DNA of 64,000 bases, from positions 133,858,001 through 133,922,000 of the forward strand of contig JBITNC010000001.1 in the NCBI GenBank assembly GCA_050084985.1, read 5' to 3'. The stretch is from Nageia nagi. Lineage: Eukaryota > Plantae > Pinophyta. The notes below the pieces were generated by a model, which worked only from the letters and a program-made list of their open reading frames with translations, searched no databases and was not told the origin of the DNA. The position numbers were made by a program, and so were the translations under genes. This document shows, piece after piece, positions 1 through 64,000 of the stretch (positions are counted from its first letter, which is position 1; each line of letters starts with the position of its first letter).

Positions 1-2175
1 CATTTCATGCATCACATTATTCTCAACAGTACCTTCAAATCGACAGTGAGAGTGATCTCCCCTTCTGGTTACATCAGCCTACATCTTCCCTTGGATTGAG
101 GATGTTCGTAGGAAAATTTAAGGTTTGCTCACATCAATTGAGTATCAAGACAAACCATCATTTAGCTTGGGACCTGGGAGTCTTTCACCTTTGCTCACTT
201 GAAACTGTGTATGAAGACCACTTCATCTTCTGGCGTTCAATATACTATGAGATCAAAGGCAGATACCATTGCCATTTTAGAGACTGACATAGATCAATGT
301 CCACATTTTTTTAGTAACTTGATTAGCATTGCTTAGCTCTTTACCTTTGAGAGACCTTTCTCCTTTGGAAGCATCTTATGTCCAGCACTCAACATTCGAC
401 ATGCGACCGCCACATCACATCTTTTTTTCAAGCTTTCACCCCTAAGGAGGAACGTAGGAGATGGTGTGTCAATCCTCTTCTCCCTACACATCGCACTAGG
501 AGGCACCTCCAAGATCGCTCAACCCTGTTGAGAACTCAACAAATCACTTTTTTTTCCCCTATAGCAACACTACCACATATATGGTTTTCGGCAACTAGTG
601 TACTCACTAGAGACCAGGATGACACTCAATGGATCATGCTTAAATTTAGACTGCTACCTTATTTAGGGTTTAGATCATCCATTCATGGATGCATTTGTAC
701 TTGTTTTTTTTATTATTTTTATGTTTTCTTTAGTGAGAGACCTTTAGAGGTTTTCCTGGTTTGCTGACCATGCTTGTACCTAACAGTCCCATTGACAACT
801 TTTGGTCACCCAAGGGCATTAATATACTCTTTCTTTCTCCAATGCTTATTGTTGAATGTCCTTTTTATTTAGATTTGATATTTGCAGCTGTCCATTCTAA
901 CCTTTGTTCCATGAATTTGCTGAGAATCTCCTTGATATGAGTCCTTTTACCAGGTATATTGCATTTTTTCTTGTGAGGATTGGTTGCTTTTACTCCTAAT
1001 GAAACAAACTTCTTTCTTGTTATCAAACTTCCTGGGTCTCTCTCATGTGTTTTGTTTAAGAAAAAGTAGTTCACAAAATGCTTCATAAGTAAACTTTGCA
1101 TTTACATCTCCAAGTAAACTTTTCATTTACATCTTCAATTGTATTTTGTGAAATTCAAATGTAATACCAAACACCTAAGTGTCCCTTCAGAATTATTCAA
1201 AATGTCCTCGAATACTTATGAACCCTTCTTGCAGTATTTTGTACCAAATTCTTCTAGCTTCTTTGAATGTTAAGTGGCTAAAGCAAGGTAGTACTCATTT
1301 CGATCAAACTCAACAATGCCAAAACTTCTTCAACTGACAATCTATTTAATGTTCTTTCCAAAAATCTTTCATAAGCCTAAGCCTGCTAGTGTGGAGTTAA
1401 GGTTCTCTCCATACTAGCTTAATTACAAGCATAACACCTCCTCTGCTTTGATCTTATAATATTCCTTGCCCTCTGCTATGGGAATTTGCATAACTTGAGA
1501 CCCTAGTTTTCTTGGTGGAGATGGCTCAACCTCATGTTGCTCAGGCAACTGCCTAAGCTTCAAGTGGAGGAGGTGCAAAAAGGCTTTCTTTCCATCATAA
1601 ATCCAACCTTTTTCCACGGAAACAGGCTAAACACGTGATAGAACTTCCTTTCTTTCACCTGCTTTCAGTGGAAACTCGTTGCTGGTCCACCATGAACATT
1701 CCCCATTCAACAACAGTTTTCTTCGCGGTACCTTCAAACTAATTCATTTGGATGAAACTGCATCTCTCTTCATACTGAAACTCTCCACTCATGTGACATG
1801 AGAAACAAGTATCATAAGATTATAAATTTGTTAAAAATAGTTCCTGGTTTTACTTTTTCTCTAGGCTTAACTTGCTTGAAACCCATTATCATAAACGTCC
1901 ATTATTTGATCAAGAGGAATAAAAGCATTAGCATCATTTCCAAAGTCCCTGTCCTCATTAATGTCATAGCTCAAACTGCAGAGAACAAACATAAGCAGAT
2001 TCTTAGTCTAGAGTTTCCAAAAACCAGCAAGCTGCATTGTTTGCCTCAAAAATTTCTCAAGTTTTAATACAATAACATGTCTAATTTTTTTTGTAGTGAA
2101 TATCATCAAATTGATCTAATTCTCCTCGCATAGAGAAGCACTTGAAATAACAATTGAACTACAGAACACTGTAAT

Positions 2176-2808
2176 TCAGATGTATCTCCTCTAAAGAAAT
2201 CCAACCATACTACAAGAGTAATTGTATTATCCATGGTTGAACACGTTGAAGACATTAACAAAATATCCCTTCTTAAAACCTATATGCTTTCACTTTTGCT
2301 CTCAGATGTATCTCCTCTAAAGAAATCCAACCATACTACAAGAGTAATTGTATTATCCATGGTTGAACACGTTGAAGACATTAACAAAATATCCCTTCTT
2401 AAAACCTATATGCTTTCACTTTTGCTCTCAGATGTCTCTCCTCTAAAGAGATCCACCCATACTACAAGAGTAACTGTATCATCAATAGTTGAACCCGTTG
2501 AAGACATTAACAAAATATCCCTTCTTAAAACCTATATGCTTTCACTTTTGCTCTCAGATGTCTCTCCTCTAAAGAGATCCAACCATACTACAAGAGTAAC
2601 TGTATCATCAATAGTTGAACCCGTTGAAGACATTAACAAAATATCCCTTCTTAAAACCTATATGCTTTCACTTTTGCTCTCAGATGTCTCTCCTCTAAAG
2701 AAATCCAACCATACTACAAGAGTAACTGTATCATCAATAGTTGAACCCGTTGAAGACATTAACAAAATATCTCTTCTTAAAACCTATACGCTTTCACTTT
2801 TGCTCTCA
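2176..2808. repeat. Tandem repeat, 126-bp unit x5
   Basis: Units start at 2176, 2302, 2428, 2554 and 2680; near-identical, with two subtypes (units 1-2 vs 3-5). Confidence 0.97.
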
Positions 2809-2864
2809 CTTCGTTGAAAAAACTGGATCTGGGAATGACTTCTTAATGGCTTTGTAGACGCCAC

Positions 2865-3015
2865 TCAAAACTTCTCTTGTCCAAGCAGCATGCCCATGCT
2901 TGTGAAGGAGTGGGTCAAAACTTCTCACGTCCAAGCAGCATGCCCATGCATGTGAAGGAGTGGGTCAAAACTTCTAATGTCCAAGAAGCATGCCCATAAA
3001 TGTGAAGGAGTGGGT
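2865..3015. repeat. Tandem repeat, 50-bp unit x3
   Basis: tcaaaacttct..gtccaagcagcatgcccatg..tgtgaaggagtggg at 2865, 2915 and 2965. Confidence 0.93.
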
Positions 3016-3675
3016 ATCATTTTCCATATGTGATCAACTATGTCCCACATGAAATTCAAGTACTCTATGTATACAAAATTATCCCCTTCAACAATCTGAA
3101 GTATTTCAACCATTATTAGGTTACAAATCCAATTAATTGCACTTTCCAAGACCCACTGCCTATGATGATTGTTTCCACGCTCTTCCTTTTGAAACCTTTT
3201 CCAAAAGAATAACTCTCCAGTTTTATTGATCTCATTTCAGTGTTCTATTATTTTTTGTACAAACATCAGTTCTCAAAGCATATTTTAATTGATCTCATTT
3301 CGGTGTTCTATTATTTGCCCCAAAATATTTTAAGTGATCAAGTATGTTAGGTTGATATGCATCATGCACCTGATAATTCAAAGGGTTGAGAACTTCAACC
3401 AAAAAAATTAAAGAACTACCTCTGAACCTACATTTACATATTATTTACTGAATATGTAATCACATGCTTTTATATTTTTGAACCTGTTTTGCAACAGAGT
3501 AGATAGGTTTATAATTTCTACATCTGAACACGGTACAAATGTCTCACACATTGTGTAAATTTTAGGGTATCTAAGCATCAAATATCATCTAAACAAGAAA
3601 AATTCGAGGTAACATGACCTGCACTTGTTGACTCAAACCCTAAATATGTTCTCATTTTGATTTACTATGTCTTAC

Positions 3676-3702
3676 TTTCTCATGAATTCCAGTGCGTCTC
3701 AG
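3676..3702 (-). CDS. Possible 27-bp UVR8 micro-exon (LRRTGIHEK)
   Basis: ttcttag acceptor, gtaaga donor, phase-compatible with the preceding exon; no recognisable homology. Confidence 0.25.
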
Positions 3703-3886
3703 CTAAGAATGTGAAAATCTAGATGGCATGACAATTGCTAGCATATTTCCATGCTCAAGGGTGATTATCCTAATATATTTAATTTTATCTTTTAGGATTT
3801 TTTTTTCTTAGTGTAACTTTCCAATTAACAATTAATTATTGCTGAATAGAGAACTATAAACGTAAAATGCAGGAAAATATACTCAC

Positions 3887-3939
3887 AGATTCATCTGGGA
3901 CAAGTGCATATCTCTCTGATGGCGATATCCAATTTGAGC
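3887..3939 (-). CDS. UVR8: UVR8 exon (53 bp): (G)SNWISPSERYALVPDES, C27 region with the COP1/RUP-binding VP motif
   Basis: aag acceptor, gtgagt donor; matches UVR8 KSWVSPAERYAVVPDET. Confidence 0.9.
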
Positions 3940-6900
3940 CTTACCAATAAATAAATGTTCAAACACACAAGAAAAGGCAATCGTTATAATGCAATCTTAC
4001 AATTCTGAAAAATTAAATTCAAATTGTAGAAAATCAGATTATTTTAGTAGTGGCATATATTTACAGCATCAAGTCCATGATATGAGACAAACCTGATAGA
4101 ACTGTTTCTTTAGATGCTTGAATTTCAGTGCATGCTGAGCCATCCGCACTTAATGCCTCGACAAGTTTAGGAATATTTCTGTATATTTGTTGGCATACAT
4201 AGAACTAGAATGAGATAAATGTTCCTGGAAATGAAACTGAAAGGATGCACACATGCATGTTCAAAGAAAATGCATAAAGCATATAATTACAGTGAAATTT
4301 GTATTTAATCACCAAGGAATAATGCTTTTTAGCAGTCAATGGTTATTAAGTAAGATAATTTTTCGTGTAAAGAACAAACCACAAAACACAGAAAATGTGC
4401 AAGATTACAGTAAACCCTAGTTCTGATTTTTACACAGAAAAATTGCAGTGAAACTGATTTTATTCCAACAAAACATGCAGAACAGTTCTGATCTACTCAA
4501 GAGTATAAATGAAACTGAAATACAGAAAACTTCACCACAAAATACATCAGATTTGGCCCATAAGGCTGATGTTCTTGGCTAGAAACGGCCAAGTTATGAT
4601 TTTGATGTCTGCAAATATATTCCAACAGTGCCAAAGGTTGGAAAATGGCTCTCCACAGCCTAATATGTGTTCAAACAGCTGTAATACCCTCTTTAAGGCT
4701 GGACATCCCACCTTGAGGGTGAGGATTCTTCCGATCAAGCTCAAAAATGTCTTCAAACCTTCCAAATTCTTCCGATCTGAGTGCAAGTGTATGATGTCTC
4801 TCCACAATGAAGCATAGATTTCAGGATTCAACCCAAAGGAAATAAGCTCAGATTTCCCTAAGCCTCTAGAAGATTTGAGCCTCCTATGGTTTCCCTCTCT
4901 TGTAGGATTGCCAATCTACAAGAGGAATAGAATATTGCCAAGCCACAGCAACTCAAAGAGAATATTGCCAAGCCAAGATAGAAAATATCAATATCATCCA
5001 AGCATATGTGCACGTGACGGATGAGGATTTGCTCTCACAAGTTTGGAAGAGATCTTGTAATGCCATGTGGCACCTTATTATTGGACCACATTTATTTTTC
5101 TTGGAACACATAATTAAGATGATGATTGCACCATGATCGCGACTCGGTCTTCGAAGTCCTCATCCAAGAACTTGGCTATCATCTTCGAACCACAAACCAT
5201 CTTTGAGGTCCTTGCCAGAAATTGGACGTGGGGGTGAGGGTATCCTCCTGGGACTGGTGCATGCCTAGAAAAAACAAGATTCTATCTTTTTAAAACATGT
5301 GCTTAACTATGAGCTTCATGTCCTTTGCACTCTTGTCGTCTTGGCTCTCCAACTACTTTGCTTTGACCTTGCATCACCTGGATTTGTCTTTTCAGGGCCC
5401 AAACTTGTCAAATTTCATCATCAAGTGCATCCAAGACTCCTCCCAAGCCAGGCATGCATTTCAAAAAGACAAGATTTTGTCTTTTGAAACGGTTAGCTCA
5501 GCTTACCAGTTGAACAAGCTGGTGCGCATGTTTCAAAAAGACAAGATTTTGTCTTTTTAAACGGTGTACCCAACTTGTTAGTTGAGCCAGTTGGGGTGCA
5601 CATCTCAAAAAATCAAGAATTTGTCTTTTGAAATTGTGCACCCAACCTTCCAATCATGCTTGATTCGGACACTAGCTTAAAAGTTTTATATCTTAGCCAA
5701 TTTTCACCATCGAATCAAAAAAGGCATCTTGTTGCCTTAGGAGCATGCTACAGAAAGACAAGATTTTGTCTTTTGAAATGTTGCTCCTAACTCTCCAGCC
5801 ATGCCAACTTGAGCACATGTTCCAGAAAGACAAGATTTTGTAGCTTTGAGGCATTTATTAGGTTGCTCTTGCCTAGTTTGTCCTATTTCGGGGCCTTAGC
5901 AAGTGGATCTTAGCCAAATTTTCACATTTTCCTATAATTGGTGTCTCCCTAGGTTCAAAGCATGCTACAGGAAGAATATATTGTGTCTTTTGAAATGATG
6001 TTCCTACTCTCTTGATCATGCCTAAGTTGGATGCTAGTTTGAGGAGTCTGTGCCTTAGCCAAATTTCCTCATGAGATCGGACTAGATGCCTCTTTGTCAT
6101 GAGCGCATGCCCCCAAAAGACAAGATTTTTTCTTTTTGAGGCATGCGCTTGCCTCCTAGGTACTTGGACTCCACTTTCTCATCTTCAAACTCGACTTGTG
6201 GGGCCTTCCAACTTGAGCGCATGCTCCCAAAAAGCAAGATTGTCTTTTTGAGGCATGCACCTGGCTTGAAGTGCCCCTAGATTGCCTTCTTCATCCTTCG
6301 TTCCAATCCAGACTATCCTCAAACCTAAGCGCATGCCCCAAAAAGACAAGATTTTGTCTTTTGGAGGCATGCACTGGGCTTAAGAGTGGCCCAATTTTGC
6401 CTTTCTTAAACTCGAATCTCATTTGGACAGCCCTTAAACCCGAGCCCAGTCTCAATTGATTTGGCTTGGTTTCCCTAATTTGCCTAAGGTCAATTTTTTG
6501 TTTTCCAGACTTAGTCATATTTTGGGATTTCAGATTTTGACTTGACATGCCTAAGACTAGGCAAATGATAATACTTAAGCTTGGGACAAAAAGGTATGAT
6601 AACCAAGTCATACAAAGCCTCTCGAGTTGAATGAGACAAAAACATGACACTGTGTAGACATGAGTTGCTCAGGGTCCCCAAAATCGCAAGATTCTGGGGC
6701 GTGTTGTGTTAGTCACAAGTTACGAATGCCAAAAACGTGTATAATGAAAAAAAGCATTTAATAGTGCCTTATCTTTGCCACAAAACTCTCCTAACTTCAC
6801 AACTAACTCCACCAACACATATACTAACAATAAGACTTGCAAAAACACACCAACTAACTCAACTTAGCCACATATTGACAATAAAATATGCCAAAATACT

Positions 6901-9900
6901 CCTAACTTATTCCAGAGGGTGGACATCCCTCTCCTAGAGACTCACAACAACCACAAAACATGAAAAGTACAATATTTACAAAGCTGGAAAATAATTGGGA
7001 CATTACATTTCGCACTCAAAATGTTTCGTGTACTCTATTGGTCATTAGCATTTTGAGCTTATTTTGGTCAAATGACCTTTTTAAATCTCCCAAATGTCCA
7101 AGAATGTATTTCATTTTATGCTTCCCAATATTTCAAGGTTATAAAGTATCAGACAATGATAGGGTGTGTTAGGATGAGTTTCTAGAACAGTAGAGATGGG
7201 AAGACAAATTCTTTGGTCAAATAATACATTAAAACTTCCAAAGACATGACCACAAATACAAAATAAAAACATGTAGAGGTTCATATAAAATTTAGCACCA
7301 AGCATGGAATGCAAATTATTTAACTTTCATCACAAAGTATTCACGCACATAGAGATCACTGAGTATATTTGTTAATTAAAGAATCATATTAGAATAAGAT
7401 TGATGATAATTATAAATCTTTGGGTTTGAGTAAGCTGACAGTTATTAGTTTCAGGCTTTCAGCTAATGATATTCTGAATGCTTTAAACGAATGCTGAATT
7501 TGTGCTTTACTGTAGTCCATATCAACTCCAATCTAGTATACTTGGGATCAATCAGGGGATAAATGGCCTAAGCTTCCTATGTAATTAATAAAATTTCTTT
7601 CTGTCTTTCCTGTCATGGATTTTTGTTAAGTGTTTGTGCCTATCTTTTATTGGCAATCCGTGTTATTCATGAAAAATATAATTTTTTGTAATTTCTAGTT
7701 CTTTTTCATTTCTTAGCAATTAGCAAAAATAATAAAATAAAATAAAAACTTGGGAAAAAAAAATATTTTGTTTTGAACAGATAATCATAATACTGATACT
7801 AGTTTGTTCTTTCTAATGGAAAACGATATTCAAAACTTGGGATGTTCATATATTTTGCTTAATTTTGTTCATATTTTTTCTACATAAGGGACATTAGGGC
7901 TATCAACCTTTTATTTGGCAGCTTTTACAGATTCGATGTTCAGTTTCAACTTTCAATATACTCAACACACATAAAAAGATAAGGTTCAGACGAAGCCCAA
8001 ACTGTATTTTCGTAAAAACCACTAACTGTAATGTAGCAAACATGAAAGATGGCATCACCTGTCAGTAGCGTCTGCATGCCCTAACTGGCCACTTGTACCC
8101 TTTCCCCAAGAGAATACATTATGCCTGTCTGTAACTGCAGTTGTATGTCTCCATCCACAGGATACCTGAACAACTTTCTGCCAATTATATAGCAAATGTT
8201 AGCTTTGAAAAAACGAATACAGAGCAGACACCAACATAATTTCAAAAGTAACATTGAATACAATAAAAATTGTAAATACGTAACATTAACAACCATTTAG
8301 CTGAATAAAACTTAATGGCGCATACATTATTTTGTTAAAAATAGTAAGTACATGATAGGAAACATGCCTCTCGAACAGGAAGCTTAACCAGCAATGGACT
8401 AGAATGATCATTGTTATCCCCAACACCAACTTGGCCAAACTGCAAGGTAAAAAAGAATTAAAAGCTTATTTCTGTTTCATACAAATTGGAAGTCAATGCT
8501 TCTCCAGTCAATGAAAAGTCTAAAAAAAATGCTGGGAAAAAGAATGAGAATAATAACCAATGATTTATATCACTCAACCAGTATCATACTCCAAGCGTAA
8601 AGCAAAGAACATATGCAATGAACAATACAAAACTCCAAGCCAATGGGGCACTAGTTGACCCATTGGATTATTAAGGTGTTTAGACATCAACCAACATTTA
8701 AATCCCAGTTGTGCCTTATAGCAAGGATGCTGACACTTTGTGAGGACATCATGGATGATGCTGAAGAGGCATGGTGACATGGCAGTTGAGAGCTGTTGTG
8801 AATTGTACTACCTAAGCAGGTCAGGTGAGCACCTGGATATTGCCAAATTCACATTGACCAATCATGAAAAAAAGAAATACTAAACTCCAAAAAAATATAG
8901 CACTCAAAATGAAGAAGAAATAATGTCCAATAAATGAGCAATTACAAACAATACATAATGTCTGTCACAAATGATGCAAGTAATGCCTTTCCAGGGATTA
9001 AATGATCTTTAAAATAGAGAGGCGCTTACCCCAGATAGTCACTTCAAAGGTCAACGTCAATCACACAGGTAACATGTCTTTCAAAAAGAAAACAATATAC
9101 AATTTTCATATGCATGAGGTAAAATAATGACTTTCGCATTTTCTTACAAATAACTGAATATCAATGATTGACCATCATAAGGCATCAGTGCAATACTCTC
9201 TAATTTGACATCCACTGGCCTAGGGGCACTAGAAAAGGTGAATGCCAACAACAATCCATGCATAAGACGTTAGAATGCCATACCTGTCACATTGACATCC
9301 ACCTCTGCATTGACCTTTGTTTGAAAGGATAATTGTTAACTTTAGTTCCAACAACCTGCAATTTGGCTGCATTAACCAAGGAAAAATCTTTGTTTTGGAA
9401 GAATTCTATAGAAGTCACCTTGACTGTCTGACTGCAGATTCTGCTGGATTGACTGCAGCATTCTGTTGCTAGGTCACCAAGACTGCATCAAGGTGCACAT
9501 TCAAAGATATTGCATGTGTGTCAGGGCCCACATAGTCAGTCTAAGCATCCATGAGGAGTAAGCTGACCCACCTATATGGGTGAGGAAGAGACACAATGTG
9601 GATTGGGCATCCACAATTCTAAACATTAAGGGTATGAGAGGTGCTTGGATAAGTTTCAAAGGTAATGGACACCAAAAAAGACAAAGTATGAGTACACAAG
9701 GATCCAGTATCAGTGAGAGACAAAGGCAAAAGGCTAGGTTAACCTAGAGGAGCAACTGACAAATGTAGCACAGTCCAAGATAATGCAACACAAGTTGCAC
9801 AAAGGAGAGTATCCTATTCAGCATGATTAGGATAATGTTGCCTGCCAAAACTTATTATAAATGACCCGAATGTGGCAGAGTCATCTCCGTCAACTTATTA

Positions 9901-12900
9901 TAATGAGTCTGTTCAAAATGAGGCAGAGTCATCTACGTCAGTCCCTTAAATAGTCATTGCAATTAACGGACGTGACTCTGCCTCATTTTGAGAAGACTCA
10001 CTAGTTAATTTTGGGAAGTACCAGAAAAATTCAGAAGTCATGGATACCAGCTGGATGGGAGCTATTGCATAAAAAATGCAACAATTCTAATTTTATTTTG
10101 TTTTGCATAATTTACCTATTTTGGACTTCAAATTTTATAATTTTTTCTTAAATCCTTGTGATGGATGAGGATTTGCTCCCACAAGTGCTAGACTCAATCT
10201 TGTATTGCCATGTGGTGTGTTTTTATTGAACTACTAGCAATTAGGTTTTATTTTAAGTAATTTTATTTAAATTTGCATTAAGGTTAGGACAACACTTAGG
10301 GTTGTCATCCAAAACTATTTATAGCCCTTGAGGGCACATTTGTGAGGAAGATGACCATTCGCTCAAGAGGAGTTGTTATGAAATTTGTTACAACTTTAAT
10401 ACTCTCTTGTATGTGAATGTGATGCATGAGTTAAACAAATCAAGGCTTGTCTCCACTTAATGGGATTATGAGTTTGAGCACTTGTGCTTGCTGTTTGATT
10501 GTAATTGTTACATGACTTGTGTACATTTCTCGCAAGTGTAGGCTTGTTAGAAATATGGTTGAATATCTTATGAAGTGGTGTAATTGCTATATGATGAACA
10601 TTACTCACTTTTTCGCATTAAGATGAATAAATGTTGGTGAAATTCTTCCTATGTAATTTGGTTTGATGTGCCACTCATGTTATTGTTCCTTTGCAACACT
10701 GCCATAGGCTCCTACTTGTTTGCAATTTGGACTTAGTCATTTGTAGCAAGGTGGGATAAGTGAGTGTTGCACTTCATAATAAACCCGGTAGGAAGGTGCT
10801 CCAACCCTAGGTTCATCAGTGGGCTTGTCATTGAATGTACCCTCCCATGAGCCATCATCCCCATTTTACATTTTTCTTTGCTTTTCCTTTGTTTTTTTTA
10901 CTTTCTTTACCATCAAAAGTCTATACTCTCAATAGGTGTAAGATAACTCTAGTGCCTATAGTAAACGTGGTTAACAATTGCTACCTCTATACTCCCACTG
11001 TGTATTCCAAGTATAGCTATTGTCATAGTCGCACAACACCTCTCATGATGCTAGAAACCTTGGGGTAATCAGTCCTTTCAAGTGGGGGTTAGTAACGCAA
11101 CCTCACTTACATGTTAAATGTCCTTTTCACAATTATCGCCTAGGCGGTCTTCGTAAGTGGAAAGAAAAACACCCCAACAGGTTATTGATTTTCTATGTTT
11201 TCAAGGTGAAAGTCATCTTGCAATATTCCTTATGCCATCAAGACATTTGAACATCACATGCTTTGTGATGCGGTTATTCTAGATGTTTTTGATGTCGTGC
11301 TTCTTACATATGGGAGAGGATTTGGAATCTATCAAGAGAGGCCTTGTTGTATCATCTCAAAGGCTCAAACTGGAACAACAGAGTCTAAACTGATGGAATT
11401 AGACAATGTTTTCCTCAACACATTCAAGACTCTTATGCATCAACAATATGAATCTTATCAGCTTCAATGATGATGGTGGAAGACTTATTATTGTATCTTT
11501 TGTAACCTACATAATAGTAGTAATGGACCTCATATCATTAAAGCCCATAAAAAAATAATAGGAGTAATGGGCTCACTATTTTAATCAACTTCAATCAGAG
11601 TTTTCCAATTGCATCTGCTTATATAAAAAACACAAGGAGAATTGGATCTGAAAGGACCCTTAATTCAAAATTAATTCTTTATTGCCCAATTCATATAGTT
11701 CAACATTAGATAATAAACACATATTATTCATTCTACTTGCACATAATGTAGACCACAAGTTGGTTTATAAAAAGCTGTCTTTGCCAACACAAACGTTATG
11801 TGGGACAATGCTTGTTAATTACCAACTTTGAGAAGAAGCTTGGTGGATGAACCAATGGTGCATGAGGCTGTCAAAGATGAGATTGTGACCAATGGATTGA
11901 TTGATAACTACACTTAAGCCAGCCTGATCATGTTTTGGAGTGTGACAGGCCTGCAATTTCTTGGTTTGCGGTGATGGCAACTTGAAATGTTATTTTTTGA
12001 TGTATAATGGCTAACTTAAGGAGAAAACATGTTCAATCCAACACCACACTATTCCAGTTTTTCCTGTTCCTTTTTCCTTAATGTTTCTACAAATATACAC
12101 CAATGCCTTTCCGTTTTCAAAACCTGAAGCATTTAATCTGGTAGGTGCTCATAGGATTGCACCTAGAACCCAAAAAAAACAAAAATCTCAAAGACGTGAT
12201 ACAAACTTGTTCGATGGCAATGAGCACCACAAAGACAGTTTCCTGTGGAGTTGATGGATGTTTAAGGCACTAAGGACCTGGTGGACATTCTATTGCAGTC
12301 AGTTATAGGAGCATGAGCTCTAACTTGATGCGCTCATGTCTTGGAGGACATCATGATCCTTGCTGGGTGCCAAAGAATCATTTCAAAATGAATCAATAAG
12401 AGGAATGTCATATCTAATCCAACAAACTCACCATGCCGGTCTTCTCTTGATTTCTTCGCTCTCATTGAATACAAGGAAGAAAGATGGCTCTCTTTCTCTC
12501 AACAGCAAGGTGGTTGGTGGCTGGAGCTTCAATGCTCCTCTTCCCCTATTGGATGCAATGGCACTCTTCACATCTCTTCCCAAATTGTAGTCTAATACCA
12601 TTTTGAAAAAACGGTGACTTGCACTTGAGCACTTAGATTATTATGATCATAATGTTTATATAGTATAATAATATGGTTGAGGTGGATATGTATCAACAAT
12701 AACCAAGCCATAACACTTATAACCATAGTATACAAATTCTCCAAATAAACGTCTATTTGATGTTTGTTTGTATTTTTTCCCCTCACTGTACACCCGTTTA
12801 AATGTTATGTTCCTTTTTTTAAATATTCCTCTTTGTGCTTTTTGTATTTTTTTTTCCATTTTTATAAATTTCGCTTGGGGCCGTTTTTTCTCCAAACCCG

Positions 12901-15900
12901 AATTTATATACACAGTTATAACTACTAAGCAATTAAATTACTAATTATTACTATTACATTTGATACCTTGCATCCTAGCACATGATGTAATACCTAATAA
13001 TAAACCGTATTTTCTAATATTGAATATATCTGAGAAAGTCATTACGAGAGCAGCCTGAAATTCAACTGTAACATTGATATGAAATTCAAGTCATATAACC
13101 ATGATCATTTGTTACAATTTTGCATCACTTCAACATAATGCATACAGACCCAAAATCAAGATTACTTTGGCAAATCATTTTGCTACAATTATTATAGCAT
13201 GGAAGACTTACAAAGTATTAAACGCAAATTACAGAGTTTACCGAGGTATAAAAATATAGCCTAAATTGCAGAGAAATGTTAATGCTCGTTCTATGCTTCT
13301 TACATAGATCTAATGAACTATATCCGTCAAGTTTCTTAGTATTCACTATTATTTTTGTAAATTAGTTTCTGAAGTCATCTAATAGGTCAATAGGATTACC
13401 TTGTTCCATCCCCAACCATATAATTGCCCATTTATATCTAAAGCCATAGTATGTCGCCAACCCCCAGATATCTGTAAACAAAGCTGAACATTACTGAAAG
13501 AGGTATACAACTAAAAAGAGAAAGAAAGAAACAAGATCTAAATATTTTACATTAAGCAGTAAAGCTATAAACTATGACTGATGGAAAAGACAAATATTAA
13601 TACACAAACCAGTCTCTATTTGTCATCTTGACATAATTATTTGTTTTCTTAAGAGATCTAAAAAAGAGGTTTCAAACTATTCCGCACACCCTTACATAAA
13701 TATGGCAATTAGACTGTCGTTGCTTAATAGTTTTCCATTCAACTAAATGTTACTCTCACTTGAACCTATTAATCACATATTTACCAATGAAGAAGTTGTT
13801 CTAGTACTATACCAGAGTCTTCTTTTTGGTAAAGGTAAATATTTAATATAAGATGGGTCTAAGCTGAGCAAGACTATATACTGACTTATCACGGTTATTT
13901 CACCATACACCCTGTCACAAGCAGAATGCATATAAAGATATTTGCAAAAGATTTTGTCTAAAAGAACAAGATCTTTATTCTTATTGTCAAAGCCATTAAA
14001 TCAGGTACAAAAATCCTAACATAGAAACATATAGCATCAACCACTTAAAACTGAAATATGATAAAGGATAAATAGACACAGCAGTAATCAAACAAATGCT
14101 GACATTTAATCATATCAATACAATTTTCAGAGCCCTCCTTCCTGTTGGAGGCTTTTTCTTTCCTACCTTGCTAATGGGAAAATGAGCTAGCAAGGCTTGC
14201 AAGAAGACACCAACACCTAAGTGATAGGGCATGACCCCTACCCGCTATGTTTGAAGTTGTTCCCAACTCAAATATAATTTGTTAACCAAGGACTCGAAGG
14301 GTCCTTGTCTCTAGCAAATAGTTGTTTCTCAAAAAGAAAAGGAAAAATAGGTTGCGAAAGCCAACTAGTACAGGTTTTAAGAATCAACTTCTCACGGGCT
14401 TGTCATGGGTTCCACGCACTCCGAATCCACCTTACTAGTCAACAACATGAGTGACCTAGCAAGAGGAGCTTGACGCTAAGGCGGTGATGATAAATGGTAA
14501 GATGTGGGTAGAGCTCGGACGAGGGAGTGAAGTTCCTATGTTAAGCGACATATGAGAGCCATCTCAAAGTGTACAAGTCTATACTGCAAACTATGAATTG
14601 TTATACAACCATGCATTTCTTGAAATACTTCTAAAAGTGTTCAAGCACTCTTTTGTCTACCTTAAGCAAGATTTACAAAATGTACCAAGTATTCAAGACA
14701 ACACAAAGTACTAACATCCGTTCACATTCATAGTTCCAAATGAGAGCAGTCACCATTCAATTACTTGAAATATATCATATTCATAAATTGAGGAAACTTG
14801 CAAGCTTGAAAGTATGAAGTAAATGTCCCATTTGCAAAAATGTCTAATCCCCTACAAATGAGCCCAAATGGGCTATAAATAGTTTTTCTTGGCAACTCTA
14901 AGTGTTGCCCTAACCCTAATGCATTTTACGAGAAAATACAAGTGGTCCAATCACAGATCACCACATGGTGTTACAAGGTTTCTTTCAAACTTGCGGGAGC
15001 AAATCTTCATCCATCACAAGTTTGGGAATTAAATAATAATATAATAAAGTATTTTGGTAAAAATAAATGTCATTTTCTAGGAAATAAAAATAAACTAGAA
15101 AATTGTGACTAAGATGACGATGGGCCCCAAGCCCGTAACACGTTCCTCGAAAGCTTTGTTCTTTTTGAGCGAACCTCCATTCCTTTGTTGATTATCCCAA
15201 GGATATGCAATATACAACTAAGAGAACAATTACCCTTCCGTGATCATGCCCTAACTCGATTTTTAAGGTCTCCAAGACCCCATCAAAAATAGTCCTTTCA
15301 AGATTTCTCTGAATACTCATTTTCCTTGGAAAATTCTAGGCTTGGAAGAGGAAAAAGGAGAATTCAATTTTTTTTCCAAAATAAGTCCTTGCTCTGTATC
15401 CAATATCAAAACAAAATTGATTTCCTAAAAGTTTTCCCTAAGACCAAATAAACCATCATGTTTGAGGCTTGTGTAGTGATGTAGCTGCTGAAAATGCTTT
15501 ACATTCCATTAAGTCTAAGTAACTACACGCAAAACTAAACACCAAAGTCTCGTTTTTCTTGTTAAATATCTTCTAGATAATCTAGGATTTTAAGTATGTA
15601 CTAGATATTATATCTGTCCTCACCCAAATCCTTCACAAGATTTTACTAGCAAAACTTCTTTCAACTAAAAAGAAATTTATTCTGGAAACTTCACTATCAT
15701 GCCACAATTTTTTTATAAATGGGGTCTATTGTGACTAACACAACACGCCCCAAACACCTACGATTTTGGGGACCTTAACGCCTTGGTCAAGCGTCATCAA
15801 ACCTAGAGAGTTTGTCTACCCAAACCTAATGCTCACCATCGCACCAAGAACTAAACGTCACACCTTCCCCGATTCTAGACATAATAGGTCAAGTCTGGAG

Positions 15901-18900
15901 ACAAGAAGGTCAAATTAGGTGTAATTAGGGAACCCAGGGCAAGCTCAAAGTCAAGGGAAAAGAGGAGCTCCAAAAAGGCTAGCATATGCCTCCAAGACTC
16001 TTGTTCTTGACTTTTTCTGGCATGCTTCTGGAGGAGTATGCCATCCAGGACAAGTTCGAAGCCAAACCAGTTGAAGGCAAGCATCCAGGAGACTAGCGCA
16101 TGCCCCTGAAAGACAAATTTGCCAAATTTTTTGGGATTTGCCAGGTGGAAGAAGTCTTTCTAATGAAGTTTGGGACCAAGTTGAGCAAATCTAAGCCACC
16201 AAGAAGCCAACCCAAAAGGAAAAAAAGAAAAAATCTTGTCTTTTACTGGCATGCACCTAACCAAAAAGGCCACCAAAGTTGCGTTCCACCAGGGAGAAGT
16301 CAAATTGGGTCTCCTAGGAACCCAGCGTGCACCTCCAAAAGACAAAATCTTGTCTTTTTCTGGCATGCACCTAGCCCAAAAGGAGGTCCAAATGACCTTG
16401 AAGGTGAAAAATGACTAAGGCATGAACATTCAAGCTCGAGATCAGGCATACAAGGGTCCAAGAGGGCTACCCCATGCTTCCAAAAGATAAAATTTTGACT
16501 TTTTGTGGCATGCACTCAAGCCCAGGAGGAGCTCAGGGTTGAGGAAAAAAGGTTAAATTTGGGTAAGTCTTGCACTCGGAGGCCTGAAACAAGCAAATCT
16601 GGGCATTAAGAGGTAAATGCATGACTCAGAAAGACAAAATCTTATCTTTTTTTGACATGCGCTCAAGCTACGATGATTGACAGAATGGGTGCAAGCGAAA
16701 AAAAGGACAAAAATTTAACTTTTTGTAGCATGCACCCAACCTGGGAGGGAACCAGGAGGAGTTCGACGTAGAAGGTTGACAAGTTTGGCTTCTAGAAAAG
16801 ATGAAATCATGAACAACCTAATGCTAGAAAGGTGCCACAAGGATGAAAGAGACGAGTTGTGGAGCTCAAGAAGCTCTCACTGGGATGACTGATAGCCTCA
16901 AGTTGAGCGCATGGAATAAACAGACAAAATTGTCTTTTTCTCGCATGTACCAACCCAGGAGACTCCCTCATTCCCCTGCGCCAAGTGTTAAGCTGGAGGG
17001 TTGCAAATTCAAGGTTGGATGCATCTGGAGGATTGCAAATTCAAATCATTCTCTCTTAAACGTCTATGCCAAGGAGAAGGAAAGAACTAGAGTGCCATGA
17101 CAAATAAATCCTTTCCAAATTCTTTAGGGTGACCTGAGAAAACCTTCCTCCTCCCTTAGCTAAAACGATCACATCAAGTACCTAAATGGCAGAGACAAAC
17201 TCCAAGGCACCAGAGAAGAAGCTCAAGACGAAAGAGGTAGTAACCACCAACGATGCCTCATCAAGTCAGAAACCCAGGATTGACCTTGCAACCTCAATAA
17301 AAGCATTACACAAAGATCCCAACCAGAAGGTAGAAGATGAATCTATTGGAATGTATAATGCATTATTGTAAAGGTTGTATTAAATCTTCTATGTAACTTC
17401 ACTAATACTTAAGGGTATCATTTGATACCTTAAGTATTTTAATGAATATAATAATGAAACAACTTGTCCTACACTCGATGTCATGAGCATGCCCCTTGGG
17501 TCAAAGGATGTGCATGTCATGCTTAGGTGATCCAAAAAGGGATTTTGGCATATAAATAAAAGGCTCCCTCTTTGTAATAATACACCAATTGTGGAGTAAA
17601 GTTAAGTTATAGGATAGAAGTGTAGGAGTTGAAATTAGGAAGATTGTAAGAGAGTTGTATTTGTGATTGAAGTAAAGATCTAGTTAATGGATGTACTCCT
17701 ACTTGGAGGAACCGCTTTACATCTTGAGTTACTTTGTGAGATTGTCTTGTTCGTGAAATTGTTGGATGTGAATTTGAGAGCTTTCATGTGATCTTAGTAG
17801 TTTAGGATTGTTCTTGTTATAGTTCAATTCTTTCATTTGGTATCAGAGCTCTTAGGTTGGAGGCTCTTCTTCACATCCTTGGTGTGAAAGCTCTTCTACA
17901 ACTTGATGATCTTCATACCTGATCTCTTCAATTCATTGTTGAGGTAAAAATAAGAAAAGGTGTAACCCCATATAACCTTTTTTTCTCTTATTTTACTAGT
18001 GTCAATAACAGATCTTGAATTATGTGTTAGCATTTTTTTGTTGTTTGTTAAATATGGCTAAAATTTTTTTTACTAAACGCTAATGAGAATGTTAATATTA
18101 TTATTATTTTTTTTTTAAAAGGAAGGGTTAGTATAGAAATTATAATATTATTAGCCATTGCTTATTAAAAAGGGTGTATTTTTTTATATGATGAGAAGTT
18201 TTTTTTTGACACAAAAAAGGCTATTCTCAGCTTTGTAAGTAAAACCGTCTATTAAAATTTGCAATAAAATTCTTGACAAAGCAATTTTTTGATATACAAA
18301 TGAATATCAAAGTGGCGGTATTCAAAACAAAAAAACTCTATGTCGGTGGCCTCCTCCCCATCGCTATTCCTCGAAGCTTGCCCTCCACCACCACCTCGGC
18401 TCATTGTCGACGGAGTCCGCCCAAACATCTATCCTTAGCTCAGCCCCCCTTCCTACCGCCTTCTGCATCATTTTTTTATTCCCCCTCGTACCTTATAGGC
18501 CCCCATCACCACTATGCTACATGCCTTTAAGGACGGTGAGCAAGGTGACTCGATTTGGTTGTCTTGCCCCTCACGCTTGTGGAGTGGCTCCTATGCACGT
18601 ACGATACTTGATCTCCTTACGGGACCTCGCCCGACCCTTGCAACTGTGTTCGGCCTTGCTTTGCTCCTCCGTATCCGACCATGGCTCCCACTGACAACTA
18701 CTGGCCAGTACGAACACCGGCCAACTTGGATCAAAGTAGTTCAATGATGGCGTCCTAGGTAGGCACTCTCTTCGAATGCCTCACTGAAAGCCTAAGATGA
18801 TACCACGCATTCAATAACACCTCCATTGGATCTGGCTTGCCCAGCAATGGTCCCGCCTTTGCCAAGGCTTTCAGAACTCTTTCTTTCTGCCCGCTAGATT

Positions 18901-21900
18901 CGATCCCTGCATTTAGGCCCAAGATCCTTCCTCGGCAAGAGAGAGTGGCGTCGACACCCCTCACCACCGTCATCACCCTCTGCTCTTCTCGTCTCGGCCT
19001 GAGATCCTTCCTTCCTTTTTGTTTCCAACCGCCTCTTTTTTGACCAACATCTAGTTTTTGTTTTTGAACAAATACGTACCTCATGCACTAATTTTCCATA
19101 TTGCTTACCCTTCCTCTTTCATTTCCTGCACCTAGACCTTTTAATTCTTTGCAATGCATATACTCTAGGTCTACATCTATTTTCATGTCAATTTTTGTTA
19201 TTCATAACAATTTGCATGTCTATTTTTTAAGTGTTGATAAAATTTTATGTCAAAGTATGGAATGCTTATTACTTTGACTTTCTTAGATTACTTAATTTTT
19301 TAAGTTAATAAGACATGCTTAGAGCTTAATTTTTTTTAAGCTAATAATGCATACTTAGAACTTAATTTTAAATTGAAGTAATGCATGATTATTACTTAAG
19401 TTATGATGACTTTTTCATGCAAATTAAATAAATAATGCATGATTTATACTTAACCTTTTAAAGTTAAATTAATACTTACTTCTTGCTTATGCTTAATTTT
19501 TAAGTTAATGCTTAGACCTTATTTTTAAGATGCATGAATGCATGTTGAGTATTTATCCTTATGAAAACTATGGAATGGACTTGTGCAAATTTTGAGTATA
19601 TGTAAATGATGTTCTTTAGGGGTTAGTAAACAAAACCCATTGGACACTTAGGGTTCAAGTTATGAATGATGTTTTATTTATGCTCTTTTATTTCATGTTT
19701 CGTACTTTGATTTATTTGCTTATGCAAACAAAAACGCAAACATTGATATGAGCAAGCCCCTAAAATGAACACATCCGCATGTAAATTCCGCAACGACTTG
19801 TTTGGGAAGCCATGCGGACTGGAGCCTTTAAGTCCGACGATCCAAATGGTGAAAAGTTTGTACTGCTTAATTGCCCCCTAAGTCCTCTGTTGGTTTGGAT
19901 TTAACTCCAATAGGTGGATAGGTATGTGTGTAGTGATACCACATATCCGCACGTCCATTCAGGGATTATCCTGATAACCTAAGAGAACAACTTGAAACCT
20001 AATCAAGATTAATAATTTGGCCGATCCAATAGACATTGGAACCTTGGAAAATAGCTAGTACTTCTCCTTGTGAAAGGATATTGCTGCCCAAAGGGAACTG
20101 GTTGAGGATTAGTAGTACTTGGGCTCCTCTTGTGTGGGCATCCAAGTGAAGGCCTAATTTTAGACAAGAAAACAAACCTCAACAATATCACTCTACATCT
20201 ACGATTCTTGCGATGAGAAATGTATTTGAGTACATGGGTTATTATTTGAATTACATTTGCACTTGTGAATCAAATCAAGTATGTCTTTAGTGTTAAATGT
20301 AACATATATTATTTACTTGGTTTATTGAAAACACATGCTTGTTATTTCACATGTTTTATAGTAAATGGGAGAATCCTTTTTACCCAAACACATTCTTGAT
20401 AGTGCCAACTATGGGATTTGGGAACCTCAGATGAAAGCCGAATTGCAGGCAAGGAAGCTATGGTAAACAGTGAATGAGAATCTTGTACCTCCTATAGATG
20501 AAAAGGCACTAGAGGCTTACGACATAAAGAATGAGTTGGCAACCTCCATGATTTACCGTGCAATTTCAGATGATGTGCTCCTGATGATATCCTCCTCAAC
20601 CTCAACAAAGGACGCATGGGATAAGCTAAAGCAAATCTATCTTGGTTCAATCTTTTCAAAAAGGTTTACCATTTCCCAAAAGTTGCTTCAATCTCGTCAA
20701 CAGGAAGATGAAAGTGTGGCTATCTACTTGAACAAAATCATTGACCTAAGGACCCAACTTGTTGCTTGTGGGTGCAATAGGATCAATGATGAGTTCATAG
20801 TTTTCATCATTCTTCAAAGCCTCTCATCAAAGTTTGGAAACTTTGTAACAGTTATGGAAACAAGGCCTGATGATGAAAAAGAAGTCATCTCTTTTGAGAA
20901 TCTTTCTATGCACCTATTCAAGAATGAGGAAACCCTTAACAATAAAGGGTTGATCTCTTCTCCTAAAGATAATAACGTTGCTCTTGGAGCAACAACTCCT
21001 TTCAAAAAGAAGTTCAACCATCAAAAGAAATCGTATCATTCTTCCTCCAAAAGGTTTGAGGAAAAATGTAATGGCTACAACAGCAACAGGAACAACAAAA
21101 ACAACAAACACAGCAACGGGAACAACTGTAACAACAATCAGTACAAACAAACAGATGGAAAAGGCAAAACAAACACTCCTTATCCTATGAAAAAGTTTGA
21201 TAGCAATTGTAACTATTGTGACGTGCATGGTCACAAAGAAGTTGATTGTTCCAAAAAGAAAAGAGGAAAAATACAAAGACAATGGAAATGTAAAGAACTA
21301 CAAAGGAAAGAAAAATACTCATGTTGATTTTGCTGCGGCACTCTACTCCATGTCTCGCACTTTTTCATCTGAATGGATTGTTGACTCTAGTTGCACTAAT
21401 CACCTATGCTTTGAAAAAGAAAAGATTAAGAACTTTCACAAGTATAATAAGGATGCATTTGTGATAGGTGATAACTCTACCCTTGAAGTCCAAGGAATTG
21501 GAAGTGTGCTAATTCACGGAAAACTTCTTGAAAATGTTCTCTATGTTCCTAAGTAAAGGGTGAACCTTCCCTCCGTGATCCAAGTTGCTAGGAAAAGGTA
21601 CTTTTTTGAATTCAACTCCCAAAGCTAATGCATTAAGAGAGGACTTGCCACTTTGGTTAAAGGATCTGTAAAAGATAACCTTTACATTGTGAATCAAGTT
21701 CCATCAAAGATGTGTCTTGCTTCTAGTGTGTGTTCTAAAGGCAATCTTTGGCATCATCGTTTAGGGCACCTTAACCATAAGAGTATTCAAATCATGAAAG
21801 CCCAAGAACTTGTGAAAAGTTTGCCTTCAATTTCTCCTTCGGTTGGTCTATACGAGAACTACATTCCTGGCAAAATGCATAAACAAAAGTTTGAAAAAGA

Positions 21901-24900
21901 TAAGGCAACAAGAGCATCTCAACTTCAACTAATGCATTTAGATTTGATGGGTCCATTTCAGACTAAACCACTTGGAGGAGCATCTTATGTCTTGACCTTT
22001 ATTGATGACTTTAGTAGGATGACCTTTGGGTATCTACTTATGCACAAAGATCAAACTTTTGAAAGTTTTAAGGTTTTTAAAGCCTTTGTTGAGAATCAAA
22101 CTAACCTTAAAGTCAAAATGTTGAGATCAGATAATAGGGGAGAATATACAATGAGTTTAATGACTATTGTGCTAAGTATGGAATCAAGAGGCAATTTACA
22201 ATTCCATACACTCCTCAGCAAAAGAGTGTTGCCGAACGGAAAAATAGAACAATCATGGTGATGGCTAGATGCATGTTGGGTAATCTTCCTAAGTTCCTAT
22301 GAAGTGAAGCTATGAGCATTGCTATTTACACCTTGAATAGGTGTCCTACAAAAGCTGTTCAGAGTAAAACTCCTTTTGAAGCATGGTTAGGAAGAAAACC
22401 CAATATTTCTCACCTTAAGGTGTTTGGTTGTGAAACTTTCTCCTACATTGTTTCTGAGAAAAGGAAGAAGTTGGACAAAAGAGCTGAAAAATGCATCTTT
22501 GTGAGTTATGACAGTCAACATAGAGGATACAAGCTTTACTCTCCCATCTATAAAGCAATATTCATTTCAAAGAATGTAAAGTTCAATGAACTTCTTGAAA
22601 AATCTGCTTCTAACGAGGATGTTGATGATCCAAAGGACTCTTCAGTTGCTCCTAACTGGTTGGATATTGATGTAGATAAGTCACCACAGAAACAAAATTC
22701 TCCAACATAAAGGGTAACAAGGAGCATGACCTTGAACAAATCCTTAATTACTAAGATTGACAACAACCATGAGCCCTCAATTTATAAAGAAGCTTCTAAG
22801 CAGAAGTGCTGGATGGAAGCCAAGAAAGTGGAGTATGAAGTGCTTATGAAAAATAAAACTTAACACTTGGTTCCTTATCCCAATGATCAGAATATTAGTA
22901 GCTAAAGGTTTTGCTCAGAAATAAGGTATAGATTATGAGGAAACCTTTGCTCCCATGGCAAAAATGCCTACTGTGAGAGTTCTTCTTGCTATTTCTGCAG
23001 CTCAAGGATGGAAAGTTTTCCAACTTGATGTCAAGAGTGCATTTTTCAATGGTGACTTGGATGTGGAACTCTTCATGAATAAACCAGAAGGGTTTATTGT
23101 AAAAGGTAAAGAGTCCTTTGTGTGCAAGCTAAAGAAGTCTTTGTATAGACTTAAGTAAACACCTAGAGCCTGGTACAGAAAGATTTCAGAATACTTTGCA
23201 GACATTGGATTCTTCAAGTGTTTTTCTGCCTCCGATCTATATGTGCTCAATCAAGGAAAAGACGTGGTCTTGATTCTCCTTTATGTGGATGATCTTTTGA
23301 TTACTGGAAACAATGATGAAATCATCCAAGAGTGCATATCCAAACTTAAGGCAACGTTTAAAATGATTGATCTTGGTCTCTTGCACTACTATCTTGGAAT
23401 GCAAGTGTATCAATACACGGATTGTACTTATCTCAGTCAATCTAAGTATATATCAGATATCTTGCAGAAGTTTGGAATCGAGGAGTGTAGATATGCTGCA
23501 ATCCCAATCTCTCCTAGAATCACTATTTTTCTAAGCTCCAACTCTCAGTTAGCTGATGCTACCACTTACAGGCAATTAATTGGTAGTCTTTTGTATTTGA
23601 CTATCTCCAGGCTAGATATTGCCTTTGCAATGAATCTAATGGCACGCTTCATGCACAAACCTTATGTTGAGCACCTCAATGTTGTTAAGCATATTTTGAG
23701 GTATGTTGCAGGGACTAAGGATCTTGCTCTCAAGTATTCCAAGTTGCCCTCCTTTGTTCTCTCTGAATTCTCAGATTCTGACTATGAAGGAGATAGAGAT
23801 GACCGGAAGTCAACCTTTGCGTATGTGTTTAGCATTGGTTCAGGTGCTATCTCTTGAGTTTCCAAGAAACAACCTACTATTTCTCTTTCCACCATAGAAG
23901 CTGAATATTATGCCCTGTCTCTTGCAGCCTAGAAAGCCATTTTGCTAAGGCATCTTCTGAAAGAAATTGGGTATGAGCAAGGTGGCTCATCTTTGATCTC
24001 TTTAGACAATCAGTTGGCTATTTCTTTGGCTACGAATCCAGTGTTCCATCAGCAAACAAAACATGTGGAAATCCATGCCCGTTTTGTCAAGGAGAAGGTT
24101 CTTGATGGCATCATACACCTGGAGTATTGTCCATCCACCTTGAACTCCGCTGATTTGTTCACCAAGCCCCTCCCGGAAGCTCAGTTCTGTAAGCTCAAGG
24201 ATGCTCTAAAGTTGGTGAAGTTGCCCTCAAGGGGGAGTGAAGTTTGAAGTTTGAATTCTTATATTGAATTCATGTTTGTGATGACAACTTCACCCCTAGG
24301 AGGATTTTGTGCCGTATAGTGTTGATTTTGTTGTACACCTTCGTGGTAAGTTTGCTCTGCGTGAGAAACTTGTTGTACAAATTGGCCAATTTTGCATTGT
24401 TCAGTTATCCATATGTGAAGAACTTGTATCTGCATACTCTATTTTTTAATCAATCTTGCACTATTCAGTTATCCATGTGTGAAGAACTCCTGTGTCTTTT
24501 GGCACTGTTCAGTTATCCATATGTGAGGAACTCGTATGTGCATACTCTATTTTTTTGGTCAATCTAGCATTGTTCAATTATCCATATGTGAGGAACTCTT
24601 ATGTGTCCTTTGGCACTGTTCAATTATCCATATGTGAGGAACTCGTATGTGCATGCTCTATTTTGTAATGATAATCAACACATGGTTTATATACAACAGG
24701 TGACTATAAGTTTTTGGCATGGCATCTTCGTGATGACTTATAGTGCACCATTGATCAGTTTATGATGGCATTTGTGTGATTCATCTATCCTTGTTGACAT
24801 GAATATGATGCATCTAACTAATCTACTTATTTAAGTTGCTTATGACTTGCAGGTTCCTTTGAGATTGCAGGTTGCTTACCTCAAGTATGCAGGCTCTTGG

Positions 24901-27900
24901 AGACTCTTCATGACTTCCAGTTGGATGACTACTTCATGTACATTGAAACCGATTGTGGTTAATGATTGTATTTGGCAAAGAAATCAGTCTCAAACTAGAT
25001 CTTTCTTACTTCACAAATATGTAAAAAGTTCTTATCTCTGTTGTATCTATTTGGAGGAGAACTCTCTTACTTTCTCATCTTCTTCTCTCTTACTCGTTCT
25101 ATCCCCATATTGCATTAAGGGGGAGTGTTGGAATATATAGTGCATTATTGTAAAGGTTGTATTAAATCTTCTATGTAACTTCACTAATACTTAAAGGTAT
25201 CATTTGATCCCTTAAGTATTTTACTGAATATAATAATAAAACTTGTCCTACACTTCATGTCATGAGCATGCCCCTTGGGTCAAAAGATGTGCATGTCATG
25301 CTTAGGTGATCCTAAGAGGGATTTTGGCCTATAAATAGAAGGCTCCCTCTTTGTAATAATACACCAATTGTGGAGTAAAGTTATGCTATAAGATAGAAGT
25401 GTAGAAGTTGAGATTAGAAGGATTGTAAGAAACTTGTATTTGTGATTGAAGTAAAGATTTAGTTAGTGGATGTACTTCTAGTTGGAGGAACCACTTCACA
25501 TCTTGAGTTCCTTTGTGAGATTGTCTTGTTGGTGAAATTGTTGGATGTGAATTTTAGAGCTTTCATGTGATCTTGGTAGTTTAGGATTGTTCTTGTTATA
25601 GTTCAATTCTTTCAAAATCCACAAAGATGCATTATATAAGCAAGTTTGTTTTCAAGTTCAATAATACACTTTCTGTCACCAGAGTCTTCCTGAACAAAGA
25701 TTCGATGAAATCTCAAGACTTAGAGGTCCATAGTCTAAAGACTGAAGTTGGTGAAGTTAAAACAATTGGGACAAAGAGAATCTAGGATGTCACCAAACTC
25801 ACCAGGGAACTGGATGAAAGCCAAGAGAAATGAAGCCCTGAAGGAGAAACCACATCTCCCAATCCAAATCATCTCCAAGACAAGGTGGTCACAGACGGAC
25901 AAGGGCATCTTAAACAAGAGAATGAAGAAGGCTTTGGGCCAAGTGTTACAGAAGCAAAGAAGATGGACATGTCTAAGTGCACCTAAAAAGCATAGAGGCG
26001 TGATGTTGCAGTTGCAACAATTTTATTTTGTTTCAATTTATTTTAAATTTGGATTTTAAAGACTTATTAAACAGTACAACCTTGTGACAGATGAGGATTT
26101 GCTCCCACAAGTGCTGGAAAAAATATTGTAATGCCATGTGAATTTTCATTGAACCACTTTCAATTTTCTTGAAATTAGCATTAGGGTTAGGGCAACACTT
26201 GGAGTTGCAATGAAAAACTATTTATACCCCTCGAATGCTCATTTTAAAAGGGGATGGAATTTTTGGATGTGGTCATAAATATTTGCTAATAAATGAGTAG
26301 AATAATTTTTCCTATCAAGAACTTGTCTATTACGAATAAGGCATGATTTTTAAGTTGAATTGCACAACTCCATTTCTATGTTACTATGCGCTTGGATATG
26401 TAATGTTATCATTGATGTGTGTTGCTTAAATACTTGGAACATTTTACAAACCTCTTGAGAGGTGGGTGAAAGAGTAGTTGAATATCTTTTCGAAGTGTTG
26501 AATGTGATAAATAGTTAATGATTGTTTATAGTAAGCAACTAGACTTGTATAACTTTGAAGTGTGTTTCCCTATGATGTTTAACATGAGAGCTTCATCCAC
26601 ATGTTGAGAGTGTCATCCTTGTGCTCCCTTAGATGCATGCTCCCCTCACTAGACCATTCATGTCATTGGCTGGTGTGAGTGGATATTCCTACTTTTGGGA
26701 CATTCATATTGTGGATGCGTGGAACTCAAAACAAACCCAGAGGAACTTGGCATTCAAACATTGTACCAGACGATGGAGCTTGATGTAAAGAGCTGAACTC
26801 ATAAGTCCTTAATCCATTTCCAATTTTCCTTCCTACACCTTTTTCTTTACTTTTCATTTTTTCCACAGCTTTCACACCCCCTTTTATTTATTTATTTATT
26901 TACAGTATTTAAGAAACAACCCTTGTCTAGACACTAAGACAATTCGAGTCCTTAAGTAACAAATTTTATTTGAGTTGGTGTCAGCTTCAAATATCCTAGC
27001 CAATCTCTGCATCTTGTTCTTGCACATCCATCCAAGAGACCTTTGAGGTAACCAGTCCTCATAGCAAGAGTAAAGCCCTTCCAACTAGGTGTTGGTTTCT
27101 TTGTGAGCCATGCAACTTATTTGCCCATTAGCAAGGTAGGAAAGAAAAACTACCCAACAAGATCAACTTCATGAAAACCTACCAAGGGTCAAACCCTTCC
27201 AAACATTGTTGTAACGAAGACTTGAACTCTAAAATTATGTAAGGAATGTTTCTTACATGAATATGTGTTATGAAATACTCCATGTCAAGATTGGAGGTTA
27301 CAAAGAGTGATAGAGAAGATTTGTAGCCTTAAAACCAAATTCTCAGCAATTGAATGTAGTCATGTCCACCATGAAGAAAACAAGATAGTGTATACACTGG
27401 AAAACTAGACTTTCCAAAGTGGAGACTTAATCTACTATCCAAACCCTCCCAGATGATGAAGTCAACCAATCAAGGAAGATCTTTACAGTATTTTATGCCT
27501 TGATGATAATCATATTGATCCAAGTATTTCATGATTCAAAAGACCTTATTAGATTCATGTCTAAGTAAAATAACTCAATGTAATTAGAACATTATTATCA
27601 ATCATCTACAGAACTCTGGATGAATGCCCTGTTTGCTTGGAAGGGCAGAAGATATAAATTACTTGATCACTTTAACTATTACAAAGCTTTTTACATAAAA
27701 AAAAAGAATATGTATGTTATAAAATATGTTTAATTAAACTAACGAAATATCCAACATAGACTTCAGCTTTTCTAGTAAAGATGTGCTAACCCTACCAATT
27801 GACGATCACGTATTGGAGTCCATAAGAACACATTCCCCCGTTTTGGGAACACCTTGGGGAATGTTTTTTTGGCATTCCTTGTTTTTGGGGAATGAACCAG

Positions 27901-30900
27901 ACATTCACAGGAACAATCCAGGGGAGTAGGGAACCGTTCCCTCCTTGTCGACTCTTCAAGAATGCCTGCACGAATGCCTAGTCATCCCTAGGAGCGGCCA
28001 AGGAAAAGCTGGTCGTTCCCAAGAACATCCAATCAACTAAAAAAAAAAATCTCTTCAAAATTTAAAAATAAAGTGCAAAATTATATGCAGGTGGGTCCCA
28101 CCAATGTGTCTACCCTCAAACCTAAAAGTTGATACAACTCGGCAAGCACATTGTAAAATGCACTCAACATGAAGGAGGCTCCTCAAGGGGGGCACCGTCA
28201 TGCACCGCCATATTACAACATCATTGCACCACAATGGATAAGAACATCAAAGATATAGATATTGACTTTACCTCCTAACAAAAGTGACAATATATATGCA
28301 TGCAAAGACAAACGCAATTCATTTTATATTCAATTTTGGTATTTTGATTTGACATATCCATGTCAAAGTCTATTTACTTAGAACTATTTAATTTTAATAT
28401 TTACAGTTTTTGCTACTGTGATTTCCCACTTCAATATTACTGTATTTCTCATTTGAGACTTCACACCTATCATCATTTAGTTAGACCGATTCAGACTTAA
28501 TGACATTATGTGATGATTATGTCTACAATCTTATGATTAGTAATTATGGTTCATTTTGATATTCTGATTCATAATAGATTTCTAATTTCAGTTCCAAGTT
28601 TTGTATACATGATTGAATTAATAATACTAATGAATTAGAAACAATAAAATTTCAAAAATCTAAAAATTCCAGGATTTTTTACTAATATTACACTAAGTAC
28701 TAACCATTCCCCTTGTTGTTTCCAAGGCATTTCCTAAAAATATCCTCCACCATTCTCCATTCTTGAGAATGCATGTGTATATATATATATTGATCACTAT
28801 CAACTCCTCCTAGGGCCTTGTGGAACCTTGTGTGTGTATATATATATATTGATCACTATCAACTAATAGAAACCTTTTTACTTAGAAAAGGACTATGCAT
28901 TATAAAATAAGTTCAATTAAACTGAAAAAACATCCAACATAGACTTCATCTATTCAGGAAAGATGTGGTAGCCTTACCCACCCATTGATGGTCATCCATT
29001 GGTGCTTTTTTCGAAGAAGGGTACTTCAACTTTGTCATAGCTACCTGAGCAGCTTGCATGGGTAGTGTAGAACCATTAAAATACAGAAAGGACAACACAT
29101 TTTGAACTTGAACCTCCACTATGGAAACTACCCGTTTTACCAATCTGTTTTTCGTGAATGTCCATACACCAATGTTTTCGTTATTTGTGTGGAGTGTGAT
29201 TTTTTTGTGATTATTGAACTTAAATTTGTACTCTACTTCACCAGTGTAATACAAGAAACAATTTCAACAAACATCACCAAACAAAACATGTACATTCCAA
29301 ACTAAAGATTGATTTCACAATGAAACAGTCAACTACATCTTGAAGAAGATAGAAGACACTCTTAAACAGAAGCCTATGAATTAGATCCAAGTCTGAGCAC
29401 ATAGGAAGAGGATGTTGCATCTAACATACGATGTTGCTGATGAAGCATAAACTACAAAACATCCAACGTAGAGCTAGTTGAATGTGTTCTCTTCCGTTTA
29501 AAGAGTTAATGATAGTTTATATTTCCCACAATATTCAACCTTTTTGTCCCTTATCACAGGATCTGTTTCTTATGTAAAAACGTCCTATAACTTCCTAACA
29601 AGGTACAGATCATTGGACGATCCAAACGAATTCAAATCAAGAAAGACCTTTTGTGAGTATCTAAGATACAGACAAGGTCAATGAATCAACATCATATCTT
29701 TGCTGAAACTATACCATTCTCAACAATCTTTGCTTTCTTTTACCTGTTTTTGTCAAACCCCCCTATCTTCTCTTCTTCAAAAGCCTCTGAATGTGCTCTC
29801 ATTGCAGGTATTAATAAGTTCTTGGAAGCTTTGAGAACAAAATAATGATACTTCTAGCATTTTTTTGCCTCTTTTTCCTTCTACAGTGCCTCATGTTAAT
29901 ATCAGTCTGTCATTTTTCTTTCGACAATTTACAAATCAATGTATCAAAATGCAAGGAACCTTGGCAAGCAAGTCATCAACTTCTTTATGTATTCATTCTA
30001 CAACAATAGATTACCCAGATCCTAGACAATAATTTGTAATTTTACGCTCACAAGTTCATGCAGCGAATCAAACACAATGCAACACCAGCATCAAATATGC
30101 AGGTATGCAACTTATTAAAAATTTAGAAGTACATTATTGAGTAGCATATACAAGAACTCAAGTAGACTCTAATCATCTAAGTACATGTCATACACACAGA
30201 AAATAGAAAGCATTTATTGATTAGTTGGATGGAGAACATCACATAACATAAAATTTAGACAACTAAAATATCATGTACTATCTCATAAGCAGGATGGAAA
30301 ACTCTCAATGACTCCAAGACAATAAATTTAGACAATTAAAATATCATGTACAAAGACATGCATGAACCTCTATGGAGTTTCAAATGTCTATAAAAATGAC
30401 TATTTCATACTTTACATCAAAGGATTAAGGATTCTTGTATAAGTGTCAAGTTCTACAAGTGCTTTAGTGGCCGAAGGCATGCAAATTCTGATCTATGTTC
30501 TTAGTTAAAGCCTTGAGACATTGAAGAAAACTATTATCATTATTCTACAACAAAATGGACTCTTAAGACAAAAACAAACATTCTATTGACGAAATAAATA
30601 ATACTTGATCTAAACAAATCTGCTCTTTTGCAAAACTATAAAATAAATTAAACGATCATCAGTTCTACAGTATTGATACCTGAGTTATCTGAACATTTCT
30701 TAGACCTTCAACTCGATATGGAACAAGATGATCCTCGTAGTCACCATGACCAAGCTGCCCATACTTACTCCAACCATATGTGTACAAAGATCCTGAATTT
30801 GAAACTGCAATAGTGTGACGCCACCCGCAAGCAACAATGATGAATTTTTCTCCCTGCACAGTTGATAGCATAAATAAAATATATATGAAATATATGATCG

Positions 30901-33900
30901 CAAACAAACCCCAGTTTCCTTCCATTTATTCAAAAATTGCACTTCACCTCATTCATTCCCACTTATTATTTGATGCATACATGAAACATCGAAATCACAT
31001 GGCTTTTGAATTGATCAAATTCTTTCGGAAAAGGAATCAAACATCTTAATATATTCAACATTGACACACACACAAGGATGCATGCAAATAGGCATATACA
31101 TATACAAATTTGATCAAATTCATCATTTTTACACTTCATGATCATTTGTGTTTTTCCTTATATAATGTTATTAGCTAGAGGTGTGATCTAATCTGTAATG
31201 TCCCCATTTTTCTAATTTATTTTTGGTATTGTAATCCTATTTCAAATGTTTTAATTTATTTATCTGTAATAAGGGTGATGTGGGCGCCCCTTTTGTGCTA
31301 CAAATATAATGTTTTAATGTTATAACTTAAGTGAGTCACTTAAGTTATGGTGGGCCCAACTCAACATCAAAATAGAACTTGTCTATAAAAGTATGTTGGG
31401 CAAGTTAGGGTTACCTTATCATTTTGTTATTACAATTTTATGTTGTGGGCTGCTCCCCAACTCCACCATTGAAAAAGCAAGGAGATGTGCCCTAGTTTCT
31501 TGTGTTTTTCAGCTGTATTAGCAAGGTGATGTGCCCTAGTGTATGGTTGAAGAGGTGAATTCATTTCAGAACTCATATTGATGCTCAAATTTGTATTTGT
31601 TTTCAGTATTGATGATCAAGGAAGTGTGACGCCCCATCTTCGGAGCTATTTTGTGCAATTCCCGAATTTTTAGGGATTCACGGATTTTTGGGGGGGTGTT
31701 TCAGGAAAAACAAATTGCAGATCTAGATACCCTTTTGGCTGTTTAGATTGTTTCAGATTTCAGAAAAATAAATAAAAAATTTCTATGTGGTGTTTTTGTC
31801 AATTTTGCTATTTTTGGTCAATTTTTGAGTTATATTCTAAAGATTTCTGAAACTGTAAATTGAAGGTCATTACAATGGTATCAAAGCCTGGATCTTGCCA
31901 ATCTGTGGTTGGGTCAAGCGTTTTTCAATTGTGGGTATCTCAATTTTAGGGTTTTTCAGACTTAGGGTTTTCAGAAAATTTGAGTTTTCAAAAAAAAAAA
32001 TCATGGGTACTTTCAGTTTTAGTGGTTTCAATGGTTAAGATTTCAGATCTAGGGTTTTGAAGTGTTGGGTGTTGCAGATTTGTGTGGGTTGTTTTCATGT
32101 AGAAAGGGCATCCTTACAACACCAGGGAGAATAAGAGAAACCCTAGTTTTCAGAACATGAATGAGCTAGATGGACAAGTGGGTGTTGAAGGCACTCAATC
32201 CATGAGTTTTTCTAAGAGACCTGAAGATGAAGCAAACAAAATCAGAGAGCAAAGATTTGACAACATGTTGGACCTATTGGGGACTATCACTAATAAGCTA
32301 GATTTGATAACTCCACAACCTCAAAACACCACGCACCATCAGAATCAGTCCCTAAACCATGCACAAGGGGAATCTTCTGCTAGAGCACATTTTGTGAAGC
32401 CAAGGAGTGAGAAATCAATCCCATACACTCACCCTTGCCAAAGCCCTCCAAACCCTTGGCTGTGCAACCAGAAGAATTTGAACCACAAGATTTTGAGGCT
32501 GAAGTTCATGATTTGTTCCTCAAATACCAAACCCAAGATGCAGATTTTAAAGAAGAAATCTCTTTTGAAAGCTACCTGAATATTTTTGGGAAGAAGAATA
32601 GAAAACACAAGCATGATGATAACAGGAAGCTTCAACACAAGATCCAAGTTCCCATGTTTAGTGGGAAGGGGGTTTCACTGAGGGCATGGTTGCTGAAATT
32701 GCAAACATACTTTCCATTTGCCCTATGACTGAAGAGGATGCAATAAAATTTGCTACCCTACAACTTGAAGATTCAGCCTATGATTGGTGGCATCATGGTC
32801 TCATAACACAAGGCCATAGTGGGGTGACTACCTTTGATGAATTCACTCAAAGGGTTTCGGATAGATTTGAAAGGAAAGATGAGGAAGAATATTTCAGAGA
32901 CTTGGCAACATTAAAGGAAAGATCCATAGTTGAGGCTTATGTGGAGGAGTTTCAGAATGTTTCAGTGATGGTGCCAAACATTTCAGACAAGAGGATTACT
33001 TTCCTCTTCATTGAAGGACTTTTGGAGCCCCTAAAAGCCTTGGTTAGGGCTTTTCAACCACCAAATTTGCAATCAGCCATAAGGAGAGCTCTTTTCTTAG
33101 AGAGTTCAACACCCCCAAGGCCTAAATTTTTTACTGCACCACCTTATAGATCTAGCATGGTTGGTCCCCCACAAGCTTTCCCAAGACCAAACAATTTTCA
33201 GTCAAGAAATCAGCCATATGCAAGCAGAAATCAGCCACAAAGTCAAAGACCTCCAATGCCTACACCACAAGGGAGAGATGATAGAGATGAGCTAAGAAGG
33301 AAGAAGCCAAGGTAAGGGTCAAATCCACTACATAGAAGTTGTTTCAAATGATGAAAATGAATCGGATGTTGAATATGAGTCTAGTGAAGAAAGAGAATTT
33401 GTTGACACTGAAAACCATGCATTGGCTGTCCAAAATACTACTGCTGTCATAGAAAATACAGTCATTAATACTGCGGCAATTTCATCTCACATTGATGGTT
33501 CTTTGGGTTCTTTAGGTGGCACTGATAAAGTCTTTACTATAAAAGTGCCTGGAAATGTGTTGGGTCAAAAAGTTTTGTTTTAATGGATAGTGGAGCTACT
33601 CACAATTTCATTGATGAAGGTTTGTTAGCAAAGAAAAATCTGAAACTAGAAACCACTCCTAGTTTCAATGTGATAACAGGAAATGGAGCACTCACTCCAT
33701 GCAGCAGTTTGATTCGCAAAATAAAAGTGAATTTTGGTAATTTTCTGTTGAAGAGGATTTCTTTGTTTTTCCTCTTGGAGAAGGACCCAATTTGGTGTTG
33801 GGAGTGCAATGGTTATACTCTCTGGGTGACTACACTACAAACCATCAAACTTTGCAACTCCAATTCAAGTTAAATGGCAAAGAGGTGGTGCTCCAAGGCA

Positions 33901-36900
33901 TAAAGGAGAATGTTGTCCAAACAAAGAGAATGGAGAGGGTTATGCAAAAAGAAGAGGTTTTATGGGCAGCCGGCATATTCTTCATGGAAGGTAAAAAATC
34001 AAGGGCTGAAATTGACTTTTCTTTTCATTCTAGATTGCAAAAAGTCTTGGAAAGGCATAGTAGAGTTTTTGATGATTTTCCTAAGGGTCTTCCACCTAGT
34101 AGGGGATTTGAACATGCAATTGAATTAGAAGATAGAATCAAACCCATACAGATTCAGCCCGATAGAAACCAAAAAAACTATAAGGATGAGATAGAAAAAA
34201 CCATAAAGGAGCTCTTACATATGGGATTTATTCGTCCTAGTAGTAGTATTTTTGCTACTTCAATTGTTTTGGTAAAAAAGAAAGATTTGACTATTAGGAT
34301 GTGCATTGATTATGGAGCCCTAAATAAGAAGACTATAAAAAATAAATACCCCATTCCTAGAGTTGATGAACTGATAGATGAACTACATGGTGCTAAGTAC
34401 TTCTCCAAAATTGATTTAAGAAGTGGGTATCATCAAATTAGAATGCAAGAAAATGATGTACACAAAACAACTTTTAGATGTCATTTTGGGCACTTTAAGT
34501 TCTTGGTTATGCCATTTGGGCCTACTAATCCACCAGCAACTTTTCAGTCTTCTATAAATAAAATTTTCAGAGATCAGTTGAGAAAATTTGTGCATGTATT
34601 CTTTGATGACATTCTAATTTACAGCTCTAATATGCAGGATCATTTACAGCATTTAAATACAGTTTTGTGTATTTTGAGACAGCAAAAATTTTTTCCAAAA
34701 CAGTCCAAGTGTGAGTTTGTATTGAAGGAGATAGTCTATTTGGGACAAGTAATTTGCCATGATGGAGTGCATGTGGATCAGGAAAAACTTTCTGCAATAC
34801 AACATTGGCCCACTCCCACTACTCTCATGTAGCTAAGGGGGTTTCTTGGTTTGTGCAGCTACTATAGAAGGTTTATCAAAAGGTTTTCAGCCCTATCAAC
34901 CCCTCTCACTAAGTTAACCAAGAAGGATGGATTTATTAGGGGTGAAGAAGCTCAACTTGCATTTGAAAATTTGAAGGAGGTTATATGTTCCTGTCCCTCG
35001 CTATTCCTGATTTTCCCATACCATTTCAAGTAGATTGTGATGCTTCAGGAGTAGTTGTTGGGGCTATCCTAATGCAAAAGGGAAGGCCAATTGCTTTTGA
35101 AAGCAGAAAATTAAAACCAAATGAGAAACTTTTCAGTGTGTATGAAAAAGAAATGCTTGCTATCATGCATGCTCTGGAAAAAGTCAAACAATACCTTGTT
35201 TGTGGAAGATTTGTGATAAAGACTGATCATAATAGTATGAAATATTTTTAGGATAGAAAGACTTGGGTGGAAGACAGCAGCAATGGGTGACCAAATTGCA
35301 AGCCTATAAGTTTGACATTGAGTTTGTGAAAGGTAAAAACAATTCTGCTGCTGATGCATTATCTAGGCATCCAAAGTTTTACTCTCTTTCACCAGTAGAT
35401 GATGATTTTAGTACTGTACTAATGGCTGAATATGCAAAGGATGAATTTGCATCAAAAGTGTTGCTTGGTGAGATTTTGGATGATAGGTAAAGCATTAAGA
35501 GAGGGCTGATTTTATACAAGGGCAGAATTTTTCTAACCCAAAACTCCAAGCTAAAAGAGAAGACCATAGTAGCCATGCATGACATTCCAATGGCTGGTCA
35601 TCGTAGTTTCTTTGAGACCTACAAACAAGTTCGTGACAGATTTGTGTGGAAGGGACTAAAAGATGACATTCTGAAACATGTGAGAGAATGTGTAGCTTGC
35701 CAAGAGAACAAGATAGACACCTCACTTCCTATTGGTCTACTTCAACCATTGCCAATCCCAAGCCAAAAATGAGAGCGTATCTCCATGGATTTCATCATAG
35801 GAGTACCTAAGGTGATGGGTAAGAATTGTATCTATGTGGTAGTGGATAGGTTTACAAAATTTACACACTTTTTTGCCATTTCTACTACATGTACAGCCAT
35901 ACAGTTGGCTGATTTATTTTTTAGAGAAGTTTTCAGATTGCATGGGTTGCCTAAGACCATTGTAAGTGATAGGGACAGCAAGTTTATGTGTCATTTTGGC
36001 AAGAATTATTCAGATTATGTGGTACTGTTTTTGAATCCTAGTACTTCTTATCATCCTCAAACTGATGGGCAAACTGAAATTGTAACCAAAAGGATTGAAG
36101 GCTACCTTCAACACAATATTACAGGGTAGCAAAATTCATGGGTGAAATGGTTGTATTTGGGGGAGTTTTGCTACAATTCCACATATCACATGTCCATCAA
36201 GATGACTCCTTTTCAAGCCTTGAATGATAGCAGGATTCCAAGTGCACATGATTTTGTGGAGGAGAATAAAAAAAAATTGCAAAAACTCAAAGATAACATT
36301 CAAATTGCTAAAAATCAGCAAAAGAAATATGCTGATCAGCAGTGTATAGAGCACAGATTTGAAATAGGAGACATGCTGTATGTGAGGCTTCAGCCATATA
36401 GACAGTCTACAATGAAAAAGAGTGGTGCTGAAAAGCTAAAACCACGATTTTATGGGCCTTACAAGGTAGTAAGAAAGGTGGGTGAAGTTGCCTATGAGCT
36501 GGAACTTCCAAGCAGCAACAAAATACACAATGTTTTTAATGTTTCATGCCTCAAAAAGGCACTTGGGCAACAAGTAATACCAAGGTTCCACGGTGAGTCG
36601 GAAGCGGCGAAGCGTATAGAGCGTGCTCCGGAAGTTTGGAGCGATGGAGGGTCATTTTTAGGGAGCGATTTCGATTCGGCAAGTGAAGCAGCTAGTAAAA
36701 AATCCCTAGGATCTTTCGATTTTTAAATTACTATCAACAATCAACTATATATCAAATATGAATTTAAATTACAAAACATAATCAAGTATGAATCTGAAAG
36801 GTAAAAAATAGAAACAAGAAATCAAAGCAAGCCATAATGTCATTAAGTGACAAACAAATCTGAATCACTAATACATAATGTCATAATATCAAAATGAGTC

Positions 36901-39900
36901 ATAATGTCATAATAGCAAAATAACAAAGCCTCAAAATAACAAAACCATAACTATCAAGTATCAATACTATCAAACTATGGCTCTAGCCTCTAAGACTCTA
37001 TGTCAAATCCTCTGGCTCTAAGGGCTCATGTGCTGCTAATACATTTTGATTGTAGTCAGAATCAGCATCCTCCTCATCCATATCATAATCATCTGAGGAG
37101 CTGCCCTCATCTTCCAACTGGATACGCGCCATGTCCAATGGTAATCCTATCAACCCCTAAGCATCATCATCAACCTCCTCACTAGTTGCCTCCATAGGAT
37201 CAATATCCCATCGTGAAAAAGGACTAGCTCTATACTCTGGCTTCACCCTCTCACGAAGGCGAAGACAGTTATGCACCACTACTAGCTTCTCTACTCTCTT
37301 TGCGGTAAGCATGTTCCTCCTCATGCTGTGGATGAAGCCATATGTGGACCAATTCCTTTCTGCAACAGAGGAACTACCAACCTACAAACAAATTTGTCAT
37401 TTGATAAAATTAGAATTAGAAACATGAAACATCAATGTTCAAACAATTTGAGTTATTCAAATTTGAAATTTCTTCTACTAACCTGAGAAAGGTGCCTAAC
37501 TACAAGTTGCCTCAATTCAGCAGCATCATCCCCATATAGATTGTTATTCTTCTTTTTGTTAATGATGTGGTCCTCCTCTCTCACTCTATTGATGGTTGAT
37601 AGAGACAATTGAACACACTTAGATTCTTTTGCAATCCTTGACAACTTATGGTTAATCTCAACAAATCAAAGGCTATTATCTTTAACACTTCCAAAGAAGC
37701 CATTTCCGAGTTTATGTTTTTCTAAAAAGGGGATCCTTTGGAGGTCACCACTTCTTCCACTTGAGGGTTCTATTTTTTAGACATTCTTTCACTTTGAGAC
37801 CAACCTCCCAATTGCCTCTTTGCAAGAGTTATGCTTCCGTCTATATTCTGGAATGCCATTGTTTTAATATCCATTTCCAATGTATCTCTGCAATGTCATC
37901 ATCAAACCTACAACCTCCTACCACTTATGGGTTCGAGGCTTGGGGGTACAAATTGTGATCCTTTGATTAGGCTTGCATTGAGCGAGTTCAAACTTTGATG
38001 CTCTAGTATTTGAGTTGTTGTAAATGAATGGTTCCTCAATGCATTGTCTAGGTCATATTCACCACTCTGCCCTTGATTGCATGTTTCAGATTATCTTTTA
38101 TGTTCACAAACTCCTATCTATGTGGCACTTTGCTTTTGGTAGTAAGAGATATTTATATTTAGCTCTTTACTCTTCAAAAGAGATTGCCTCCATAGGCTCC
38201 ATCAAACATCAATGTTGTTAGTTCTCTCAGACTTGTTTGCTCCTCCAATCTATTGATCAACTTCCTCCCTTCAAGTACTCATTGGATGCCCTATCAACTT
38301 CATCCCTCAAAGGAGATCATTTGTAGGTTTTTCCATAATGGTATTTACCAACGATACATTGTAGTCATATGGACGTCTCCTATGCCACTCAACCCCAAGC
38401 TGGCTTTCTATGTGGAACACTTTTTACAAGATGTTGATGGTGTCATTTATCTACATGTCTATTTCTAGCATCATTAGTCGCATGGCTTAAGGATCCCTCT
38501 TTTGACCAGTTGAGAATATATTACCATCAACTTAGTATCAAAACCAACCACCATATTCCGCATGGGGACCGTGTTTGTTGTCTTTACTCCACCCAAGTGG
38601 TGAAGTTCAAGAAGCATTTTATCTTCAAATGCCTTATTTGTTATTACATCCAAGGGAGGTTCCACTACTTATGTAGAGACTAACAATTTTCTCTCCACTT
38701 TCTTCTATTATCCCAATCAACAATGCTTGGCTCTTTATATTCAAGATATTGGCACTCTACAACACATATCTCTACAAGGGGGGCCTATAGCAACCAGGCT
38801 TATTACTTCATACTTTCAGCACATCACAATTATTGGGGGTGTTAAGCACTTTCCCAATTTCTGCTTAGATGATGGCAAGTTTAGACTCCATACGTCGATG
38901 TTCTTCACCATGCACTAATTCGCAAGTACCCCAACAACCTTCCCACCTCAGATGTCATAGATTGTTTTTCAATCAATAGCAACGACTCCCTTGTGTCTAT
39001 TGTTGAAGCAATGAATGCAATCTCTTATTACCACTTTCTTCTTGTAATACTAGTCATTTTTGCCTTGGATGTTAGGATAGGTTTGAGGGGAAGTTTTTGG
39101 CTTCCTCCCAAGATGGTCCAACCCAATGCTCCTAGACCAAGACTATCTCCCACAAGTTACAACCATTCTCACTTCGTAGTAGTCAATGTCACAATCGTTA
39201 TTTCTTTAAATCTACTCTTCACTCTAGGCATCTAATAGCACTTAGTTTCTAGTTGTGCTCCTCCTGTTCAATGTCACTTGTTTCTCTTCACTTCTCTTTG
39301 AGGGATCCTTCCCTCTTGTAAATGTAAATTTGAGGGTTAGGGTTCAGGGTTTAACCCTTTTAAATTTATTCCCTTGCTCCTTTGCTTTGTTTTAGTTTAA
39401 CTTTTTTTCTCTAGGGTCTTACTCCCTAGTTCATTTCTATTCCTTAGGCTGCACTTTCAAATTCCATTAACCTTTTTGGTTACTCATGGGCATTAATACA
39501 ATTTCTTTCTATGTTTCTTTCCTTCTCAATATGAGCACTCAGGACATGCCTGCCTCTGATTTCTACATATCATCAAAGGGAACCCTCATTTTGTGCAGAA
39601 TCTAGAATCTAAGTAACACCAAGGACTTAAAAAAACTGAGGCAAATGGCCAGAATGGACATAAACTCATAAATACAGACAAGCATTTAGATTAGATACAA
39701 TATTTTCAGCAGACCCTCATAATTTTCAGATACCCTTGAACATTCTCCAATAGTTGGATGGGATGAATCATGGAACAAGCAAAGGATGACAGGGGCAAGG
39801 ATTGATTACAATTTCCCTTCAAAGTCACCTGCATGTTTTTGCACAAAGGTAGGGTAAAACAAAACAAGTTAAGAATGGGAGAGGACAGGGACACACAACA

Positions 39901-42900
39901 AAGTGGACTGCAGTTACAGAATGGATGAGAAAGAGAGTGAAAATACAGACAAAATGACAATAGCAGAAGTGCCCTGCAATATGGAAATAAACTTTAATTT
40001 TCAGACAGGTAAGTGAGAGTGACTGTAATATCTCCAATTTGGGACATCTAGACGTAACCCCTCATGCTTATTTACTTTAACTTTTAGTGTTTAAATTAGA
40101 AGTCTTCTATTTATCATTTAAATATAATTTATCATTTAAGTAAAGGCAATATGTAATATGTTTTGGCTCAGTTAAAAGGGCCACTTTAATGTATTTAATC
40201 TCTCACACCTAGTCGGCCAACTCAAGGAGATATTGGGCCACTTAGTAATATTTATATCCTCCTACTTGGTCGGCCAACTTGAGGAAAAATATGTAGTGAG
40301 TTTGAGATCATATAAACGCAGGTTAGAGAATCACTTGAAGGATCATCATTGTGCATTCGATTTTGGATCATTCGGAGTTTAAGGATGCTTCCCTTCTCTA
40401 CCTTCTAAGGACTAGGGCTGCTCCCTAGCCTAAAAGTGACCTATCTACATTCAAACTCACTTGGAGAGCTTGCCAACCTTGAGGAGCCATCTAGAGACTT
40501 ACGCCTACAATTCTTGCCATTTGGAAGCTTGCACCAGCCATTGGGAGTCATGTTGGGACATACACCAAGCTTGGGAGCTTTCTTGGGTCTTGCGCCAGCC
40601 TTTAGGAGTCTTGGTTGAGCATCTTCAAAGTCTTGGGCTTTTGCCCTAGAACTTGTTACAGCCCTATACTTATTCTTGGTTAATTGTACGTAACATTAGC
40701 TCTCATAATACGTCTTGTTGTGCCCGCACAACACACCCCAAGATGCAGCATTTTGAGGACCCTATTTTTGCAAAGGCAATGAGGTGCAATGCCTTGAGAT
40801 TGGCTTTTGACGATGATTAGTTCATTCTGAAGAGTGTAAACATGATATCAGGGAGCGGTTCAAGGAGATCATACGACGAAAACCCTCAAGAGCATCAAAG
40901 TATCCAATCGTCAATTTTGCAACCAAGGAGCCAAGATGTAAGACCTACTACCAGAGCACAAATTTTTAGCTCTAGAATGAGATTAGTAGAGATGGGGTCA
41001 TTTTGGGTCAATTTTGATCCCGGAAAAGGCGAGCATAACCAAAAGGTGGGTTTTGGTCACTTTTGGGCTCGAAAACCTGGAAAATGGTCAACATCACAGA
41101 AAAGCGCATTTTCGTCAATTTTCAACCTAGAAGTGGTCAGTATGGTAAAAATGAGCGTTTTTGCATAGTTTAAGCCCGGAATGCTCGAAAATGAGCAAAA
41201 ATGCAAAGTTGAGTATTTTTGCCGAAAATGTCTAAAATGCCGGAATGATCATTTTTGCACATCTTGAGTACGAAAAAGCCGAAAATGTAGACTTTGAGCT
41301 CAAAATGCTGGAAATAATCAATTTTTCACCATTTGAATTCGGAAATGTCCGAAAATGGTAGAAAATGCATACTTCAAGCCTGGAAATGTCGAAAATGCAC
41401 CGTTTGGGCCCGTAAGAGACGGAAAGGACCAGAATTGTATAGTTGAGCCCCAAATGGATCAGAAAAGAAAGTTTGAGCATCCTTGGGGGATGAAATCAAG
41501 AAATAAGCGTTTTGACACTCGGGCAACCTCAGGTTGGGCCTAGAAAAATGGGTTTTTTCAAAATGCTTGAAACGAAAATCTGAGAGAAAGGTGTGATCCC
41601 AAATGATAAATAAAGGCAACTTTACTCTTGGAAATTTCGAAAAAACTTGAGTCTCGCCCTTCGAAAAGTTAGGGAGGAGTTTTGCAAGTTTTCCCTCACT
41701 TTGTCAAAACTCAAAAATGGCCTATTATCTTCAAAACCTGTGCCTACCTTTTGAGAGACCCAGATTGATCCAAAAGTGCAATTTTTGAGCTTGAGATCAT
41801 GGAAATTGCGATTTTACATCAAATTGGTCTTTCAAGTTCGCAATTTCGACAAGTTTTGCTCCTCCAAAAGTGGAAAAAAAGGAAAATGTGCAAAAAGGAC
41901 AGCCAAGAGGAATGCTTCAAATTTTCCAAAATTTCAAAATATCAAAATGAAAATTTGAGAGAAAGGCGTGATGCCAAATCTAATTTTAGGCACCTTTGCT
42001 CTTGAAATTTTTGAAAAAAAGTCAAAAAATGCCCTCCTAAAAGCTAGGCGGCAGTTTTGCCTCTTTTCCCTCGCTCAAATTTGGAAAATGGCCTAAGAGT
42101 CTCAAAACCTACACCTACCCTTCCAGCACCCCAAAACAGCAAAAAAATGAAATTTTTGATCTTCATGAGGTATAGGATGGGATTTCACACAAGATTTATT
42201 ATTTGAATTTTCCAAAAGAAATGAGATCTAATTCCTCAAAATCATCAAAAAATGATCAGCCAATTAGAGAGCTCTAAAATTTTTCAAATTTTCCAAAGTT
42301 GGCCAAATCAAGAAATAAGAAAGAGGTAGGGTAGCAAATCCAACATAGAACAACATTGCCTCTTAAAATTTGTCAAAAAAAACCAAATTTTGCCCCTCAA
42401 AAAGTTAGGCCGCAGTTTTGCATGATTTCCCCCATTTTCTCAAATTTCCAAACTTGCCTAAAACCCCCAAAACCTGCGCCAAGCTTGGAGGCTCTCAAAA
42501 TTGTTTAAAAACCGAAATTTTTGGTCCTAGGGACACGGGAAATCCAATTTTGCACAAGTTTCATGTTTTAAATTTTAGAAAAAAAGTGGATCTATTCCCT
42601 CAAAATCACAAAAATTGGATCAGCCAACGGGAGAGCTTGAAAATTTTTTTAAAATTATCAAAATAAAAATTGGAAAGAAAGGTAGGGTGGCAAATCCAAA
42701 GTTGAGCAACATTGCCTCTTGGAATTATTGAAAAAGCTCAAGTTTTGCCTTCCAAACAGTTAGGGGAGAGTTTTGAAAGTTTTGGACATGTTCACAAGTT
42801 TCCCAAACATGCCCAAAACCTGCGCCTAGAATCAAGGGGCTTAAAATTTGTCAAAAGTGAGATTTTTGAGCTTCATGGGGTGTAAAATTCAATTCTACAC

Positions 42901-45900
42901 CATTTTGGTCTTCCAATGATTTGGACAAGAAAAAATCCTCCAATAGTGGATTTGCCCTCCCAAAATGGAGAAAATCACAAAAAAAAAAGAGAGAAAACTT
43001 CAAATCTTCAAAATTGTGCTTCAAGATCCAAAATTTTAAAAATAAATTTTGATGATTGATTTGAGTACCCATTGCCCTTGTGAAGAAAAGTGATTTGGAT
43101 CCATAAAAGTGAAGAAAAACACAAAAAATTCTCAAGATCTAAAGGCTGAAAATCTTCACTTTTTCAAAAAAAAATGAAAAAAAAAAAAATTGGAGATCAT
43201 GTGTAGAACAAGGATTCAAACACTTTGGCTTTTGAATTTTTTGAAAAAAGAGCAAAATCATGCCAATTATGCCTAGACGCTCATTTTCCAAGTTTTCCTA
43301 ACTTTGGCCATTCTTCTCAACATTGGGAATGAGTGGAAAACTCCCAAAATGCCCCCTCATGAAAAAGCCCAAATCCAATGCATAGAAGCTCCAAATCCTC
43401 TCAAAACTTCCCAAAAACCTTAAAATCCCATCTTTCATCCATCCATGGGGTTAAATCCACTTTTTAAAAATTTTCCAAATTTTGGACCCCCCCCCCATCT
43501 TTTCCGAAAAATAGACCAAAAATTCACCTTTTCAGAAAATTTTCTCAAAATTCCTTCAAAATTTACCTGAATGATCACATCAAGGGCAAATCCTAATTGA
43601 AAGAAGGAGCTTGAAATACTGACGAACAGATCCAAAATAGCGATTTAAAGCTCCAAATTTTGCCAAATTGATGCAAAACACCTCGAAATCCATGCCAAAG
43701 GGCATCAATTTTTGTAAATATTTTATTTCAAGTATATTTTAGTGGGATGAGTATTGTTCTCCCACTAAACGACATTGTAATTTCAATTTAGCATTTTAGT
43801 GTTTTTCTAAAAATTAAGGCAACACTTGAATATTTGACCTAATTTTGCCTATAAATAAGAGGCATGGGATCTCATTTTCACTAGAGCTCACTTCGTGATA
43901 AAATTGACACTTTGTAAGAGAGGAGCAAATTGATGTATCCTTGCACAACTCTTTTACAAATTAATACAAAGTGGTTAAAGAAAAGATCGAGCTTGTTTAT
44001 TCATTTGTGGTTTTGAGAATTGTTTCTTAAGGATTATCATTGTTCGTTTGACACTTTCGCGTCCTTCCTTTGAAAACTCGTGAGTTTTAGGGAACATATC
44101 TTTGATAGTTGCTTGGTTCACAACATGCATGTTAGATAAAGTATTCTTAATTTGTTTCCTGTTGTATGACATCAAACTAGAGATTTACATCCAAACTCTT
44201 GTTCTTCCCATATTCTTCCACCACGTCCATTTGGTTGCATCGATCCTGCTTGCAATGTACTGACAATCGGCATTCCTACCCGCTCCTCTTTGGAACAACT
44301 CGAACATAGTTGTTTGTTCGCAAAGTTCGATGAATTAGATGAAATCCCTTAGCTGATCTGAAAAGGATGAACTTTTTAGACAATGCTTTGTCATGGTGAC
44401 CAGTTTGGTATCTGACCAAGTATCCGTTTCCGTTTCACAAGTGTAGTCTCTCACTTTCCAGTATTTTATTTATGCTTTCTTTATGTTTTCATACCCAAAT
44501 ACAATCGTCAAGTCCACACACAAATATTCCAAATAAACTCTATACATCAAATAAAACATGTTGGTTAACAGATTGCTACCTCTCATTCCATTCCATTGAG
44601 GCTGAATCCAAGAGGGATACCACACTTAAATTATACCACAAACAAGCTTGAAAGGCATACCTATAACGTCACAACGTTGGGTTGCTGAGTAGGGTGTTTC
44701 GACAACCTTGGAGGTATAACGTCCTTTTCAAACAGGGGAATTGGTCATGCATTCCCTACTATGTTGCTTGGGATCTCCTAAGTTCCACAAGCAATTTTCA
44801 AAGAGTCTCCGTGGGAAAGAAAAGCATCCCAACATGTCTCAAATGTGTATGAATGTTCTCTATTTACTGCTGTAATATTGTTGTTGATTATGCAGGAGAA
44901 TATGTGTGGATTATATTGTTTTGGAGGCATATTGATGTGGTGTAACAGATCTATAATTTGTACCCTAGTCTGAGCATATTTGCATATTGTATGAGCTTTA
45001 TATCAGATTTGGCTACAGCTGTTATATTTCAGTTTTGAGCTCATGTTTGGATGGTTAATGAGCATTTACTTTGATGCTCTAATTTGTGAATGAATGTGGA
45101 ATTAAGTAAAGAATTGGATAAACTCTAGAAAGGTACATCACAGTGAGTAACAGCTATAAATTAAAAATTTAGATTAGGACATGCAAGTTTCAAATGGAGA
45201 ATATTGCCTTCAGAATGCTGATTTGTGTACCATTTCTTTTCTTCTTCTGGGTCATTTCTGTCATAGTCGCATTTTCTCAGAAATAGTTGTGTATGTTAAA
45301 GTCACATAAACATGTAAAAACGATAAATGGCCACAGTTTAGTGAATGTGCAGAGATGGACAGAATGGGACAACAAATGGTAGCAACAAGATACAGAACTT
45401 GAGTAAACAAGTTTTTGCTTCAATAGCTTCAGTTCTTACCGTCTTCTTTGCCCATGTAATTTCTCAAGATTGCCAATGAAAAGAAGGCATTTACTGACAG
45501 CGTGAGATGAGGACTAGGACATGAAAAACAATAATCCAACATATTGATCAAAACCTTCAAATAAAAAACTCTTCATTTGGATGAACAAGACCTACTGCAT
45601 TCTAAAAGATCAGGAAAGATGTGCATTTCATCCAGAAATTTTAAAAATAATCAAGACTAGAACATAAACCTAAATGAATACTTCAAGTCGTTAATGATGA
45701 CATGCTGTTTATAAGCTATTGTTTAGTCACCTCCTATGTAGTGGTGATATAAAAGCTCTTTTGATATATAGACAGCTGATTGTAGCCTTGCCAACCATAC
45801 TATGAAAAAGAATCTTTGCATTAGTTATCTTTCCACTCTTATTAAATGGTAATTATATACATACCATCAAGTTGTTACTCTTGTACCAATTAAGGTCAAT

Positions 45901-48900
45901 TAAAGTTGATCTTGAAAACTATGACATCATCATGTGTGTTGCATGACTTAAATTTCAAAAGCTTACTAGAACTAAATGTAATTAGATGCTTTTTAACAAT
46001 AAGTTGATAGAAAAGACATTAACAGACTTACATTTATAGAAGAAATCTCTTCTGGAATGTGTCTGTCATTCCTGTCAGCCAAGCCTAGGTTTCCATAACG
46101 GCCCCAACCCCAACCGTAAAGTTTTCCATCCTCTGTGACAGCAACTGTATGTTCAGCACCTGCTGCTACCATCTTGACTGCCAGACCCTGCAAAAACTCC
46201 AGACACATCAAATATTGAAAGAAAATGCTCAAATTATTAGGATAGAAATCAAGTAGGAAAATTATCTTTACAATATTATAATTAACATCCAGAATTTCAA
46301 CAAGAACCACCAGGAAGGTTGATTATACCATATTCATGATAGTTGGAGCCTTTATAATGCATTCTACCTGTTTGTGTCTTGCACAATCTACGGCATTTAT
46401 CTTTTGTTGCATCATTTATAATTCATTTGCACTGGTGCCAATTGTGTGTAAGCAAATTGATTGACGAAAGCATGTTGAATTCCAATAATCTTGTGGAATC
46501 ACAAACCACCTCAATTGGTTTGTTTATTGGTCTGTTTAAAAACAACACTACAACATAACATCATACAAAAAAATCACCCTCTACCACTGATATCTTTTTT
46601 TAATGAAAGAACTTCCCGTCCCTGATGTCGAAGTATATTTTGCCCACAAAGTTCTAGATCAATGTAGCCAAATAACTCAAAATATCATATATTGATTATT
46701 GTCTAGAATTTTCAATAGGCCATTAGCATGACACTACTCCATGTTGAAATGTATTTTGCACACTAAGTTCTTGATCAATGTAACTACATAACTCAAAAGA
46801 TCATGTATTGATGATTCTCTAGATTTTCAATAAGCCATTAGCATGACACTACTCCTTTATGGATCTTCAATAACGCACAGGTCTTCATCAGTACAAGAAA
46901 ACTACATAATAGTTTCTACCTAATGAGATCAACAAGAGACCAATCTTTTATCAACTTCATTACCTCTTTCAAAGTCCTGCCTTTTGGATCATAAACTATG
47001 TTTATGTAGCTTCTAATTGTGGGTTGATACTCTTTCATTTGTCTATCATAGTTCCCTTCGTTAAAAACTGTTTTGAGGCATTGCTAAACTCCACCTTGAT
47101 TATAAATACTTTTCTGTTGATCCTTGGATTCTCGAAGATCATTGTTTCCTTTGTAACATTTCTTCTAAAAAGTCTAGTCTATTTTGGCATCTGAAAACAT
47201 TGAATTACAATAGACATCCCAGCTGGATTCTTGATAACAAAATTAATATTACAAATCACTTTATTACAAAATAAATGTTGTAAATTGTTTCTTCGAGTGG
47301 CACTTCTCTTTGAGAATGGAAAAGCCAAAGCCCTTACCATGTAAACTTATTAATGGAGAACCAAGTAAAAGATCATACAGATAGATCACCTTCTCTACTA
47401 ATATGTTGCTCTAGATGCATTGTGATTTATAAAAAATTTCAATAATTCCGAGGACATCTTGTACCATGCTGTGTATTTGTTCCAACCAAGGTTTGTCTCT
47501 TAATGTTCAAACTTCAAAGTACTGAGAAAAATAGCATGCATCTTCATAGGGTGTATTAAAAATATATACTAATACAATATATAATGAAAGGTTCTATCTG
47601 AGATAGATGTGAGATATAATAATATAATCCCATCCTTAGTTTCACTTATATAAATATCACTATAATATCAGTTTTATTTAATTTATCTTATGAGTTTTAG
47701 TTTTAGTTACGTAAATATCACTATTTGTTATAAGAGATTTAAATTTATATTTTGATTTTTTTCAACATGGCACATGGCAAAGAAGCACTTGTTGAGATGG
47801 CAAAACCACAGTAAAGCTCCTTCCACAAAGACCATTGACCAGCATTCAAGCATTCCAAAAAGAAAGGAAAGGCTGGAATATATCTCCTGCAATGTTTAAC
47901 TCAAACATGGCACTGACATATTTTTTCAAAACTTTCTTTCATTTTCATAACCACATTTATCTTCAAAACCACCTTCATGCTTACTTGCACATAAACTACA
48001 ACTCTTATGCATTTGCGTGCAATATCCACAATTTGTAACATAGTTTCATGTATGCATCAGATCTGAAAATTTTGACAATGTTGTTCATTGCAAACATCTT
48101 CTCTATGCCTTGGCATATAATATTAAATGCCATGTAAGATGCCTCTTTGGCCATTATTTACTCAACTTATTATGAAAAAATGTCTTTCTACCAACCCATC
48201 ACATCATGTCACTCATTTCTTGATATGCATTTGTTGGTTCATGGAGAGGATGCCATTTTTCTATCCATGACAGATGAATCAAACAATTCATCAACACCAG
48301 CATCATCTTCCTTGACATTTGGTGTACGTTGTGCATTGATGGAGAAGGCACCATATCGATTTCTGTCTGCACCATGTTGAATTTAAAATAATTTTTATCT
48401 GTCGATGTTCACAGATTACACCAATTTACTTTTCATTCAAAAACTAAATATTCTGTAATGTGAAACTTTACTCATTCAATACTAATCTGTTGTTAATAAT
48501 TTTTAAATGATTTTGGGAATCAATTCTGATTAGTTTTAAATTTTTATTTTTAGATTGTATCTTTCATGGATATGTATACGCAAGTGCATATACATGCATA
48601 TATAAACACCAGTTACATTACAAATAAAAACAATTCCATATGCCCAATCTTTTGATTCACAGAAGTTATTTCAAGCTATTAAACTGCACACCTTTGTCTG
48701 TTCAAACCGTGATAAATTGCTGTAATCATTCCCACTCAATTGGTAGAAATCAACAAATTTGTAGCACTCAAAATTCCAAGTATGGAAAATATTGCATATG
48801 ACAAATTACATGTAAACATTGTGTATAAAATGATAGGTGCTAACAAATTAAGATAGCAGACTGCCAAGGAAGCAGGTTAAATGCACAAAAAACATGTGTT

Positions 48901-49743
48901 CTGCAAGGATGTGTCCTTACCCCACCTCGATACCCATGGAGACACCCCACATCTGTTCCCTTGCAAAGGGAATTCTCGTGGATGTCCCACAACTCCCTTC
49001 CTCATGGGAACACATAGAGGATGCCAATATGTCCCCAAATATCTGAAAATAGAACATTAAAAAGCACAAAAAACCTACAATTGACGACTGCCATTTAATT
49101 TAGTTTAAATTCCACTCATTTTATGTCTATGACACGTTATTACTCTATTTTGTTTCTATTGCATGAGACACCATCTGGTTTAGTTACTAATTTGAATATC
49201 AAAGGCACCTTTTGTCCAATCTCAAGCAAGCCTATGGCAGGTTCAAAGCATGTTTTAGTCTCTTGCATGGTCAGAGTAGTGCCTCAATCACTTGAAAGGC
49301 ACGTTTTTTAAATTTCAATATAAAAATAATATTATATGAGATGGATACTTGGCATATAAAGAATGTAATGTGATATACTAAAATTTTGAATTATTTAGTG
49401 AATATTGAATCATTATGTTTGATTGTATTTTCATTTTGTCTATCATCAAAATATAAATATCAACAACCACCTCAAGATTATGCATTGTTCAGTGGTTTCT
49501 ATTTTTTAAATTCTTCAAATAGTCATCCCCTTTTTACAAACCCCTTGTTGCACATCCCCCCAAAATGGAAACTTGGTGCAACTTGCAATAGAATCATAAA
49601 GGGAACAACCAAGGAAAATTGCTATGTAACACATAGCAGCTACATAAGTTCCCTAGATTACCTTGAATGCTTGTATCTTTTGAGGTACAAGGGAGTCCTC
49701 AGTATGTCCAAGTCCAAGCTGCCCATTTTGATTACGACCCCAA
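3887..49743 (-). CDS. UVR8: UVR8 UV-B photoreceptor (RCC1-like 7-bladed propeller), partial multi-exon gene; 5' exons lie beyond the window end and the terminal exon is unresolved
   Basis: Eight minus-strand exons with consistent splice phases join into ...WGRNQNGQLGLGHTEDSLVPQKIQAFK/GLAVKMVAAGAEHTVAVTEDGKLYGWGWGRYGNLGL.../GEKFIIVACGWRHT.../ISGGWRHT.../FGQVGVG.../KVVQVSCGWRHT.../NIPKLVEALSADG.../GSNWISPSERYALVPDES. This is collinear with Arabidopsis UVR8 (about aa 144-414) as I recall it, including three GWRHT motifs and the VP motif. Confidence 0.96.
4093..4178 (-). CDS. UVR8: UVR8 exon (86 bp): NIPKLVEALSADGSACTEIQASKETVLS
   Basis: atacag acceptor, gtttgt donor; matches UVR8 NFPKIIEALSVDG. 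Confidence 0.9.
4366..7007 (-). mobile_element. Solo LTR (about 0.9-1 kb, gypsy-like TGTAA...TTACA termini) interrupted by a giant-LTR family fragment
   Basis: Perfect 5-bp TSD TTTCG at 4361-4365 and 7008-7012. The right end reads tgtaatgtccc on the minus strand, like the gypsy LTR start at 31194. Confidence 0.75.
5012..6720 (-). mobile_element. Giant-LTR family type P, copy A: rearranged and internally deleted, with a palindrome array of about 10 units
   Basis: Minus-strand terminus tgtgactaacacaacacgcccc...gattttggggaccc is shared with 15727, 40716 and 50424. Palindromes lie at 5257-6373, and a flipped 90-bp piece of the 3' module lies at 5012-5100. Confidence 0.85.
8059..8177 (-). CDS. 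UVR8: UVR8 exon (119 bp): KVVQVSCGWRHTTAVTDRHNVFSWGKGTSGQLGHADATD(R), third GWRHT motif (W337/R338 equivalent)
   Basis: ggcag acceptor, gtgatg donor; phase 2 joins the next exon. Confidence 0.94.
8368..8439 (-). CDS. UVR8: UVR8 exon (72 bp): FGQVGVGDNNDHSSPLLVKLPVRE; probable GC donor
   Basis: ttgcag acceptor; the 24-aa length matches the UVR8 segment FGQVGVG...PDDQ only if the donor is AG/GCATGT. Confidence 0.85.
9904..10000. repeat. Inverted repeat/hairpin, MITE-like remnant
   Basis: Arm tgagtct..tcaaaatgaggcagagtca..cgtc pairs with gacgtgactctgcctcattttga..agactca (19-bp perfect core); partial direct copy at about 9870-9892. Confidence 0.7.
10030..11179 (+). mobile_element. Giant-LTR family 3' fragment (promoter/R-U5 module)
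   Basis: cttgtgatggatgaggatttgctcccacaag motif, aaactatttatagccc TATA-like box, terminus ggaaagaaaaacaccccaaca; left edge approximate. Confidence 0.8.
13400..13471 (-). CDS. UVR8: UVR8 exon (72 bp): ISGGWRHTMALDINGQLYGWGWNK, second GWRHT motif (W285/R286 equivalent)
   Basis: tttacag acceptor, gtaatc donor; translated by hand, too short for the ORF track. Confidence 0.94.
14143..15180 (-). mobile_element. Giant-LTR family 3' fragment, including the end of the internal ORF
   Basis: Starts tgttggaggctttttctttcctacc and is closely similar to 56612-57460; the gggccccaagcc ORF-end region lies at about 15120; right edge approximate. Confidence 0.82.
17344..17835 (+). repeat. Copia 5' LTR
   Basis: t(a)ttggaat...tctttca; about 93% identical to 25126-25614 by hand count. 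Confidence 0.94.
17838..17849 (+). promoter_or_regulatory. Primer-binding site (tRNA-iMet)
   Basis: tggtatcagagc directly after the 5' LTR. Confidence 0.93.
20365..24247 (+). pseudogene. Copia gag-pol, disrupted by stops, frameshifts and an RT deletion near 22895
   Basis: UBN2-type gag, CNYCDVHGHKEVDC zinc knuckle, WIVDSSCTNH protease, LWHHRLGH GAG-pre-integrase, FIDDFSR/LRSDNRGEY integrase, QLDVKSAF and LYVDDLL RT, TKHVEI/ADLFTKPL RNase H. Confidence 0.95.
24393..24663 (+). repeat. Tandem repeat in the copia 3' UTR (five ~35-bp cores, alternating long and short units)
   Basis: gcactgttcagttatccatatgtgaggaactc core x5. Confidence 0.85.
25116..25125 (+). promoter_or_regulatory. Polypurine tract of the copia element
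   Basis: taagggggag immediately before the 3' LTR. Confidence 0.9.
25126..25614 (+). repeat. Copia 3' LTR
   Basis: tgttggaat...tctttca. Confidence 0.94.
27830..28770. mobile_element. Possible non-autonomous DNA transposon (hAT-like) remnant
   Basis: Clusters of gggaac/gttccc/attccc subterminal-type motifs at both ends with an AT-rich interior; no TIR or TSD established. Confidence 0.35.
30680..30853 (-). CDS. UVR8: UVR8 exon (174 bp): GEKFIIVACGWRHT...VQITQ, first GWRHT motif (W233 equivalent)
   Basis: gtgcag acceptor, gtatca donor; within ORF 30665..30925. Confidence 0.95.
31194..31874 (+). repeat. Gypsy 5' LTR (681 bp), followed by a tRNA-iMet PBS at 31876-31887
   Basis: tgtaatg...cattaca terminal inverted repeat, then a-tggtatcaaagc. 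Confidence 0.88.
32157..36580 (+). pseudogene. Gypsy gag-pol, frameshifted
   Basis: Retrotrans_gag (LEDSAYDWW), DSGATHNF protease, FSKIDLRSGYHQIR and FFDDILIYS RT, CDASG/YEKEMLAI RNase H, HHCC zinc finger, SDRDSKF/YHPQTDGQTE integrase, GPY domain. Confidence 0.95.
36581..37540 (-). mobile_element. hAT DNA transposon 3' remnant with a spliced transposase dimerization-domain fragment
   Basis: Minus strand reads YGDDAAELRQLVVRHLSQ [GT-AG intron 37382-37482] VGSSSVAERNWSTYGFIHSMRRNMLTAKRVEKLVVVHNCLRL...WDIDP. GC-rich terminus caaggttccacgg at 36581. Confidence 0.85.
40716..44834 (+). mobile_element. Giant-LTR family type S, copy E (4.12 kb, satellite-like array, no ORF)
   Basis: tgttgtgcccgcacaacacacccc...aagcatcccaaca termini; TSD cgtct/tgtct (CpG transition); cctataaata at about 43850. 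Confidence 0.88.
41570..42900 (+). repeat. Degenerate tandem repeat, about 350-375 bp x ~4 (probably a dimer of ~183 bp)
   Basis: aaaacctgcgccta-like anchors at about 41733, 42104, 42469 and 42815; A/T-tract rich. Confidence 0.7.
46032..46187 (-). CDS. UVR8: UVR8 exon (156 bp): GLAVKMVAAGAEHTVAVTEDGKLYGWGWGRYGNLGLADRNDRHIPEEISSIN
   Basis: tttgcag acceptor, gtaagt donor; within ORF 45993..46310. Confidence 0.95.
46624..46856. repeat. Tandem duplication, ~116 bp x2
   Basis: Both units end in gccattagcatgacactactcc. Confidence 0.85.
49662..49743 (-). CDS. UVR8: UVR8 exon (82 bp): (S)WGRNQNGQLGLGHTEDSLVPQKIQAFK
   Basis: ttcacag acceptor, gtaatc donor; RCC1-repeat peptide matching UVR8. Confidence 0.93.
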
Positions 49744-50708
49744 CTGTGAAACATGAAGACAAACAATTTTTAAAAAGTATGTAAAATAGAATTACTAAAA
49801 ATATACAAAACAATCTTACCATGCACAAATATAAGAAATGGCAATAATTATCCCAAGCAAAGTGAGTTTGTGATCCATTTCAGCGATGAATAGATGTCTA
49901 CTAAAATTTAAACCTTAAGTTTCTCCACACACCTGAAGGATGCACTCTTAGTAATGTTGGAAAAATTATAACGTAAAAGGAGGAAATAGTAGAAAGTAAT
50001 AAAAGATTACGGCGAAGCACAAGAAGAACACCCATGTAGTACAGAATATATTTTTAAGAACAAAAAGATGAAACCTTTAACTCCAAAGGATCAAGCAGCA
50101 CACTAACCATAAATGACAATTTTCACCTACACGGATATGTCCAACACAAAACACAAAGCCTATAGAACTGTCTAGATGGATAACAATATCACATCAACAT
50201 GCAAGCTATATTAAACTGAGATCTTGGAATCTCCTGATTTATACTAGAATTTAAGGAAAGAATGCCATGGGAAATGTAAACAATATAAGCAACGCCATAC
50301 ACAACAAGCCCAATGCATCATTCCTTAGTCTTAAGACATAAGTCAGTCCAGATGCACTGAAATTCAAGATTCAAGGTCTAAATATGCTGCACAGACAGGA
50401 TGCAAGGAATGTGTTGTTGATACTGTTGTGTCTTACACAACTCGCCCCTAAATTTTGCAATTTTAGGGACCCTCGACAATCTGGAGCCTTGAATGTCAAG
50501 TCAAAACCATTCCCCCTCATCTCCAGTAAATCCTAAATTAAGCCCATGACCCTGAAATTTAAGTGCAATCGCCTTTCCAGCCCTGGCCATCTCAAATCGT
50601 AAAGTAAAACCCTCGAAAATCGAATAAGTCTGGCCGAGTATAGATTAGGTCTAGGTGAAATAGGGAAGTCCAAGTCATGTTCAAGCCGAAACGGACGGAC
50701 CCAAGCTT

Positions 50709-51676
50709 GGCCATGCTCCACGAAGACAAGATTGTGTCTTTCTGGGACATGCGCCCAACCTAGAAGGAAGCCTGGCTTCGAAATTAAGTCCCAAAATGCA
50801 AACTAGGCCACTCCTTGATGGCCTAACGCATGCCATGAAAAGACAAAATCTTTTCTTTCTAGGACATGCGCCAGGTTAAGAAGGACCTCAAGATGAAATC
50901 AAACATGAAAAAGGACAAGTTAGTGCATGAGAAGACTGGTGCAAGCCTTAAAAACACAAAATCTTCTCTTTTGGGAGCATGCGCCCAAGCCCAAAGGTTG
51001 TCAGGGAAAACTTGGAGCCCAAAAAGAAGAAATAGACTCACCTAAGGGGTTGGCGCATGCCTCGAAAAGACACAATCTTGTCTTTTGGGAGCATGCGCCT
51101 AGCCCAAGAAGCCCCCAATCGAGGATGAAACTTAGAATTTGGCTAAGGCTCAGAGTTTTGAAGCCTAGAGCACACTCTAGCATGACTAGAGAGGTTGGCG
51201 CATGCATCCAAAAAACAAAAACATGACTTTTTGGAGCATGCACCAAGCCTGGGAAAGCACCAAGGTGGAGCAAGTATGGGAAAATGACTAAGTCCATGTA
51301 TCAAGAGGCCAAAACAAGGCAAATCTGGCCATTTACAACCCAGCGCATGCCACGAGAAGACAAGATTATGAATATTGGGAGCATGCGCCTAGATTGGGCA
51401 AGCTCGAGAAGTTGGAGGGAGTTTCAAAAAGACAAGATCCTATCTTTTGAAACCATGCGCCAGGTTTGGGAGGCACCTTGGGTCAAGTCAAGATGAGAAA
51501 ATGAGCAAATCGAACCCTAGAGAATTAAGCACCAAGCAAAATCAAGCTCAGGGCAACGCTATAGGGTCAAGTTGGACGAGCAAAAACACTAGAAGGGCCA
51601 ACGTGGGGAATGCAACCACCCCAGGGGCTGGTGCATGCCTCAAAAAGACAAAACCTTGTCTTTTGGGAGCATGCGC
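50709..51676 (+). repeat. Array of eight ~46-bp imperfect palindromes with unique spacers
   Basis: Consensus GCGCATGC-N4-AAAAGACAAAATCTTGTCTTTT-N4-GCATGCGC; CATG-to-CATG distance 36 bp. Confidence 0.9.
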
Positions 51677-51834
51677 CAGGCCAAAAGAGCCTCCAGAAAC
51701 CCAACGATTGGTCCCAGACGGCCAGGAATAAGGTTTCAAGATGGCACACATCTCAAGGTCGGCCACTTCAATGGTTGAGATGTGTTTTTCTCCAAAACCT
51801 AGCCAACTAGGGTCTTCAAAATGCCCACATCAGC

Positions 51835-51842
51835 TATAAATA
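51835..51842 (+). promoter_or_regulatory. Putative TATA box for the internal ORF
   Basis: gctataaata lies about 180 bp upstream of the ORF and is conserved at the same position in copy D (60605-60612, minus strand). Confidence 0.55.
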
Positions 51843-52023
51843 TCAACTTGCGTACCTCATTTTCCCAAATTCAAATCGCACTCCTATTCTACACTTGCGC
51901 TGAAATTGCAAACTTTTGAGTTTCAAATCCGTCCATTTGCTTGGGGAGGCTTGCGCAAGAGATATAGAAGGTTACGAGCAAGACGGGGGGGTCATAGGCT
52001 TGCCAAAAAAGCACCACATCACC

Positions 52024-55000
52024 ATGGAAGGTCCCCGTCATTCATCAGGGCACTATGACTAGTTCCAAAAGCAATTCAGCCAAGGATTATGCACGAGATC
52101 TGGAATACATCAAGCAAGAATGCCTCATTACCATATGCGAGCAATAAGACCCCTTGCCCCAAGGGACTAAATTCTCCAAAAACAGGTTGGCCACTATTGG
52201 GGACACAGATTGGCAGAAGGTGGATCTGATGCAAATGAGGGAGAAGATCAAGAACAAACCCATCAGTGAGTTGAAATAAGACATCGTCTTCTTCTCGAGG
52301 CTCTCGACTTGTACATTCGTCCCATTCACAGCTCCGTTCCCAAAGTTGTGCTTGGAAGTTGGCTAGCATTGGAAGATGGGAAGAGAGTGCTACGAGACAT
52401 TAAGGTCAACGTCATCATGGACTTCAGCCCCGAAGGCATCAAGAAGGCATTCCAATGGATTGCAGAAGGCAACTTTGAATACACAAAAGAGGAGTTGTTG
52501 GCATGCTATCGGGACACCAACAGAGCAACCGGAGCAATCATGAGTTGGATGTTCGAGGAGCACCATGGCCTAAAGGGAATGCACTTATCAATGCCCCTCG
52601 CTCCCACTTCTACCCCTCTATTCAATTAATGATCCTCATGTTGTCAAGAGTTCTCGGGAAGGAGGATGCATCCAAGTTCCAAAAGGAGTTCTTCGTCTTT
52701 ATTGTGGAGATAGCCCGAGGAAAGAAGATCAAGTGGAACAAAGTGTTAAGCGACAATATCATGGACCAGTTGTCATCAGTAGGAACCACACACAAGTTCT
52801 ACCTCAACTCCTACCTGGTATACCTATTACTACAAGGCAAACCGAGGCCCACAACTTTAGGAGAGGCGGACTTGATCACAAAGGGGACATACGTAGTGTG
52901 GAAATGCTATCCTGAATGGAAGGTCGAGAGGAGATGAGAAGACTTCACGATGAGGAGTGATGGATGGACGTACGAAATTTACAAGGAGCTTAAGGGAGAG
53001 ACTATTGTTGCTAGGATCTCCAATGCAGCCCAAGATGCGTTGAGGAGACATGGAGACTTCTTCACCCACCACTAACATTATTCCTACATCCGTTTCTATG
53101 GGTTGGCTGTGGAACCTTATCAACTACCTCGGTATGTAAGCTATCGGATGCTCCTGATGGAGATGATGAGGCAATTAGTCTACTTGCATGAACATGTTTG
53201 GCAAAAGAAGTCAGCCACTTCCAATCTACCGATTACGATTTGGGAGTATCAGTGTAGAGCTTGGGCGGATGTGACTTCAATGATAGAGGAGTTGGCGAAG
53301 TACAACTTCCCGAAGATGCCAGCCACCAATCACTATGACCCTCAACATCGGACTCATTAGTTTTACATGAAAGAAAGGAAGAGAGCTTATGAGCATAGAC
53401 CACTCAAAGATGAAGAGCCATTCCAAAACATCAGTGCTGAAGTGGAAGTGAAGAAGATCTACGCCAAGATGCAAGAAGAGGCTCGGAGGCAACAACAAGA
53501 GGTAGAGGTGTCAATTCATAAGAAGTTGTCTCAATCTCGGGGAAAGAAACCACACAGATCTACTTCCAGGGTCATTCAGTTTCTACCAACAATTGGAGAG
53601 CCTATTGGACAATATGCCTCCATGCATGGGAGGGCCCCACTTGAGCAGGTAGCACAGTAGGTTAGGGAGATGGTTGATGAACATGACATGACGGAGTTCG
53701 AGCATGTGCCCACCAATAAGATGGTGAGATGTGTGAGGAACCAAAGACCAGATCCGACTTCGCATCAAAGATCGGATCCAACTCCGCCCCAGAGACCCGC
53801 AAGGATAGCAATGGCACATCCATCCTCGATCATTCCACGATCAAGATCAGAATCCTCAGGACCTCAATACGAAGAAAATGGAACCCCTCATGGAGAACAA
53901 GCATATAGATAAGAAAATGGTGACCGACAAAGCATGCTTGAGGAAGGGGAATATGAAAGTATTCCGCAAGACGAGTCAAAGGAGGGGCTAGGAGATGAAC
54001 ACAAACCCAATACCGTTCCAGAGAGAGATATACACGACGCACAAGGTGAGGAAGAACCATCAATGGAGATCTTGAACGGCACCCATAATCATGCCACCTC
54101 AGAATCGTCGACCTCCCAGAGGAAGGAGAAAGACCTCACTTCAAAGTGAATGCCGAGAAGAACCCATTTAAAGAGAGGGTTCCAGTCCAGGTTGTCGATA
54201 ACACCAGGGGAAACTACAAGGCAAGGTGAGAGGCCTTTGAAGAAGATTTGGAACACAATCGTCGTTTCAGAAGCAATTGTTGAGACCCATAAACCTCTGC
54301 CCAATCCTGAGTGGGGAGTAAACATAGACGAGTGTCTCGATGTCTTCAACATGGATGTGGGACTAGAATTCAGACCCAAAGGGACAGGAGATCAAGTTGG
54401 AGAGAGTTCCACTCGCTTGAGGAAGAGTCAGACCTACGTACATATGACAAAAAACGTAGTGTGCATCAAGACCATAGTGGCAGACAAGGTCAACCCCCAG
54501 GGTCCCGGAGACTTGAGGCATATAAATCAGATCATCAACACGGGCCCAATTGGTGTCATTGGCAGGAAGCATGCTATTATTTCGAATACCGAGGCAATAG
54601 CCAAGGATGGGTTGTTGAAGGAACAAGAGATAAAGAGCTTGAAGGAGGAGTTGGCAACCTAGAGGAGATTGACTCGCGAGTTAGAGTTCGCCAAAGTACC
54701 TACAGATGACCTCAAGAAGGTAAGACCTCTCAAACAAGGAATGATTATTGTGAAACAAAAGGTGATGGAAAAGGCCTTAGCAATGTTGAGACGATTCATC
54801 GATATCCTCCACCAAATCTCATTCACAGAGGAGCAGCTAAGGTATATTCTCACCGAAAGGGTCAAGCTACTCAGGATCTTGGACTCCCAGAAACCCATGA
54901 TACTAAGATACGAGGCGATGCATACTCAGAGACCTGAGGACACAAAGTTTTGTGAGGATTACTGGTTTGATTTGGGTGTAAACAGCCAAGTACATACCCA

Positions 55001-55387
55001 TTTCTAGGAAACGAAACAAGGGGTGACTGCAATTAATGAAAATGTCGATGCATGTATAGAACGGATGGAATTTCAGGTACAATTCTTGGAGGAAGACACC
55101 ACCATCTAGGAAGCAGATGAGGTAGTGGCCAAGGTCAGACACCTTCTCCTTAGCCTGATGATGACCAAGGATATGAACTCCTACCAAACAAGGACTCACT
55201 TGGGGCATATGCTGCAGGCCCAAACATGGAAAAATGAAATGCAAAGGATGGTGAATGAAGCCGAGGAGAGCATGAATGCCAGCAGACCAAAGTTCTCATA
55301 GATGTAAGTGGGGTGGAGCACATGACAAAGTTCCTGGCAGCCGGGTTTGAAGACCGAGTTGCAGGCTTGGGCCCACCATTAGCCTAA
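52024..55387 (+). pseudogene. Decayed ~1,100-codon retroelement accessory ORF (non-gag/pol; acidic linker, coiled-coil-like C-terminus)
   Basis: ORF pieces 52309, 52503, 53103, 53367, 53670, 53934, 54150 and 54669 are collinear and homologous to minus-strand pieces in 57470-60445; start and end approximate. Confidence 0.8.
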
Positions 55388-56611
55388 TCATTTTTATTTT
55401 CAGTTGTTTTATTTTCACATCTTCCAGCTAGACATTCTAATATTATTTTATTCCCAAACTCCTGAAGGATGAGGATTTTCTCCCACGAGTTTGGAGGAGA
55501 TATTGTAATGCCATGTGGCAAATTTTCATTTGATCCCCTGTTATTTCGTGAATTAGGGTTAGGGCAACACTGTTGGTTGCTCCTAACATTATTTATACCC
55601 CATTCTGACTCATTTGTAGAGGATTTGACATTTTGACATCTTAATACAACTTTGTTGTGCCAAATTGCTCTTAAGTGTTGAAGGTGGTGTATGTGGATGT
55701 TATTGTAATGATATACTTGTTCATGTTGCAATAGTGGATGTGAATGAATGCTAGATAGTGTTATTTGTTTTCCTTCTATCATTACTTGATGTTAACTAAG
55801 TTTACTTGGTGCATTTCATAAACTTCACTGTAGTGGATGAGAGGTTGCTTGCATATCTTGAGAAGTAATTCACTAATATCTCGTGGGTGGCATTTCACTA
55901 TTGGCAATATTGGTTTGATGATCTTGGGATGTCTCATTGATGTTATTCACCGCGAGGACTTCACCTGAGCCCTTTAGTCCAACCTTGGTCTCGTCTTATC
56001 TCACCGCCCTAGCTTCACGCTCCGTTCACCTAGCTATTCGTGTTGTTGGCTAGTGGACTAGATAGTGGGTGCTTGGAACCCACATTGAACCCAAGTGAGT
56101 CGACTTCCAAGACTCTTTATCAAGCCCATGAATTAGCGTGTCTACTCTTGCATCATGTTACCACAGTCTTTCCACCATTGTATCTTTCTTTATTTTCTTC
56201 TATTTTTCAATTTTTTTCACCGCTTTCGCACCCCAATTTCCCTTTCAGCACTCAAGAAACAACCTTGGTGAAGTCTAAACACAAAATAACTCAAGTCTCT
56301 TGAATCCACACATGATATTCATGTTGATGCCAGCTTTAAACATCTCAACCGTCCCCTGGGTTGTTCTTGCATAACCCACGAAGTCGAACCTTTGGGGTAA
56401 CCAATCCCCATAGCGGGAGTAATGTACCTCCACCTGAGATGTTGGCGCTTTTCCCAGTACTCTAGGGTAGGAAAGGAAACCCCCCACCAGATACAAGGAC
56501 CCGAGAAGACAAGCTTATGAAGTTATGACCATGCAAATCATTGCACAATTTCTACACTCGTGATGTCTTAATTCAACCATGATATTTTTTTTGGTAGAAC
56601 TTGCTCACTAG

Positions 56612-59600
56612 TGTTGGGGTTTTTTCTTTCCTACCTTGTTAATAGGCAATTGAAACTGTAAGGCTTGTGGAAAGATACCAACAGCTGGGTGGTAGGGCAT
56701 GACCCCTACCCGCTATGACGACTAGTTACCTCAAAGGTTCAGTGATGTAATATGCAAGAGGTTACTCAGGGGATTGGTAGGCACGTTTGAAGCTATCTCC
56801 AACTCAAATAGTATTTGTTAACCAAGGACTCGAAGGGTCCCTGTTCCCAGAAATGGTTGTTTCTCAAAAGGAAAAGAAAAGTGAGGTTGCAAAAGCTGCA
56901 CAAAGAAAATGAAAAATAAAGAAAAGGGTTGAGAAGAAAGTGATATATGAATTCAGCACATGAGTTCAATATTCTCACTGACTAGTATGGGTTTTTAAGA
57001 CTTGGCTCTCACGAGCTTGACACAAGTTCCAGGACTTCGAAGCTTGGGGCTACGGCGATGGAGGTAAAAAAGGGTGAAACGTGGGTAGACCTTGATCAAG
57101 GGAGTGAAGTTCCTATACTAACCGACATATGCAAGCCATCTCAAAGAGCACAAGTCCAAAGTGCAAACTATGAAACATTACACAACCATGCATTACTTGA
57201 AGTACTTCTAAGGATATTCAATCACTCTTTTGTCCACCTTAAACTAGATTTACAAAATGTACCAAGTATTCAAGATAGCATAAGAAAGTAACACACATTC
57301 ACATTCTTAGTTTCAAATAAGAATATTCGCAATTCAATTACTTGAAGTATATCACATTCACAAATTAGGAAAACTTGCAAGCTTGAAAATATTAGGTAAG
57401 TTGTCCAATTTGCAAAATGTCTAATCCCTTACAAATGAGCCCTAGTGGCTATAAATAGTTTTACGGCATCATCATCAATGAATTTTGAGCTGCGCAAAGC
57501 CATGGACCCCCTATATTACACCTGGAACTCCATCTGCTCGAGGCTGGTGTTAGCCTTCTCATTGAGCTTTTCGACCTCCTTTTGCACCTCCTAGAAACGT
57601 GTAGCTATCTGGTTGACAACACCCAAGTAGAACTAATACTGTTAACAAAACTTCACATCTTCGGAGCTCCAATCATGTGTCATCTTGAACTTCATGATCA
57701 TTGGCCTTCAAGAATCCAAAATCCTAAGACAGTTGGCTCTCTCCACCACAATATCCTTCAACTTCTGCTCTTCGAATGTTACACTCTGTAGTGCACCAAT
57801 GAACTGTTGTAATGCTACCAAGACCTCATCAATTTCTCCCTATTTCACTGTAATCATGCCCTCTTTAAGTGACTTTATCTTTCGAAGCTCCTTCGTGGGC
57901 ACCTTAGCTGACTCCAATTCTTTAGTCACTTTCTTACGTGCAGCTAACTCCTTCCTAAGGCTTTTAATCTCCTTTTCTTTAATCATCCCATATTTGGTAA
58001 TTGCCTCAATGTTGGAAATGATTGCATGTTTCCGGCCAGCCAAACAAATAGGACCAGTATTGATGATTTGGTTGACCTGTCTGAGATCTTCAGTTCGTTG
58101 GGGATTCTCCTTGTCTGCGATTATAGTCTTGATGTGAATTGCGTTCTTGGTCAAATGCAAATAAGTCTAGGTCTTACTCGGGCAAGTGGAGCTTTCTCCA
58201 ATCTGATTATTCTCTTAACCCATTCCAAACTCCTCCCCGACATCCATGTTGAACACGTCCACACACTCTTCCATATTAACTCCCCATTCATTTGTAGGTG
58301 ATGGCTGATGAGTCTCAAAAACTGCCTCCTGAATGGTGTTGATATTCTTCTTGGCTTTCTTTGAAGGTCTCTCTTCTTCCTCACCAAGCTCTTCCGAAAC
58401 CTCTATGGTCCGTGACTATGAAGTCCTCTTCAATTTTTCTTTTCTTTGTATTGTTTCTAAGGCTGGTTCCTTACCCTTCTTTTGGATGGTTCTGAGGTAG
58501 CAGGATTTTGGACTACCATCACTATCTCCAAGGATTCATCTTCTTGTTGTGTATCAGGGATGTCGTTGTGTTGAGATGCACTGACTCCTTGTTCTTCTTC
58601 TATCTCACCCACTTCTCCTTCTTCCTCATGGTTGTTAGGTTCATATGCGAGGACTAGTGGATGCAGACCCAAATAGCGGAATGATTGGTGATGGACGTCC
58701 AGTTGCTTCTCTAGGTGGTCTTGGTGGTGGGGTTGGATCCTTCTCTCTGTTCCTAACACACATCACCATCTTGTTCGTGGCCACATGTTCAAGCTCTCTC
58801 ATGTGCTCATCAATGGTGTCCCTTACTTATTTTGCATTACCTGTTCTACTAGGTTCTTGCCATGCATTAATGCATACTGTCCAACAGGTGCTTCAACCGC
58901 GGGAGGAAACTGGGTGACCCTAGATGTAGACTCTTGAGGTCTTCTTCCCTTTTGTTGTGACAATCTCTTATTGATAGTGGTCTCAACAAGGTGTTGTTGA
59001 TCATGGGCATCTTTATGCATCTTTACACAAATCTTTTTAATCTCTACCTCGTTATTCACATTTCGGAAAGGTTCCTCTTCTCCAAGTGGTTTGTGCTTAT
59101 ATGCTTTCTTCCTTTCCTTCATAAAGAGCCAGTGCATCCTGTGGTTGAGGTTATAATGGTCGAAGGCAAGAATTTTCTTGAAGTTAAATCTCACCGACTC
59201 TTCCTTCATAGTGTCAACGTCTGCCCCAGACTTACACTGGTATTCACCTACTATAATCAGCAAATTTGAAGTAGCTAATTTCTTCTACCACACCTGTTCA
59301 TGTAGATAGGCCAACTACCTCATCATCTCCAAAAGAAACAACTGCACGGTTGACCCATAGATTCTGATATAGGAATAGTTTTGGTGATGGAGGAACAAGT
59401 CCCCATGCTTCTTCAAAGCATCCTGGGCTAAGTTAGAGATCCTTGCCACTATGATTTCTCCTTTGAGCTCCTTGTAGATCTCATACTCCCATCTATCGTT
59501 CTTCATGATGAAACTATCCCATCTCCTCTCGAGATTACATTTAGGGTAGCATCTCCAAATGGCATAGGTCCCTTTCTCGATCAATGCCAATTACCCTTTT

Positions 59601-61393
59601 GTCATGGCCTTGTACTTGTCGTGAAGCAATATGTACAACAGGTACAAATTGAGTTAGAATTTGCTAGTGGTGCCTACGGATGATAATCGATCAGCAAGTG
59701 TGTCACTCGACACCTTACTCCACCTAATCTTTTTCCCTCCAACAATTTTGATAATGAAGCCAAAGAACTCTTCCTTCTCGAGAACTCTGGACAACATCAA
59801 GATCATCAACTCAACCGAAGGGTGGAAATTGGAATAAGAGGCATTTATGAGCGCATTACCCTTAAGTCCATGATGCTCGTCCAACATCTAGTTCTTGATT
59901 GCAACGACGACCCTGTTGGTCTCTTGATAGCATGCCAGTGATTATGCCTAGCTGTACTCGAAATTTCCCTCTAAAGTCTACTGTAACGCTGTTTTGATGG
60001 CATCGAAGCTGAAGTCCATGATGATGTCTCCTTTGATGTCATGAAGGACTCTTCCCCCCCTTTTTGCCAATGATGACCAACCTCCATGCACAATTCAGGA
60101 AACGGAGCCATGAAGGGTATGCATGTGCATGTGGAGAGTCCAACGAAGAAGACAATGTCTTGTTTGAGGTCACTGACGAATAAATCACAAATTTTATCTC
60201 TCATTTGCATAGGGTCAATGTCTTGCCAATATGTGTCTCCGATGGTAGCAAGACCGTTCTTTGAGAATCTGGCCCCTTCAGGAAGGGACTCTTGTCTTTC
60301 CCAGATAGGGATGACAAAATCTTGTCTCAACCGCTCGAGGTCCCTAGAAAAATCTGAAGCCAAATTGCCCTTGGGAGTAGTCAAAGTGTTCAGGCTTACA
60401 ATGAAGTCTCTCAAGGGTGACGCGAGGGTTTCCAATTGGTGAAGACACCCTACGTTGGATTGGTTTGCCCCTCTAATGCTTGCGCAAGCCCTAGGATGAA
60501 GTATGATGGGATTCAAGCTAAAAAATCTGCAATTTCCTGCTACTTTGGCGCATAAGTGGAAGAGGAGCAAGTTTGAATTTGAGAAAATGAAGTCCACAAG
60601 CTTGTATTTATAGCCCAAACTGGCTTTGCCACTAACCCTAATCGGCTAGGTTAATGAAGCAAACTTGATCTTAGCCATCCGTCTGGCCAAACTCAAGATG
60701 TGTGTCTGCACCAAAATTCATGTTGCATGTGACCAGACGTAGGGGTTTTAGAGCTCATTCTGGCCTGGCGCATGGCCAAAAAAGACATGATTGTGCCTTA
60801 TTGAATCATTTGCCAACCTTGGGGTGAAGCATGCTCCAAACGTTGGCCCTTTTTGCTCGCTTGCTTGTCTTGACCGTGAACTTGCCCTATGACCTGATCT
60901 TTCCTAGATTTTGGTCTTTTTGGTGCCTAGACTTGTCGAATTTGATCTTTCATCTCAACCTGGGCACTCCTCAAGCTAGGCACATGATTCCAAAAGTCAT
61001 GTTTTTGACTTTTGAGGCATGCGCCAGCCTTTCCTGCTTGTCCAACTTGGTCACATGGTTCAAAAAGACATGATTGTGTCATTTTGAATCATGCGCAAGC
61101 CTCCAGATGGCCAATTTTTCGTAGTTTCATGCTTTTTTCTCCATGCCTTTGCCAAAATTTCCCCCTATGCTCGATCTTGAAGGCTTCCTGGGCATGGCAC
61201 ATGGCCAGGAAAGTCACAAACATGTCTTCTGGAATCATGTGCCAACCCTCCTGGGTGTGTTGGTCTTGGTTCCGAGGTTCTGGGCTTCATGCCTTAGTCA
61301 TTTTCTTAGTTGAACAAATTAAAAGCCTTTTTGGCCTGGTCTCACAGTTCAAAAAGACATGATTGTGTCTTTTTGAGGCATGCACCAACCTCC
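56612..61393 (-). mobile_element. Giant-LTR family type P, copy D (5'-truncated), tail-to-tail with copy C
   Basis: tgttggggtttttttctttcctacc terminus; ORF homolog; five palindromes at 60768-61385. Confidence 0.88.
57470..60445 (-). pseudogene. Second decayed copy of the accessory ORF
   Basis: LATIGDTYWQ, LMILMLSRVL, HGDLF..YSYIRIYG and INTGPI..GRKHAIISN match copy C. Confidence 0.8.
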
Positions 61394-64000
61394 TGGTATT
61401 TGAAAGGAAACCCTTCCTCTTACTCCACGATCGCCCATATGATCAAGATGGGAAAGCGACCCAGCATGTAGGTGAGAACGCGTTACTGAAAGCTCATGCC
61501 GTTAATACGAGCTTTAAATTGGTAGGTCTTGTTTGGGAATCAACTGACTGGTGTAGTAGAGGTAATAACTGTTAACTCACATTTTTTGTAGGGACTAAGG
61601 TGTGTTATCTTACAATACTTCGAAAGTTGTCATAAGTTTTTAAAGAAAGTATATAATAAAGAAAAGAAAAAGTGAGAATGAGATCGAATACTAGCTAGAC
61701 TTCAAAGAGGTAATCGCAATGCAGCATTGTCTAATTACTCTTTCTCTCTGATCAGTTAAGAAATCTTGTTCAATTCAATAAAGTCCTTGAAATGAATGAC
61801 TATTGTGCAATCATTCCAAAGATGAGTGAGAAGCAGAATTGATTATCAGTACTCTGTGAACAAAACCGTTGCAACCAAGTGGACAAACTGTGAGTGAAGG
61901 TGGATAGTTTTGAACAAAATATTTCGGAAGATGTCTTAAGAGAAAATCAATTCAAAATACTATGCACTTAACAAGCAAGTGATGAATTAGCAACAATTCA
62001 AGACAATTCAAACATTTTCAAAAGTTTACAACAAATTCTCCTAAAAATCGAAAGTTTTCAAAGAGAAGGCACAAAACGATTTGAATTACAATAATTGTCC
62101 TTAAAAGATCAATCCACCACTCCCATAGATGAAAACACACTTTGAATCAACTTGTAGCCATTTGTATTATGTTTGCAAAAGAGAATTGCATAAGTAGATC
62201 AATTTGCTCCTCAATTGCAAAAAATTTCAATTTTGAAAAAGATTGAAAATTTCTTGGATTACAACATTCTACCTCAAAATGTGACCCTCTATGGTCTATT
62301 TATAGACATTTTACATCAAAATTTGAGGGTGTTGCCCTAATTCCTAAAAAAGCTTTAAAATGCTAATTTGAATGCTAAATTGAGATTACAATATTGTTTT
62401 AGTAAGAGAACAATCTTATCCCATTCAAATATGCTAAAAATAAAATATTTACAAAAATGGATGCCCTCTGACATGCATTTCAAGGTGTTTTGCATCAATT
62501 TGTCGAAAATTGGAGCTTCAAATCCTCGTTTTGGATCCTTCTGACAACATTTTGAGCTCCTTCCTTCTTTGAATCTAGATTTGCCTGTGATGTGATCATT
62601 GTGGCAAATTTTCAAGGGATTCTAAGAGAATTTTTTGAAAAAGTCGATTATTTGGTGTATTTTTCAAAAAAGAAAAAGAGGGATCCGAAATTTGAAAATT
62701 TTTTAAAAAGTAGATTTGAGCTTATGGATGGATGGAGGATAGAATTATAAGACACTTGGCAAGTTTTGAGAGGTTTTAGAGCTTTTTTGGGAGGTTTTAT
62801 GAAGGATTAGAGATTTGGGCAATTTTTTCCAATTTCACGTCTATGGATTTCGTTTGGTAGAAAAAAGTGAAATTTCCATAGGAATGAAAAATGCCTCTTA
62901 GATTTTTGAGCCCTTTAACTTGCTCAAATTCAAAAATTCTCAAGTTAAAAGTTGCTTAAAATGTGCTCTTCAATACAATGAAGCCAAAATTTTCGATTTT
63001 TTGAGCAAAATTTTCGATTTTTTGAGCAAAATTTGATGTTCCTCCTAGAGTTAGGTGCAAGTTTTCACCTCATTGGAATTCCATAAACTTGAAAAACTGC
63101 ACCTATCTATTTGTTGCTTTTAAGTTGCTCAAATTTGAAAATTTGAAGCATTAAATATTCTCAAAAACCACTTTCCTTGCAAATATGTCAAAAAACTTGA
63201 TTTTTGGGCAAAATTTTCACATTCTCCCATGTTAGGCACCAATTTTCAGGTCTATGGATTCCCAATTGCATGAAAATCTTTGCCTTCTTTTTTGAGGGGT
63301 TGCCATGGCCTAAAATTAAAAATCTCAAGTGTTAAATGTGCTAGAAATGCCTTTTTCTATGCAATGAAGGGGTCCAACTCGATTTTTGAATGAAATTTAT
63401 CAAATTTTTCCAACCTAGGCGCCAAAATTCAGTCCTATGGGTCTTCAATCAGCCCCAAACCTACGCCTAGCTTTTTGTGCCGCCAAACTTGCTCAAAATG
63501 AAAATTTGCAAGTTTAAACCTTCTCAAAATGACCTCCATTACGTACTTATGTCTTCAAACTTGACTTTTGATCATAATTTATCAAATTTTTTTCACCCTA
63601 GACGTTGTTTTCCATTTTTTTGGATTTCCATAGCCTTGAAAAACTGCTCCTAGGCGTTTGGGCATCAAAACTTGCTCAATTTCGAAAAATTGAAGGTGTA
63701 AATGTGCTAGAAATCATCATTTTGACTTAATGAACACCTCAAACTTGATTTTTGATGAAATTTGCACTTTTCCCTCCAAGTGAGGCGCTACTTTTCACTC
63801 CTATGGATTAAGAAAAATTAGGAAAACTGCGCTTAGCTTTTAGGTGCCCAAAAATAGCTCAAATTCAATTTTTCCAAGACCTAAAGGTGCTCTAAATGAT
63901 CTTTTCACCCAATGAAACCTTAGAACTTGTGTTTTGATCAAAAATTATCAATTTTTTTAATTCTAGGCACCATTTTTCACCCCATTGGTTTTGGAAAAAG
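61394..64000 (-). mobile_element. Giant-LTR family type S, copy F (runs off the window; 3' terminus lost at the junction with copy D)
   Basis: 62440-62600 is the reverse complement of about 43560-43725 of copy E; tatttatag at about 62297; satellite-like array follows. Confidence 0.8.
62870..64000. repeat. ~183-bp satellite-like tandem array (at least 6 units)
   Basis: tagg(c/t)gc anchors at 63052, 63233, 63416, 63599, 63782 and 63964 (periods 181, 183, 183, 183, 182). Confidence 0.82.

Follow-up and report, generated by a model that had tools for sequence, protein, structure and literature searches.

A 6-kb mobile unit, probably a gymnosperm solo LTR with an accessory gene inside its U3

Can a plant retrotransposon carry a gene, together with its own promoter, inside its long terminal repeat (LTR)? 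This question is raised by a unit of 6,066 bp in the window, the whole stretch of 64 kb of DNA that was analysed. MMTV sag, HIV nef and foamy-virus accessory genes overlap U3, so that their coding sequence is present in both LTRs; these are genes of vertebrate retroviruses, their ORFs are much shorter than that of the unit, and their proteins are unrelated to it. We consider it probable that the unit is a solo LTR of a gymnosperm Athila/Tat-type Ty3/gypsy element with an accessory gene inside U3.

Ends, internal order and coding content of the unit

The boundaries of the unit read GATAC followed by TGTTGTG at 50424 and CCACCA followed by GATAC at 56489, which confirmed the TG..CA ends and the perfect GATAC target-site duplication (TSD) of the preliminary description. 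At local composition, one fixed pair of ends would show a perfect 5-mer with P ~0.0015, and both ends are set independently by terminal motifs found family-wide; the 5' terminus is common to 7 other starts, located in the window and in metagenome loci L002, L003, L004 and L006. The unit is thus a single repeat unit flanked directly by GATAC on both sides and bounded by TG..CA termini, the configuration by which a solo LTR is recognised. No second copy of either end was found near the unit, and an Asn-type primer-binding site (PBS) motif, with up to 2 mismatches allowed, had no match within the window. What gag-pol sequence the window contains comes from two other elements, one copia (17346-25614, whose paired LTRs are 490 bp) and one gypsy (ORFs 32103-36726). 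In contigs of the public sequencing runs, 30 of 30 bins of the unit were covered in each of the 4 runs compared (5 listed), and the unit therefore belongs to a repeated family; the depth of these contigs is unreadable as copy number and was taken only as coverage.

Table 1. Positions of the unit, its parts and its relatives in the window
Feature	Position	Strand	Remarks
Whole unit	50424..56489	+	6,066 bp, TG..CA ends; probable solo LTR
Left TSD, GATAC	50419..50423	+	
Right TSD, GATAC	56490..56494	+	
5' terminus	50424..50471	+	Family-conserved, ~48 bp
Array of 8 imperfect ~50-bp palindromes	50708..51681	.	Cores 50722-51644; mostly 113-145 bp spacing
TATA1	51835..51842	+	TATAAATA then CTCATTT; conserved in D, L002, L003, L004
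Decayed accessory ORF	52055..55301	+	ATG 52055 to TAG 55299-55301, ~1,081 codons
N-terminal globular domain	52200..53030 (approximate)	+	Homologue models predicted VANC21/PMD-like
Charged linker	53700..54300 (approximate bounds)	+	Low hydrophobicity
Second promoter module (TATA2)	55434..55635	+	TATTTATA at 55590; conserved across all family tails
Tail, presumed R-U5	55636..56489	+	Ends in family-conserved GGAAAG..CCA(A)CA terminus
Copy D	56612..61394	-	Array, TATA1, ORF, TATA2, tail; 65% identical over 2.2 kb
Unit F, ORF-less relative	40716..44834	+	4,119 bp; same terminal motifs, different U3 repeat type
Unit B+C, ORF-less relative	15727..27159	+	~3.16 kb without insertion; split by copia element 17346-25614

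The internal order was as first described: palindromes, a TATA box (51835), a decayed ORF, a second TATA-like module (55590) and a tail of 0.9 kb (Table 1). Eight palindrome cores were observed, whereas 500 Markov simulations averaged 0.74 and never exceeded 4. The palindrome half-motifs were confined to the 5' 1.4 kb (15 and 18 matches), the ORF having a single match to each and the tail none. We infer that the palindromes are candidate binding sites. TATA1 is a putative promoter of the accessory ORF. In all 10 tails compared, the TATA2 module is 738-1,028 bp away from the 3' end, and it would be the main LTR promoter. Reading TATTTATA at 55590 as a minus-strand TATA box was rejected because sister subfamilies carry TATAAATA on the same strand at the homologous position.

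The accessory gene is dead in this copy, with two frame changes (near 52370-52380 and 52575-52590) and 12 in-frame stops across three translated segments (3, 0 and 9, respectively). Between the ORF and that of copy D, differences at the three codon positions amounted to 20/23/51% towards the N terminus and 33/23/57% towards the C terminus. Likewise, dN was 0.16-0.63 and dS was greater than 1.3 or saturated in 10 of 10 pairwise comparisons among five ORF copies. These patterns of substitution indicate that the ORF is a real gene, formerly under purifying selection. In a library clustered at 50% identity, 188 representatives matched the ORF at E values up to 0.001; an organism name was attached to 1 of the 14 homologues looked up, a hypothetical protein of Taxus chinensis, which suggests that the host is a gymnosperm, probably a conifer. 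No Pfam family matched any of the three ORF segments (P0001-P0003), and no gag, pol, transposase or integrase domain was detected in them. Together with the missing PBS motif and second end, this bore out the earlier statement that the unit lacks gag, pol, a PBS and a second LTR. The Pfam families of the PMD/DUF1985/VANC domain group (PF10536, PF09331, PF20167 and PF03078) matched 0 of 29 aligned homologues and 0 of the 3 segments, and none of the 29 had a PMD, ATHILA or Transposase_32 match. In a scan for the transmembrane segment that an env-like extra ORF would have, the maximum 19-residue hydropathy was 0.78, with no value above 0.8, over the 892 residues of P0001, a scan that begins beyond the first ~190 residues.

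Relatives in the window and in metagenome loci

Relatives of the unit lie elsewhere in the window, and the claim that its architecture recurs in copies A, B and D is to be qualified (copy labels may differ between the two accounts): copy D alone keeps the ORF, and it has no recognisable 5' end. In a profile search of the 64-kb window, the N-terminal domain of the ORF was found only in the unit and in copy D. Copy A (6720, minus strand) is a deleted copy that contains an inverted piece of the second module. B lacks the ORF: its start at 15727 and the tail at 26077-27159 are probably one ORF-less unit interrupted by the copia element, with flanks of GGGTC/AGATC that match at 3 of 5 positions and give a weak TSD. 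A reading of B and this tail as unrelated halves facing apart was dropped, since the two pair up across the copia insertion. Unit F is flanked by CGTCT/TGTCT, which match at 4 of 5 positions (1 mismatch). It matches L006 in its tail and L007 in its U3 repeats, and both of these loci carry the ORF.

A metagenome scan gave 8 loci (L001-L008) of 2.6-11.3 kb, each too short to span a pair of 6-kb repeats and the internal region between them; no related loci were found in the viral_contigs or genome_contigs collections. L002 and L003 contain the 5' terminus of the unit, followed by the array, TATA1 and the ORF, and TATA1 lies 1,331 and 1,420 bp, respectively, from that terminus (1,411 in the unit). 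L004 and copy D run from the end of the array into TATA1 and the ORF. The 3' half, composed of ORF, TATA2 module, tail and CAACA end, is present in D, L006, L008 and the upstream element of L002, with protein identities of 20-60% among the subfamilies that carry it. ORF-less forms of 1.75-4.1 kb retain the family termini; one is a unit of ~1.75 kb nested in L006, whose 3' end lies beyond the contig. A skip from 51717 to 54982 was present in 2 contigs of run X3. The tail of L001 is inverted relative to its ORF, and this arrangement was disregarded, being probably an artefact of assembly or amplification, because the ends carry 100% identical inverted duplications; the 3' end of L001 was retained among the 11 ends counted below.

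Because the 5' and 3' halves recur colinearly in independent contigs and the ORF-less forms share their termini, the architecture is replicated as a unit. By comparison of these copies, the family is defined by a fixed 5' terminus, repeats and a fixed promoter and tail, with an optional TATA1-ORF cassette between them. The window is crowded with nested and truncated family pieces, and a 5' and a 3' fragment from two insertions could have come to lie next to each other with a coincidental 5-mer on both sides. We regard this scenario as highly improbable, as the ORF is continuous from the 5' half into the 3' half, copy D and the metagenome loci share the linear order of the unit, and the TSD has the low probability given above; the colinear copies alone largely refute it.

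Solo LTR, single-unit element or deletion derivative

Integrase-type ends, a 5-bp TSD and a TATA box ~0.9 kb from the 3' end are hallmarks of an LTR. Every family member has the TATA module with its 0.9-kb tail, and the ORF sits upstream of these and downstream of the 5' terminus; therefore, if the unit is an LTR, the ORF is in U3. The proposed mechanism is that the TATA2 module would start the genomic RNA, which would make 50424 to ~55615 the U3 region. The ORF would then be carried at the 3' end of the genomic RNA and be copied into both LTRs during reverse transcription, while TATA1 would drive a separate ORF mRNA. Recombination between the LTRs would have excised gag-pol and left the unit. 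Taken jointly, the fixed termini with TSD and colinear copies, the selected and now dead ORF, the U3 cassette and the LTR-LTR recombination form an account that we hold to be likely.

The junctions of the family with an internal region were sought at its ends. Among the matches listed, seven loose ends had sequence past the family 3' end, and one of the seven read CCCAACA, five bases and then TGGCGCTAGAAGGA. We take TGGCGCTAGAAGGA to be the complement of the 3' end of plant tRNA-Asn, and hence PBS-like; a literature search for the string returned nothing. In long sequences, a PBS followed 0 of 11 3' ends and a polypurine tract (PPT) preceded 0 of 8 starts, as expected if solo LTRs dominate. 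With fewer than ~5 solo LTRs for each full element, linkage of 0 of 19 termini to a PPT or PBS would be unlikely (P 0.05); with 10-20 it becomes acceptable (P 0.19-0.41). None of six PBS motifs was detected in L001-L008, and the pattern of LTR end plus PBS had 0 matches in viral_contigs and genome_contigs. The bare PBS motif occurred in 2 GC-rich, phage-like contigs without similarity to the window and was attributed to chance. No gag or pol was linked to the ORF in any of the 8 metagenome loci. The pol of L007 was rejected as the parent pol because it runs into a PPT of its own and then a different LTR, as was the integrase piece of L004, which abuts the array. Paired copies around gag-pol were seen neither in the window nor in the 8 loci, which are too short to contain them.

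An Athila/Tat-type parent would suit the PBS-like junction: members of the OTA superclade (Athila or TatII) have a tRNA-Asp or tRNA-Asn PBS that starts 0-5 nt beyond the LTR, and the spacer at this one junction is 5 nt. The REXdb table lists Asn-type PBSs in Athila (12%), TatII (15%) and Retand (4%). In the gymnosperm lineage TatII, extra ORFs in sense orientation flank the polyprotein on its 5' side (23%) as well as on its 3' side (26%), in the available part of that source (PMC6317226). An ORF borne in the LTR could produce this two-sided sense pattern.

The same results allow other scenarios. The units could be complete single-unit elements with integrase-type ends that move as one piece, such as a DNA element mobilised in trans, in which case the ORF would be their own accessory factor and the array its binding sites. 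This would account for 0 of 19 termini adjoining an internal region in long sequences and for an ORF without linked gag or pol in 8 of 8 loci, where the integrase pieces of L004 and L007 look unrelated and nested. A VANC-like gene next to a repeat array is also the layout of VANDAL DNA transposons, as described in the accessible text of PMC5735166. We nevertheless judge such an element unlikely: one junction is PBS-like, the terminal inverted repeat is just 5-7 bp, all tails have an LTR-like TATA box 0.7-1.0 kb from the 3' end, the ORF is without a detected transposase or integrase domain, and the Atlas leads point to extra-ORF domains of retrotransposons.

Alternatively, the true LTR could be the short ORF-less form (start, array and tail, 1.75-4 kb) or the ~1-kb tail. 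The ORF would then be internal, and the 6-kb unit would derive, by deletion or recombination, from a full-length or non-autonomous element. ORF-less forms do exist (F, B+C, the nested unit of L006, copy A and the skip in run X3), and in plants, extra ORFs that have been described with promoters and repeat arrays of their own are internal, as far as the accessible portions of PMC7264820 and PMC11963269 extend. We find this quite unlikely, however, as it requires two deletions, one that removed the 5' tail and PBS and one that removed the PPT and 3' start, and both must be identical in subfamilies with saturated synonymous sites. Moreover, no PBS or PPT remnant lies beside the ORF in the unit or in D, the scan of the eight loci for six PBS motifs was negative, and the short forms are explained more simply by loss of the cassette. 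The opposing case named at the outset, an LTR of ~1 kb with an internal ORF, is disfavoured by this two-deletion requirement and the missing remnants. The giant LTR with a transcription unit in U3, as originally proposed, thus has in its favour the fixed termini, the colinear copies, an ORF formerly under selection and one PBS-like junction; against it stand 0 of 8 starts with a PPT and no sighting of a two-repeat element with gag-pol.

Predicted function and relation to known systems

Models of ORF homologues predicted a VANC21/PMD-like fold for the N-terminal domain, which is 8% identical to VANC21 (PDB 9LNK). Foldseek searches of the PDB and of viral structures and a PDB sequence profile gave no match, with the C-terminal region outside the models. 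Atlas leads for the ORF protein point toward retrotransposon extra-ORF domains. A VANC-like function was not among the earlier claims, and the fold prediction goes beyond them. We put forward the tentative hypothesis, to which we give somewhat less than even weight, that binding of the protein to the palindromes protects the promoters from silencing, including those of ORF-less relatives. It would bind as a dimer or oligomer and counter DNA-methylation silencing in cis and in trans, and the short ORF-less LTRs, which retain an array, would depend on protein supplied in trans. In the F/L007 subfamily the repeats are of a different type and the ORF is ~37% identical; these differences are compatible with joint divergence of protein and array, although kin would share both traits in any case.

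It is doubtful, in our assessment, that a gymnosperm Ty3/gypsy lineage moved a whole VANC-type anti-silencing module (effector gene, promoter and palindromic target array) into U3. If true, every solo LTR would by itself form a complete unit of epigenetic counter-defence, one that outlasts the main route by which the host removes such elements, ORF-less relatives would be desilenced in trans, and protein and array would diverge together between subfamilies. Like the unit, VANDALs have repeated non-coding motifs adjoining the VANC gene, whose product the N-terminal domain resembles by fold prediction, and their motif type differs between subfamilies with diverged proteins, as it does in the family of the unit (PMC5735166, in the text available; PDB 9LNK). 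In contrast, VANDALs are Mutator-like DNA transposons of eudicots, whereas the unit is an apparent gymnosperm retroelement, and the 9-bp motif bound by VANC21 is non-palindromic, whereas the candidate site in the unit is a palindrome of ~50 bp (PMC5735166, same portion). The unit may work like VANC, yet it is no VANDAL, with no transposase, a 5-bp TSD and TG..CA ends.

Closer comparisons are found among plant retrotransposons, each cited as far as the source was available. Retand, Grande and RIRE2 of the Tat clade have, like the unit, an accessory ORF with its own promoter, a product predicted to be DNA-binding or nuclear, and adjoining family-specific arrays; unlike that of the unit, these ORFs are internal, downstream of pol and before the 3' LTR, are mostly antisense and are lost on solo-LTR formation (PMC11963269, PMC7264820). 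In Retand, whose LTRs are 315-1,194 bp, the arrays as well as the ORFs follow pol and precede the 3' LTR (PMC11963269), whereas the cassette of the unit is in sense orientation between the 5' terminus and the last promoter. A review places the additional ORFs of plant elements in the internal region (PMC7264820). Ogre elements share multi-kb LTRs (1.9-6.5 kb) and a 5-bp TSD with the unit (PMC6431247). Extra ORFs of the PMD/ATHILA type (PMD-A, Athila ORF1 and Transposase_32) are also described, and the portions available place no extra ORF inside an LTR, in contrast to the position proposed for the ORF of the unit (PMC6317226, PMC6431247). Retrosat2, RIRE3 and RIRE8 (Tekay) resemble the unit in LTRs longer than 3 kb, many solo LTRs and an extra ORF, but their ORF0 lies upstream of gag-pol and is treated apart from the LTR, with a solo:complete ratio of 2.6 (PMC3485330). 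No LTR-located ORF was found in the accessible parts of PMC11728184, PMC13477047, PMC11539532, PMC2633040 and PMC13468544, and no plant element with a gene inside its LTR was found in the literature searched, with Repbase and subscription journals outside its scope; REXdb element files may contain some. Long LTRs and PMD-type extra ORFs are thus each known, and what is likely new is that the terminal repeat itself holds the gene together with its promoter and array.

Solo-LTR formation is taken to remove all coding capacity. A gene borne in the LTR would survive it, being present twice per full element, and each such recombination would leave the accessory gene and its array behind as a possible self-protection cassette. 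If the protein works like VANC, the unit would offer a direct test of what plant PMD/ATHILA-type extra ORFs do, because a candidate binding site, the 50-bp palindrome, adjoins the gene; such activity, if true, also bears on the persistence of these elements in giant gymnosperm genomes. Coding LTRs of 6 kb could distort solo:intact counts and would be mistaken in annotation for host genes or unknown repeats, an example being the homologue from Taxus that is named a hypothetical protein.

Clustering and further pieces of the family

Members of the unit's family were frequently nested in, or adjoined, one another, both in the window and at two metagenome loci, L006 and L002. A short family unit lay within the ORF of another at L006 (1-1687), 31 bp separated two units at L002 (2817-2849), and in the window (56489-56612) the unit, a putative solo LTR, and copy D, its ORF-bearing relative, were tail to tail with 122 bp between them.

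An additional long LTR-like piece, kin to the tail of the ORF-less unit F, terminated at the array of copy D. Positions 62371-62784 of this piece had a 79% match to 43386-43795 in the unit F tail. The 5' end of copy D may be masked by insertion of the piece at the array. In copy A, a deleted relative, the array end was joined directly to the post-ORF region, and the second module was locally inverted. Two extra family tails were also present.

Features located in the window
Feature	Positions	Strand	Remark
126-bp repeat	2176-2808		5 copies
50-bp repeat	2865-3015		3 copies
Copy A	5014-6720	-	
Extra family tail	10127-11179	+	5' half not found
Extra family tail	14143-15200	-	5' half not found
Ty1/copia element	17346-25614		decayed but full-length
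Ty3/gypsy gag-pol	32103-36726		decayed
RCC1-repeat segment	45996-46322	-	coding
LTR-like piece	61395-64000	-	

Putative promoter modules

The modules at 51835 (TATA1) and 55590 (TATA2) were alike: in each, TATA was followed, after approximately 12 nt, by CTCATTT, and TAGGGT lay upstream. Duplication of the LTR core promoter may have given rise to TATA1.

Probable host gene segment and other repeats

The RCC1-repeat segment (Pfam E 9e-14) probably represents a host-gene exon, and the insertions around it may be located in introns of that gene.

The Ty1/copia element, with paired LTRs of 490 bp that were 92.9% identical, was inserted in the ORF-less unit B+C. The Ty3/gypsy gag-pol retained capsid, protease, RT, RNase H, and integrase; no connection between it and the unit's family was found. 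The copies of the 126-bp repeat had 97% identity and were within an open frame of 219 codons.

What the first reader, a model, noticed from the sequence alone, without database searches (positions are those of the whole stretch)
50709..51676. Palindrome array with 72/114/145-bp spacing conserved across four copies whose spacer sequences have diverged
Seen (hand-counted unit-to-unit distances in element orientation): copy C 117, 113, 114, 145, 145, 72, 216; copy B about 114, 115, 114, 145, 147, 73, 215; copy A 114, 114, 145, 145, 72, 145, 72, 72, 195; copy D about 143, 146, 72, 212. The spacers differ between units and are much less similar between copies than the palindromes are. The values 72, 114 and 145 are close to 7, 11 and 14 helical turns at 10.4 bp, and 145 is about one nucleosome core. 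Inference: selection holds dyad-symmetric binding sites on one face of the helix or in nucleosome register, which would make this a phased docking platform for a dimeric protein. Palindrome-rich LTR cis-regions are known in maize Sireviruses, but without this spacing rule as far as I know.
Basis: partly seen in the sequence, partly recalled or inferred. Interest (0 to 1): 0.85.

Follow-up and report, generated by a model that had tools for sequence, protein, structure and literature searches.

The report
Conifer transposon with VANC-like docking array
A 6-kb transposable element, likely from a conifer, carries a row of palindromes at fixed spacings close to whole turns of the DNA helix just upstream of its own gene, whose protein family is predicted to fold like the Arabidopsis anti-silencing protein VANC21 and likely binds those palindromes to shield the element from silencing.

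The parts
50424..56489 (+). Whole element, copy C (6,066 bp), TG...CA ends, no internal long terminal repeat
   Evidence: Ends shared with other copies; no long direct repeat inside it in window self-BLAST
50419..50423 (+). Left copy of 5-bp target-site duplication
   Evidence: Identical 5 bp on both sides
56490..56494 (+). Right copy of 5-bp target-site duplication
50708..51677 (.). Array of eight 48-bp imperfect palindromes (starts 50708, 50825, 50938, 51052, 51197, 51342, 51414, 51630); most conserved sub-motifs are the outer GCATG/CATGC and inner AAAAGAC/GTCTTTT pairs
51135..51147 (+). Second, non-palindromic motif at a fixed offset in the 97-bp spacers
   Evidence: Found in 11 of 13 such spacers, at offset 35 in 9 of the 11
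51833..51842 (+). TATA-like box of the gene's likely promoter, 177-180 bp from the centre of the last unit in 6 of 6 copies examined
   Evidence: function inferred
52055..55301 (+). Decayed gene, about 1,080 codons: basic conserved N-terminal domain (family predicted VANC21-like), acidic low-complexity middle, helical C-terminal part; broken by stops and by frameshifts near its start
55463..55620 (+). Second promoter-like block (telobox-like repeat at 55554, TATA-like box at 55590), conserved in copies B, E, F, L002, L003; LTR-core-like by inference
5256..6719 (-). Copy A: left end and 10-unit array with duplicated modules; no gene follows
15727..27159 (+). Copy B: array, gene mostly deleted, split by a copia element (about 17346-25614); flanks match at 3 of 5 bases
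56612..61401 (-). Copy D: right end, decayed gene and last 5 units; cut by another element's end at 61401
14143..15045 (-). Copy E: right-hand 0.9 kb only
10150..11179 (+). Copy F: right-hand 1 kb of a further member

Best explanation
The palindromes sit at fixed, near-helical spacings upstream of the element's own gene and are likely the binding sites of that gene's product, a protein predicted to be VANC-like that would keep the element's promoter free of silencing. Shown: array, element boundaries, length constraint on inner spacers, phased AA/TT steps, fixed distance to the TATA box, purifying selection on the gene. Predicted: VANC21-like fold of the family's N-terminal domain. Inferred: the protein binds each dyad as a symmetric pair, integral-turn spacing lets neighbouring pairs sit on one face of bent or wrapped DNA and cooperate, and gene-less copies (A, B) are served in trans.
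Confidence: 0.55

Rival explanations
1. The array is an ordinary LTR cis-region bound by host transcription factors (as proposed for maize Sirevirus palindromes); spacing is kept for host factor cooperation or nucleosome positioning and the element's gene is not the binder.
For: Array lies upstream of a TATA box at a fixed distance; copy A keeps the array without the gene; a second fixed-offset motif suggests more than one factor; Sirevirus LTRs and their extra gene both have palindromes upstream (PMC4728375, passages).
Against: The only clear structural match of the gene family is a transposon-encoded sequence-specific DNA binder. A 48-bp dyad with four conserved sub-motifs is long for one host factor (my judgement, not tested).
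Confidence: 0.22
2. The palindromes are end-proximal sites for a transposase or integrase complex supplied in trans (like subterminal repeats of CACTA elements, recalled), and phasing serves synapsis.
For: Array starts 260-350 bp from the left end; none of 13 ends adjoins a primer site or polypurine tract, as expected if the unit itself is the mobile element.
Against: Array is on one end only; distance to the end varies (257-345 bp) while distance to the TATA box does not (177-180 bp); no transposase or integrase domain in the gene.
Confidence: 0.08
3. Conserved spacing is only shared descent after a few module duplications, with no selection on length.
For: Spacers are homologous by slot and class; A and L001 show fresh module duplications; aligner-based gap counts are ambiguous.
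Against: Neighbouring non-coding intervals vary much more (59% of 171 differ by over 3 bp, against 1% of 68); synonymous sites are saturated; the last spacer of the same array varies by 34 bp.
Confidence: 0.09
4. The units act as RNA hairpins or DNA cruciforms (small-RNA source or structural signal).
For: The array folds strongly as RNA (z -7.4); Sirevirus palindromes form hairpins and siRNA hotspots (PMC4728375).
Against: 510 Watson-Crick pairs observed against 503 +/- 9 when arms are permuted among 37 of 47 units; G-T 75 against A-C 66; equal stability on both strands, 25 of 47; hairpins would not need fixed spacer length. Small RNAs may still arise as a side effect.
Confidence: 0.06

Closest known systems
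VANC21/VANDAL21 sequence-specific anti-silencing system (Arabidopsis; PMC5735166, PMC10398659; PDB 9lnk)
   Same: Transposon-encoded accessory protein; repeated motif array in the element's non-coding region; predicted fold match over 231 residues; variable low-complexity region beside a conserved domain.
   Different: VANC motifs are 8-9 bp in tandem repeats that expand and contract, and 'palindrom' does not occur in PMC5735166; here 48-bp dyads keep fixed near-helical spacing. VANDALs are DNA transposons with a transposase gene; this element has TG...CA ends, a 5-bp duplication and no transposase. Host is a likely conifer.
Plant mobile domain proteins (MAIL2 and its palindromic M2M motif; PMD of Ogre elements)
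   Same: TE-derived domain said to resemble VANC's DUF1985; MAIL2 associates with a palindromic promoter motif near teloboxes (bioRxiv 2024.09.27.615353); PMD occurs in 57% of Ogre elements (PMC6317226).
   Different: No Pfam PMD hit; in Ogre the domain is in an extra ORF of the internal region, here the gene lies inside the unit bounded by TG...CA.
Maize Sirevirus palindrome-rich LTR cis-region (PMC4728375)
   Same: Multiple palindromes upstream of an LTR TATA box and near an extra gene.
   Different: 17-bp palindrome, about 7 per 1.3-kb LTR, fast-evolving; the word 'spacer' does not occur in the paper; copia lineage with gag-pol.
Large LTRs of LARD elements and Revolver in Triticeae (PMC2851119)
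   Same: About 5-kb LTR-like units found alone, related to a gene-bearing element.
   Different: Revolver has 139-aa protein and inverted repeats; that 2010 review states that a gene-encoding LTR had not been identified; no palindrome array in the passages seen.

Membership tests
VANC anti-silencing proteins | Shared fold of the conserved domain | tested here: inconclusive
VANC anti-silencing proteins | Pfam DUF1985 by sequence | tested here: not met
   No hit in 99 members at E 1, nor
VANC anti-silencing proteins | Repeated motif array in the encoding element's non-coding region | tested here: met
VANC anti-silencing proteins | Sequence-specific binding to that motif and loss of methylation | not testable with these tools
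   needs EMSA/DAP-seq and bisulfite data
VANDAL (Mutator-like) transposon | Transposase gene; long target duplication (about 9 bp, recalled) | tested here: not met
   5-bp duplication; no transposase domain
Solo LTR of an LTR retrotransposon | TG...CA ends and 5-bp target-site duplication | tested here: met
   copy C exact, copy B degraded
Solo LTR of an LTR retrotransposon | Parent element with two copies around PBS, gag-pol and PPT | tested here: inconclusive
   0 of 13 ends adjoin a PBS or PPT; chance 3-6e-4 at conifer solo ratios of PMC5751070, 0.05-0.13 if solo copies outnumber full ones 3-5 fold; no genome held
Plant mobile domain (PF10536) | Pfam match | tested here: not met
Plant mobile domain (PF10536) | Structural likeness to predicted PMD models | not testable with these tools
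Sirevirus LTR | Copia gag-pol, multiple PPTs, short palindrome pairs | tested here: not met
   none in or beside copy C
Structured RNA / miRNA-like hairpin family | Covariation, strand bias, Rfam match | tested here: not met
   one Rfam hit at 26 bits against a gathering score of 100

The most novel reading that the evidence does not exclude
Conifers harbour an old, abundant, undescribed class of 6-kb elements with retro-integrase-type ends but no gag-pol (a gene-carrying giant LTR, or a unit moved in trans) that encodes a VANC-fold anti-silencing protein and carries a helically phased array of its binding sites: a sequence-specific anti-silencing system outside DNA transposons and outside flowering plants, which could help explain retroelement persistence in giga-genomes.
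Probability: 0.35. Interest if true: 0.87.

Novelty: new variant of a known kind. Interest (0 to 1): 0.72.

Why it matters
Sequence-specific anti-silencing by transposon proteins is shown for Arabidopsis VANDAL DNA transposons. A VANC-like gene with a cognate site array in an element with LTR-type ends in conifers would extend it to another element class and plant lineage, give a direct test (one protein, one 48-bp site, three spacings) of how transposons stay active in heavily methylated giga-genomes, and offer a new targeted demethylation tool. A 6-kb gene-bearing unit would also be missed by LTR finders capped at 3 kb (cap stated in PMC13477047).

Tried and rejected
No whole genome is held, so no genome-wide spacing histogram. 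DNA pattern scans found nothing in metagenome, viral or prokaryote collections; protein scan of viral contigs confirmed none of 214 candidates. No RNA holder listed with certainty among 5 runs; contigs of 4 runs cover the whole element with mostly transition changes and stop at the right end with no shared flank among the rows shown (table cut). Pfam, ESM Atlas, PDB sequence, Foldseek PDB and viral (64, 65, 142) gave no usable hit; search for longer fused forms found none, weak evidence. The VIA search of the second model and the homodimer prediction were never run, so replication of the fold match and dimer formation stay open. Rejected: coding origin of the array (145 is not a multiple of 3); hairpin selection; palindrome-mediated inversion suggested by L003, because that contig repeats its own interior at both ends and may be chimeric; L006's integrase-array junction as proof of a gypsy parent (single, looks like a deletion joint). 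The first AA/TT test (119) used too lenient a null and was replaced by 123 and 125. Six look-ups in earlier findings returned nothing.

Full report
Observation. The array is as described. Copy C has eight 48-bp imperfect palindromes spaced 117, 113, 114, 145, 145, 72, 216; copies A, B and D agree with the hand counts within 1-2 bp. A profile scan never exceeded 3.9 bits in 20 shuffles of the window, while real units score up to 73. Of 7 related loci fetched by protein similarity, L001 and L004 carry the full array, L003 and L006 its last units, and L002, L005 and L007 none in the DNA held.

Context. The window is a nest of plant retroelements (copia and gypsy domains). Named relatives of the element's protein come from Taxus chinensis and Cryptomeria, so the host is likely a conifer; this is inference. 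Copy C spans 50424-56489, starts TG, ends CA and is flanked by an exact 5-bp duplication. The left end recurs in A, B, L001 and L004 and the right end in B, D, E, F, L002, L003 and a distant family in L001. Inside, in order: array, TATA-like box 177-180 bp from the last unit in 6 of 6 copies, a decayed gene of about 1,080 codons (9 stops in 886 codons read; three frames near the start), and a second promoter-like block 0.9 kb from the right end. There is no gag-pol and no internal long repeat. None of 13 ends (8 right, 5 left) adjoins a primer site or polypurine tract, and flanks are unrelated. At the conifer solo-to-complete ratios of PMC5751070 that has a chance of 3-6e-4; if solo copies outnumber complete ones 3-5 fold it is 0.05-0.13. 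I put about 0.65 on a solo form of a giant gene-bearing LTR and 0.3 on a stand-alone unit moved in trans; neither is shown.

Descent or selection. Spacers are homologous slot by slot and fall into three length classes that spread by module duplication, so only three spacings are independent. But the lineages are old: synonymous sites are saturated (pS 0.72-0.78) while pN is 0.11-0.20 in 7 of 7 comparisons, and same-slot spacers are 50.7% identical against 26.7% at random. All 35 inner spacers of 41 (the 6 left out are the last slot) lie within 3 bp of 24, 66 or 97 bp. With indel sizes and rate from five high-identity duplicates (13 gaps, 208 mismatches), the summed deviation has P of 0.011 or less in 4 of 4 settings; the count of off-mode spacers is not significant in the mildest (P 0.13), and nothing is significant at an indel ratio of 0.01. 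Empirically 90% of 68 same-slot pairs agree within 2 bp against 36% of 171 control intervals; pairs are not independent. Gap counts depend on the aligner: MAFFT shows the contrast, a permissive pairwise aligner does not. The last spacer (182-216.5) and the left-end region (257-345 bp) vary freely.

Helical phase. 72, 114 and 145 fit a 10.35-bp pitch with rms 0.28 bp; chance is 0.004-0.006, or 0.010-0.013 if 145 is tied to 72; at 10.5 bp it is 0.09-0.10, and with the last spacing 0.10-0.28. Independently, AA/TT steps in the spacers are in phase with those of the units (P 0.002-0.003 with one shared rotation per spacer class; amplitude alone P about 0.05); slots 2, 4 and 5 are periodic at 10.1-10.5, slots 1 and 3 are not. 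All six arrays rank in the top 1-6% of 227 background bins, spacers alone in the top 4-14%, and two other repeats in the window are stronger. Phasing is thus supported moderately; nucleosome register is untested.

Not a hairpin. Among 37 of 47 units of full length, arms pair no better than permuted arms (510 against 503 +/- 9), G-T and A-C mismatches are equal (75, 66), and both strands fold alike. The strong folding energy (z -7.4) follows from the palindromes. What is conserved is sequence at two symmetric sub-motifs, as for a protein site.

Mechanism. Most likely (0.55) the element encodes a VANC-like protein that binds the dyads, cooperates along one face of the bent array and protects the downstream promoter from silencing; copies lacking the gene would use it in trans. 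Binding, oligomer state and anti-silencing are inferred. Rivals: host-factor platform (0.22), descent alone (0.09), transposition sites (0.08), hairpins (0.06).

Literature seen. Passages: PMC4728375, PMC5735166, PMC10398659, PMC5751070, PMC7251063, PMC13477047, PMC13547354, PMC2851119, PMC6317226 (supplement rows 86; its two largest supplements, the element table and sequences, could not be read and may hold gymnosperm elements of this kind). First fifth of PMC11963269. bioRxiv 2024.09.27.615353: passages and Discussion (107, 109); its supplements, with PMD models and motifs, were not seen. Ten searches listed no description of this conifer family, its array or a VANC-like gene in an LTR-type element; the library lacks most subscription papers. 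Target-site lengths of Mutator and subterminal repeats of CACTA are recalled.

Verdict. A real, selected feature; a new variant of the VANC-type system if the fold match holds. Interest 0.72.

Noticed in passing
window 41000-43000 and 62500-63900: Other repeats with stronger 10-bp AA/TT periodicity than the array; the first has a ~376-bp diverged tandem unit.
   Followed up: no
window 17346-25614: Copia element with 93%-identical LTRs and tRNA-Met primer site inserted in copy B.
   Followed up: partly
window 32103-36726: Decayed gypsy gag, RT and integrase-end domains, not linked to the array family.
   Followed up: no
window 9850-10000: A different inverted repeat (about 35-bp arms) just upstream of copy F's promoter block; may be another subfamily's palindrome or a small insertion.
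   Followed up: no
L001 1-2849: A distant family member (21% identical C-terminal part) with the same gene-promoter-end layout ends 31 bp before the next unit starts; copies C and D also end 122 bp apart.
   Followed up: partly
L003 1-5930: Right end and second promoter are inverted relative to the gene, with two units between; contig ends repeat its interior, so possibly chimeric.
   Followed up: partly
L006 1-290: Gypsy integrase fragment joined directly to the last spacer of an array.
   Followed up: no
protein P0136: A Cryptomeria mannosyltransferase gene model begins with about 70 residues of this element family, a possible exon capture or annotation chimera.
   Followed up: no
window 2176-2808: Five near-identical 126-bp tandem units in an open frame.
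   Followed up: no
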